A DNA stretch of 64,000 nt from Schmidtea nova (lineage: Eukaryota). Positions within the stretch are counted from its first letter, which is position 1, and each line of letters starts with the position of its first letter. Below, piece after piece: positions 1-64,000 of this stretch. The notes beneath the pieces were generated by a model. The model saw nothing but the letters and a program-made list of their open reading frames with translations. It made no database searches and was not told the origin of the DNA. The position numbers and the translations under genes are program-made. The stretch is taken from positions 360,778,001 through 360,842,000 of the forward strand of contig CM097883.1 of assembly GCA_044892505.1 (NCBI GenBank), written 5' to 3'.

Positions 1-425
1 GTTGTTATTTCCTTCCCAATCTTTGCCATCATATATATCGAAATCTGTTCAAAAATCATCCATTAGAAAGATAATAAATATAGAATTCCCAAACTACCCG
101 ACTTAAGATATCAATCAATTAAATTAAAAGGAAATTTGTCAAAGTAACATTTTATAGACGTTATATTTTGTTAATAACTGTTACTTGAATAATTAATTAA
201 TTTTATTATTTCTAGTTTGTTATTCCTTATCGCATTACATAGCATACACCCCGGGTGTCCCCACAATAATCGGGTTGACTCTCTCGGGCACTTCCATTCC
301 TCTTCACACACGCATACACTTACAAAATAAACTACAAAACAAATATTAAAAAGTTATTATATACCATAACAACACCCACTAGATACAGCGTCATACTAAC
401 ATACAAAAACATCCATAAAAAAAAA
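1..425 (+). mobile_element. Partial copy (A) of an (AT)n-flanked repeat family carrying the CACCCCG..GACTCTCTCGGGC hairpin
   Basis: Motif at 241-295 recurs at 3121-3173, 8458-8512 (inverted) and 10741-10791. Here it is followed about 130 bp later by an (AT)n run. Confidence 0.45.
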
Positions 426-2646
426 TATATATATATATGTGTGTGATGTGGGCGTATAGGCATATAATTGTCTTATCAATTTTATATAAAGTACATCTCA
501 CCCGTAAAATGGACTTTACTCATGTGAAACCCCCTAGTCAAAAGTATGAAAATCTCATAACAAGACCCCGGAAAATGCTTACTATTGTTCATTAACCATA
601 CTGGGAGGAGATTAAAAATACCACCCTTTCAATTATGAACGGATTTACGCATATCCTAGTTTATAATTTTAATAATTTGAGCAAATAAAAAGTCATTCAA
701 TAAGATGAAAAATGTATTTTTAACTAAATTAACTACATCTTTTCCATAAAACATTTTTACAAATAAATTACACAAAAGAAACGAAGCAAACTCAAGAACT
801 TACTCCCTGACATCGCGAGTAGATCCATTTAAGCACAAAATTCACATCCAGTTAAGAAATGTTAACTTGACTGTTCCGAGAATCGGAAATTTCTTTTTGA
901 CTGATTTGAATATAAATTTTGAATGCAGCCCCGGACCCTGTTGCCCACGTTAGCCGAGAAGAATAATTGTGAATTTGAAAATCCTGATTACATGGCAAGG
1001 TTACAACTTCTCGGCAAGTACGAGAGGCATAACAAAAATATTGCCACAAAACGAGAATCCCATTCACAAATTTTGACTGACAATGGGAAAATTTGCTAAT
1101 CATAAATCTTGACGCTGAAAAGCCGGTGATCCCTAAATTATGTAACAATCGAGGAAAGACAAAATCTAGTGGAAGAGGTTAAATGAAATATCACAGAGTT
1201 CACGTCGTTATTTGCACGAACATCATCTCACGTCATTACCCAATTTGCGTCTTAATCAGTGAATAAAGTTGAACTTCATTCAACTCAGGAAATCTATTGT
1301 TATATAAAATTCCCCATTTAATTGTTCCAAAGTTTAGAACGGAAATCCATTGTCCCTAAAATTCAAAGAGTTAATTACAGCAAGAAATTTGAGTCCGGAA
1401 ACCCAATGTTAGAGCGAAAATTTCAAATCTATTGTTTAGATTTTCAAACAGGAAATGTTTTGTCTCAAGTAATAAACCAGACGTTATAATTTAGTTTTGC
1501 GGACAGCAACAAATATAAGTACTGTTAGGAAGATAATGAGTAAAGAAAGACTCCAAGAAAAATCGCCTGAGAATATTGAGTTTGATTTTGATGTACAATC
1601 AAGGAGGCGAGAAGTGATTAAGCGAGTGCAATAAGTAAACAGATATAATGGAGGAGGTCAGGTGAAAGAGCTAATAGTGATAAACTTTATTAATTTCATC
1701 TACCAAATGTAGAGATGTAACATCAGGGCCGAATGTGATTGTGCAACTGAAGCGGCGGATTCTATTCTTAGAGAGTAGTTACTTCTCACCCCATGAGATG
1801 AAGTTGGTAAAAGATAAACTCGATCAGGCTATCCTAGACCTACAGTTAGAGGCAAATGCATTAAGGATAGAGTTACGGAATTTCCGAAGACATTTGACCC
1901 AGGCATTTATCAGTGATGACCTGAAAGAACAAATAAGGCCGATAACTCTAGACAAATGATTCCCGGTAACTAAGAGAAAAACCGAATATTCCGAATATTC
2001 CAGAATGGATTGCCAAAAAAAGAAAACAGATTAGTGCGATAAAGGGAAGGCACTTAAAGAAAAAAACGTGACGTTACTTTAGAAACACCACCGACGTAAT
2101 TCGTTTGATCTTAACATTACATCATGTACCGTTTTAATATAGTTGTAATTGATCTTTAATAAACGTATTTTAATTAATCGTTCTTTCTTATTTCAAGTTT
2201 AATTGTTATGTAAATATTTCTGTTGTAGTAGAGTAAATTTAGTAAAGGTAGTAAAATATAACTATCGGTCGTTGATTTGTTTATCGTGTTGTATAAGTAT
2301 TTCTCGCGACTAGTGTACAATAGGGTATAGATTCGTGGTTTAGCCAAAGGTTTGAATAGGTTTAGAGAGAACAAAATTCACTAAATGAGATACCTAACGG
2401 AAATGGGCAAAATCAATTGAGATGGCCTCTTATCAGTCACAGTGAACCCCTTTAGAACGAATAAGTTGGAAATAGTGTTAACGTAGACGCTCACCTGCTG
2501 ACTTACGTCAGAATGTCATGTACACATTCTAACGTATGTACAAGGGGCATATACGGGTATACAGATAAGAGTCATTTATGTGTTGTTGCGTAATCCTAGC
2601 TTGAGAAGACTTTAAAATCAAATTAAAAGATGCAAACGCGTAGCGA

Positions 2647-2650
<4 letters not shown>

Positions 2651-2695
<45 letters not shown>
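2651..2695. repeat. (AT)n microsatellite
   Basis: Directly visible. Confidence 0.98.
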
Positions 2696-2697
<2 letters not shown>

Positions 2698-3319
2698 GAA
2701 TTGTCATATTTTTATTGTTGGTGTTATTATGATCGCGGTGACCGCCTTGTACCCCCCTTCTTTTGTGTTTCTTGCAGGATTGTTATTATTATTTTAATAA
2801 AATTTGAATGAAAACTATAGAAAAAAAAAATCAATACAGAAATTAAAAACTGAATTGGAAATAAAACAAAAAATTTTGTCATAGCGAATTGGAGAACCAA
2901 GAAAACTTCAACAGAAACTATTCAAGAAGGAAAAGATAATAGCCCTTAGGAGAAAGAAAATCCCAATAAAGACTACCAAAGAAGGGTAATTGCACAACTT
3001 TTAAATTAACGTTGGATTTGATTAAATTAACTTTTAATGAATATACTTTTTGAAGTTGATAATTAGTTTATACTGTTCGAATCTTTTATTATCTAGTAGT
3101 ATTATTCCGTTATAACATACGCAGGCACCCCGACTGTCTCCACACAATTTTGGAGGACTCTCTCGGGCTCTTCAATAATTTCCTTTGATACACTTTAGCA
3201 TATACAAACACTTAAAACACATATTTCACCGCTAAAACTACCCATAATTACTAGTGTTAAACAAGCCACTTTATCCACAATAATAATAAAAACAACAATT
3301 CCAATTATTCATATACACA

Positions 3320-3326
<7 letters not shown>
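2696..3326 (+). mobile_element. (AT)n-flanked non-coding element, copy B
   Basis: Bounded by (AT)n at 2651-2695 and (CA)n(TA)n at about 3320-3352. C-run near the left end; hairpin motif at 3121-3173. Confidence 0.5.
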
Positions 3327-3352
<26 letters not shown>

Positions 3353-3399
3353 AACCGAATTAGACGTAACTTTTTCGCAAAGGTTTTTTTGTTATTGCA

Positions 3400-5900
3400 T
3401 TTTAAACTCATTTTTTTGCTTTTGACAATCACCTCCTCTTTAATTGTAGATTACTTTCCATATTCTTTGCTTCTATTGGAGAATTACTGCAAAAGAGAAT
3501 CTTACTACAAAGAATAATTACCGTTTGCAAGTTTAGTTTTTTAAGACCTTTTTCATATAATTCTATTGTGTTTCCGCGTGTCTGTCTGCCTTTTCTTAAA
3601 TAAACTACTGATAATTAATTTTTAAACTAGTTTTCTGAAAGATAATATTAAGAAATTTAATTAAAACAAAAACAAGGTCACACTAATAGATTAAGAATTA
3701 AAATATCCCAAGTTTAATTTTCTGTGTCCGTTTTTGTGCTTACCGACTTTGATATATTGGGTTATTTATTTCTAGTGGGTATCTTCTCTAACTCCTCGTG
3801 GTCCTATAATTGAGAATCACCAAAACCAAACACAATACATTTTATCGAATTTCACAATTTACAAATGATAAATCAATAAAATTTCTAATTTCTGCAAAGC
3901 ACTGAGTTCTCTTCTTTATTCAAGCGATAGGGGTAGGTCTACCAAGGGTAGATTGCTCTTTCTGATATGCTTTTGGTTTTCTAATGATAAGATTCTAAAT
4001 ATCACACTCTTCCCACTTACCAAATGCATCGTACTCCCGACGAATAACTTTACTTCGACCAAACTAGCGATCTACTTTTGTGTAGCTATTCCTTTTATAT
4101 TAATTTTATTGCTTCAAACATATCAATTAAATTTCCAGAATGTGGACATAATATAATCATCTTTTTGTATAATTGCATTTTCGCTGAATTGAAATGATTG
4201 CTGTTTCCTATAATTTAATCATTTCGGCCTGCGACCCCGATAACTTGATTTTATGTCGGGTTTTCCTTTTGTTTGAGTTTTTCATTGACTCGGGTTTTCA
4301 ACATAATTAATAAATTATTCATTAATTTTCAATTAATTTTCCTTTATTGAATATCTTTTCCTTGAAGCCCCCCAATGCTATTTTAGTATCATATTCGAAC
4401 TTGTCTCTCCATTTGCCGTCCGTGCATACCAATCACTCCAACGATATGTCAATTTTTAATTTTCTTAATTTTTAATTAATTTTTGTACTTATTTGGTAAT
4501 TGTAAATTTTACCATTTTTAGCCTTTTTATTGATTTGTTCTAAATCTCCCCACACTTTCGTCTCATAATGAACCATTTTAGACGAACCTCAACAGATATA
4601 ACTCACAAAACTAACAATGTAGGCAGTTCTGTCCCCAGTGACTATAAATAATAAATTTATATGCATGTTCTTGCATTATTTTTATTATTATCATAATAAT
4701 TGCATTCAACGTCAAAAATGATACCAGACAAAAAGACAACAATAGTGTCACACCTAGGTGGCCAAGGGGACGCGTTCTTAATGAAACCAAATGCAACCTT
4801 TTGTAATTTTTCCAATTGTATGAATAGTAGGATAAAGAATCAAAAGCAGCAAATTCTCAAGAATAATACATTTATAATATTTCCCGACAGCTTTGAATTA
4901 TTTTATTTTTCAAAAGCTATCAAAATGCGAATTCTATTAAATTTCAACGCTTTTTGTTTTAATTTGCCCTTTTCTTTTTATTGCGCAAAATACTTTTTTT
5001 CAAATATAACAAGAAATGAATTTATTGAATTGTAAATTATCACATTGTAATTTTTTTTTATTTATATTTAAATTAATTATAGTAAAAATATTGCTATTGT
5101 TATCCCTTTCCATTGGATTGATACTGTTGGGTTTATTTTTAAAGTCGATATTAATTTCTGAATCTTCGTGCTCTTATTTAATATCAATCAAAATATCCAA
5201 CACAATAACTTTTATTTGATTTAGCACAATGGTTTACACTCGTCAATTTTGTCTGCACTTTCACTGCGACAGGGTAAATGCCCAAATGGGAAATACAATC
5301 TCTTGTACGCAGATTTGATTTAATTCGCTGATACTATCCTATTGTGAATTTCTGCCCTCTTCTTTATTTTTAAATTTTGAATATCTCTTCGATCAACTGG
5401 CAAATTTTAGAATTTTAACTTAGTTTATATAATGACTCCTGTCACTAGAGTTGATTGGGCTCTAATTGGACTTTTGATGACAATCCCGAATTTTCTATTT
5501 TAACTTTCTTTTCATCTTTCTGTTTTATTCTATCTTAAGCTTCTGGGTTTTCCTTAAAACAATTTGCTTGGGGTAATTAAATCACTTTGTTGATCACTCG
5601 GGTTCTTTATAATTTCAAGTTTTTCTCTTCCAACGGGTTTTCCTGGTAGTTAATTTGGCCGGGTAAATTGGGTTACTCGTAGACATCTGGGCTTCTTTTT
5701 AGTTATATAATTTTCTTTGGTAATTAGATAATTTTGTTGATGAATCGGGTTTTCCATACTGCTCTGGTTTCCCATTGACTAGGGTTTCCCATTAGGTAAT
5801 TAATTTTTTATTTTAATATTTCTAGACACCCCCTTTGATTTTATATTATTATATTTGGATTTTTCTCATCATTTGACATTCGCCTACACCAGTTTCCCCT
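3400..5900 (-). pseudogene. Heavily degraded, internally deleted non-LTR (LINE, APE-RT type) remnant
   Basis: Minus strand reads QICVQE at 5300-5317 (APE motif) and KLFVGST near 4040-4060 (YADD-like position), with KYLG-like residues near 3700. Many stops and frameshifts. Confidence 0.35.
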
Positions 5901-6071
5901 GTAAAATATTTTTTAAAAATTAATTTTACAAGTTAATTATTACTTTTTGAATTTTGATGTTTTTATAGATTTGCACTTAGTTTTTTGCTTTTTATTTTAT
6001 TTGGTGCTTCTTTAGACAAACCCCACAATACAACACTCTTTTAAACAATTTCTTCTTAGAAATCTTTTTAA

Positions 6072-6310
6072 CCCCTTTACCGTGGAAAAAATTTTTTTTG
6101 TTATAAAAACCGTGTATTTCTTTCTTTCATAATTTGATATGTTATGTTGTCCTGGCAAAATAAAATGTTTTTTAAGTGAAAATGAGTTGTCTTTAAGAAA
6201 TTGTGAGGAAAATAAGAAAAACCTGAATTGTCGTACTTTTTTAACTCATGATGCACTGTTAAGCCAAACATTTTTTATGACGAGTTAACTCGTGGCACAC
6301 GGTAAAGGGG
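6072..6310. mobile_element. piggyBac-type MITE (239 bp)
   Basis: 13-bp TIR CCCCTTTACCGTG / CACGGTAAAGGGG; TTAA at 6068-6071 and 6311-6314. Confidence 0.85.
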
Positions 6311-7898
6311 TTAATCGATTTACACTACCGTGATAGCATTTCTTTGTGCTGTTGGATCCCCAAATTTATTTTCAGATAAATTGTAACACATTTTGCTAGT
6401 CAATCTTATTGTCAGCACTAAAATATACATTGTCATTTTCAAAACACATCAAGAAATGTCATTTTTTGAATTTCAAGATTGGAAATGTTTACAGTATAAA
6501 ATGTTCAAATAAATACTAAATTTACACCAAAGTCAATGAGCCCATAATTATACATTTTTCATGTTTTTTTGATTTGCACTTAGTTTTTGTGATTTTTACT
6601 TTATTTCGTGCTTGTTTAGACGAAACCAACACCACTCACCGTCAGTGGTACTTAAGTGTTGAGGTCTCAATAATTACGAAATATTTGCAGTTAGTCATCG
6701 CTTAAACCTTTTAATTCCAATGTTTCTTTATATTTGTCCAGCACTTGAAATTATTTCTTGATCTAACAATATATTAAAGTATTCGACTTGAAACCTTTTT
6801 CAGAGCCACAGATTATTTTATCACCTGCCTGAAATGAGAAGTGATTTTTGATACGTCTACTCTGGATTAAAGCGACAGAAAAGTTAATAGTAATTCCATT
6901 CACCATATCATTTATTCACCCCAAGCATTTGAATTCCTCAGAAATTCAAGACCCTCTAGACTTGGTGGCCCAGGTAGTTGTCTACCTGGCCTCTACCTAA
7001 GGTTGGGCCTAACCTTTTTAATATGACTTCTGTTTGTCAGTATATTAAATATAATCTGTTAAATAAATATATATTGAGGTTCCAAATATTTATATTTGTA
7101 GTCTCAACTGGGAATAGTGTCCTATATAAATAACTAAGACAATAAATTTCGAAACAAAAATGGATTTAAATTAAAATGTTTACCAGGATAAAATTTTAAT
7201 CAAAATTTAATTCTGATACCAATTCTTCAAAAATTTCAAAAATACAAATTTAATAACAACTTTTATTTTGATAAACTGATCGGGTTAACGACTCTTTAGG
7301 ATTTGTACCTAAGAGAGTCAATTTACACAAAAGTTAAATTGAGCTTTTGGCGAATAACTATTCTTGAACTCTCTTTTTATACTAATTCGACTATTGTCAG
7401 AATAATTTATTTGTTTATTTAAAATTTACAATTGATTTTAATTTGTTTATTTAAGATTGATTTTAACCTATTTATTTTTTGTATTACTTAACTACAATAA
7501 ACTACATAATTAATTAACAAAATAAAATAAAATAAAAATAAAATACAATAAATAAAATAAACCCAAGATTAAATAAAAATAAATTAGAATTATTCAGTTC
7601 ATTAAATGTTCATTGTTCAGAATAATAATCACATTGAAATTGAATGTTCGCAATCAAATGTTCAGAAGGATGATTGAATAAATTGAGAAGGATAATTGTT
7701 TGGGAAATAATCACACAAGGATAATTGAATTGAGATGATTGAACTTGCTTTAAAAAGATAATCAGATTTTTTTCTTCGATTGTAGACCGACAGGGATTAA
7801 TTATTTCTTTCCAAGTAGATGTTTACGCTATATTTGTTGTGGCCTGCTCGTTAATACTTATTCAATATGAATGTTTCGATGGGCCTTCCCTCATCGTT

Positions 7899-7902
<4 letters not shown>

Positions 7903-7962
<60 letters not shown>
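7903..7962. repeat. (AT)n microsatellite
   Basis: Directly visible. Confidence 0.98.
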
Positions 7963-7965
<3 letters not shown>

Positions 7966-8025
7966 CATAATTATCTTTTTTCACCTTTGATCTTTTTTTA
8001 TTATTATTATCAATAATTCTCATAA

Positions 8026-8174
8026 TGATGACTATAGATCAAAATTTTTTTTATAAACAGTAACACAATATTTCGGCACAGCCTTTATCAAGTGTGTATA
8101 ATACACACTTGATAAAGGCTGTGCCGAAATATTGTGTTATTGTTTATAAAAAAATTTTGATCTATAGTCATCAT
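8026..8174. repeat. Near-perfect palindrome, arms about 74 bp, 1-nt loop at 8100
   Basis: 8026-8099 is the reverse complement of 8101-8174 except for one substitution and one homopolymer indel. The right arm runs into Ns. Confidence 0.9.
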
Positions 8175-8659
8175 NNNNNNNNNNNNNNNNNNNNNNNNNN
8201 NNNNNNNNNNNNNNNNNNNNNNNNNNNNNNNNNNNNNNNNNNNNNNNNNNNNNNNNNNNNNNNNNNNNNNNNNNNNNNNNNNNNNNNNNNNNNNNNNNNN
8301 NNNNNNNNNNNNNNNNNNNNNNNNNNNNNNNNNNNNNNNNNNNNNNNNNNNNNNNNNNNNNNNNNNNNNNNNNNNNNNNNNNNNNNNNNNNNNNNNNNNN
8401 NNNNNNNNNNNNNNNNNNNNNNNNNNNNNNNNNNNNGAGTGTGCGAGAGGAGAAATGAAAGAGCTCGAGAGAGTCCTGCGGTATTCGTGTGCAGACACTC
8501 GGGGTGTATGCTATGTGATGCAATATAACAAATACAAGATTAAATAAAAAAACAGAACAATAAATCTCAGTTAAATTATTAGCAATAAAAGAACAAAAAC
8601 GTTTAAACGACACAACTAATCCGAATTACTTTGGTATTGAATTCCGCAAGTTTGTTCAA

Positions 8660-8905
8660 ATTCGAGAACCTGACACAAATTCGGTTGTATTAGATTGTTC
8701 GCAGGATAATAGTATTAAATATAGATCAAATTCAGGAACCTGACACAAATTCGGTTGTATTAGATTGTTTGCAGGATAATAGTATTGAATTTAGATCAAT
8801 TTCAGGAACCTGACACAAATTCGGTTGTATTAGATTGTTGCAGGATAATAGTATTGAATTTAGATCAATTTCAGGAACCTGGCACAAATTCGGTTGTATT
8901 AGATG
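8660..8905. repeat. Tandem repeat, 70-bp unit, about 3.5 copies
   Basis: GAACCTG(A/G)CACAAATTCGGTTGTATTAGA recurs at 8666, 8736, 8806 and 8875. Confidence 0.92.
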
Positions 8906-9153
8906 TTATGTTCGGACAAAACGTGTTGTCTCTAAAAATTCTTTTCACAATTTCTGAACTTTTCTCTAGCTATATATAATTTTTTCCAATAGTTTCTTTT
9001 CAATACTCTGATGTTTACTTTTTAATTGTAAATGTTCTCTTAATTTCTTTATTTGATTTGTAGTTTTTTAATATAATTATTTCTATAGTTATTAAATTCT
9101 GTTTTATTGATTATTTTTTTCAAATTGTCAATTTGGCTTACTATAGCTTTTGC

Positions 9154-9920
9154 GGCGACGCTCTGATATGGGTCACCCGATTTTCAAAAAAATAATTAAT
9201 TAAATTTAAATTAAAATCTATAATTAAATCAATATGTTAATGCAGTTAGTAAATAACCCAAGTAATCGGTGGTGAAGGAATCATCGTGGAAATAGATGAA
9301 ACGTTGATTTCTAAAAAGCCCAAATACTACAGGGGTAGGTGGTATCGAGAAATATGGTTATTTGGAGGTACAGAAAGAGGCAGCGGAAAATGGTTTGGTC
9401 AAGTTGTCATGCTACGAAATAGGGAGACGCTTATTGATAATATAAAAAAATTCATAAGACCTAATTCAATTATTTATTCGGATCGGTGGCCAGCGTACTG
9501 GACGGAAAAATACAATCTTGAAATGCTTGATGGGTTTGATTATATTCATTTGTCGGTTAACCACAAACTATTTTTTAAAGATCCGGTCACTGGTGTGCAT
9601 ACCAACAAGGCTGAAGGTTGGTGGGGGAATATTAAGGTGGACATGCGGAAACGGAGAGGAATGTCTCTCGAACAAAAAATCAATTATCTGGATTTTCGAT
9701 TATGGTTATCTCGCCAGGATTACGAAAATACTAATATCCTTTCAATCTATTGGGGATTAATTAGTAGATACTATCCTCCTAATAAAACGGCAATTTAATT
9801 TTGTTTGTATGTGTATAATTATATTTGTAATTTGGTTATGTTTTAATTTTGGTTTCATTTTAATTTAAATTTAATTAATTATTTTTTTGAAAATCGGGTG
9901 ACCCATATCAGAGCGTCGCC
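9154..9920 (+). mobile_element. Merlin (IS1016/IS1595-like) DNA transposon, 767-bp internally deleted copy
   Basis: Perfect 64-bp TIRs starting GGCGACGCTC; 8-bp TSD GCTTTTGC at 9146-9153 and 9921-9928; ISXO2-like ORF inside. Confidence 0.9.
9253..9798 (+). CDS. ISXO2-like (Merlin) DDE transposase catalytic domain, N-terminally truncated
   Basis: IGGEGIIVEIDET...WLFGG.ER...IIYSDRWPAY...H..VNH..F.DP.TGVHTN..EG.W motifs. No upstream ATG (in-frame TAA at 9250). Confidence 0.85.
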   Translation: MTQVIGGEGIIVEIDETLISKKPKYYRGRWYREIWLFGGTERGSGKWFGQVVMLRNRETLIDNIKKFIRPNSIIYSDRWPAYWTEKYNLEMLDGFDYIHLSVNHKLFFKDPVTGVHTNKAEGWWGNIKVDMRKRRGMSLEQKINYLDFRLWLSRQDYENTNILSIYWGLISRYYPPNKTAI

Positions 9921-10091
9921 GCTTTTGCTATAGCAAGCCAAATTTGAAATTCGAATTTAAATAATGATAATAGTAGAAAACATAACCCCAAACATAAAGC
10001 GCTTAAATAACTTAAAGGGGGGGGGGGTTCCGGTACGCACAGTACCTTACTCAATACAAATAATAAATAAAAATTTCCAGCTTTCAAATAC

Positions 10092-10096
<5 letters not shown>

Positions 10097-10138
<42 letters not shown>
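10097..10138. repeat. (AT)n microsatellite between element copies C and D
   Basis: Directly visible. Confidence 0.98.
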
Positions 10139-10141
<3 letters not shown>

Positions 10142-10933
10142 GATGTCTTATTTTATTGTTATTTTTATGTTGTGATTTGTTTATTATATGGTTATCGCCG
10201 TCATTGGTATGGTCGGTGCCTTTACGGTCACCGGGGCCCCCCCTTTTCTTGCGAGTGGTGATTTTGAATATTATTATTATAAACATTATTATTTAATTCA
10301 AAATTCAAATTTGGCTTGCTATAGCAAAAGCTATAGTAAGCCAAATTGAAAATTAGAAATTGAAGATTAAAAAAAAACAATCAATAACAATTTCTATAGT
10401 ATACTGAAAACTATAAGAATTGCCAACACGAAAATGGATTAAAGAATTGAAAAACTAAGGACAATAAAAGATTTTGGATTAAGAAATACTAAATATCAAA
10501 AGAAAAAAATAATCTGTAAGAATAACGAAAGGAAAACTTTACAAACCAAAACGAAAATTCAATAAGAAAATAGAAAATCGAAATCTATCATCTAAATCCG
10601 TGACATTGAATCAGTGAGTACTTGTTTCACTTTGTTCATTTTTAATAAAAGTTGTATATTTATATCATTTATTTGTTATATTGTATCAGCACTTAATAAA
10701 TACACAAGCACACAAGTATACATACATTCAAAACAAAATAGCAAGCACCCCGAGTGTCCCAACATAAATCGGTGACTCTCTCGGGCTCTTCAGTATCTCC
10801 TTCACACAACTCTCATTCATTATCGACACAAATATTAAAAAAAAAGCATTTTACTATAAATCTATCACACAATACACAGCCATCCTCGATATAAAAACAA
10901 ACTTAACAATTTAACCGTCCATAAACATTTTTT

Positions 10934-10936
<3 letters not shown>
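10139..10936 (+). mobile_element. (AT)n-flanked non-coding element, copy D
   Basis: (AT)n on both sides, C-run near 10235, palindrome near 10303-10348, hairpin motif at 10741-10791. Confidence 0.55.
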
Positions 10937-10964
<28 letters not shown>

Positions 10965-11163
10965 CTGATTATTATATATTTTGTACGTATTTTTGAGAAA
11001 GGATTTAGCTGAAGTTTGTCATGCTAGGGCCTCGGAATACCCAACTTAGAATTATGATTAATTTGAATTATTAAAATATATTTTAACACTAAATTAAAAC
11101 AAAATTAAAACCAAATCAATAAATAAAGAACAATACAACAAAACATGAAAAATTTAAGACATC

Positions 11164-12063
11164 TCAATTGCACTGTACCGACGAATAATAGGTGATATTG
11201 CGACAAATATTGTCACGGATCATCCAGTCCGTTGATTCGACTGCGGTTGTCGCACAAATCCCGTATAGCCTAATAAATTTCTGAATGTTTCCACTTATCG
11301 GTGTGTCCCAAAATGTTCCGGAAACCAGAAAATGCCATTTGAGGTTAGCCATATTATCAAGAAGGATTTGTAAATCAAAAACATAATGTTGTGACAGACC
11401 AAAGACTTGATCATTTTTCCCAATATATTGCGAGTAGTCGACCAGTGAATGGAAACAGTTGTAATAATTTGTACAAGCGCCATCAGTTAAAAATGTTACG
11501 AAGTTATTTGCCAAGCGGTTGTACGAAGGAACTCTATTCAGTAAATATCCCATGAATTCGTCTTTTGGATAGACAAACATTTTGCTATTTCTGTATGACC
11601 CCCAAGTTAGAATGAGCAGATTATTCTTCCCGATGACTATTGGCTCGGCTTGTGCTGCATTCTCTATTTTGAATACGGACGGCAGTCCCTCGCTATATGC
11701 AAAATTGATGCCATTCAAAATCTTATACCTTGAATTGTTGACGGGGTTCTAATAATTATTATGATACTTCTATGACAAATAATAAACTCTTACTTTATAT
11801 TTATTTTTGACGAAAACCGATACGTTGGTACAAGCCGTATCCGACTGGCATATCTCATTCGAGTCGTATAAATAACAAATTTTTGAATCAAATCGAAAAG
11901 ATTCACAGTCTGCCGTGCTACATTTGATTGCGCATTCCAAGGATGAATTTAGAGGCAAGGTTAGTAAAGCATTGAATACGCATAACCTTTCTTTATGATA
12001 TAAATTCATGGCCCCCATTGTCACACCGAACAAATAAAGAAACATATATGATATTTCAAGCAT
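11164..12063 (-). CDS. Two-exon host gene: secreted protein (about 284 aa) with an N-terminal PAN/apple domain
   Basis: Exon 1 is 12063-11794 (hydrophobic N-terminus; SLECAIKC..C.SF.F....C.L PAN pattern). 45-nt GT-AG phase-0 intron at 11793-11749. Exon 2 (11748-11164) continues in frame to the stop. Confidence 0.75.
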
Positions 12064-13767
12064 ACAGAATTGTATATGTGAAGGGAATTTTGCATAGTCT
12101 TTTATTTTATATTTTCAACCAATCAAAAGAAAGTTTATTCAAAGAATACGGCAAGTAGTTTCGATTGGCTATTTTATTTCTTTTTATTATTTTAATAAAT
12201 GACATAAAAATTTTTTGTAATTTTTTGAATTTAATTTCACTAGAAATTTCATTTTTAATATTAACTTTTAAATGCATGATGCAGGATATATGATACTAAT
12301 CTCAATTACCCTAGTGGACATTTGTGAGCCATTTGGTAATACAACAGTGTGCAAATAACGATAAAAATTATATATAAACCTGATTTTGGTCATTTACACA
12401 TATATAGTGTATAGTTTGAAATAAGTATCATATATACAAGTGGTTCTTAAAGTTAGCACGAGAAGGACCTGTGTTAAGGTTTGGTTGAAGAACGTTGCCC
12501 CCTAACTCAAAGGACGATCGCTAACAATAACGACCTATATTAATTATGGACTGGTTTCAACTTCCCCAGCACTTTATCCATATTTTAAATATTGTGGATA
12601 ATATTTTCGGTGAACGGTCTCTTCTTTATGAGCTTGGAAGTTTTGTTTAAACAGAAAATCTGTTCTAAAATATCATTATTTTCGTCGCTCTGAGTGTCTA
12701 AGGGGTCACACACTTCTTTAGTTATCTTATTCAAAAAAACTGTCCAGGCATGATTATTTACGTTTGTACATTTTTAAATGATTAAATGATTAAAACATAA
12801 TTGTCGCGTTATAATATTAAATTATTATGCTAGGAATTTAAATATCTCCATCCGACCTGATCAATGTTTAGTGATCAGTGCTCAAAATAAATAAAACTGG
12901 CGCCAGTCATAGAAGTAGTAAATTCAGAATGAAGTTTATGGCTGCCTTCAGTTTCATGTTTGTGTGCGCCATTTGGCATGTTAAAATAAGTAACATTCAA
13001 ATAATTTAACCATTTTAAATAAAAAATTTGAAAACTTAAATTAATTTTTGACTCGTCCACGGACCACCACTTTAAGAATGCTTTTAAAGGCTAATTCAAA
13101 ATATTTAGACAGTGTCAGTAGTAGTTGTATGTGAACCCGCTGGGCAAAACCACCCAGGGGAATACCCGAGAAACGTGAAATTTTGGTATACCCCCTATAA
13201 TCTTTTAGAGACCCCTTTAACCTTTACGGTTCAAGACCCTCTAATATTCCATAAAATAAATTTGACACCCATAAATCTTTTCATTTCTCAATTTGCCCCT
13301 CTTTTCATTGATGGATTTACAAGATTTATAGCTTGTTCGATTTGGAAATATATATTCTACAAGTTGGCATCAAAATATTACAAAAATATTGAAGAACAAA
13401 AATATTACTTAAAATAATTGCAACCATTAATCGATAAATTTAGCTTGTATACTTAACAAATAAAACAATGCAAAAATAAAAACATTTACTCTTGAATTGT
13501 CAAGGTTTACTTTAATTGATTTCCAAAATTTAGAGCTTGTTCAATTTGGAATTTAAAAAAACCACCTTTTTGACGTAAAAAGTATGGTAACCACAGTGTC
13601 GGATAAATGAATGAGCCAAAGTGGTAACGGCTAAGTTCACCAAGGCATAGGGTACCAAGACTTAGAGAGCTATGCAATTGGAAGGAAAATACACACGCCA
13701 ACACAAGAAGTTAATTTAATATACGCTTTAACACCATATAACTCAAAGTAAGGACATATCGTGTGAG

Positions 13768-15400
13768 TAGACTTTCCAAATACTCGAAGATTTTTACTAC
13801 TCGATTATCAAGTACTTTAAAATGAGATACTCGATATTACTCGATTAATCGAGTATTTGAAAAAAACAACAATAAAAATATACTCACAACAACATAATAT
13901 TCAAAATCATTTTAATTTATTATTATTATTAAACATGTACTTTAAGAATAAAAGTGAGTTGAATATTTCAAAGTTCAATCCAGTTCGAAATTTTGTTTCA
14001 ACCATTCCAGCGGTTGAAAACACACGTTGCAGTTGATGTCAGTCTAATAGCTAAAAGGGCATGGTATTATATATCCGATAAAGGTGTTCTTTGGTTATAT
14101 AAATCAAATTTGCGAAAGTCGTTTTTTAATTGTTTTTGTAAATTATTTTCAGCAACATTTTGTGATGGGGATGATGTATTAGTTATTGAATCTATAGCTT
14201 TTAAGCTCTTCGTGAATGTTTTGGTGGTTCGTTTAGGTCTAATGAATCTTGAGGAAATATTATTTACATAATCTTGACTTCTAACAATATTCTTTGATGA
14301 ATATTTAACATGTTTGGTTGACTTAGGAGTATTTCCACTATATAGGCATATAAGTAAGGTCATCAAAACTTCAACACGGCGTTCGTTCATTCTTTTCTTG
14401 ACTGTTACTAGTAAATTTGTACTAATGCTATTTTTGTTTTCCTCTATTTTATTAAAGATCAATTTGTACACGCCTTCAGCTGTTCTTAGAGTTGCATCAT
14501 TTTTACTTAATGCGTAACCGTCATTTCTATAGGCGTTAAGACTTCCAAAAAACTTTTTATCAAAGTGATCTTGTTATTGGTAACAATAGGCAATTGGATT
14601 TCTGCAAGTGGACTTTTTACGCTATGGACCAAGCATCAACATTTTACACTTGAAACTCCAACGAGGTTTTACGTCGAGAATCAGTTTCATCTTCTTTTTC
14701 CCAGACTCAATAATTTTTTGCTGCAAAATATAGTTTTTTAAAGCAGATCGCTTAAATATTAGGATAATTTTCATTATTTTTTGCATTAGACTACTTAAAT
14801 CATCAGATAGAGATAAATCATCATCACTTTCTTCATGTTGAAATTCAAAATCCGCAAACATGTTTCTATCTAGACAAACTTCCTCATTAGTTGGATGATC
14901 TTCATCTTCAATGTCATCATCAACATCATAAAAATGTTCATCATTTGCTTCACCGTCCTCGTTTACATTAATATTTCAATCCACGTTTTTCATATAAAAA
15001 CTGTCAATTATAGCCAAATGTAATGCGTGGTTGTGGCACAGCTGGCTAACAGTATTTATCATTTCACCATACTTACGCATTACCGATACAGCACCATGTG
15101 TAGAAGCAATTACGTTGATATTTATATCAATACTAAATTCATTTATTTTTGCTCCACCAATAATTTAATTTTATGAGCGTCTCCTTTACCTTTAATTTCA
15201 CATAAACCAAGAACATATAAATTAAATATTTTAATACTTTTCAAATCAACGACGTGAACAGTAATATTTATATAACGAATGACGTTACAATCAGTCCATT
15301 CGTCGACTGTTATAGAGAACTTTTTATTTTCATTTTTATAAGTTGAAAATAATTCACGCAATTATTTACATTTTACTTCAAAAAACAAATATTATTATTA
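13768..15400 (-). pseudogene. Degraded hAT transposon and transposase
   Basis: SITVDEW (15143-15361), C.NHALHLAI, LILDVKPRW and the C-terminal RVFSTAG...R..L dimerisation motif near 13940-14030. TACTCGA subterminal repeats at 13785-13860. Confidence 0.85.
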
Positions 15401-15411
15401 TAATAATAATA

Positions 15412-15457
<46 letters not shown>

Positions 15458-17106
15458 TGATCATATCTATGATTGTTAATTCTAAAGTTAAATCAAAATC
15501 TAGATTTAAAATAAATTAATACTTGCGTTTTTTGTATATTATCAGTTCTTGTAGAGAACAATGTTCTTGTAGAGAATAATTTTTCTATCTAAAACAAGGT
15601 TTTTTTGTAAAAATAATTTCTCATGTAGAAAATTCTTGCTATTCTAACGGAACCAAGTAGTCAACGCAATGATTTAACATGTATAAATAGCATTTTTCTT
15701 GTGAAAGTTTAGCGGGTGGGATCGTAAATACTATTTTTTGTATTTTATGTGTTAATATGGATGATTTTAAGACATATTTTAGTAAAAACACACATATTTA
15801 GTATATTTTATGATGATTTTAGTAAATAATATGGTCATTGCTTATTTTAATACCAGTTAGCCAAAACTTACTTGTCATTATGACAATGTCATAGTAAATT
15901 AATGCGGTTTATATGAATAACGAATTACTGACACATATAAATTATAGTAAAATCTTCAGTTTACAATTTCTTTGTTGCCTATACACATGATTTACAATCA
16001 AGTTGCAATAGAAATGCAATCAAGTTGCAATTCATGAGTAATACACACATAGATCTTGGATAAATTTGTATAAATACTTGAAAATTTATGATTATTTATA
16101 AAATGAAACAAGAAATATTTATTATAAATTTGATTGATGGTCTTTTGTCTAAAGAAAAAGATGATGAAATCATATCAAATTTACAAATCCTAGTGTCCGA
16201 TGCCGAGAAAATATATCATTCCAATCCCATCAACTATTCATGGATTTTGAATAAAAAATAGATTACAAGCAAGAAACATGCATTCAAAAGCATGTTTTAC
16301 TCGTAATTTGAGTCTGAAATGAAGTGGTCACATGTCATTTTGGCGTTCATGTATATAAAACAGATAATGGATAATTCGGGTTAAAATTATGAAAATTATT
16401 TTCAATGATCAGTTCAGGTATATTATTTTTATTTAATTATATTATTACAATGGCAAATACTAATAGAATTGGCTGAAAATATTAGAACTATTAGAAAAAC
16501 CAAAGAAAAATTGAAAAATTTATTGAAGATAACAATTGGATTCTGTAGCATTTATACTATTGTAAATTTAATTTATTGAAAATAAATGTATTTTTGTTTG
16601 ATATTATTATTTTTACAGATTATTTAACGATTTTATTTTAAAACTAGTTAAATACATGGTACTTTAGTTAGGTCACGAGTGTAAAATTTATTGATTTTAC
16701 ATTCTTGTCTATGTAAAATTAAATAGTATTTATGTGAATAAAATCGATTTTTAACACAATAATACTGTAAATATTAGATGATTGATCAAATTAATGACAA
16801 GAATTATAAAAATCAATAAAAGTTTGCTATATTGATGGGTTTATTTTAAAACAAAGTAGATAAATTCGGGTTAAAAAGTAATGATGTGTAAAATGACCTG
16901 TGTATGTGTGATTGATTCATGTTATGTATGTTACGCATATGTTACGCAAGTGTTATGCATTTGTATTGCAAGTGTTATGTACGTATATTGAATATGTCCT
17001 ATATTGTGATTATATTGAGCTTAAATTGAACAAAATATTTTTTCAAAAGTAAATACTATAAAATATTAAAAAATCAAACAAAAACAAATTAAACATTTAT
17101 TATTTA

Positions 17107-17370
17107 TCAAATGTTTTCATCAATGGTTGCACAGTTTTCATCCATGTTTGAACATTTATCATCAATATTTGAACATTTATCTACAATGGTTGAAAAATGA
17201 TATTTTCTAAACTCATTTTTTAGAATCCATACATGATAGTTCTTCAACCGATCAACGCAACTTTCACATTGATATACACAAGGTTCATGATATATTACTA
17301 CCAATAGTTCCTGATCAATGGTCTTTAAATGATCCAATAAAACAGCATTGAGATCTATTCCGGTTGACAT
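17107..17370 (-). CDS. Hypothetical 87-aa protein at the centre of the foldback
   Basis: ATG start and stop, C..C pair, C-terminal 7-aa repeats (DKCSNID/DKCSNMD/ENCATID). No recognised family. Confidence 0.3.
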   Translation of the reverse strand: MSTGIDLNAVLLDHLKTIDQELLVVIYHEPCVYQCESCVDRLKNYHVWILKNEFRKYHFSTIVDKCSNIDDKCSNMDENCATIDENI

Positions 17371-17604
17371 CCATATTCGAAATGGTATAATTTCCGGTTC
17401 CTAGTATATCAAATCTTTTAAAAGACATTGATAAAGCACATCTGCCTTGTTAATTAAAATTTGCATAAGTTTTTCTAAAATAAATGTTAAAAAATGAATT
17501 ACAAATAATCAAAATTTCCCATTTGTTGTTAAGTTTGACACTTTAAAATATAAATGAAAAATAACTGGTATACTAATTATTTACACGCACACTTATTTGT
17601 TAAT

Positions 17605-17920
17605 AAAATATTGAATGAAGCTTTTGCAGATAAAAATCATCACAAAATATGTTCTGTTACCAATGTTCTGCTACTAGGGTTCTGTTAGATTGGTACTTAT
17701 ACTTGAGATTATTGATAAATGAATAAAAATATTCAGTATGAGCTTTTGCATATAAAAACCACACAAAAGATGTTCTGCTACTAATGTTCTGTTAGGAAGG
17801 TTTTGTTACTTGAGATTATTGATACATGAATGAAAATATTCAGTATGAGCTTTTACATATAAAAACCATCACAAAAGATGTTCTGCTACTAAGGTTCTGA
17901 TATTAATGTTCTGCTAATAG
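17605..17920. repeat. Degenerate direct repeats of about 110-120 bp (3 copies) with GTTCTG(C/T)TA sub-repeats
   Basis: AATATT...GAGCTTTT.CA.ATAAAAA.CA.CACAAAA.ATGTTCTG at about 17608, 17728 and 17836. Confidence 0.75.
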
Positions 17921-19169
17921 GGTTCAACTACTGTGTTACTCATCACATTTCAAGTCTGAGTTGTTGATATAAATCACTGTGATGCATATTACGCATGTGT
18001 GAAACACTTTTACTGTATATGTCATGTTATGCATGTACTACATGAGTCATGCACTTGTATTGCAAATGTTATGCACTTGTATTGTTTGTGTCATTGCTTG
18101 TGTCATACACTTGTGGAATTCAGGAACATGCATATTTTCTAACATTTCCCTTAAATAATAATCGATTTTACAAATTTTAATTAGTATTTTCAGAGTAAAT
18201 TTAATACAAACTAGTAAAGAATATTGAGAATTTCTGTATTTATTAACCAATCATTTATTAATCAATGATTTTGGGTACTTCATGATGATATAAAATGGGT
18301 TAAGTTATTGTAAAATGATTGAAAAATGATAAAACAACGACCATTATTACCCTGTACATTCAATTATAGAAATCTTTACAAGTGTAAAAACCATTAATTT
18401 TCAACTAATTACTCATTGGCTTTTTATAATATGTCAAAATACTTGTATTTTAATCAAACTTTGAGTTAGTTTCTATAGTCAATTTCTTAATTGTGCAAAA
18501 ACAACGATTTTTTTATTCATAATCCATGACTAGTTGATGGGATTGGAGTGATATGTTTTCTCGGCATCGGACACTAGGATTTGTAAACTTGATATGATTT
18601 CATCATCTTTTTCTTTAGATAAAAGACCATCAATCAAATTTATAATAAATATTTCTTGTTTCATTTTATAAATAATCATAAATTTTCAAGTATTTATACA
18701 AATTTATCCAAAAAATAGTAATAAAAAATAGTAATAAAAATAATATTAAAANNNNNNNNNNNNNNNNNNNNNNNNNNNNNNNNNNNNNNNNNNNNNNNNN
18801 NNNNNNNNNNNNNNNNNNNNNNNNNNNNNNNNNNNNNNNNNNNNNNNNNNNNNNNNNNNNNNNNNNNNNNNNNNNNNNNNNNNNNNNNNNNNNNNNNNNN
18901 NNNNNNNNNNNNNNNNNNNNNNNNNNNNNNNNNNNNNNNNNNNNNNNNNNNNNNNNNNNNNNNNNNNNNNNNNNNNNNNNNNNNNNNNNNTGTGTAATAC
19001 ATATTAGTAATACATTTACAGAACACTTGCGTGTCATGTGCAGAACACATGCATGAAAAATTTAGAAGAAAAAAAATCCTATCCAAAATATTTTTTTCGA
19101 TATCTCGAACTTTCATAAAATTTAATTTAAAAAAAATTTCTTTGTTAAACGAACATAGAAACATTTTTA

Positions 19170-19412
19170 AAATGTCTTTGTTTGGTTTATCTTTTTTAAA
19201 GACCGTTTCCGGCTACAGCTTTGACGATAACAAAAAATTATTTCTAAGATAAAAGTCTTAAAATATTTTCATCTTTCCAGAACACTAATATCATTTTTCA
19301 AATGAGCTTTGGTTCAAGCTATAGGGGGGTTACTTTTGTTTGATTTATCTTTTTTGAAGACCGTTTCCGGCTACAGCATTGACCATTTGAAAAGTCTATA
19401 ATGAGATAAAAG
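19170..19412. repeat. Tandem subterminal-type repeat array split by the Gypsy insertion (continues at 36247-36560)
   Basis: The unit GGTTTATCTTTTTGAAGACCGTTTCCGGCTACAGCATTGA...GATAAAAGTCTTAG occurs on both sides of the element; the empty site reads GATAAAAGTCTTAG. Confidence 0.8.
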
Positions 19413-20399
19413 TGTTGAGGATACCTAAATTCAAAATAATATAATAAATAAACAAAATTACTTGGGGGAAAATTGTCATGGGGAATGACACGATTGATTG
19501 GAGCCTGGGAAAGAAAACGGAAGTAAAAAGGAATGAGAAATGAGAAGGGGAAACAAAAGAAAAGAAATCAGACAAGCAAAACGAAATAGAGGTCAGCACT
19601 AATTAACTAGTGCAAATAGGAAGAAATTCTAAAGTTGGGAAAAACAAAAACAACAACAAGAATTTTATCTTGACAACCGGTCAGAGATAATGTGGGCAAA
19701 AAGCAAACAAGCCGAAGCGGCAAAAAGGAGAAAAACAGAGGTTATCTTGACAGCTGTCAAAGATAACTCCGTTGCTGAAAAAATGAATGGAAAATCATGT
19801 TGGAAAAATGTAACAACAGCTGATAATTTTAAGTGCTACAAAGTGAAGAAGTATAAAAGGAGGAAGCATCTCAGAAAGAAACACAACATTGTATACAGAA
19901 GTGGTTAGAGAAAATATTTGAGAGAAAGCGTTTGAGAAAATAAAGCTAGTAAAATTCATTAAAAAGGAAGCAGAAAAACGTCCAGAGAAAGTTAAAGAAG
20001 AGTCAAAAGGAGAATCCAATAATTGAAACCAGAAACTAAGGGATAAGCAGCAGGAGCTTATTCAAGCGTTGAGAAAATAAAGCTAGTAAAATTCAGAGAG
20101 TAAATCCAAGTCAAATAAAGAAAACAACCAGTCAAATTACCAATTGTTATACTCCCCAGCAGTGAGTGATTTCGAACATCGATTATACACTAGTGCTATT
20201 CTTCACTATAGTGTCGTAATAAGCACTGTATAATCAGCTGTAGTTTGAATTTGGTCAGTTCATTGTAAATCGAAGTTATTTGTGATAATCAATAAAATTT
20301 CCTGTTGTCAGTTGTTATTGTGGGTCAATAAAGAGCACGTTTTGGAGTCAGGGTAATAATTTGTTAATTATAAAGTCACCAACGAAAGATAACCCAACA
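19413..20399 (+). repeat. 5' LTR (987 bp)
   Basis: TGTTGAGGATACC...GATAACCCAACA; matches 35261-36246. Confidence 0.97.
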
Positions 20400-20404
20400 T
20401 TATT

Positions 20405-20422
20405 TGGTGAGCCCGACGTGAT
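20405..20422 (+). promoter_or_regulatory. Primer binding site complementary to the tRNA-Trp 3' end
   Basis: TGGTGAGCCCGACGTGAT begins 5 nt after the LTR and is a 17/18 match to the classic tRNA-Trp PBS TGGTGACCCCGACGTGAT. Confidence 0.88.
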
Positions 20423-20636
20423 CAAACGTTGGTGAGGAGCGATTGAAAAAGTAATTGGGATATATCCGGCGAAATAAAGTGGTGAAGAATTATTGAAATA
20501 AAATTTATTGAAGAGATAGTGAAAATAATTGTGAGGAAAAGAAAATACTAAACAAAATTGTGAAAAGGTAAATTATTAATTGTTGTAATAAATTTGAATT
20601 TAGATTTTGCGAAACTTGAGAAAATAATTTATTAAA

Positions 20637-23600
20637 GTGAGTCGATATAATTTACGAAGCAAAAGTAAAAAGGAACCCATAATGAGTAGTGAAGATTTGC
20701 CAGTATCAGTTATTAAAGAAAATAATGATTTTGCAAGTTGTCAAAGATTACCTGTGGAACAATATGGAGGAGATCCGGTTATTTTTGTAGATTTTATGAG
20801 TGATTACTACATGTATGCAACGGCGTACGGATGGTCTCAAGCGATTATGATTCAGAGATTACCTTTATATCTTAAAGGAGCAGCTAGAGAGGTTTGGCAA
20901 CAGATTGATAAAAAATTAATTGGTAATGATTGGGCAAAGTTGAAAGATGCGTTAGCTGCAAAACTTATCGGAGGAGATATCAAAAGATTAATGCGTCAAA
21001 AGTTTTATAGTAGAGTTCAAAATCCAAATGAAACAGTGAGCGAATTTGCGTATCATTTGTCAACCCTCGCAAGTAAATCATTTGAAGAAGACTCAAAACA
21101 ACCAGGCCTAGCCCAACAAATGCAAGAATTAATCCAAGACCAATTTTTGTCAGGAATAAACAAAGAAATAAAAACCGCATTATGCTGTGTAGATTATGAT
21201 AATTTTGATGAACTAGTAAAAAAGGCAATGAAAATCGAATTGAATTTGAAGAGCACCAAAAACAAATCTGATGTGTTCGCGATTATTCCAGCTCAAAGGG
21301 AAAGATCAATTACACCAACCCAAAACAATTGGGAGCCAGAAAATAGATTCCAGCGATCAAAAAGTCCATCACCCAAATGGAGAACCGAGTTAAATATAAA
21401 TAGACCAAGCCGTAATTTCCAAGGCGCTGAGAGATCCAGAGTGATCCAGTGTGAAAATTGCAAGAAGATTGGCCATTATGCAAACCAGTGTTGGTTCAAA
21501 AATAATTCCGATAGTACACCCAGAAGAATAACCCAAGATTATCGTACAAACGATAGGGGAACCAATTTTCGGAGAACAGTTCCTGATATAAAATCCAATG
21601 TTAATGAAGTGCAATGTTATCGCTGCGGTAGAAAAGGACATGTTTCCAGAAATTGTTTTTCAAGATCAAGATCACCCTCAACTTCACCTTCACCACAGAG
21701 AGACAATGTAAATTTGAACGGACAAATTCAATGCCATTTATGTAGAAATTATGGACATATTGCAAGATCCTGTCCAAGAAATACGAATAAATTTCAAAGG
21801 CCAATATTAAAGCGAACAATAAGATTTCAAGATGAAAATCCATCGAATGACAATATAGCCTATGTTCAGCAAGATGGTTTTAGAGAAAAGATCGAAAGCG
21901 ATGTTAAACAGTTGAACCAAAAACTGAATAAATTGATAGCCAAATTTGAATCGGATGAAGAAACAGATACCCACATGATGACGAGGAAAGAGTTGAGCGA
22001 AAGCGAGTCAGAATCAGATAAAGTACAAATCAATAAAGCTAAAGCCGACATACAAAGTGAAAGGAGTACTGTATTTATTGCCAAAATCAGAAAGTTAGTT
22101 GCGGAACCAGACGTAAATTCCCAGAAAATAACAGAATTATTTACGAGGCTAACTAAAATACCTTTAAGTCTGACAAAAATTAAAACTGTTATTAAACTTT
22201 GTGCAGAATGTTATGCAGCAAGTGTGGAAAAACGAGATGTATTCAAAGATTTTATGAGAATATTTGGGCAATATCTACGGAAAAATAAATGGTTAGATCC
22301 TATATTTATCCAAATGAATGCTCCAGATGGTACAAAATCCAACTATAAAATCGATGCATACGAGAAAGTACGCGAGCTAAAAAGAGAAGTAATGCACAAG
22401 TGTGAAAGTTGGGCGGTGGAACTCAAATTTATGGATCAAGTATTAGAGGATGGCGAATTCTTGGTAGATTATGGATTAATTCCTGGCGGTGAAAATGAAA
22501 TGCAAATGACGAATATGATCGCCAAGGAAAAAACAGTAACAAATGACTCTGACGAAATCAGATTTGAACTAATGGAAGCATTGCTTAAAGGAAACACAGG
22601 TGACATTATTGATAAATTAAATAATATTTTGAATTTAGAACTCAAAGTAGAAGACAAGTTAAAAATTCTAGACTGTGTTAGACCCTATATGAATGCGGAA
22701 AACGAATATGGTAAAACAATAAAAACTCTTATTCAAAAATTTGGTCAAGAATTCAGGGAAGAAGGGATTTATAATGAGCCATTCGTAGTACTGTTAAAAA
22801 TAAATGGTCAAGGAGTAGAATATACGGATGAACATTGGTATACGAAAGTGAATAAAATTCGTCGAAGAACAGCAGAAATCATGGGCAATGATGGAATAAT
22901 TGTGCTGACGTATAAAGGTTTTGAGCTAGACGATGATGAATATTTATTTGATTGTGGATGTATGCCACGAAAGCGTAACGAAGATAGATTTCTTACGGAT
23001 CAAAATTTTATTAATGATATAATTGCAGTGAAACAAGTGGATACAGATGAAGTAGAAAAAGGTTATAAAATTGAATTACCAGAGTTCGGCAGTGAAACAA
23101 TGGATAATGAGGATGAAATATCAAAGGAACAAGAAATGACAGAACATGGAGAGGAACAGGAAACTGAGCAGAGAATTGATGAAAGTATAATAAAAACGGA
23201 AGTTAAAAATGAAGCGTATATGACAGAAATGGAGATTGATAATATTACGGAGGAAAGACAACGCAAAGATTTATACGAGGTGAGATGTGAAATAATACAG
23301 AGACTCCAAGGTGAGAGAGGTCAGAAGGAATTAAAAGAGACTGAAAAGGTTGTACGTGCGCTGGCAAATGAATTATATGGCGAAGCAGCAGAGAAAACAC
23401 AAGTAGAATTATATGTGAGAAAAATTGCAAAAAAGTTGAAAAAGAGACTTTATGTGGTCTTGAGATATGTAAAAGACAACAAGGAATTCTGTGATGATGG
23501 AGTGATAACCAATATGATGACAGGAGAAATGGATAGAGATTTAGTATTGACAATTACGAGTTATATTTTGTTAGAAATCGGGACACATGATTATGTAAAT

Positions 23601-26600
23601 ATGGAAAAACGAGATGAAGTAATCAAAAAGGCGAGCAAAGTATTGTATAAGCATGTGGGCAAATGGATAAAGGAAATTGGAGGCTGGGAGAAATTAGTTA
23701 AACAAAAAACAGAATCATCAGTCGAAAAGAGAGAAAGTTACGAAGGAATACCGAGAGGTAAACCTATGAAACTTCCATTTATAATGTTTATGATCATAAT
23801 ATTATGTGCGATTACGACGCAAACAACATCTTTAATTGCGTACGATTGTTCTCAAACCAAAATGGGAAAGATTTATTCCATGGTGGACATGACAGAATGT
23901 TCTGATGCACACCCAATGAGTTTAACAGTTGAAAATGATGTAAAGTATCATGTATACCAAGAATCAGGCTTTAGACATGCGGTAGTAAGAGAGTGCATTG
24001 TAAAGAGAACGAGCTTTGTGTTTTATTGTGGCAAATGGAGTCACACATCACTAATTAAAATGTATTCAATCCCAAGGCCAGTTGATATAAACCCAGAAAA
24101 TTGCATGGCTGCGTTTCAAACAGGGGAAGTGAAAATTAGCCCCGAGGTTAAATTGAAAGCTAAATTAAATCATGCTATACGAGAAACAATTATCGAAAAA
24201 GGAACAATAAAGGCTAATGGGGATTGTAAAGGAGAACCGTACAAAATGAATGGAGAAATTATTGATCAAATTGTTGTGATGGAAGAGTATTTGACGGAAT
24301 TGAGAGAATTCCAAGGAGCTTTTGATGACGACACAGGCAAGTTACAAACGCATCCATTCTGCAATATGAAGCAGGCTAACTGTCAAACAGGAGAATCAAT
24401 TTTGGTGTACGAAGTTAAGACAAATCTATGTAATTTAATACATTTGAAAACAATGAGTTTTAATGAAATGAGTGGAGAACAGTTGAGAGAAAGACCGGAA
24501 AATTTGAATGTGGAGGCAAAACCGGACATGACAATCAGAATTACCCCATTGAGAACCAGAAAAACTCCAGTTGTTTTGATGTCAACTTTATTAGATGACG
24601 GTATGAGATTTATTCGAAAAAATGTGGTAAATAAATGTGGTCAAACGGTGTATGAGACCAATTATAAAGGAATTTATGTATCCAAGAAAAGAGTCGAGGA
24701 AGCTCAAGTCCAAATACATAGTACGGATATCAAATTGACAAATTATTTTAATAACAAAATAGACTATTTGTTCCACTACAGTCAAAGTATTATGGAAAAT
24801 ATTTACAGAGAAATGATATTAAACGATTGTAAGTTGAATAAAGAAATACTACGGAACAGAATGGCGATGGCAGTCACAAATCCAAACTTGGTAGCACCTA
24901 TGTTAATATCAGAAAACGGTGTGTTTGCAAGAGTATTTGGAGAAGCATTGTATAGCTACAAATGCAACGAGATTCCCGTGCAAATTATAAAGTACGAGCA
25001 ATGTACCAATGAATTGCCAGTAAGTGTTAATGGTAAATTGAGATTCATGGAGCCAATAACTCGAATATTGTTGGAAGAAGACGCGAAACCTAAACTTTTA
25101 AAATGTAACCGATTGCTCGCACCATTATATCGACTAACATCAGATTCGTGGATATCATTACCAGATCATAAAGGAGTAAGAAATCCAGAAAAATTAGAAT
25201 TAACAAAACTTGAATATTTAATAAATTTTACATCATTGGACAAATTAGCACAAACTGGGTTGTATTCTCAAGAAGATGTTGAAGAAGCCCGAAGAAATCT
25301 ACTATTTCCATCAAAGAAAGAACGAGTCATTACTGAAATGATTGATACTATATTACCAAGTGGTGAAGGCAAAGTAAATTATGATTATTTACTAACACCA
25401 GATCATTATAAGAAAGCAGCGTACAATACGATGAAAAAGATATGGGGGAAATTCATGTTTTTGGGACAAGCATGTGCAGGATTAATTGGAATTTATGTTA
25501 TGTTCGTGGTGATTAAAGTGATAATATCTCAAATACTAACTACTCATCAGCTATATGTTATTTCGGGATGGTCCTGGAAACTGATTATCGGATGTATTCC
25601 ATTTCTGGCAAGATTTGTAATTACAAAGCATCAATATAAAGAGATGGGGAAAGTCAAGTCACGACTAAATAATGACGGAAGAGACATTGATTCGAGTTCG
25701 GACAGCGAGAGTGGGAATGGGGGTAAAGTAAAAGTACCTCCAATATATTATTATAAAAACAGTAAAATTAAAATTAATGATATACGAGAAAAATCTAAAT
25801 CTTTGAATTTATTACAATCGGTACCACAAACAAGTGAAACAGACACATTCAGGCGATTATGCATTCCAAAAACTTTTCTACCAACAGCACCAATATATCC
25901 AGTAGAGAAGTTAAAAGAAATGAGACCAGTTGAAAACATTGAATTGACAAATGAGCAAATCGCACCAACTAGTGCAGAAATTGAAAGGAGAAACATGCTG
26001 GGATTACCAGGAAATTATGCATTAATGACAATTGGAAATAAAGGAAGACAGCCAAGAATATGGATACAAGTGAATAAACATAGAGTCGAAGCATTAATAG
26101 ATTCAGGCTCAAGCAATACAATATTATCAGATAAATTATTAAATTCAGGGGAAAGAGCACGAATGAAAAGCACAGAAGAAGTTGTACGATCAATGACGAA
26201 AAACAAATTAAATATCATTGGACAGATCAGAGTAAAATTCAATATTGGAAATAAAGAAATTGTTCATAATGCGCTAATAATGAAAGATAGCCCAGTAATG
26301 TGTTTGGTAGGGATGGATGTGTTGGAGCAATTGGAAGGAGTCTCTCTTGATTTGAAAACCGGAAATCTAATTGTAGGGAAAACAGGAAAAGTTATTCATG
26401 AAACGGGAGATGTGTTTCTAAATCAAACGTTAAGAGTACCACCTCAGAGTGAAGTTATTTGTTATGTGAATACAATGAGAGTTCCAGACGATGAATTTAT
26501 ATTTCAACCAAGTGAGAATTTAATTGCCAAATATGATACTCCAATATGCGACGAAGTAGTGAAAGTTCAAGATCAATTAATTCCTGTTCGCATCACTAAC

Positions 26601-29600
26601 AATAGCGACAAAGAAGTGTCATTTAAACCAAAAACGAAATTAGGAAAGCTAACAAAAATCCAAAAAATCAATAATAAAAGATTACCAAAAAATATTAAAA
26701 TATACAAAGAACCCCAAGTTGACAGTGCAGAGTTGACGCAAGAGCAAACACAAACATTTACAAAATTGTTGAGAAAATATCAAGATATTTTTGCGAAACA
26801 TGAGTATGATTTGGGAGTAACTCATATAATTGAACATGAAATTCCATTAATTGATGAAACTCCAATTAAATTACGACCATACAGAATTCCGTATGCGCAT
26901 CAAGACGAAAGCGATAGACAAATAAAGGCTATGAAAGAATTCCATATTATTAGAGACAGTTTTTCACCATTTTCTTCCTCTATTGTTGTAGTCAAAAAGA
27001 AAGACGGTGAACTGAGATTTTGTATTGACTACCGAAAACTGAATCAAGTGACAAGAAAGGATACGTATCCCATTCCGGTTCCTCAGGAAATGTTTGACAA
27101 AATGGGAGAAGCTCAATATTTTACTGTTATTGATTTAAACAAAGGCTACAATCAATTCAAAGTTAAAGAGACAGATAAAGGGAAAACAGCGTTTTCAGAT
27201 GGAAAAGGTTTGTATGAATTTAATGTTTTACCATTTGGTTTAACAGGTGCACCAGCGACATTTCAAAGAGGAATGAATTTTGTGCTGCGAGATATTCCAC
27301 ACGCCTTGGTATATATTGATGATATTATAATCTTCTCAGGTAATTTCAAAGAGCACATGAGAGATGTGGAAACAGTATTTAAACGGCTCAGAGAAGCAAA
27401 TCTCAAAATTAAACCATCAAAATGTGAATGGGGAAAGTCAGAGGTAGTGTATGTTGGACATATTATTTCACGAAAAGGTCTACAACCAAATCCAGAAAAT
27501 GTTAAGAAAATTAAAGATTATCCAACTCCAAAAAATGTTGATGATATTAGACAATTTCTCGGGTTAGCAAGCTATTACAGAAAATTTATTAGAAACTTTG
27601 CACATGTTGCTCAACCATTAACGATGCTATTAAAGAAAACCACAAAATTCGTGTGGGGCAAAGCTCAGCAGGATATTTTCGAAATACTCAAACAAAAGTT
27701 AATGATGAATCCAATATTACGATGTCCTGATTTCACAAAGACATTTATGTTAATGACGGACGCAAGCGGTTTTGCGTTGGGAGCGGTATTAGGACAAAAG
27801 GTTGAAGGAGAAAAAGATCATGTAATCGCATATGCTAGTCGATCATTGAAACCACATGAGAAAAACTATTCAACAATCGAAAAAGAAACTCTTGCTCTAG
27901 TATATGGCATAACAACATTTCGACAGTACTTAGTTGGCCGAAAATTCATTGTCTATACAGACCATAATCCATTACAATGGTTAATGAAGCATCGAGATGC
28001 AGCAAGTAAATTAATTAGGTGGTCGTTAGCCTTGCAAGAATATGACTTTGAAATCAAATATCGAACAGGAAAATCAAATGCTAATGCTGATACCTTGTCT
28101 AGAATTCCAAATGAGGAAATTAATAATAACCAGGAAGAAATAAATTTAAGAGATACTGTATTTGCAGTAGTTAAAGCAGCAAATAATATGGCAGAGCTAC
28201 AGAGAGATCAAGAAATGGATGAGGAGCTGAAACAAATAATAAAACATACAGTAATAATGAAAAAAGATAAAGAATTGAAACAATTAATCGAGGAAAAACA
28301 TAAATATGTTATTCACAGAGGTATATTAAAATATATTAAAAATGATGAATTGTTAATAGTGGTTCCAATAATACATCGAAATACGTTATTATTACAGTAC
28401 CATGACATGGCATTGGGAGGACATTTGTCAGCAAGAAAAACACTGTCGCGAATAAAACTAAAATATTTCTGGAATACAATGGAGCAGGATGTAAAGCAAT
28501 GGTGCAACACTTGCAAAATATGCCTGACTCGAAGAAATACTGGAAAGAAAATAAAGGTTCCTCTAAAACCAATGCCAATACCAGCAGCGCCAATGGAATT
28601 TTCAGCAATGGATATCATCGGGCCTTTACCCGAGACAACGAATGGAAATAAATACATTTTGGTATTCTGTGATTATTTAACCAAATGGCCAGAAGCGTTT
28701 GCTATGCCAAACCAAAAGGCAGAAACTGTTGCACAAATATTTGTTGAAGAAATCATATTTAGATATGGAGTTCCAAAGAAATTGCTAACAGATCAAGGGA
28801 CAAACTTTCAGAGTGATCTGTTTAAATCTATTACAGAATTATTTGGTATATATAAATTGAGCACATCACCATATCATCCACAAACAGATGGGTTAGTGGA
28901 AAGATTTAATGGTACATTAATTAATATGATCTCATCCTACGTGAATCGAAAGCAAAAAGACTGGGATCTGTTCATTAGACCATGCTTATATGCCTATCGA
29001 AATTCAGTAAATGAGAGTACGGGAGAAACGCCCTTTTATCTTATGTACCTAAGACGAAATAATATGCCAATCGATTTAGAGTTCCAATCACCAACTTCCC
29101 AATATTTAGAGATTCCAAATTATAAAGTTGCTCTGCAAGAACGTTTACAATCCGCTTGGACTCAAGCCGGATTAAAAATAAAATATCGACAGGAGCAATA
29201 TAAAGAAAGTTACGATAAAAAAGCGCATGAGCACGGAATAAAAATTGGCGACCTAGTGTATCTAAATAAGCCAGAGCCAACAAAGGGACTCTCAACAAAA
29301 TTACAAAGACCATTCAAAGGTCCGTATACGGTCTGTGATGCGACTGCAACAAATCTAAAATTGCGACCAATTAATAATAAAAAAGCAGAAACAATTGTAG
29401 TTCATGCCAATAGATGTAAGAAAGTGCCTGAACTGGAACATCAGCTACGAAATAAACAAAACAAAACAAATGATGAAATAGAAATCCGGCAAAAGTTCCA
29501 AAAAAATCCAACTCCATTGAGTTATATGAATAAAGTTTTATTCATAACGACAGTTTTAATAAATATGGTAACGAACACAGTTGGAATAAAAATGGATATA

Positions 29601-30326
29601 CCATATGCGGTCAATAAATTACCATCTTTAGAGAAAATAGACGTATACTTAATGAAAGTAGTTCTCACTCTTAATCTGTCAAGGAACAATTACAAAAAAC
29701 CACTTCGTAATAAAGGAATTTATACAAACAATCAATTGTTTGAAAGAAATGTTCAAATTGAGATGATATACTGGAATAAAACGAATCAAGTTCAAATTGA
29801 AAATTGTGATACTACAATAATTGTTTCATATAAAGCTGAGGTCGAGGGAAAAGTAACTATTATTATAAATAATAAAATTAAGGTGGTATTGAATGAACAC
29901 CGAAACAGAGCGAGAGTCAGTACTCAGAACTCAGGAACCGAATCACAAACAAGCAAACTCCTTATAGCAAACCAATGCAGCAAAGGGAAAACCAATCCAG
30001 ACCGATGGCAAACTATATGCATAAAAGACAGACAGATCTATTTCGTTCTCGATCAACCCTCTAAACAAACCCTTGATCACAATCTAACTCTACCATTAAC
30101 TCTTTCATGTACAAAAATCGAAAACTTTTCATTAAACTATAAAGAAAATTCATTCACTAACAATTGTGTTGATATGTTTTCTGTATGTATCATAATGGCA
30201 AGACCAAGAGTGATCTTGCTCATTTGCTTTATCCTCATTTCACGAACTGACAAAAGAAACAATTCTAATTGTGATTTTCAATATTCTGAGTCGCAGATAT
30301 CAATGCGGTTGGAATCAAGGGTGTAG
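20637..30326 (+). CDS. 3229-aa Gag-UBL-UBL-Bcl2-like-Env-PR-RT-RNaseH-IN polyprotein
   Basis: No internal stop. Gag core, 3 CCHC knuckles, DSG protease (26100), YIDD (27312), TDAS/EKE/TDH RNase H, HHCC + D,D,E integrase and a GPY motif. GTG at 20637; first ATG at 20682. Confidence 0.95.
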   Translation: MSRYNLRSKSKKEPIMSSEDLPVSVIKENNDFASCQRLPVEQYGGDPVIFVDFMSDYYMYATAYGWSQAIMIQRLPLYLKGAAREVWQQIDKKLIGNDWAKLKDALAAKLIGGDIKRLMRQKFYSRVQNPNETVSEFAYHLSTLASKSFEEDSKQPGLAQQMQELIQDQFLSGINKEIKTALCCVDYDNFDELVKKAMKIELNLKSTKNKSDVFAIIPAQRERSITPTQNNWEPENRFQRSKSPSPKWRTELNINRPSRNFQGAERSRVIQCENCKKIGHYANQCWFKNNSDSTPRRITQDYRTNDRGTNFRRTVPDIKSNVNEVQCYRCGRKGHVSRNCFSRSRSPSTSPSPQRDNVNLNGQIQCHLCRNYGHIARSCPRNTNKFQRPILKRTIRFQDENPSNDNIAYVQQDGFREKIESDVKQLNQKLNKLIAKFESDEETDTHMMTRKELSESESESDKVQINKAKADIQSERSTVFIAKIRKLVAEPDVNSQKITELFTRLTKIPLSLTKIKTVIKLCAECYAASVEKRDVFKDFMRIFGQYLRKNKWLDPIFIQMNAPDGTKSNYKIDAYEKVRELKREVMHKCESWAVELKFMDQVLEDGEFLVDYGLIPGGENEMQMTNMIAKEKTVTNDSDEIRFELMEALLKGNTGDIIDKLNNILNLELKVEDKLKILDCVRPYMNAENEYGKTIKTLIQKFGQEFREEGIYNEPFVVLLKINGQGVEYTDEHWYTKVNKIRRRTAEIMGNDGIIVLTYKGFELDDDEYLFDCGCMPRKRNEDRFLTDQNFINDIIAVKQVDTDEVEKGYKIELPEFGSETMDNEDEISKEQEMTEHGEEQETEQRIDESIIKTEVKNEAYMTEMEIDNITEERQRKDLYEVRCEIIQRLQGERGQKELKETEKVVRALANELYGEAAEKTQVELYVRKIAKKLKKRLYVVLRYVKDNKEFCDDGVITNMMTGEMDRDLVLTITSYILLEIGTHDYVNMEKRDEVIKKASKVLYKHVGKWIKEIGGWEKLVKQKTESSVEKRESYEGIPRGKPMKLPFIMFMIIILCAITTQTTSLIAYDCSQTKMGKIYSMVDMTECSDAHPMSLTVENDVKYHVYQESGFRHAVVRECIVKRTSFVFYCGKWSHTSLIKMYSIPRPVDINPENCMAAFQTGEVKISPEVKLKAKLNHAIRETIIEKGTIKANGDCKGEPYKMNGEIIDQIVVMEEYLTELREFQGAFDDDTGKLQTHPFCNMKQANCQTGESILVYEVKTNLCNLIHLKTMSFNEMSGEQLRERPENLNVEAKPDMTIRITPLRTRKTPVVLMSTLLDDGMRFIRKNVVNKCGQTVYETNYKGIYVSKKRVEEAQVQIHSTDIKLTNYFNNKIDYLFHYSQSIMENIYREMILNDCKLNKEILRNRMAMAVTNPNLVAPMLISENGVFARVFGEALYSYKCNEIPVQIIKYEQCTNELPVSVNGKLRFMEPITRILLEEDAKPKLLKCNRLLAPLYRLTSDSWISLPDHKGVRNPEKLELTKLEYLINFTSLDKLAQTGLYSQEDVEEARRNLLFPSKKERVITEMIDTILPSGEGKVNYDYLLTPDHYKKAAYNTMKKIWGKFMFLGQACAGLIGIYVMFVVIKVIISQILTTHQLYVISGWSWKLIIGCIPFLARFVITKHQYKEMGKVKSRLNNDGRDIDSSSDSESGNGGKVKVPPIYYYKNSKIKINDIREKSKSLNLLQSVPQTSETDTFRRLCIPKTFLPTAPIYPVEKLKEMRPVENIELTNEQIAPTSAEIERRNMLGLPGNYALMTIGNKGRQPRIWIQVNKHRVEALIDSGSSNTILSDKLLNSGERARMKSTEEVVRSMTKNKLNIIGQIRVKFNIGNKEIVHNALIMKDSPVMCLVGMDVLEQLEGVSLDLKTGNLIVGKTGKVIHETGDVFLNQTLRVPPQSEVICYVNTMRVPDDEFIFQPSENLIAKYDTPICDEVVKVQDQLIPVRITNNSDKEVSFKPKTKLGKLTKIQKINNKRLPKNIKIYKEPQVDSAELTQEQTQTFTKLLRKYQDIFAKHEYDLGVTHIIEHEIPLIDETPIKLRPYRIPYAHQDESDRQIKAMKEFHIIRDSFSPFSSSIVVVKKKDGELRFCIDYRKLNQVTRKDTYPIPVPQEMFDKMGEAQYFTVIDLNKGYNQFKVKETDKGKTAFSDGKGLYEFNVLPFGLTGAPATFQRGMNFVLRDIPHALVYIDDIIIFSGNFKEHMRDVETVFKRLREANLKIKPSKCEWGKSEVVYVGHIISRKGLQPNPENVKKIKDYPTPKNVDDIRQFLGLASYYRKFIRNFAHVAQPLTMLLKKTTKFVWGKAQQDIFEILKQKLMMNPILRCPDFTKTFMLMTDASGFALGAVLGQKVEGEKDHVIAYASRSLKPHEKNYSTIEKETLALVYGITTFRQYLVGRKFIVYTDHNPLQWLMKHRDAASKLIRWSLALQEYDFEIKYRTGKSNANADTLSRIPNEEINNNQEEINLRDTVFAVVKAANNMAELQRDQEMDEELKQIIKHTVIMKKDKELKQLIEEKHKYVIHRGILKYIKNDELLIVVPIIHRNTLLLQYHDMALGGHLSARKTLSRIKLKYFWNTMEQDVKQWCNTCKICLTRRNTGKKIKVPLKPMPIPAAPMEFSAMDIIGPLPETTNGNKYILVFCDYLTKWPEAFAMPNQKAETVAQIFVEEIIFRYGVPKKLLTDQGTNFQSDLFKSITELFGIYKLSTSPYHPQTDGLVERFNGTLINMISSYVNRKQKDWDLFIRPCLYAYRNSVNESTGETPFYLMYLRRNNMPIDLEFQSPTSQYLEIPNYKVALQERLQSAWTQAGLKIKYRQEQYKESYDKKAHEHGIKIGDLVYLNKPEPTKGLSTKLQRPFKGPYTVCDATATNLKLRPINNKKAETIVVHANRCKKVPELEHQLRNKQNKTNDEIEIRQKFQKNPTPLSYMNKVLFITTVLINMVTNTVGIKMDIPYAVNKLPSLEKIDVYLMKVVLTLNLSRNNYKKPLRNKGIYTNNQLFERNVQIEMIYWNKTNQVQIENCDTTIIVSYKAEVEGKVTIIINNKIKVVLNEHRNRARVSTQNSGTESQTSKLLIANQCSKGKTNPDRWQTICIKDRQIYFVLDQPSKQTLDHNLTLPLTLSCTKIENFSLNYKENSFTNNCVDMFSVCIIMARPRVILLICFILISRTDKRNNSNCDFQYSESQISMRLESRV
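20750..21773 (+). other. Gag capsid region and three CX2CX4HX4C zinc knuckles
   Basis: LPLYLKGAAREVW...RVQNPNETVSEF...DQFLSGI; knuckles start at 21450, 21615 and 21732. Confidence 0.92.
22299..22510 (+). other. Ubiquitin-like domain 1 (about aa 555-625)
   Basis: LKFMDQVLEDGEFLVDYGL aligns with ubiquitin LIFAGKQLEDGRTLSDYNI; preceded by a beta-beta-alpha pattern. No di-Gly terminus. Confidence 0.75.
22779..22990 (+). other. Ubiquitin-like domain 2 (about aa 715-785)
   Basis: VLTYKGFELDDDEYLFDCG; same layout as UBL1, 160 aa downstream. Confidence 0.62.
23268..23705 (+). other. Bcl-2-like domain (about aa 878-1023)
   Basis: BH2-like KVLYKHVGKWIKEIGGWEKLV (compare Bcl-xL TYLNDHLEPWIQENGGWDTFV), BH3-like VVRALANEL, and a degenerate BH1 at about the expected spacing. 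Confidence 0.68.
23766..25630 (+). other. Env-like glycoprotein, chuvirus-G/class III fusion type, with signal peptide and C-terminal TM
   Basis: MKLPFIMFMIIILCAITT signal, then LIAYDC; Cys pattern ...NDCKLNKEIL...NP...GEALYSYKC..C.NELPV...F.EP.TRIL...C; TM at 25452 onward followed by SGWSWKL. Confidence 0.85.
26040..26370 (+). other. Retropepsin (aspartic protease)
   Basis: VEALIDSGSSNTIL...CLVGMDVLEQL. Confidence 0.93.
26760..28110 (+). other. Reverse transcriptase and RNase H
   Basis: RFCIDYRKLN, LPFGLTGAPATFQ, YIDDIII, FLGLASYYRKFI, TDASGFALGAVL, EKETLA, TDHNPL. Confidence 0.97.
28380..29420 (+). other. Integrase (HHCC, DDE core, GPY/F)
   Basis: YHD..LGGH...C..C; AMDIIGP; LTDQGTNF; DGLVERFN; RPFKGPY. 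Confidence 0.96.
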
Positions 30327-30599
30327 TAAGCTACTATTTTGCATGTAATGACAATATACAGTATTATTTCCCTTATATTTCTTTAGTTAATGATTCTTTA
30401 ATAATCAATTGATAATCTTTTGTTGTAAAATATGTTGTTAAAATTTAAATTATATTGATGTAATTTGATTGGTCGAATAATCACACTGTAGGGGGAGAGA
30501 ATTTTTGGATATAATGATGGCGGTGGTTTTCAGAGTTTGACTTGGAAAATTTTTAAAGAAAAAAAAAAAAAAACGATCAAAATTAAATCTAAAGGAAGA

Positions 30600-32016
30600 A
30601 TGGAAAAAATCAACAGACCAGCAAGATTATACGGGAAATATTATCAAGAAAGAAGAAGCTATACAGACAAAGTTATCGTAATAGAAGAAAATTTGAAAAT
30701 TCCTAATTGGGTAAGGTTAGGGAATGAAGAAATGAGAATATGTATGGTGGAATTGGAATGGAAATCCAATACGAAATTTTCAGAAGTGTTAATAAGAAGA
30801 AACGAAGAGACATGGGAGGTTCATGTTTTTAAAGGAAGAGTAGAAATTTTAGAGAATGATGCAACGGTTCTACAAACATTGGAAACTAATTCATCATGGA
30901 AGATATCAAAAGAAATATGGCATAAGAAGATGCGAGCAGCCAATGGAACGGCTTGCATTGTTTTAGAATGCCGAGGACCAGCTCCAACAATCCCGGCATT
31001 AGAACAAATTATGACCAATGAAGAAGAAAATAGGTTACTCCCGATAACCGAAGAAATGTTAAAGCACCGAAAATCATTTTTGAGAAAACAAATGACAAAA
31101 GAAGAAATTAGAAAAAATATTATGTTCATGGACGCGGAATATGGCGTAAGTGAGCAAAACAAGATGGTTCCGCTGTCTATTTGTTTAATAAACTATGACG
31201 GAAGAATATTGTATAACTCATTAATAACCCCCAGAGAAAAGCTAAAAAATTACGTTACCCAAATTCACGGCATCACAGAGAAGATGTCAAGAAATCAAGA
31301 TGATCAATACAAGAGTCAGAGGAAAATTCAGCAATTAACGGCAAGGAAAATCTTGATTGGACATGATCTCCAAAGCGAACTATTATACAGTGGAGTACAG
31401 ACAAGGGATCTATGGGGGTATTCGCGATTTGGCGGCAGCTCGAGCATTGACAAAAAGAAGAGTCACAAGGAACGGGCAATGGTATAAATTGTCAATAGTA
31501 GCCGAAGAAATATGTGGCATCAGAATGCAAAAAGGGAATCATACGGCATTAGAAGACACTGATGCAATTATAAGAATTTATTTGGCCATAGAAAATGAAT
31601 GGCAGGATGATGTAGAGTGTGCTGAAACAACCAGCAAAAGAAAATATTCGTTAGAAGAGTATAGGAAAAGAAAGGCTCCAACAACCAGTGAGCAGATGGA
31701 GGAACCAAAAGAGAAGAGGAAAGCAGAAGTTCAGCAAATGGAACAAGACATTCACATGGTGGAACACATGCATATTGCTCGTGAGAAAACTGCGAAAATG
31801 ATGGTTGAGAAAAAACTTGATTTATTTAAAAATGCAATTGTGGAAATGGACAAAATAATGATGCAACAAAATAGTGTTGAAAAAGGAAATCAAACAAAAG
31901 AAGGAATAGTGGTCGATAAGATGATCACGTTCAATGGTGAGGAATTGGAAGCAACAAAGGTTGTCGTCACGTATAGAGGAAGAAACCAAACTATCAAAAT
32001 TGTAATTGATAAATAG
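30600..32016 (+). CDS. Accessory ORF2: cupin-like domain + DEDDh 3'-5' exonuclease (REXO4/ISG20-like) + charged tail; one frameshift near 31414-31418
   Basis: ExoI FMDAEY (31131), SICLINYDG.ILYNSLITP.EK..NY.T.IHGIT, ExoII ILIGHDLQSEL, then in the next frame IRDLA...L..VAEEI.G...Q.G.HTALED (31540-31557). Removing one G from the G5 run gives a 471-aa protein from ATG 30600. Confidence 0.82.
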
Positions 32017-58484: not shown

Positions 58485-59852
58485 TTATTGTCCTGCGTAA
58501 TTTTGTGGTGCCAAAAGCTTTGTGAGAGCTTGGGTTTGTGATGAGGTGTATTTTGACACTATCAGGGATTTGAGATCATCATACGGGTTGTCTGCGTAAA
58601 GCGCGTCGGCTATTTTCGGGGCAAGCTCGGCTATCAATTCAGATGGTAGGCTGTCGAGTAGGTAATCGGCGCGTGATTTTGGAAAGGAAGACGTGCGCGA
58701 TTCGAAAATGCGGAACCACGACGAGGGTGTGCCGTCGGGATCCAAAAAGAACAAAATTGGGCGTGAAGTGGATGAATAAGGCGGTTCTATAGTGGGTCGG
58801 ACGCCTCCTAAAACGCGGCAATGAATTTCTATGATAGCATTAGGTGGGATGTCGGTGAGTGACGAAACTGGGAAACCATTGCACGTCATGTAAAATTCAT
58901 TCCTATTAATCAGATGAGAGGTGGCGATATCAGTGCGCAGATCCGTGAAAATGGGGATTTGGCGTGTTTTGTGGTTGAAACGCGTGAGGACATATGTTGG
59001 GAAAGTGGCGAAAGAATCGTTGTTGTACATGGTGGATTGAGTGGGGTTGTGAGCGTGAATTGTATTGAATGTGTCAAAAAACTGGACAAGGTATTTGTGA
59101 ATTTTGAGAAAGATAATAAAAATAATTTTAAAATTTAGTATGAATAAAAATAATATAAATAAATATAATATATTATGTAATTTAATATTATAAATAATAC
59201 ATATAAAATACGACTCGCCCGATAATCCCAAATAGCTGTTGCAATTGTTTTGAGAAATAGACGCTTCCAGCTGCCACGCCGCTCCGTTAGTGGAACTGTG
59301 AATCACACAGGAATAGGAGCCGAGGTCGAGTTTACGCAACGGACAAGAATAACTAGCAGTTTTGAATTGAGGATAAACTTTACATTGCATGGTAAATCTT
59401 TGACCAATGACATATTGTTCAGGTAATGAGACAATGTTGACTGAGTATTCAACTGATTGCCTGTTGTAATTGACACTTTCACGCTTTCCTGTTTCTACTG
59501 ATTGACAGAATGTAGTTCCTGAGGCTGGTTGAAATGTCGAGGCTTCCAATTCCATTGTTGACCCGGTCTCAGTAGTTCCTTTAACAGCGCATTTATAAGA
59601 ACCCGAATCATCTCGTCTCAATTGTTCAAAAGTGATGCTGGTGTTTGCGAATTTCGGCATGACGTGTGCAGCTACTTGTTTTGAGTCACTTTTAGATATT
59701 TGACCAAATATCGTTGAATTTGACGAAATTGAGCTCGGTACGACAATATGCAACTTTATAGAAGATATCTGTATGAACTTTAACGACATCGATGACGATG
59801 GTGTTGATATTGAAGAAAAAATTGAATCTGATTTCTTTTTTACCAAAAACAT
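58485..59852 (-). CDS. Chimeric frame: Ser/Thr-rich + Ig-like fragments + intron-like AT tract + UBL(LGG) + Gag N-terminus
   Basis: DDSGSYKC (about 59600), DLGSYSC (about 59315), IEIHCRVLGG (GG at 58803-58808), SWFRIFE...LDSLPSE...NPYDDLKSLI. The element's own start may be ATG 59030. Confidence 0.7.
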   Translation of the reverse strand: MFLVKKKSDSIFSSISTPSSSMSLKFIQISSIKLHIVVPSSISSNSTIFGQISKSDSKQVAAHVMPKFANTSITFEQLRRDDSGSYKCAVKGTTETGSTMELEASTFQPASGTTFCQSVETGKRESVNYNRQSVEYSVNIVSLPEQYVIGQRFTMQCKVYPQFKTASYSCPLRKLDLGSYSCVIHSSTNGAAWQLEASISQNNCNSYLGLSGESYFICIIYNIKLHNILYLFILFLFILNFKIIFIIFLKIHKYLVQFFDTFNTIHAHNPTQSTMYNNDSFATFPTYVLTRFNHKTRQIPIFTDLRTDIATSHLINRNEFYMTCNGFPVSSLTDIPPNAIIEIHCRVLGGVRPTIEPPYSSTSRPILFFLDPDGTPSSWFRIFESRTSSFPKSRADYLLDSLPSELIAELAPKIADALYADNPYDDLKSLIVSKYTSSQTQALTKLLAPQNYAGQ

Positions 59853-60042
59853 AATCGGTGTTGATTCAGTTGATAAAGTATTCGATGTTTCCGTTGAAAT
59901 CCTATTTTGATTGAATGGTGCAAGTGAATCGATTTTTGCGCTCGGTAATTGTCCAAATGTAAACCCGGTTGATGTTGATGTTGCTGAGTTTTGAGAAAAT
60001 CCACTAGTAATAAAAACTATTCTGTTTGCCTCATATATTATA

Positions 60043-60060
60043 TCAGGGTTTCTGACACCA
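60043..60060 (-). promoter_or_regulatory. Primer binding site, tRNA-Leu-like
   Basis: TGGTGTCAGAAACCCTGA begins 2 nt after the LTR; the first 11 nt match the common Leu PBS TGGTGTCAGAAG. Confidence 0.7.
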
Positions 60061-60062
60061 TT

Positions 60063-60565
60063 TTTAGCTGCTGCAAATATATTTAATAAGACAAAAAAAA
60101 TATATTTAATAAAGCAAATTGTTCTTTCTTAGCTGCAGATATATCATCAGATTTCACAGTTGATTTAGTATTCTTTTCCTTCACGAAATAGCTGTATTGA
60201 ATGCGCTCTGGTATATCAATGGTAGAAATATCAATCTTTGTGCTTGTAGCAATCACTGGGGTGATTGATTGTACCAATCGCCTCTTGTGCTCACTGAATT
60301 CCTTTGTACTAATTGCGTTCTTTTTCATTACTACATTCAATGGGTAAATTTGTGGTTTGCTTTGGGTTTTAATTAGTTCAGCTTCCATTTTTTAAATTCC
60401 TTTTTGCATTTTGGTTTTTTTAAGTCTGCTTAAAGTGCCATTTTTTTGTTATTTAAACAATCCGATAAATAAATTAGTAATTGATTTTAATATATAAATA
60501 TTGATATTTAATTAAATTGCTACATACAAATATCGTAAAAACATACAAATAACGGAGGCACTACA
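60063..60565 (-). repeat. 5' LTR (503 bp)
   Basis: Minus strand starts TGTAGTGCC; matches 56621-57123. Confidence 0.9.
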
Positions 60566-63500
60566 CTTATTAAATTTAAATTATTTATCATTTCAAATTA
60601 TTTTAATAAATCATTAAAATATTTAGTTCTCAGCTGAAAACACCTGACACATTGAAAGGTGCATCTGTCCATATGCAGGTAACCCTCTACTTACACGCTA
60701 TTTGGGTTAAATGATTAACCAATTCTGACGCCTGATTTACACGGAACCATTTAATAATGTTACTCGAGGATTACCTGTAGATACCTTGTAGTTAACCGCT
60801 TCCTTTATCTTTCGCTCTTAAAAATCATTGTTGATGAAACTATAATTCGCATACTTGTTTGGAAATATTTGGTAAGATGAACTGAGAGTATCTGCTAGCA
60901 TTTGAAAGATTTGTGATGCGAAAGGAAATGATTCTCTTAAAAACGCAGAGTTATGTCGGTAATCGTCTTCAAAAAAAACTAAATGAAAGTTTTGAGGATC
61001 AGCAACATTTAAAATAGGCTAGTCATTGATGATGAATAGAATGATTTGGTGGAGCAGCAATTCGGCCATTCAGTCCTTCAGCATCCACAGAAATCATCAC
61101 AAATTTCCATATGAGTTCCATGCTCTACAGAAAATTGATAAATTCATTTCTATGACAGTTTCTTTTCAAGCAAATTGTTATTGGATTAAACACTATTTAG
61201 GTGTTACTTCCTGCCACTAGAACCAATAATGTCTAAGGAGTATCATGGGTATGGTGGGATTTAGAGGTGCCACCAACCTTTCCGTAAACAGCTGCCTATA
61301 GTTCATCATGTTATCAGATACAGTTATTCAAATCTAGCAGATCCTAGTATGACCCAATGACCCAATGTACCATTTCTTTTGGATATAAATTTGTGATTTC
61401 CGCTCTGATTTCAAAAAAACAGAAAAATATTAATTTTTTTAATAACAAGTTAAATAAATGAAAAATTAAAATTGACGTAATGTGTATTTTGACAGGGATA
61501 AGGGTGGGTGAATTGCGTACCAATAGCAGGAACGCGTCCTTCCAATTTAATACCATAAGGCATTGCTCACTACTATTTATTGCTTAGCAAATCGTTCTTT
61601 ACTAACTTTGTTAAATATTGCGTATTCAATGCGTATTCTACCTGGGTGCGGTCAATCATCCTACAAATGCATATTCCATCACGTCTAACTCAAAATATTT
61701 AAAAAGTAGTTCTAGTATGGTTTCGTCTATGGAAACCCGTTTGATCTTTTGATTTAATTAACATTTACAGCTGTTTAAAGCTCTACATATCACGTACACA
61801 AGTTGATCCCACACGTCCCCGAGGTATATCTCTGCCCACGTAGGCACTAAATGTGGTGACTCTTAGTTTGATAATTCACGTTGTCTTTTCGTTAAAATTA
61901 CATAGAATGTAAAACTGAGGACATATAGATAAATAATTACGTGAATATATGATGTCTAATGTCAATTTATATAAAAAATCTAGAACTGACATACAACGGT
62001 GGCTATAGTTGCAATAAATAGTAAATGTTATAATAATTGAATACAATAAAACAATTATGCAATATAAAACATGACAAAGAAACACTTAGTCCTTTTTACA
62101 CATGATTATCGACAAGTCCATTTGAAACAAAAACAAAANNNNNNNNNNNNNNNNNNNNNNNNNNNNNNNNNNNNNNNNNNNNNNNNNNNNNNNNNNNNNN
62201 NNNNNNNNNNNNNNNNNNNNNNNNNNNNNNNNNNNNNNNNNNNNNNNNNNNNNNNNNNNNNNNNNNNNNNNNNNNNNNNNNNNNNNNNNNNNNNNNNNNN
62301 NNNNNNNNNNNNNNNNNNNNNNNNNNNNNNNNNNNNNNNNNNNNNNNNNNNNNNNNNNNNNNNNNNNNNNNNNNNNNNNNNNNNNNNNNNNNNNNNNNNN
62401 NNNNNNNNNNNNNNNNNNNNNNNNNNNNNNNNNNNNNNNNNNNNNNNNNNNNNNNNNNNNNNNNNNNNNNNNNNNNNNNNNNNATTAAATAATAAACTTA
62501 ATGTTGTTATGGTAGTTGTAGTGTTTTAAACAATTGTATTTGTTTGTTTGTTTTATTGTCTGAGTATTAAAATTACAAATAAATGTCAAAAGGAAAATGA
62601 TTTAATTAAAACAATTACCAAAATAATATAAATTTTATGAACAATCAATGGATTAATTAAGGCCCTAGAAATGATGAAAGAAGAGTTATGCATTAGGCAC
62701 ATTGGCAGCTGATCGCTGGAAGGAATGTCTGAACCCTTTCTTGTAACTGTTAATAATTTGTGTCGCCATTGAATGTGGCCGCGTTGTCTACTTTTTGTCT
62801 GTTAGGAATAAGGCTAATGATCTGATTAATATTTTTAATTTTTGTCATCTTTGATCTTTTATCATTTTTTCAGTTGAATTTATTTTCATTTTTAGACAAT
62901 AGACCAACATCTTTAAGCACAACTCGAAATTTCGGCCCTGCCTTAAAGAGTTTATGGAATCCTTTCAAATGTTGGAATATATCAATATAATGATCTACTT
63001 TATCAAATTATAACAATAAATATTTACGGAGATATTATATATTCGTGTAATTTATACACGTCAATATTTGGTAATATTGAAACGGGTGGTACCTTAGGGG
63101 CTTCCATTATCAATTATTATTGTATATATTGCATATAAATGCTGACGAATATTCGCCCCCACCGAATTGCATGCATTCCATCATTCAGGATGATCACAAA
63201 TCCAAACGCACCTCATTCAGGTACTAACATTGTCGACAAAACAAAAACAAAACTGACACATTGATTATAAATCACCTTGGATGCCATGCCATCATCATTC
63301 ATAATATTATAATTTTCATAATGACATAATGACAACAGCAGAGCCAATAATTTATAATCATCCGAATTCCAGTTACACTAATACATCGCCATTGTCAGCT
63401 CTCACCGATGCTGTCCGTGTACACCATAGTACTCTCAGACCTCACTACGGAACATAATACTTATATCGCTAATAAATCATCATTTCTAGCTGGACTCTCG

Positions 63501-64000
63501 GCGGGCGCACATTCGATTTGCATACGAAACGAATCAAAACAAAACAGTCGTTTCAATTAGAAATCTGATCCTTACTGACGACTGTTTCATTAGTGAGATG
63601 TCATTTCACTAAAATACTTATNNNNNNNNNNNNNNNNNNNNNNNNNNNNNNNNNNNNNNNNNNNNNNNNNNNNNNNNNNNNNNNNNNNNNNNNNNNNNNN
63701 NNNNNNNNNNNNNNNNNNNNNNNNNNNNNNNNNNNNNNNNNNNNNNNNNNNNNNNNNNNNNNNNNNNNNNNNNNNNNNNNNNNNNNNNNNNNNNNNNNNN
63801 NNNNNNNNNNNNNNNNNNNNNNNNNNNNNNNNNNNNNNNNNNNNNNNNNNNNNNNNNNNNNNNCTAAATAATTTTAATAATAATTATTATAATAATTATA
63901 ATTTTTAAGACAACAAAAATTTATTAATTTCAATTTAATAAATAATCAATAAATATTTTTAATATTAATTATTTTCAAAATATTTTTATAAAAAAATATT

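Follow-up and report, generated by a model that had tools for sequence, protein, structure and literature searches.

Tandem helical and ubiquitin-like units as in-frame cargo of a planarian gag-env-pol Ty3/gypsy element

The polyprotein of a very young LTR element in the window, by which we mean the whole 64,000-nucleotide stretch of Schmidtea nova DNA analyzed here, contains two consecutive units of about 160 amino acids after its nucleocapsid, each consisting of a four-helix bundle followed by a ubiquitin-like (UBL) beta-grasp domain. Unit 1 occupies positions 22044–22526 (+ strand; aa 455–615) and unit 2 positions 22527–~23036 (+; aa 616–~785). A sequence-only reading of this DNA had proposed such tandem modules, and the proposal was borne out by motifs, alignment, profiles, and AlphaFold models; the two ~160-aa units stood, and their exact limits were corrected to those given here. 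Its interpretation was partly supported overall, and it did not include the Bcl-2-like domain, the Env anchor, the TND/IBD-like shape of the helical domain, or the published precedent of the Burro elements.

The motif LEDGEFLVDYGL at aa 588 (nt 22443) of unit 1 and the motif LDDDEYLFDCGC at aa 749 (nt 22926) of unit 2 are spaced 161 aa apart, both downstream of three CCHC knuckles in the ORF starting at ATG 20682. Local alignment of the two units scored 71 (z 7.8), which none of 2,000 shuffles equaled, and alignment of the segments delimited in the sequence-only reading gave z 7.3, with 1 of 2,000 shuffles as high. When single sequences were compared, the UBL halves aligned (z 6.8) and the helical halves were not alignable (z 1.4; 222 of 2,000 shuffles as high). 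Profile–profile comparison matched helix with helix at E 2.4e-7 (probability 93%) and UBL with UBL at E 1.4e-13, and the control comparisons of the unit profiles with the Bcl-2-like region gave E 0.06 and 0.29. At the DNA level, no repeat between units 1 and 2 was found above chance. AlphaFold predicted four helices followed by a beta-grasp fold twice over, in agreement with the original proposal. The four-helix bundle of unit 1 (aa 454–534; 22041–22283, +) is also supported by its profile match to the helical domain of unit 2 and is followed by a UBL domain at aa 541–614 (22302–22523, +). In unit 2, the bundle (aa 623–694; 22548–22763, +; model pLDDT 87.8) is TND/LEDGF-IBD-like or HEAT-pair-like in fold searches and precedes a UBL domain (22782–23036, +) with a core at aa 701–762, a last strand that is uncertain and modeled at low confidence, and the conserved motifs H-W-x-x-K-V and LDDDEYL.DCG.

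The UBL halves are integral ubiquitin-like beta-grasp domains. The window sequence matched PF00240 at E 0.0016 (18.6 bits, below the 25.4-bit cut-off), the homologue P0008 exceeded that cut-off (33.9 bits), and a 24-row UBL profile matched NEDD8 at E 1.6e-5 and ISG15 at E 6e-7. A word-indexed homologue search with the polyprotein region aa 452–783 retained none of 1,972 candidates, a PDB search with the single sequence had a best E of 1.1, and the ESM Atlas returned no usable match for both units together; for unit 1 alone it gave leads at 0.80–0.83, some of which were ubiquitin clusters. As the sequence-only reading had noted, neither UBL ends in GG: a terminal GG was absent from the UBL end in all 29 unit rows, and the GG at aa 602–603 of the window polyprotein lies in the loop leading into the last UBL1 strand and occurs in no other unit-1 row. 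Judged from these C-termini, the domains are not conjugatable modifiers of the ubiquitin, NEDD8, ISG15, or SUMO kind and would not work as ubiquitin tags; the suggested ubiquitin-type processing signal was not upheld, there being no GG. Mimicry of ISG15 or di-ubiquitin was considered and rejected, as the top Foldseek matches were two separate UBL matches with an rmsd of 13–15 over both. Because an 85-aa helical domain separates the two UBLs, they are not a di-ubiquitin or ISG15 mimic in geometry.

Fold searches with the helical domain recovered the TND family, including the LEDGF/p75 IBD, with an rmsd of 1.8–2.6 over 74–81 residues, and the top structural matches were nuclear transcription modules, not signaling proteins. 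Both models show four helices, the short third of the five TND helices being missing, and profile alignments show a 5-residue gap where that helix would sit. None of the 16 helical-domain rows matched PF08711 with an E cut-off of 5; the helical-domain profile found nothing coherent among PDB sequences and Pfam, and no match below E 0.5 in BFVD. A death fold (DED/CARD) was dropped as a candidate for the helical part, given the four-helix model and the absence of any death domain among the top 50 fold-search rows listed, an absence that does not amount to exclusion of that fold. At G000:C1:216,191,000–216,252,000, the genome (G000) also has about 25 matches to host TND (PF08711) in tandem, repeating roughly every 1.2 kb.

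The units are carried by an element of 16,834 bp (~16.8 kb). Its 5′ LTR (19413–20399, +; TG...CA, 987 bp) lies just after the target-site duplication AAAG and is followed by the PBS-like sequence TGGTGAGCCCGACGTGAT, and its 3′ LTR (35261–36246, +; TG...CA, 986 bp) has a polypurine tract before it and AAAG after it. The very young age of the element follows from the 99.9% identity of the two LTRs and the retained AAAG duplication. An open frame of 3,232 codons (20628–30326) encodes, from ATG 20682, a polyprotein of 3,214 aa (20682–30326, +) in the order Gag, cargo, Env, PR, RT, RNase H, IN, and C-terminal extension. Positions 20724–21773 (+) cover the capsid region of Gag and its three CCHC zinc knuckles (aa 257, 312, and 351), the knuckles being recognized with PF00098 and the capsid through homology to the foreign Gag P0005, which itself matched PF03732 weakly. 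Env (23832–25658, +) is a mononegavirus/gB-type class III fusion glycoprotein (PF24664, Monjiviricetes fusion glycoprotein, E 2.4e-88) with a transmembrane segment at aa ~1591–1621 by hydropathy, and Pol (26046–28880, +) contains PR, RT, RNase H, and integrase in gypsy order according to Pfam. Classified by these matches, the element is a Ty3/gypsy element with a gB-type Env in frame between Gag and Pol. The ~300-aa extension after the integrase (about 29400–30326) had no match in Pfam, has a hydrophobic segment at its C-terminal end, and differs strongly from its longer counterpart in family B. Downstream lies an accessory DEDDh exonuclease gene (PF00929; 30492–32016, +), which is split into two overlapping frames in the window copy and forms one 515-aa frame in family B (L022:2550–4097).

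The family to which the window element belongs is abundant in the genome, with at least 123 matches (the best 121 of 2,012 candidates having been scored); the full 3,232-aa frame was present in 18 of the 123 rows, one of them with an internal stop and one being the window itself. Near-identical copies at 20 loci differed by 11 synonymous and 9 non-synonymous variants and are therefore too young to inform on selection. At L002–L004 (G000:C1:547.59–547.62 Mb), three copies of this family lie head to tail, ~15,855 bp apart, which is the spacing expected for copies sharing LTRs. Elsewhere in the window are a mariner-type transposase fragment (PF01359; 47218–47838) and a 547-aa frame (58485–60128, −) matching DUF7041 and an immunoglobulin V-set domain (E 9e-6). 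With the 505-bp direct repeats, 97.6% alike, at 56620–57123 and 60062–60565, this frame is perhaps a small LTR element with an Ig domain.

A poorly conserved acidic linker (23007–23267, +; 28 D/E in 87 aa) leads from the units to a Bcl-2-like helical domain (23268–23705, +), recognized by profile and homologues. In the window, its BH2-like W-x4-GGW (WIKEIGGW) is followed by a C-terminal hydrophobic anchor. The BH1 motif of the Bcl-2 family is NWGR; here it is degenerate, replaced by DRDL, DRKT, TKGK, and the like in all eight rows. An eight-row profile retrieved both Bcl-xL and Bcl-2 (E about 1e-3), ranked under two designed coiled coils; the window domain alone reached E 0.078 against Pfam, and homologues from the one-unit sister family matched PF00452 at E 5.5e-7 and 7.2e-7. 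AlphaFold modeled the domain as all-helical, most of it with pLDDT < 60. Given the missing NWGR and this low model confidence, a death role is presumptive even for the Bcl-2-like domain itself. In the autonomous families of the genome, this domain follows the units wherever the frame is readable that far; the exceptions are among the foreign homologues, where no Bcl-2-like end was seen in P0005 and the sequence of P0008 ends with unit 2. A PF00452 search of the genome gave 1,679 candidates. In all families aligned, a gap of ~20 aa separates the end of the Bcl-2-like domain from the putative Env signal peptide, a hydrophobic segment by hydropathy (23763–23831, +), and therefore one segment could serve both as the Env signal and as a Bcl-2 tail anchor at the C-terminus of the Gag–cargo protein.

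Searches of the genome with the window region and foreign homologues revealed at least nine families. Two units, whole or broken, were found in all 24 loci examined (23 places), which are not a random sample because they were picked for matching the unit; loci found through Bcl-2 similarity instead had one unit in 5 of 5 cases. Among the foreign Gags, P0004 and P0005 have one unit, and P0002 and P0008 have two. In an RT–RNase H tree (11 rows, midpoint root only), a 100/100 branch separated the two-unit families from the one-unit family, and in a 27-row tree of the units, from which L056, P0007, and P0002 unit 1 were left out, six unit-1 copies formed one group (97/97) and their six partners from unit 2 another (96/89). 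On this tree, a single origin of all unit-1 rows is neither rejected (p-AU 0.41) nor shown. The grouping of units by position across families, together with the single-unit sister lineage, bears out the old internal duplication that had been suggested from the sequence. Members of the sister family L094–L098, with frames of ~2990–3080 aa, have a single unit and one knuckle, and their Bcl-2 domain is better conserved. The dN/dS ratio between families B and C was 0.10 for helix 1, 0.15 for UBL1, 0.39 for helix 2, and 0.07 for UBL2; the capsid gave 0.016, RT 0.015, and the acidic linker plus Bcl-2-like domain 0.38. The unit 2 motifs HW..KV and DDDEY are kept across families only 20–30% identical. 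The cassette is old, and by these substitution rates it is maintained by selection and freer than the core genes.

A helix–UBL unit was also found in a 1,053-aa frame of a 28-kb LTR element (E 7e-8 and 1e-7) with identical LTRs of ~5.4 kb, located from L078:3345 to L081:1119 (G000:C1 about 253,261,300–253,289,100), with a second copy at L084–L086. The genes of this element encode a RING protein, a [helix-UBL]-retropepsin-ankyrin-TM protein, a TRAF (RING-zf-MATH), and an IAP (BIR-RING). No capsid, zinc knuckle, RT motif, or integrase was found in it, and its protease was its only Gag, Env, or Pol match to the window polyprotein. The element is high-copy (a BIR search of the genome gave 1,295 candidates) and looks like a non-autonomous Burro-type cargo carrier. 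Because its unit adjoins TRAF, IAP, RING, and ankyrin genes, the unit appears to travel with death/NF-κB cargo independently of a capsid.

By analogy with this company, we propose, at slightly less than even confidence, that the units are captured cargo of a Burro-related, gB-type-Env Ty3/gypsy element and serve as non-catalytic, non-conjugatable adaptors or decoys acting on host cell-death, TNF–NF-κB, or ubiquitin-ligase signaling. Host cell-death and immune signaling is put first because the unit accompanies Bcl-2, TRAF, IAP, and ankyrin even where no capsid or integrase was found. Homology and the trees place one helix–UBL unit between the nucleocapsid and the Bcl-2-like domain of the ancestor and put its duplication before the diversification of the clade of the window element. 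Because the cargo shares a single ORF with Gag, it would be made at capsid-protein abundance. Cleavage by signal peptidase at the N-terminus of Env would part Gag–cargo from Env–Pol and leave Gag-[helix-UBL]2-Bcl2 on the cytosolic side, with the Env signal peptide as its membrane anchor in the way that a tail anchors a Bcl-2 protein. The protease of the element would release the cargo from the nucleocapsid, the units would bind host proteins non-covalently, and, judging from the neighboring cargo, the producing cell would stay alive or quiet.

The structural matches of the helical domain point elsewhere, to a nuclear role, which we consider unlikely. Here the domain would be a true TFIIS-N (TND)/LEDGF-IBD relative that recognizes either the integrase of the element or acidic TIM motifs; the unit would dock the integration complex on transcribed chromatin or enhance transcription from the LTR, and the UBL would provide a second docking surface. 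The modeled fold would then be a captured TND/LEDGF-IBD homologue, either a Gag-encoded counterpart of the host fold that serves lentiviral integrases as a cofactor or a decoy for the TIM motifs of transcription elongation, and TND–UBL would be a mobile unit, duplicated and shuffled among planarian endogenous viruses; this origin, too, we hold to be a minor possibility. If the likeness is true, the element would be a retroelement with its own integrase-cofactor or elongation-factor fold, of which we found no report. It is less likely still that the units serve as a structural spacer or stand in for a matrix, rigidly linking the capsid precursor to the C-terminal membrane anchor or aiding polyprotein folding. 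Gag does start at the capsid domain without a matrix, the position between nucleocapsid and anchor is fixed in all autonomous families read, the copy number is one or two, and the conserved residues are compatible with an intramolecular interface; however, the unit is retained in the 28-kb element in which no capsid was found, and the surface-type motifs of unit 2 are kept across the divergent families.

Those conserved residues also bear on recruitment of the proteasome, p97, or UBA-type receptors by the UBLs, after the manner of the UBLs of Rad23, Dsk2, and midnolin, which would degrade bound host factors or turn over the polyprotein. This role, which goes back to the sequence-only reading, is weakly supported, and we regard it as quite unlikely. 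In register with ubiquitin, the Ile44 position is K582 in UBL1 and T743 in UBL2; it is charged (K/R/E) in 7 of 11 unit-1 rows, which speaks against such recruitment, though hydrophobic in 10 of 15 unit-2 or single rows. The hydrophobic Ile44-centered patch of the proteasome-shuttle type (Rad23/Dsk2) was not found in the window UBLs, and by sequence the units probably do not work through it. Across 26 rows, the best-kept residues are G529/688 (92%) and R533/692 (88%) at the end of helix 4, and E592/753 (96%), G598/759 (100%), and P601/762 (88%) in the UBL, the invariant Gly being kept also in the unit of the 28-kb element in the 24-row alignment. The UBL residues correspond to ubiquitin positions 54–63, away from Ile44, and the conservation peak lies on the acidic face opposite the patch, at positions equivalent to ubiquitin 52–63. 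The five residues may form a helix–UBL interface, in which case they may say nothing about a host target. Pestivirus ubiquitin inserts are cut by host deubiquitinases, and the UBL could likewise be a processing site, or a Ddi1-like control module of the aspartic protease; in the 28-kb element, the unit does lie ~40 aa before a retropepsin that also matches PF09668. With a terminal GG in 0 of 29 unit rows, and with the window protease 1,000 aa and two membrane crossings away from the units, we judge this very improbable.

With these results, a one-line remark on a Burro motif becomes a defined, foldable 160-aa unit with a history (single, duplicated, and moved to a capsid-less element) in abundant, recently active families; the suggested interference with host apoptosis and ubiquitination becomes testable on small domains, and retrovirus-like elements are seen to carry herpesvirus- or poxvirus-style accessory genes in frame between Gag and Env. 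The precedent is the planarian Burro/GYPSM1, which, as described in PMC6431247, has a Ubi2/SUMO-like motif (PF11976) between MATH and BCL-2 and an Env in frame between gag and pol, as well as BIR and ankyrin, with meddling in apoptosis and ubiquitination suggested; BURRO1 is expressed upon PIWI loss (excerpts of PMC8532177). Planarian gag-env-pol elements with UBL cargo ahead of Bcl-2 are thus known, and the duplicated two-domain unit and the TND/IBD likeness appear undescribed: neither the tandem unit nor a TND-like partner turned up among the literature records listed, and Grohme et al. 2018 and Repbase may annotate more.

Like integral (type II) UBLs (Rad23/Dsk2/BAG6; OASL and ISG15 in tandem), the window UBLs are beta-grasp domains without a free C-terminal GG, two per chain, but they have an 85-aa helical domain between them and a degenerate Ile44 patch. 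As modeled, the helical domain resembles the right-handed HEAT-pair-like bundle of ~80 aa of the TND family, as presented in excerpts of PMC9987994, but it has four helices, no PF08711 match, and a fusion to a UBL inside a Gag polyprotein. As for the carrier, GAG-ENV-POL errantiviruses with HSV/gB-type Env are described from Platyhelminthes in the excerpted text of PMC13524379, and the window element agrees with them in gene order, Env type, length (~15–17 kb), LTRs, and many intact copies. Because the Env of one of them, Smed_errantivirus_1, matches the window Env at 50 of 64 residues from the start of the alignment (a by-eye count), the lineage is already described; neither "ubiquitin" nor "Bcl" occurs in the excerpted main text and seven supplements, and the Gag cargo is unannotated there. 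A search of the genome for an autonomous giant Burro gave two dUTPase matches at one place, and none of the best 150 BIR matches among the 1,295 candidates was in a frame longer than 451 aa. Compared with Burro by its description only, the window element is, by size and motif set, a compact relative and not Burro itself. Burro exceeds 30 kb and encodes 4,873 aa, compared with 16.8 kb and 3,214 aa here; the window polyprotein has no Pfam match to MATH, BIR, ankyrin, or dUTPase, its two UBL units each have a helical partner domain that goes unmentioned in the PMC6431247 excerpts, and the accessory ORF of the element is a DEDDh exonuclease. Common to both are a single ORF that includes Gag, three CCHC knuckles, a UBL before a Bcl-2-like domain, and an in-frame Env with homology to mononegavirus-type fusion proteins.

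What the first reader, a model, noticed from the sequence alone, without database searches (positions are those of the whole stretch)
23268..23830. Bcl-2-family domain embedded between Gag and Env
Seen: KASKVLYKHVGKWIKEIGGWEKLV, a strong BH2-like match; an upstream helix VVRALANEL (BH3-like); a BH1 position where NWGR is replaced by DRDL; and a hydrophobic stretch about 20 aa after BH2. Known: large DNA viruses use divergent vBcl-2 proteins to block apoptosis, and Bcl-2 proteins are tail-anchored. Inference: a captured anti-apoptotic module, with the Env signal peptide doubling as its membrane anchor after signal-peptidase cleavage.
Basis: partly seen in the sequence, partly recalled or inferred. 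Interest (0 to 1): 0.9.

Follow-up and report, generated by a model that had tools for sequence, protein, structure and literature searches.

The report
Possible Bcl-2-like domain in retroelement
A young, intact virus-like retroelement encodes, between its capsid part and its envelope protein, a small helical domain with one good Bcl-2-like motif next to a membrane anchor; whether it is a true cell-death regulator is plausible but not shown.

Summary
The quoted strings are all present at the stated coordinates. They lie in one intact 3229-codon ORF of a 16.8-kb LTR element (19413-36246; LTRs 99.9% identical, TSD AAAG). Its order is Gag(3 CCHC) - two ubiquitin-like units - acidic linker - the ~160-aa helical module - signal peptide - class III Env (PF24664, E=2e-88) - PR-RT-RH-IN - C-terminal membrane segment. 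GAG-ENV-POL Ty3/gypsy elements are already described.

The Bcl-2 reading is neither proven nor excluded.

For it:
- Bcl-2 is the top NCBIfam hit (TIGR00865, E=0.004) and second Pfam hit (PF00452, E=0.07).
- Bcl-2 proteins dominate the Foldseek/PDB hits of two models.
- One hydrophobic helix sits among amphipathic ones, 49 aa before GGW, and a hydrophobic anchor starts 29 aa after it.

Against it:
- Both profile hits cover only the ~27 BH2 residues and fall far below cut-offs.
- The models are poor (pLDDT 47-52) and Foldseek is not significant (E>=0.2, TM~0.2).
- Searches of 1.8 and 5.8 billion proteins and of PDB sequences found nothing.
- The only relative with a collinear module has GGL and no Bcl-2 signal.

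I put a true Bcl-2 fold at about 0.4.

The parts
19409..19412 (+). Target-site duplication AAAG, left copy (right copy at 36247-36250)
   Evidence: Read directly from the flanks.
19413..20399 (+). 5' LTR, 987 nt, TG...CA ends
   Evidence: 99.9% identical to 35261-36246, with no mismatch and one gap.
20405..20422 (+). Putative primer-binding site, starting TGG 5 nt after the LTR
   Evidence: Sequence only. It was not matched to a tRNA, and no tRNA gene lies in the window.
20682..30326 (+). Single intact polyprotein ORF. It is open from 20637, the first ATG is at 20682, and the mechanical ORF is 3229 codons. No stop or frameshift.
   Evidence: A tblastn of the protein finds only this copy in the window.
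20682..21836 (+). Gag part with three CCHC zinc knuckles (aa 272-379)
   Evidence: Pfam zf-CCHC E=1.9e-9, three stretches. Regex positions.
22113..23006 (+). Two tandem units, each a helical part plus a ubiquitin-like part (aa 493-628 and 656-790)
   Evidence: Pfam ubiquitin E=0.0025, sub-threshold. UBX E=0.006 at the equivalent place of P0006. Unit 1 against unit 2 scores z=7.3 over shuffles. One copy is present in relatives P0001, P0002, P0004 and P0006.
23034..23267 (+). Acidic linker (46% charged, net -18)
23268..23756 (+). The module: ~163-aa all-helical domain (aa 878-1040), candidate Bcl-2-like
   Evidence: AF2 single-sequence models are all helix with pLDDT 47 and 52. The hydrophobic helix aa 966-982 lies among amphipathic helices. 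Foldseek top hits are Bcl-2 family but not significant. A collinear module in P0006 scores z=4.8.
23628..23699 (+). BH2-like stretch with W-x4-GGW (aa 998-1021)
   Evidence: PF00452 E=0.069, profile positions 75-100 of 100. TIGR00865 E=0.004, profile positions 147-174 of 213. Motif statistics.
23766..23831 (+). Internal signal peptide of Env (aa 1044-1065), which would serve as the C-terminal membrane tether of the module
   Evidence: Hydropathy peak of 2.0. Small residues sit at -3 and -1 before the conserved start of mature Env. The same layout is seen in all six relatives. Cleavage itself is inferred.
23832..25553 (+). Env: class III-type fusion glycoprotein ectodomain (aa 1066-1611, 16 Cys) and TM anchor (aa 1612-1639)
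   Evidence: Pfam PF24664 Monjiviricetes_fusion E=2.4e-88. Hydropathy. 37-42% identical to Env of P0001-P0006.
26046..28922 (+). Pol: protease (26046-26339), RT (26991-27467), RNase H (27654-28043), integrase (28365-28922)
   Evidence: Pfam RVP/gag-asp_proteas, RVT_1 E=3.6e-32, RT_RNaseH E=4.6e-39, Integrase_H2C2 E=4.4e-17, rve E=9.7e-10.
29424..30323 (+). C-terminal extension after integrase, with a strong TM segment (aa 3183-3201)
   Evidence: No family hit. Hydropathy 2.5. P0003-P0006 also end in a hydrophobic-start, TM-bearing extension.
30537..31487 (+). Downstream ORF (316 aa) whose C-terminal part resembles an ISG20/RNase T-type 3'-5' exonuclease
   Evidence: Pfam RNase_T 25.8 bits against a cut-off of 24, profile positions 2-91 of 164. 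PDB 1wlj (ISG20) E=9.3e-6. Only the first part of the domain is covered, and completeness was not settled.
35245..35260 (+). Polypurine tract abutting the 3' LTR
   Evidence: Sequence.
35261..36246 (+). 3' LTR

Best explanation
Shown: the flagged stretch is a ~160-residue all-helical accessory domain. It is translated as part of one giant polyprotein of a very young, intact GAG-ENV-POL Ty3/gypsy endogenous-retrovirus-like element. It sits on the cytosolic side, immediately before the internal signal peptide of a class III envelope glycoprotein.

Inferred topology: signal peptidase cuts on the lumenal side after the signal peptide. The upstream product then ends in that hydrophobic segment and stays tethered to the ER membrane like a tail-anchored protein. 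The element's protease may trim its N-terminal side.

Inferred identity: I think the domain is most likely a strongly diverged Bcl-2-fold module acquired by one sub-lineage of these elements. It keeps a BH2-type W-x4-GGW turn, a central hydrophobic helix and the BH2-to-anchor spacing, but has lost recognisable BH1 and BH3 sequence.

Inferred function: if so, it would act at ER or mitochondrial membranes of the expressing cell to modulate the cell-death machinery. The direction, pro- or anti-death, is not determinable from what I have.

It is not a demonstrated member of the Bcl-2 family.
For: - Architecture and intactness are established.
- The module is accessory. Of seven family polyproteins, only this one and P0006 have it between the ubiquitin-like unit and the signal peptide. 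The others have short or low-complexity linkers there.
- The two modules are collinear and of equal length, with SW z=4.8. The best-conserved stretch is the motif around the GG turn.
- Bcl-2 is the top named hit in NCBIfam (TIGR00865, E=0.004) and the second in Pfam (PF00452, E=0.069).
- W-x4-GGW has an expectation of 2e-5 per module.
- Both AF2 models, built with different boundaries, return almost only Bcl-2-family chains among the top 50 PDB matches: BAK, Mcl-1, Bcl-xL, A1, BOK, sponge BHP2 and Hydra HyBcl-2-4. These align over about 136-163 columns, close to the whole target.
- Several viral Bcl-2 homologues appear among the BFVD matches.
- The helix pattern is seven amphipathic segments around one low-moment hydrophobic helix (aa 966-982). 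That helix starts 49 aa before GGW, and the anchor starts 29 aa after it (17 aa in P0006).
- From my own knowledge of the family, this matches the usual BH1-BH2 and BH2-anchor spacing.
Against: - Every statistic is sub-threshold. The profile hits cover only ~27 residues, and most of the score must come from W, GG and W.
- PF00452 positions 1-74, which include BH1, do not align.
- P0006 has GGL and no Bcl-2 hit in Pfam or NCBIfam.
- The N-terminal half of the module does not align robustly between the two elements (z=1.7).
- phmmer found nothing in 1.84 billion representatives or in PDB sequences at E<=10. The word-indexed search of 5.8 billion proteins also found nothing.
- The AF2 models have pLDDT 47-52. 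Foldseek gives E 0.2-1.4, TM about 0.2 and rmsd 14-17 A. Those matches are string-level (3Di+AA) and are probably anchored by the same BH2 residues, so they are not independent evidence.
- The module is unusually charged, at 38% K/R/D/E.
- The region was selected because of the motif, so the motif statistics are inflated by selection.
Confidence: 0.4

Rival explanations
1. The module is a lineage-specific helical spacer or membrane-proximal 'matrix-like' domain of the Gag-Env junction, with no evolutionary or structural relation to Bcl-2. The W-x4-GGW string is a coincidence. Its role would be structural: holding Gag at the membrane next to Env, or providing protease-accessible linker helices.
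For: - All Bcl-2 evidence is sub-threshold and stems from one short motif.
- The motif's second W is not kept in the only homologous module.
- There was no hit in the very large protein searches.
- Relatives fill the same position with unrelated or low-complexity linkers of variable length, which shows the position tolerates arbitrary sequence.
- The charge content is high and the N-terminal half is poorly conserved.
- AF2 gives no compact confident fold.
Against: - The chance expectation of the motif in this module is about 2e-5.
- The coincidence would also have to include the right distance to a membrane anchor, the right distance from the single hydrophobic helix, and a domain size and helix count typical of Bcl-2 proteins.
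- The GG turn and its neighbours are the best-conserved part between two modules that are otherwise about 20% identical.
Confidence: 0.4
2. The module is a diverged copy of some other helical host domain, for example an ESCRT-III/Snf7-like hairpin or a BAG-type helical bundle following the ubiquitin-like unit. It would have been recruited for budding or chaperone or ubiquitin-system interactions.
For: - An archaeal ESCRT-III (CdvB2) chain is rank 1 for the longer model, and a Snf7-family protein appears in BFVD.
- The module directly follows ubiquitin-like units. From my own knowledge, that recalls the Ubl-plus-helical-domain layout of BAG1-type proteins.
Against: - These Foldseek hits are as insignificant as the Bcl-2 ones (E about 0.5) and are isolated rather than family-wide.
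- The shorter model lost them.
- There is no Pfam hit to Snf7 or BAG at E<=1-10.
Confidence: 0.1
3. The stretch is not functional protein. It would be decayed or non-coding filler that happens to be open.
For: None beyond the lack of homologues.
Against: - It lies in an uninterrupted 3229-codon frame in 34% G+C DNA, inside an element whose LTRs differ by one gap in 987 nt.
- A collinear module exists in a relative whose Env is only 40% identical.
Confidence: 0.02

Closest known systems
GAG-ENV-POL Ty3/gypsy 'errantivirus-like' endogenous retroviruses of nematodes, bryozoans and flatworms (Chary & Hayashi, eLife 2026, PMC13524379; Sacco et al. 2022, J Gen Virol, doi 10.1099/jgv.0.001739, cited there and not held in the library)
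   Same: Both have LTRs, a Gag with CCHC knuckles, a class III (gB/G-type) glycoprotein placed between gag and pol, and PR-RT-RH-IN order. Both have young intact copies.
   Different: Here everything is one continuous ORF. The Gag-Env junction carries two ubiquitin-like units and the helical BH2-bearing module. There is a further membrane segment after integrase and an exonuclease-like ORF downstream. I found none of these extras mentioned in that paper's text ('Bcl' and 'ubiquitin' occur 0 times).
Cellular and viral Bcl-2 family proteins (Pfam PF00452, TIGR00865; PDB examples returned: BAK, Mcl-1, Bcl-xL, A1, Hydra HyBcl-2-4, sponge BHP2; viral examples returned: gammaherpesvirus v-Bcl-2-like proteins)
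   Same: Shared features are the W-x4-GGW BH2-type motif, the domain size (~150-160 aa), all-helical content, a single hydrophobic helix about 49 aa upstream of GGW, and a hydrophobic membrane segment about 17-29 aa downstream.
   Different: There is no BH1 or BH3 at profile level and scores are far below family cut-offs. The fold is not confirmed. The 'tail anchor' is the signal peptide of the next protein in a polyprotein rather than the protein's own C-terminus. The domain is encoded by a retroelement rather than a cell or a large DNA virus.
Membrane-anchored capsid precursors of polyprotein RNA viruses (flavivirus anchored C, hepacivirus core), from my own knowledge
   Same: In both, a cytosolic protein is followed in the polyprotein by the signal sequence of the next, lumenal glycoprotein. 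Signal-peptidase cleavage leaves the upstream protein tethered by that signal sequence.
   Different: This is an analogy of topology only, with no sequence relation. Processing here is entirely inferred.
Extra ORFs of LTR retrotransposons, such as the DEDDy exonuclease and GDSL esterase ORF3 of bdelloid rotifer elements (Rodriguez et al. 2017, PMC5408684)
   Same: They set a precedent for retroelements carrying captured accessory modules, including a 3'-5' exonuclease downstream of pol.
   Different: The exonuclease here is of the ISG20/RNase T (DEDDh) type. No Bcl-2-like or ubiquitin-like module is reported there ('Bcl' and 'ubiquitin' occur 0 times).

Membership tests
Bcl-2 family (Pfam PF00452 / NCBIfam TIGR00865) | Profile score at or above the curated cut-off | tested here: not met
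   PF00452 scored 13.2-14.1 bits against 31.4. TIGR00865 scored 16.7-17.1 bits against 283.
Bcl-2 family (Pfam PF00452 / NCBIfam TIGR00865) | BH2 motif (W-x4-GGW turn) | tested here: met
   aa 1010-1017. Both profiles align exactly this region. In relative P0006 the last W is L.
Bcl-2 family (Pfam PF00452 / NCBIfam TIGR00865) | BH1 motif aligned by the family profile | tested here: not met
   Profile positions 1-74 of PF00452 are unaligned. The residues at the expected distance are DRDL.
Bcl-2 family (Pfam PF00452 / NCBIfam TIGR00865) | BH3 helix | tested here: inconclusive
   An amphipathic helix at aa 900-916 exists, but no profile or search recognises it.
Bcl-2 family (Pfam PF00452 / NCBIfam TIGR00865) | Bcl-2 fold (central hydrophobic hairpin wrapped by amphipathic helices) | tested here: inconclusive
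   AF2 without an alignment gave pLDDT 47 and 52. Foldseek top hits are Bcl-2 proteins, but with E 0.2-1.4 and TM about 0.2. No alignment was available to improve the model.
Bcl-2 family (Pfam PF00452 / NCBIfam TIGR00865) | C-terminal membrane anchor shortly after BH2 | tested here: inconclusive
   A hydrophobic segment is present 29 aa after GGW, but it is the Env signal peptide. Whether it stays attached is unknown.
Bcl-2 family (Pfam PF00452 / NCBIfam TIGR00865) | Binding of BH3 ligands / regulation of cell death | not testable with these tools
   No computation here bears on it.
GAG-ENV-POL Ty3/gypsy ERV-like elements | Paired LTRs with target-site duplication, PBS and PPT | tested here: met
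   987-nt LTRs at 99.9% identity, TG..CA ends, TSD AAAG, and a PPT. The PBS-like TGG site was not matched to a tRNA.
GAG-ENV-POL Ty3/gypsy ERV-like elements | Gag with CCHC, then class III glycoprotein, then PR-RT-RH-IN in that order | tested here: met
   Pfam domains and their order. The same order is seen in P0003-P0006; P0001 and P0002 show it only as far as the protease. The literature definition is in PMC13524379.

The most novel reading that the evidence does not exclude
A sub-lineage of GAG-ENV-POL metavirus-like elements has captured a Bcl-2-fold domain and expresses it from the polyprotein as a pseudo-tail-anchored protein, using the envelope signal peptide as its anchor. This would be the first Bcl-2-type cell-death regulator encoded by a reverse-transcribing element. 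It would sit alongside ubiquitin-like units and an ISG20-like exonuclease as a set of host-interaction modules.
Probability: 0.4. Interest if true: 0.85.

Novelty: new variant of a known kind. Interest (0 to 1): 0.58.

Why it matters
To my knowledge, Bcl-2 homologues are known as survival tools of large DNA viruses. The two literature searches I ran on Bcl-2 and retroelements turned up no paper reporting one in a retroelement or retrovirus.

If the fold is confirmed, it would have three consequences:
- Retroelements of invertebrates would be shown to manipulate host cell death.
- It would give a second way of making a tail-anchored protein, by borrowing the next protein's signal peptide.
- It would add a very divergent branch to the Bcl-2 family.

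Even if the Bcl-2 reading fails, the element is a notably module-rich, apparently recently inserted member of the GAG-ENV-POL group. It is one 3229-codon frame carrying capsid, two ubiquitin-like units, an accessory helical domain, a class III fusogen, Pol and a further membrane segment.

Tried and rejected
1. Single-sequence phmmer of the module against 1.84 billion representatives gave 0 hits. Against PDB sequences it also gave 0 at E<=10.
2. A word-indexed search with the module scored inside the polyprotein gave 0 hits. A search with module plus Env found only P0007, a chimeric gene model holding a 97-aa Env fragment and no module.
3. I tried to use P0006 as an alignment row for structure prediction.
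   - MAFFT scatters the short module along the 3181-aa protein.
   - Anchored variants tested locally place the N-terminal half inconsistently.
   - A sub-range of a protein id has no reference and I did not type it, so both AF2 jobs ran without an alignment.
4. Pfam and NCBIfam scans of P0006, P0001, P0002 and P0004 gave no Bcl-2 signal.
5. An apparent paramyxo/pneumovirus F-protein match of ORF 31357-32016 (PDB 8ydl, E=2.5e-5) was rejected. It is the sum of two identical 12-bit stretches in an engineered chain with a duplicated segment, each with i-E about 1.
6. An Rfam scan and a tRNA scan of the window found nothing.
7. Env ectodomain against PDB sequences found nothing at E<=0.01.

Full report
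**What is at the coordinates.** Coordinates 23268-23830 are aa 878-1065 of one + strand ORF, 20637-30326, with the first ATG at 20682.
- The BH2-like string is at aa 998-1021, with W-x4-GGW at 1010-1017.
- VVRALANEL is at aa 905-913.
- DRDL is at aa 966-969.
- A hydrophobic run is at aa 1047-1065.

**The element.**
- The ORF lies in an LTR element spanning 19413-36246. Its LTRs are 987 nt, end in TG...CA and are 99.9% identical. It has a 4-bp target duplication (AAAG), a TGG-starting PBS-like site and a polypurine tract.
- Pfam gives, in order: three CCHC knuckles; a sub-threshold ubiquitin-like signal; PF24664 Monjiviricetes_fusion glycoprotein (E=2.4e-88); aspartic protease; RT; RNase H; and integrase.
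- Hydropathy shows three strong hydrophobic segments. They are the signal peptide directly before mature Env, the Env TM anchor (aa 1612-1639) and a last one near the C-terminus (aa 3183-3201).
- Gag, Env and Pol are therefore one frame, with no stop or frameshift in 3229 codons. One assembly or masked gap (34763-34967) lies in the 3' untranslated part, and I left it alone.
- No second copy is in the window.

**Relatives.**
- A search with the Env part found six polyproteins of 2099-3181 aa from metagenome assemblies. Their Env is 37-42% identical. All have the order Gag / signal peptide / Env / protease, and P0003-P0006 continue into RT-RH-IN.
- All seven family members have a hydrophobic run with small residues just before the conserved start of mature Env.
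- Most have one ubiquitin-like unit upstream. This element has two, which arose by internal duplication (z=7.3).
- Only P0006 has a helical stretch of the same length between that unit and the signal peptide. It is collinear with ours (BLASTP; Smith-Waterman z=4.8 over shuffles).
- Only the C-terminal half of that stretch aligns robustly.
- The best-conserved stretch is the one around the GG pair. P0006 reads GGL where ours reads GGW.
- The module is thus real and lineage-restricted, that is, accessory.

**Is it Bcl-2? Sequence evidence.**
- PF00452 hits at E=0.069-0.13 (13-14 bits, cut-off 31.4) and aligns only profile positions 75-100 of 100.
- TIGR00865 'bcl-2' is the top NCBIfam hit, at E=0.004-0.005 (17 bits, cut-off 283). 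It aligns only positions 147-174 of 213.
- Both hits cover the same ~27 residues.
- BH1 is not aligned.
- P0006 gives no Bcl-2 signal.
- phmmer against 1.84 billion representatives and against PDB sequences found nothing, and so did a word-indexed search of 5.8 billion proteins.
- W-x(3-7)-GGW occurs once in the six-frame window. The expectation at fixed spacing is about 0.01 per window and 2e-5 per module.
- Because the region was chosen for this motif, these numbers overstate the evidence.

**Is it Bcl-2? Structure evidence.**
- No usable alignment could be made. MAFFT scattered the module along P0006, and a sub-range of a protein id cannot be referenced. I left the typed-letters route out.
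- Two single-sequence AF2 models, aa 862-1044 and aa 886-1035, are all-helical but of low confidence (pLDDT 47 and 52, pTM 0.40-0.41).
- Foldseek against the PDB returned Bcl-2-family chains for about 40 of the top 50 matches of each model. These were BAK, Mcl-1, Bcl-xL, A1, BOK, sponge BHP2 and Hydra HyBcl-2-4, aligned over nearly the whole target.
- Those matches have E 0.2-1.4, TM about 0.2 and rmsd 14-17 A.
- Against BFVD the list is mixed, with a few gammaherpesvirus and iridovirus Bcl-2-like proteins.
- With such models the matches are string-level and probably seeded by the BH2 residues. They point the same way but are not independent, and they are not significant.

**Geometry.**
- Seven amphipathic helical segments surround one low-moment hydrophobic helix at aa 966-982.
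- That helix starts 49 residues before GGW.
- The membrane segment starts 29 residues after GGW, and 17 in P0006.
- From my own knowledge of the family, these spacings, the size and the helix count fit a Bcl-2 domain.
- The 38% charged-residue content is higher than I would expect.

**Mechanism.**
- Shown: the order of the parts and their hydrophobic segments.
- Inferred: the N-terminal part (Gag, ubiquitin-like units, module) is cytosolic. The signal peptide inserts into the membrane, the Env ectodomain is lumenal, and the Env TM returns the chain so that Pol is cytosolic.
- Inferred: signal-peptidase cleavage would leave the module's C-terminus tethered by the signal peptide. This is analogous in topology to anchored capsid precursors of polyprotein RNA viruses (my knowledge).

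**Weighing.** I put a true Bcl-2 fold at about 0.4, an unrelated helical junction domain at about 0.4, another known helical fold at about 0.1, and non-function at about 0.02. The remaining ~0.08 I leave unassigned. An anti-death function is a further inference that I cannot support. Because BH1 and the profile cut-offs were tested and not met, I do not file it as a Bcl-2 family member.

**Known or new.**
- GAG-ENV-POL Ty3/gypsy elements with gB/G-type Env are described for nematodes, bryozoans and flatworms (PMC13524379; it cites Sacco et al. 2022, which is not held).
- That paper does not mention Bcl or ubiquitin.
- The two literature searches I ran on Bcl-2 and retroelements turned up no paper reporting one in a retroelement.
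- The element is therefore a new variant of a known kind. The module is the new and uncertain part.

**Limits and disclosures.**
- Slip: in my private reasoning I twice recalled short motif strings of cellular Bcl-2 and of ubiquitin from memory.
- The host organism is unknown to me. The DNA is about 30% G+C and repeat-rich.

Noticed in passing
window 22113-23006: There are two tandem units, each a helical part plus a ubiquitin-like part, between Gag and the module. The duplication scores z=7.3. Pfam ubiquitin E=0.0025, and UBX E=0.006 in P0006. One such unit, with a conserved acidic-DE[YF]L-x-[DE]CG-type ending, is present in most relatives. I did not find a ubiquitin-like domain in this Gag-Env position mentioned in the papers I read.
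   Followed up: partly
window 29424-30323: After integrase the polyprotein continues for ~300 aa, with a mildly hydrophobic start and a strong TM segment (aa 3183-3201). P0003-P0006 also end in a signal-like, ectodomain and TM extension. This may be a second membrane protein encoded in frame. No family hit.
   Followed up: partly
window 30537-31487: A downstream ORF inside the element has an ISG20/RNase T-type 3'-5' exonuclease match (Pfam RNase_T 25.8 bits, PDB 1wlj E=9e-6). The match covers only the first part of the domain. A precedent exists: DEDDy exonuclease ORF3 in rotifer LTR elements (PMC5408684).
   Followed up: partly
window 32017-35244: About 3.2 kb of AT-rich sequence (G+C 0.24-0.30) without notable + strand ORFs lies between the last ORFs and the polypurine tract. 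It includes an N run at 34763-34967, which I left unfilled. Its nature is unknown; it could be a long 3' UTR, decayed genes or a nested insertion.
   Followed up: no
window 19159-19355 and 36427-36619; 17663-17868: The host flanks on the two sides of the element are 85% similar to each other, so the element sits in a local repeat. A 99-nt tandem pair lies further upstream.
   Followed up: no
window 9286-9798 (+): An ORF has an ISXO2/IS1595-like DDE transposase domain (PF12762, E=3e-9). It is probably another mobile-element remnant.
   Followed up: no
window 58485-59852 (-): A 455-aa ORF has weak V-set immunoglobulin (E=5e-6) and DUF7041 (E=2.5e-6) matches. It lies in the most G+C-rich part of the window.
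   Followed up: no
P0004 (relative, protein only): A full Gag-Env-Pol polyprotein of this family is labelled in its source as a hypothetical protein of a Flavobacteriaceae metagenome-assembled genome. This is almost certainly a mis-binned eukaryotic contig.
   Followed up: no
P0001 and P0002 (relatives, proteins only): These relatives carry two to four tandem retroviral-type protease domains after Env (Pfam stretch counts).
   Followed up: no
P0007 (protein only): A 1134-aa predicted protein begins with 97 residues that are 76% identical to this element's Env (aa 1215-1311), followed by unrelated sequence. It is a gene model that has swallowed a fragment of a related copy.
   Followed up: partly

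Follow-up and report, generated by a model that had tools for sequence, protein, structure and literature searches.

A 64,000-nt window of the Schmidtea nova genome, whose positions are used throughout, contains a recent insertion of an LTR retroelement that, judged from its domains and LTRs, is of the Ty3/Gypsy type. Its first open reading frame (ORF1) encodes, in this order, Gag, a ubiquitin-like region, a Bcl-2-like domain, a signal sequence, a predicted class III fusogen (Env), a transmembrane helix (TM), and protease, reverse transcriptase, RNase H and integrase (PR-RT-RH-IN). A further membrane protein (GP2) is predicted downstream of the integrase. We consider it probable that the ORF1 product is threaded through the ER membrane in four passes and cut by the host signal peptidase, with Pol packaged through Env, and with the class III Env and GP2 as surface proteins. 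The observations on which this explanation is built are the gene order, the single frame, the LTRs, the copy number and the conservation.

The element, its copies and its reading frame

The element measures 16.8 kb from LTR to LTR and has the following features (+, forward strand).

19409..19412, with a second copy at 36247-36250 (no strand): target-site duplication (TSD), AAAG, 4 bp
19413..20399 (+): 5' LTR, 987 nt, TG...CA
20405..20422 (+): primer-binding site, pairing with the 3' terminus of host tRNA-Trp
20682..30326 (+): ORF1 polyprotein, 3214 aa counted from the Met at 20682
20862..21773 (+): Gag, with Retrotrans_gag (PF03732, E 9.5e-8) and three CCHC zinc knuckles (PF00098; 21450, 21615 and 21732)
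22089..22991 (+): helical and ubiquitin-like region (PF00240, E 0.0034, below the cut-off)
23307..23717 (+): Bcl-2-like helical domain, weak evidence
23766..23831 (+): internal signal sequence 1, by hydropathy; predicted cleavage between TQTTS and LIAYDC
23832..25451 (+): class III (gB/chuvirus-G-type) fusogen ectodomain
25470..25526 (+): Env transmembrane helix
25551..25625 (+): GWSW helix, conserved, likely amphipathic and not membrane-spanning
25626..26045 (+): Env cytoplasmic tail/linker with budding-like PPIY (25737), PTAP (25881) and YPVEKL (25896)
26046..26339 (+): aspartyl protease, DSG at 26100 (Pfam)
26991..28043 (+): reverse transcriptase (YIDD at 27312) and RNase H (Pfam)
28365..29330 (+): integrase, with H2C2 finger, core and GPY
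29532..29588 (+): predicted internal signal sequence 2 (Kyte-Doolittle 1.5; weak in the window copy)
29589..30161 (+): GP2, second ectodomain, fibronectin-III (FN3)-like by homology (alignment; sister-family model)
30183..30323 (+): fourth predicted TM, followed by a short, PDZ-binding-like tail with E-S-R-V at its end
30492..32016 (+): ORF2, DEDD-type exonuclease (PF00929, E 2e-5)
35245..35258 (+): polypurine tract
35261..36246 (+): 3' LTR, 986 nt

The hallmarks of Ty3/Gypsy elements are all present: LTRs bounded by TG...CA, a primer-binding site, a polypurine tract, a short TSD, and the pol order PR-RT-RH-IN with Gypsy-type Pfam domains. The two LTRs show no mismatch over 986 aligned bases and differ by a single 1-nt gap. 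The placement in Ty3/Gypsy is based on the Pfam domains and on the closeness to published Schmidtea mediterranea elements. The earlier note on this DNA had pointed to BEL/Pao retroelements as carriers of such fusogens; membership of the window element in BEL/Pao is rejected, since the Pfam domains are of the Gypsy type and no gag or protease domains of the BEL/Pao type were found. In particular, the Pfam scan of the element gave no Peptidase_A17, DUF1759 or DUF1758, which we take to be BEL/Pao markers. A BEL/Pao element with a captured chuvirus glycoprotein, as in mosquitoes, would agree with chuvirus-type G being the nearest viral fold, and BEL/Pao captures of chuvirus G are cited in the accessible text of PMC13524379, but the Pfam matches (Retrotrans_gag, gag-asp_protease, RT_RNaseH and Integrase_H2C2), the 4-bp TSD and an Env about 74% identical to that of an element grouped with Ty3/Gypsy in the same text make this origin exceedingly improbable.

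Dozens of young copies of the window family are present in the genome. In a search of the same genome with Env, 75 of 4073 candidates were scored, yielding at least 49 matches of the window family (family 1) at 93-100% identity and at least 26 matches of a sister family at 75-76% identity. The match lies without a stop in a 3232-aa frame in 17 of the 49 scored family-1 matches, and 13 of the 26 scored sister-family matches are inside frames of 3401-3402 aa. Thirty family-1 loci were fetched; the AYDCS motif was found in 29, and in 28 of these 29 the Bcl-2-like motif, Env and protease follow one another in a single open frame. The recurrence of this frame across the copies of both families indicates that the position of Env is neither due to chance nor an assembly artefact. 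Nine further copies were compared, and the seven measurable ones have 0-2 LTR mismatches and a 4-bp TSD of their own in each case, indicating that the window family is very young and has been spreading recently.

The window copy is inserted within a short tandem repeat with units of about 140-160 nt (19160-19412 and 36247-36620). The tRNA-Trp genes, the source of the element's primer, form a tandem array with a period near 282 nt (G000:C3, from ~128,022,000), the pattern of which has 1984 matches genome-wide. Elsewhere in the window, the terminal inverted repeats of 16056-18711 (203 nt at 97%) and 9119-9955 (99 nt at 91%) probably mark non-autonomous DNA transposons, and a 16-nt purine-rich satellite occupies 48016-49178. 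A second small element (56651-60560) lies between direct repeats of ~450 nt that are 97-99% identical. On its minus strand, the frame 58485-60128 combines immunoglobulin-like segments (V-set, E 8.8e-6) with a gag-like DUF7041 segment. The whole resembles a decayed LTR element that has captured part of a host mRNA.

The stop-free frame containing ORF1 (20628-30326, 3232 codons) is open throughout, bearing out the earlier claim that env sits between gag and protease in the same frame with no stop. The motifs named in support of that claim also proved to be where they had been placed, in one frame: MKLPF at 23766, LIAYDC at 23832, the TM at 25470-25526, GWSW at 25566 and DSG at 26100. A sequence scan detected four in-frame slippery-like heptamers. 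In the ubiquitin-like region, relatives give weak ubiquitin/UBX matches, and two units were counted by eye, a repeat that self-BLAST did not recover. For the Bcl-2-like domain, a profile of four sequences searched against the PDB gave Bcl-xL as the top natural protein (E 6.9e-4), outranked by three designed helical repeats, and Pfam Bcl-2 matched two of the four members, with an E-value of 1.1e-4 at best and of 0.065 for the window copy. The Bcl-2-like assignment is therefore weak in the window copy, yet it agrees with the published layout of Burro elements. This domain is only 30% identical between the two families, indicating fast change.

The predicted fusogen Env and the predicted post-integrase protein GP2

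A small residue precedes the mature x-x-[YF]DCS start of Env in all nine aligned sequences. The ectodomain (aa 1051-1590) is 540 aa long with 14 Cys residues and one N-glycosylation sequon, matching the Cys-rich ectodomain of about 540 aa described in the earlier note. It matches the Pfam family PF24664 (Monjiviricetes_fusion) with an E-value of 3.4e-91. Because phmmer against PDB sequences gave chance matches only, a fold search was needed. The AlphaFold2 model, a monomer built from 14 sequences with a moderate mean pLDDT of 63, includes domains rich in beta-structure and a central helix of 48 residues. In Foldseek searches, the top match in BFVD is the G protein of Tacheng Tick Virus 4 (E 1.8e-34, 20% identity), the top ranks among viral models are held by chuvirus, chu-like, qinvirus and xinmovirus glycoproteins, and the top PDB match is HSV-1 gB (E 7.9e-14). 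At 0.3-0.56 the global TM-scores are low, which is to be expected when a hinged protein is modelled as a monomer. Thus, the proposal of a class III fusogen nearest to chuvirus-type G is upheld by both the Pfam match and the Foldseek ranking, and the predicted protein would fuse membranes. Env is 76% identical between the two families, with synonymous sites saturated. Its pN/pS between families (0.16) is low, like those of Gag CA (0.17) and integrase (0.14), indicating that Env is kept by purifying selection.

Downstream of the integrase, the pair of signal 2 and TM 4 passes in six of the eight polyproteins that reach the integrase. In the window copy, TM 4 passes and signal 2 does so only on the weaker scan; P0005 has neither after the integrase. 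The same integrase-GP2 fusion occurs in a separate, unrelated record. GP2 matched no Pfam family and no PDB sequence, and its leads in the ESM Atlas were all below 0.8. However, a model of the sister-family GP2 (moderate pLDDT of 61) found FN3 domains in Foldseek with a best E-value of 1.8e-5, a fold that the window GP2 would share by homology. The window GP2 is about 127 aa shorter than its counterparts in two sister families in our alignment, and TM 4 of the window family contains two Arg residues. Together with the weak signal 2, these features suggest that the fourth pass may be decaying in the window family. GP2 changes fast, being 28% identical between the two families. Its C-terminal tail ends in S/T-x-V, presumably a PDZ-binding motif, in 9 of 10 proteins (chance 0.7% per tail), and this ending is also found in diverged copies that are 33-43% identical.

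Four relatives (P0001, P0002, P0003 and P0005) lack the Bcl-2-like domain and have two or three protease-like domains each, including one between the integrase and signal 2. The position of this extra domain would fit a need to free the integrase from the signal-2 anchor. P0005 also has C2H2 zinc fingers within its Env tail. One of the four proteins from the representative search, P0016, proved to be a repeat protein with no relation to these elements and was set aside.

ORF2 is split into two overlapping frames in the window copy and is one open frame in seven of nine other copies. A non-autonomous partner family (L037-L045, for example G000:C1:80673500-80683400) has the same LTR and primer site. 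It encodes a diverged Gag capsid (45-48% identical) fused to ~290 aa of different sequence that ends in a hydrophobic stretch, and has no Env or Pol. From a shared junction (window 29346), its GP2 and ORF2 are 95-99% identical to those of the window in DNA sequence. This partner family suggests that GP2 and the exonuclease may be worth keeping without Env and Pol. In the 3' region of the window element, a GC-richer stretch (32870-34180) with donor-like sites and short Cys-rich minus-strand frames is perhaps a captured spliced host fragment. This stretch is absent from all nine copies checked and is found nearly whole in ~14 other places, including some non-autonomous copies.

Predicted topology and mechanism

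The topology was predicted with Kyte-Doolittle hydropathy and a crude, position-independent insertion scale. No segment of the Pol region exceeds the TM threshold in any of nine polyproteins. On the insertion scale, the GWSW helix scores +4.6 to +9.4 in nine sequences, compared with -0.5 to +3.5 for the Env TM, and is thus probably amphipathic. Were this helix a third membrane span, Pol would lie in the lumen, and a cytosolic Pol would call for a separate product. Its conservation, its moderate hydrophobicity (Kyte-Doolittle 1.47) and the 82% identity of the TM plus helix between families could be read in this way. The helix contains Lys/Arg, however, and in nine of nine sequences its score is poorer than that of the TM by 1.6 units or more; moreover, a second signal after the integrase and linker motifs of a cytosolic type fit only a cytosolic Pol. 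A spanning GWSW helix is thus very unlikely.

The linker motifs in question lie in the Env tail and not in Gag. PTAP occurs between the Env TM and the protease in 4 of 10 sequences. Of the 10 sequences, 9 have a hydrophobic-Y-P-x(2-3)-hydrophobic motif in the Env tail, and the motif recurs only three times elsewhere in ~29,900 aa, counts that refer to a pattern defined after viewing the sequences and to ten related, not independent, rows. Together with the second signal/TM unit, these budding-like motifs support the predicted cytosolic location of Pol, and suggest that Pol may be packaged via Env.

The combined signals fit a predicted cytosol-lumen-cytosol-lumen-cytosol path. The earlier note had envisaged a polyprotein threading the ER membrane with Gag in the cytosol, Env in the lumen and Pol back in the cytosol. 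These locations agree with our prediction, in which the luminal Pol that the note regarded as contrary evidence does not appear, but the predicted number of passes rises from two to four, since a second signal/ectodomain/TM unit follows the integrase.

In the preferred four-pass explanation, signal 1 would direct Env to the ER lumen and, once cleaved, would stay as a tail anchor on Gag-Ubl-Bcl2, for which the anchored capsid of flaviviruses offers an analogy. The Env TM would bring the chain back to the cytosol, so that PR-RT-RH-IN would hang from the Env tail. Signal 2 would then direct the FN3-like GP2 to the lumen, and the last TM would leave the PDZ-type tail in the cytosol. The host signal peptidase would thereby produce a membrane-anchored Gag-Ubl-Bcl2, an Env whose tail bears Pol, and GP2, after which the protease of the element would release RT and IN. 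As signal cleavage would cut Pol off from Gag, its route into the particle would be the Env tail. Particles may bud at the ER with the help of ESCRT, given the PTAP/YPxL budding-like motifs of the Env tail. Env would fuse membranes, and the fast-evolving GP2 may serve in attachment or sorting.

A single chain may, as the earlier note proposed, yield Gag, Env and Pol at 1:1:1 unless splicing intervenes. Retroelements normally require Gag in excess, and a single strict chain counts against this explanation since it delivers no such excess. Alternatively, with the same element and topology, most of the protein might come from RNAs that are spliced or begin internally (encoding Gag only, or Gag-Pol minus env), in which case the ratio would not be 1:1:1 and Pol would be packaged as an ordinary Gag-Pol. 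Capsids usually require excess Gag, one donor-like site (23311) precedes env, and the non-autonomous partner family, which has a Gag-like protein of its own, could supply Gag in trans. Against this, a crude scan ahead of env, protease and GP2 revealed no strong acceptor, and the budding-like motifs are in the Env tail instead of Gag. Short GP2-bearing copies were considered as spliced retrocopies, but 8 of the 14 fetched loci are recombinant non-autonomous elements sharing one junction with foreign sequence upstream; the remaining six are truncated or diverged copies. We therefore regard the supply of most protein from such RNAs as unlikely.

In its most specific form, the four-pass explanation describes an enveloped retrovirus on a flavivirus-like plan, with four ER passes, a tail-anchored Gag-Bcl2, a fusogen tail carrying ESCRT motifs and the whole Pol, and an FN3 attachment protein with a PDZ tail. 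We put this full scheme forward tentatively, as rather less likely than not to hold in every part. If true, it would be a reverse-transcribing virus with two-glycoprotein entry, the enzymes of which are packaged through Env instead of Gag.

Comparison with published elements

Chuvirus, xinmovirus and qinvirus G and herpesvirus gB share with the window Env the same fold, the long central helix and the signal-ectodomain-TM layout. Sequence identity to these viral class III fusogens is 16-20%, and the window Env differs from them in being embedded in a retroelement polyprotein.

The single-frame gag-env-pol layout has already been published, and the window family is one more member of the published group. 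The accessible text of PMC13524379 (Chary and Hayashi) describes GAG-ENV-POL elements of the gB type in nematodes, bryozoans and flatworms, whose groups are not monophyletic. It catalogues six from Schmidtea mediterranea, among them Smed_errantivirus_1 and _2, listed at ~14.8 kb with 45 and 215 intact copies, respectively. The window element shares with these gB-type errantiviruses the gene order, the gB-type Env, the size and the many intact copies. It has env between gag and pol, and its class III ectodomain is flanked by signal/TM and TM. The window Env is identical to that of Smed_errantivirus_1 at 115 of 156 residues in the part compared (~74%, counted by eye), a closeness that fits a planarian host. 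On the other hand, the window element belongs to a different family, probably in a different host species, and has a tRNA-Trp primer site, whereas 'none' is listed for the Smed elements in PMC13524379. In the accessible text of that paper, we found no discussion of single-polyprotein topology, splicing, a post-integrase membrane protein or an exonuclease. In the literature searched, including the accessible text of PMC13524379 and PMC6431247, we found no published account of a post-integrase FN3/PDZ unit, of packaging through Env, or of budding motifs in the Env tail instead of Gag.

The nematode endogenous retroviruses of Sacco et al. 2022, as cited in the accessible text of PMC13524379, are metaviruses with env between gag and pol. 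Their hosts belong to a phylum other than that of the window element's host. These nematode elements are said to have a continuous gag-env-pro-pol ORF.

The planarian Burro elements offer a further comparison. According to the accessible text of PMC6431247 (Arkhipova and Yushenova 2019), the env of Burro lies in frame between BCL2 and protease, the first such case, and is related to gypsy Env and mononegavirus fusion proteins; no FN3 membrane unit is named there. The Gag-Ubl-BCL2-env-PR order in one frame is shared between the window element and the giant Burro/GYPSM1 Gypsy elements, although the Ubl and BCL2 matches in the window are weak. The Burro cargo domains MATH, BIR and ankyrin had no Pfam match in the window element. 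In PMC6431247, Burro exceeds 30 kb and encodes ~4900-5100 aa, compared with 16.8 kb and 3214 aa in the window element. The window family, being compact (17 kb), intact-looking and very young, makes Burro-type questions approachable: by what means a single frame yields a Gag excess, by what route Pol reaches the particle after signal peptidase has severed it from Gag, and whether such elements move from cell to cell in an animal whose self-renewal relies on somatic stem cells.

What the first reader, a model, noticed from the sequence alone, without database searches (positions are those of the whole stretch)
58485..59030. Second LTR element has a ubiquitin-like domain ending in LGG fused directly to Gag
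Seen: YVLTRFNHKTRQIPIFTD...FYMTCNGFPV...IPPNAIIEIHCRVLGG followed immediately by a Gypsy-type Gag. Known: ubiquitin and FUBI fusions are cleaved after GG by host deubiquitinases, and pestiviruses exploit captured ubiquitin this way. Inference: host-DUB processing would define the Gag N-terminus. Two unrelated retroelements in one window would then both use UBLs.
Basis: partly seen in the sequence, partly recalled or inferred. Interest (0 to 1): 0.7.

Follow-up and report, generated by a model that had tools for sequence, protein, structure and literature searches.

The report
Ubiquitin-like release tag before retrotransposon Gag
A diverse group of jumping genes keeps a predicted ubiquitin-shaped domain ending in Gly-Gly just in front of its capsid protein, behind an in-frame stretch of captured host-gene pieces, and host enzymes likely cut there to free the capsid protein, which would be an unusual way for a retrotransposon to mature it.

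Summary
Confirmed, and larger than reported. Residues 12-76 from ATG 59030 are predicted to form a beta-grasp fold (pLDDT about 85; best matches ISG15 and ubiquitin), with Gly75-Gly76 in ubiquitin's register. This copy is a broken, pol-less member of a high-copy Ty3/gypsy family with a doubled CHCC Gag motif. Gly-Gly is kept in three families of this genome and in 38 of 150 database relatives, whose domains share only about 23% identity. The typical end is R-L-x-G-G, never followed by Pro, and one lineage carries near-true ubiquitin. One metagenome relative has Ser-Gly. The ATG is not where the frame starts: it stays open back into the 5' LTR, through host-derived pieces (RPL6, Ig repeats, and a nuclear-receptor finger in a sister family). 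Five different cassettes and all five inherited indels keep frame, and the sister family has no Met between primer site and domain. Best reading (0.7): translation starts in the LTR and host deubiquitinases cut after GG to free Gag, as with pestivirus ubiquitin insertions. Cleavage, start site and expression are untested. Five paper searches found no report. The scan's earlier notes concern Burro's internal domains, a different thing.

The parts
60063..60565 (-). 5' LTR, 503 bp, TGTAG...CTAAA; 492 of 502 aligned bases identical to the 3' LTR; 5-bp target-site duplication ATAAG on both flanks
60115..60388 (-). LTR-internal piece of host RPL6 mRNA (85-97% identical to the host gene in L151; host GT..AG intron removed; part of the L6 core deleted in frame). 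It begins with the AUG in an A-rich context (60388) that opens the long frame in most copies
60066..60120 (-). Hydrophobic segment 1 at the LTR end. This copy has a T8 run at 60093-60100 that puts the LTR AUG out of frame; 5 of 69 scored copies have this one-base-short length
60050..60060 (-). Primer-binding site TGGTGTCAGAA, read in frame as N-G-V-R; matches the 3' end of a long-variable-arm tRNA read here as Leu(CAA) (inferred; ARAGORN mislabels it)
59220..60041 (-). Variable in-frame cassette, type A of five. Its 3' half (about 59240-59640) is 85% identical to a host tandem-Ig gene at G000:C2:411.50-411.53 Mb; this copy lacks 48 nt of one Ig domain
59106..59162 (-). Hydrophobic segment 2 (Kyte-Doolittle 19-mer about 2.9), inside an AT-rich stretch free of stops
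59028..59030 (-). Internal ATG in CCACC-ATG context; kept in 96 of 97 copies of this family, absent in families 2 and 3
58803..58997 (-). Ubiquitin-like domain (predicted beta-grasp) ending R-V-L-G-G; GG at 58803-58808
57900..58802 (-). Linker and Gag (DUF7041 N-domain 58512-58727; two CX2HX9CX3C motifs), broken in this copy by stops at 58485-58487 and near 58047
57172..58008 (-). Truncated pol in the overlapping frame: Pro/Thr-rich spacer and a damaged protease; no RT, RNase H or integrase
56621..57140 (-). Polypurine tract and 3' LTR (56621-57123)

Best explanation
This is a Ty3/gypsy retrotransposon lineage whose Gag frame runs from inside the 5' LTR through captured host-gene pieces to a predicted ubiquitin fold ending R-x-x-G-G, and host deubiquitinases likely cut after GG so that Gag would be freed with a fixed N-terminus whatever lies upstream. 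Shown: the open frame, the host origin of the RPL6 and Ig pieces, the conserved GG, purifying selection on the domain. Predicted: the fold. Inferred: translation from the LTR AUG; cleavage by a USP/UCH-type enzyme; that the tag is what lets the 5' end take up host mRNA by template switching without harming the capsid. In the window's family a second start at ATG 59030 may also be used; cleavage after GG would give the same Gag.
For: Fold and register. Best PDB sequence hit of the family profile is human SDE2, aligned on R-x-x-G-G (E 0.027, weak); Sde2 is cut by DUBs at GG-K (PMC9508853, passages). GG is kept in 98 of 99 family-1 rows that printed the motif (rows include repeats of one copy), 30 of 30 family-2 loci and 3 of 3 family-3 loci. 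It is also in 38 of the 150 listed representatives, with R or K at P5 in 31, L/I/V at P4 in 37, and Pro at P1' in 0 of 38 (linker Pro 10.5%, p about 0.015), at a median 23% domain identity. P0014 and P0048 carry near-true ubiquitin without Met1 (Pfam E 1e-22), while their Gags are 70-72% identical to P0017, whose domain is 23% identical to theirs: true ubiquitin can stand in the slot. Shared variants in the domain: 11 nonsynonymous to 20 synonymous, omega 0.17, against 0.59 for singletons (Fisher p 0.011). Leader: 5 of 5 cassette types have 0 stops in the Gag frame and 10-37 in each other frame; the five inherited indels (24, 48, 360, 57, 21 nt) are multiples of three; 13 of 13 point stops are single-copy (84 copies). 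LTR AUG-to-PBS lengths keep frame in 57 of 69 scored copies. Family 2 is open from the LTR AUG to GG in 28 of 30 loci, and of the 29 with a PBS only one has a Met between PBS and domain. A primer-site peptide stands in frame upstream 15 times in 9,760 residues of relatives, against once in 39,553 downstream. Precedent: BVDV CP Rit carries a host S27a piece plus ubiquitin, cut by cellular UCHs to give authentic NS3 (PMC8310069, passages).
Against: No cleavage, protein or RNA data. L093, a close relative, ends R-A-R-S-G. P0015, P0023 and P0033 sit in the same branch and begin with their own Met and no domain, so the tag can be absent or was left out by gene calling. The window's domain is far from ubiquitin (10-21% to P0014 and P0048), so DUB recognition is not assured. 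Family 1 has a strong CCACC-ATG just before the domain, and family 2 has a Met six residues before the GG end in 28 of 30 loci. The window's copy and 4 others have a one-base LTR frameshift, and 5 copies are shifted by a tRNA-copied primer site. Copies were found by protein similarity to the domain plus Gag, which lowers the apparent omega there and raises GG retention. The 38 relatives were picked by pattern and partly by eye, the primer-peptide patterns were chosen after seeing the sequences, and some long upstream parts may be gene-model chimeras that could not be checked against DNA.
Confidence: 0.7

Rival explanations
1. The domain is simply the N-terminus of Gag, made from its own AUG as in Sde2 or FUBI. 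It is cut off by DUBs, but serves to boost expression or set the N-end-rule residue; the open leader is a side matter, such as avoiding nonsense decay.
For: CCACC-ATG before the domain, ATG kept in 96 of 97 family-1 copies. P1' is mostly S, M, A, T or G (30 of 38), residues that are stabilizing by the N-end rule (recalled). Cassette proteins show no clear selection: omega 0.72 (A, p 0.3), 2.29 (B), 0.33 (C, p 0.09). The window's sub-lineage tolerates an LTR frameshift.
Against: Families 2 and 3 and the near-ubiquitin relatives have no Met at the domain start. An untranslated leader gives no reason for in-frame indels and cassettes or for omega 0.41 on shared LTR-frame variants (p 8e-4).
Confidence: 0.14
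2. The domain is not cut by host DUBs. It stays on Gag as an interaction module, or the junction is cut by the element's own aspartic protease, and GG is a flexible relic.
For: Low similarity to ubiquitin; Ser-Gly in L093; uncleaved internal UBLs occur in Burro elements (PMC6431247, passages).
Against: Only the R-L-x-G-G tail is strongly kept while the rest drifts; Pro is absent after GG; true ubiquitin fills the slot in one lineage. Retroviral-type proteases prefer hydrophobic P1 residues (recalled).
Confidence: 0.08
3. The point of the cut is the upstream product: a membrane-anchored or free leader-UBL with an exposed GG end that is displayed on the cell, conjugated to host proteins, or acts as a decoy for the ubiquitin system.
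For: In family 1 two hydrophobic segments flank the cassette and exceed stop-free base shuffles (0-7 of 300). Two of five cassettes are extracellular Ig repeats. The only confident part of a single-sequence model of the leader is the second helix. A type-C LTR of different sequence also ends in a hydrophobic run.
Against: Only 9 of 23 relatives with a long extension reach KD 2.0, and only 2 beat residue shuffles; family 2 has none. Segment 2 shows no clear selection (omega about 0.8-1.0). 43 of 44 type-A copies have lost 48 nt of an Ig domain. Cassettes C-E are low-complexity with no Pfam match.
Confidence: 0.08

Closest known systems
Pestivirus (BVDV Osloss, CP1, CP Rit) ubiquitin insertions before NS3 (PMC8310069, passages)
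   Same: Host-derived ubiquitin, with other captured host sequence upstream, placed inside a polyprotein so that cellular hydrolases make the authentic N-terminus of the next protein.
   Different: There it is a sporadic recombination product with near-intact ubiquitin in an RNA virus. Here it is a fixed, deeply diverged feature of a retrotransposon lineage, in front of the capsid.
Sde2 and the ubiquitin/FUBI-ribosomal protein precursors (Sde2: PMC9508853, passages; FUBI cleavage recalled, its fold seen)
   Same: Divergent ubiquitin fold ending GG, fused ahead of the working protein; weak sequence match to human SDE2 over the last 37 residues.
   Different: Those domains are N-terminal and in host genes; Sde2 needs Lys after GG. 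Here the domain is usually internal, and the next residue is mostly S, M, A, N, T or G.
CsRn1 clade of Ty3/gypsy elements (CsRn1, Kabuki, PwRn1, AgCR; PMC2582038, passages)
   Same: CX2HX9CX3C (CHCC) Gag motif; gag and pol fused or overlapping.
   Different: The motif is doubled, the primer site is Leu-type rather than Trp, the duplication is 5 bp rather than 4, and there is a long LTR-started leader with a UBL.
LTR-mediated retroposition (Tan et al. 2016, PMC5131818, abstract and opening text)
   Same: Spliced host mRNA pieces taken into LTR elements by template switching, sometimes from several genes, often in frame.
   Different: There the capture replaces the internal region of a disabled element. 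Here it sits upstream of an intact Gag frame, and all five cassette types also occur in copies with pol motifs.
Burro/GYPSM1 giant gypsy elements (PMC6431247, passages)
   Same: A Ubi2/SUMO-like motif in an LTR-element polyprotein.
   Different: Internal and downstream of a CCHC Gag, with no terminal GG by eye; no match to this family's profile.
MDG1-group sORF1/sORF2 (bioRxiv 10.1101/2025.03.14.642691, passages)
   Same: Membrane-protein coding upstream of gag in an env-less gypsy element.
   Different: Those are separate short ORFs with a myristoylation motif; here the hydrophobic segments are in frame with Gag and are not clade-wide.

Membership tests
DUB-processed ubiquitin-like fusion precursor (Ub-RP, FUBI, Sde2 type) | Beta-grasp fold | tested here: met
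   Predicted model and fold searches
DUB-processed ubiquitin-like fusion precursor (Ub-RP, FUBI, Sde2 type) | Di-glycine at ubiquitin positions 75-76, conserved | tested here: met
   one exception, L093
DUB-processed ubiquitin-like fusion precursor (Ub-RP, FUBI, Sde2 type) | Cleavage after GG by a host protease | not testable with these tools
   Only indirect: no Pro at P1' in 38 of 38
Sde2 family | GG-K junction and Sde2 C-terminal domain | tested here: not met
   Lys after GG in 1 of 38; Gag follows
Ty3/gypsy LTR retrotransposon | LTRs, PBS, PPT, target duplication, order PR-RT-RH-IN | tested here: met
   pol is seen in sister copies, not in the window copy
CsRn1 clade | CX2HX9CX3C Gag motif | tested here: met
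   Present twice in intact family copies; at least once in 137 of 151 proteins
CsRn1 clade | tRNA-Trp primer site | tested here: not met
   PBS matches a long-variable-arm tRNA read as Leu(CAA)
CsRn1 clade | 4-bp target duplication | tested here: not met
   5 bp in 18 of 23 copies with both ends found; 4 bp in none
CsRn1 clade | RT phylogeny groups with CsRn1/Kabuki | not tested
   No reference RT sequences were on hand
Burro/GYPSM1 | Giant ORF with CCHC Gag, Bcl-2-like and Env domains | tested here: not met
   Elements of 3.4-6.9 kb with CHCC Gag and no env; it is the other element in the window that has this layout

The most novel reading that the evidence does not exclude
The lineage is a self-renewing gene-capture vector. 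Any host mRNA piece taken up in frame at the 5' end is translated and split from Gag by host deubiquitinases, and in the window's family the two hydrophobic segments thread the captured Ig repeats across the membrane, giving a host-derived surface protein that tethers Gag until it is cut: an envelope substitute built from host parts.
Probability: 0.12. Interest if true: 0.9.

Novelty: new variant of a known kind. Interest (0 to 1): 0.74.

Why it matters
Retrotransposon Gag normally starts at its own Met and is trimmed by the element's protease (established knowledge). A lineage that hands this step to host deubiquitinases would have a host dependency factor that can be tested directly. It would also explain how an LTR element can keep loading host mRNA pieces (RPL6, Ig repeats, a nuclear-receptor finger) in frame ahead of Gag and stay mobile. 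It turns the sporadic pestivirus trick into a stable, inherited strategy. The 38 relatives also give a natural series of ubiquitin folds that drift to about 23% identity while keeping only the tail, useful for asking what a DUB needs in order to cut.

Tried and rejected
Pfam on the domain alone: no family. ESM Atlas on the domain: no usable hit. Word-index protein searches found only 2 relatives; the full HMMER scan was needed. Viral contigs: 0 of 38 pattern stretches confirmed. Metagenome contigs: 1 of 285. Expression and splicing: no RNA holder listed; the four runs of unknown kind were contigs and showed no joint in the leader; no evidence either way. The idea that the AT-rich stretch is an intron: the donor-like GCGAGT at 59218 and the nearest AG at 59082 span 137 nt, which would break the frame (read by hand), and the motif varies among copies; not favoured, not excluded. 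The Ig cassette lacks 42 nt where the host has a 45-nt GT..AG intron, so that junction is not a clean splice; the RPL6 junction is. My first label, Mag clade, was dropped once the CHCC motif was recognised. A clade-wide membrane anchor was rejected. The single-sequence model of the whole leader was uninformative (mean pLDDT 38). The search for host Sde2 by PF13019 rang nowhere, controls included. Donors of cassettes B-E were not found: the DNA searches for B and E returned only element-like copies, and C and D were not searched. Cluster look-up gave no names, so the hosts of the relatives are unknown. The tree is the quick search only; 34 of 79 distant rows without the domain, and P0044 and P0048, were left out; no one-clade test was run. 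No complex was predicted. Cassettes D and E were not scored (script stopped), and type E was mis-framed.

Full report
Observation. It lies in a 3,945-bp LTR element (60565-56621) with 503-bp LTRs that are 98% identical, a primer site, a purine tract and a 5-bp target duplication. This copy has stops in gag and no RT or integrase. The family is large and young: the 150 scored matches were 96-100% identical, out of 6,220 first-look candidates. Of 37 copies fetched at 8 kb with a primer site, 16 show pol motifs downstream. The host is an animal with a 1.25-Gb AT-rich genome; a Burro-type element in the window suggests a flatworm (inference).

The domain is ubiquitin-like. AlphaFold2 on a 10-row alignment gives the beta-grasp order of strands and helix at pLDDT 76-89. 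Foldseek's best PDB matches are ISG15, ubiquitin, SUMO and FUBI; the viral library gives ubiquitin-family proteins, among them BVDV insertions, none at E 0.001 or better. VIA-align puts model residues 74-75 on ubiquitin 74-75 (Z up to 8.3). By sequence the family profile's best PDB hit is human SDE2, weakly (E 0.027). A profile from 26 distant relatives finds the window's domain at 28 bits and nothing in the reversed control.

The Gly-Gly is kept. Two more families in the same genome end R-A-R-G-G (30 of 30 loci) and R-I/F-H-G-G (3 of 3). A full HMMER scan listed 150 representatives; 38 have GG 20-57 residues before the Gag domain, found by pattern and, for five, by eye. Most of the rest start too close to Gag to carry anything upstream; four with long upstream parts (P0100, P0121, P0125, P0141) have no GG. 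Among the 38, P5 is R or K in 31, P4 is L/I/V in 37, P3 varies, and P1' is never Pro, while the domains share a median 23% identity. In a quick tree of 85 Gag rows, one branch (SH-aLRT 96) holds 43 rows, 38 with the domain; two more domain-bearing rows fall outside. P0014 and P0048 carry near-true ubiquitin lacking Met1, though their Gags are 70-72% identical to a relative with a 23%-identical domain. Against: L093 ends R-A-R-S-G, and three rows in the branch begin with their own Met and no domain. Within family 1, shared variants in the domain give omega 0.17 against 0.59 for singletons; the copies were chosen by protein similarity, which biases both values down.

The frame starts in the LTR. 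Upstream of ATG 59030 there is no stop for 366 codons here and up to about 550 in other copies. Between primer site and ATG, 84 copies fall into five cassette types (A and B Ig repeats; C, D and E low-complexity). Each reference copy has 0 stops in the Gag frame and 10-37 in the other five frames; 66 of 84 leader lengths keep frame; the five inherited indels are multiples of three; point stops (13) and ordinary frameshifts are single-copy. From the LTR AUG to the primer site, 57 of 69 scored copies keep frame, and shared variants there give omega 0.41 against 1.05 for singletons (conditional on an open frame). Exceptions: five copies, the window's among them, are one base short at a T run, and five are shifted by a tRNA-copied primer site. 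In family 2 the frame is open from an AUG 117 bases into the LTR in 28 of 30 loci, with a Met between primer site and domain in only one. Relatives elsewhere show the translated primer site in frame upstream 15 times in 9,760 residues, against once in 39,553 (patterns chosen after viewing).

The leader is made of host mRNA. The family-1 LTR holds three pieces of the host RPL6 gene at 85-97% identity with a GT..AG intron cleanly removed. Cassette A is 85% identical over about 450 bases to a host tandem-Ig gene. The family-2 LTR holds a nuclear-receptor finger. The cassettes show no clear selection on protein sequence, and most type-A copies have lost part of an Ig domain in frame: what is kept is the frame, not the cargo. 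Two hydrophobic segments flank the cassette in family 1 and beat stop-free base shuffles, but they are not general: 9 of 23 relatives reach KD 2.0, 2 beat residue shuffles, family 2 has none.

Mechanism. Ribosomes most likely start at an AUG early in the 5' LTR and read a variable, host-derived leader, then the ubiquitin fold, then Gag (and Pol by frameshift or fusion). A host deubiquitinase would cut after GG, so Gag gets the same N-terminus whatever was captured. This fits the tail-only conservation, the missing Pro, the swap for true ubiquitin and the loss of Met1 (0.7). Rivals: an ordinary N-terminal tag with its own AUG (0.14), an uncut or self-cut domain (0.08), or a working upstream product (0.08). 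Cleavage, start site and expression are all inferred; no RNA run was available.

Comparison. It works like the pestivirus ubiquitin insertions (PMC8310069, passages) and Sde2 (PMC9508853, passages), and the capture resembles LTR-mediated retroposition (PMC5131818, abstract and opening text). It is a Ty3/gypsy element with the CHCC motif of the CsRn1 clade, but it fails that clade's tRNA-Trp and 4-bp tests (PMC2582038, passages), so it is not filed there. MDG1 sORFs are separate ORFs (bioRxiv 10.1101/2025.03.14.642691, passages). PMC6238403 (passages) gave clade names only; term look-ups in PMC6338049 and PMC2774666 found no mention of ubiquitin. No supplements were read.

Novelty. Five full-text searches for a ubiquitin-like domain fused to retrotransposon Gag listed nothing that describes this; I saw those lists as titles and abstract openings. 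The library lacks most subscription journals, and Repbase and GyDB could not be searched. The scan's earlier notes hold no look-alike sequence; two concern Burro's internal domains and one an in-frame splicing-factor capture, which led me to the retroposition paper. Verdict: a real, conserved feature; a new variant of a known kind; interest 0.74.

Noticed in passing
window 54200-56620 and 60566-60640: The element is inserted into the LTR of another, decayed gypsy-type element (AT-rich LTRs, CCHC and protease remnants).
   Followed up: partly
window 20628-30326 (+), LTRs near 19160-19800 and 35350-36600: Intact 3,232-codon Burro-type ORF: CCHC Gag, two UBL-looking stretches, a Bcl-2-like motif (by eye), fusion glycoprotein, PR-RT-RH-IN.
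   Followed up: partly
window 30492-32016 (+): Two overlapping ORFs after the Burro-type pol look like a frameshifted DEDDh exonuclease (by eye; not scanned).
   Followed up: no
L075, L076, L083, L112, L115 (primer site): In 5 of 84 copies the 11-nt primer site has become the full tRNA complement and is one base shorter, which shifts the leader out of frame: the tRNA copy made in reverse transcription seems to get fixed repeatedly.
   Followed up: partly
L067:2177-2771: The family-2 LTR holds a nuclear-receptor zinc-finger piece (PF00105, E 8e-8) in the Gag frame; donor gene not sought.
   Followed up: partly
L070:2051-2767: A family-3 element with a different LTR carries the same type-A Ig cassette, so cassettes move between families.
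   Followed up: no
P0012, P0018, P0060, P0083, P0042: Upstream parts of relatives match histone H2A, 5'-nucleotidase, tubulin, CNOT1/Rrp44 and SCC3 pieces; true captures or gene-model chimeras, undecided.
   Followed up: partly
P0060, P0132: Two UBL-GG Gags lie outside the main branch among ordinary CHCC Gags, hinting at separate gains of the same tag (untested).
   Followed up: partly
G000:C2:300.51-300.60 Mb (L150): Long tandem array, about 0.9-kb period, of Gly, Gln and an intron-bearing Leu-type tRNA; the pattern has 808 matches in the genome.
   Followed up: partly
window 16056-18711: 203-nt terminal inverted repeats, 97% complementary, 2,250 nt apart; likely a non-autonomous DNA transposon.
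   Followed up: no
window 48016-49178: Degenerate 16-nt tandem array with strong strand skew.
   Followed up: no
L032, L057-L059, L086-L088: Several copies of families 1 and 2 stand head to tail sharing LTRs.
   Followed up: no
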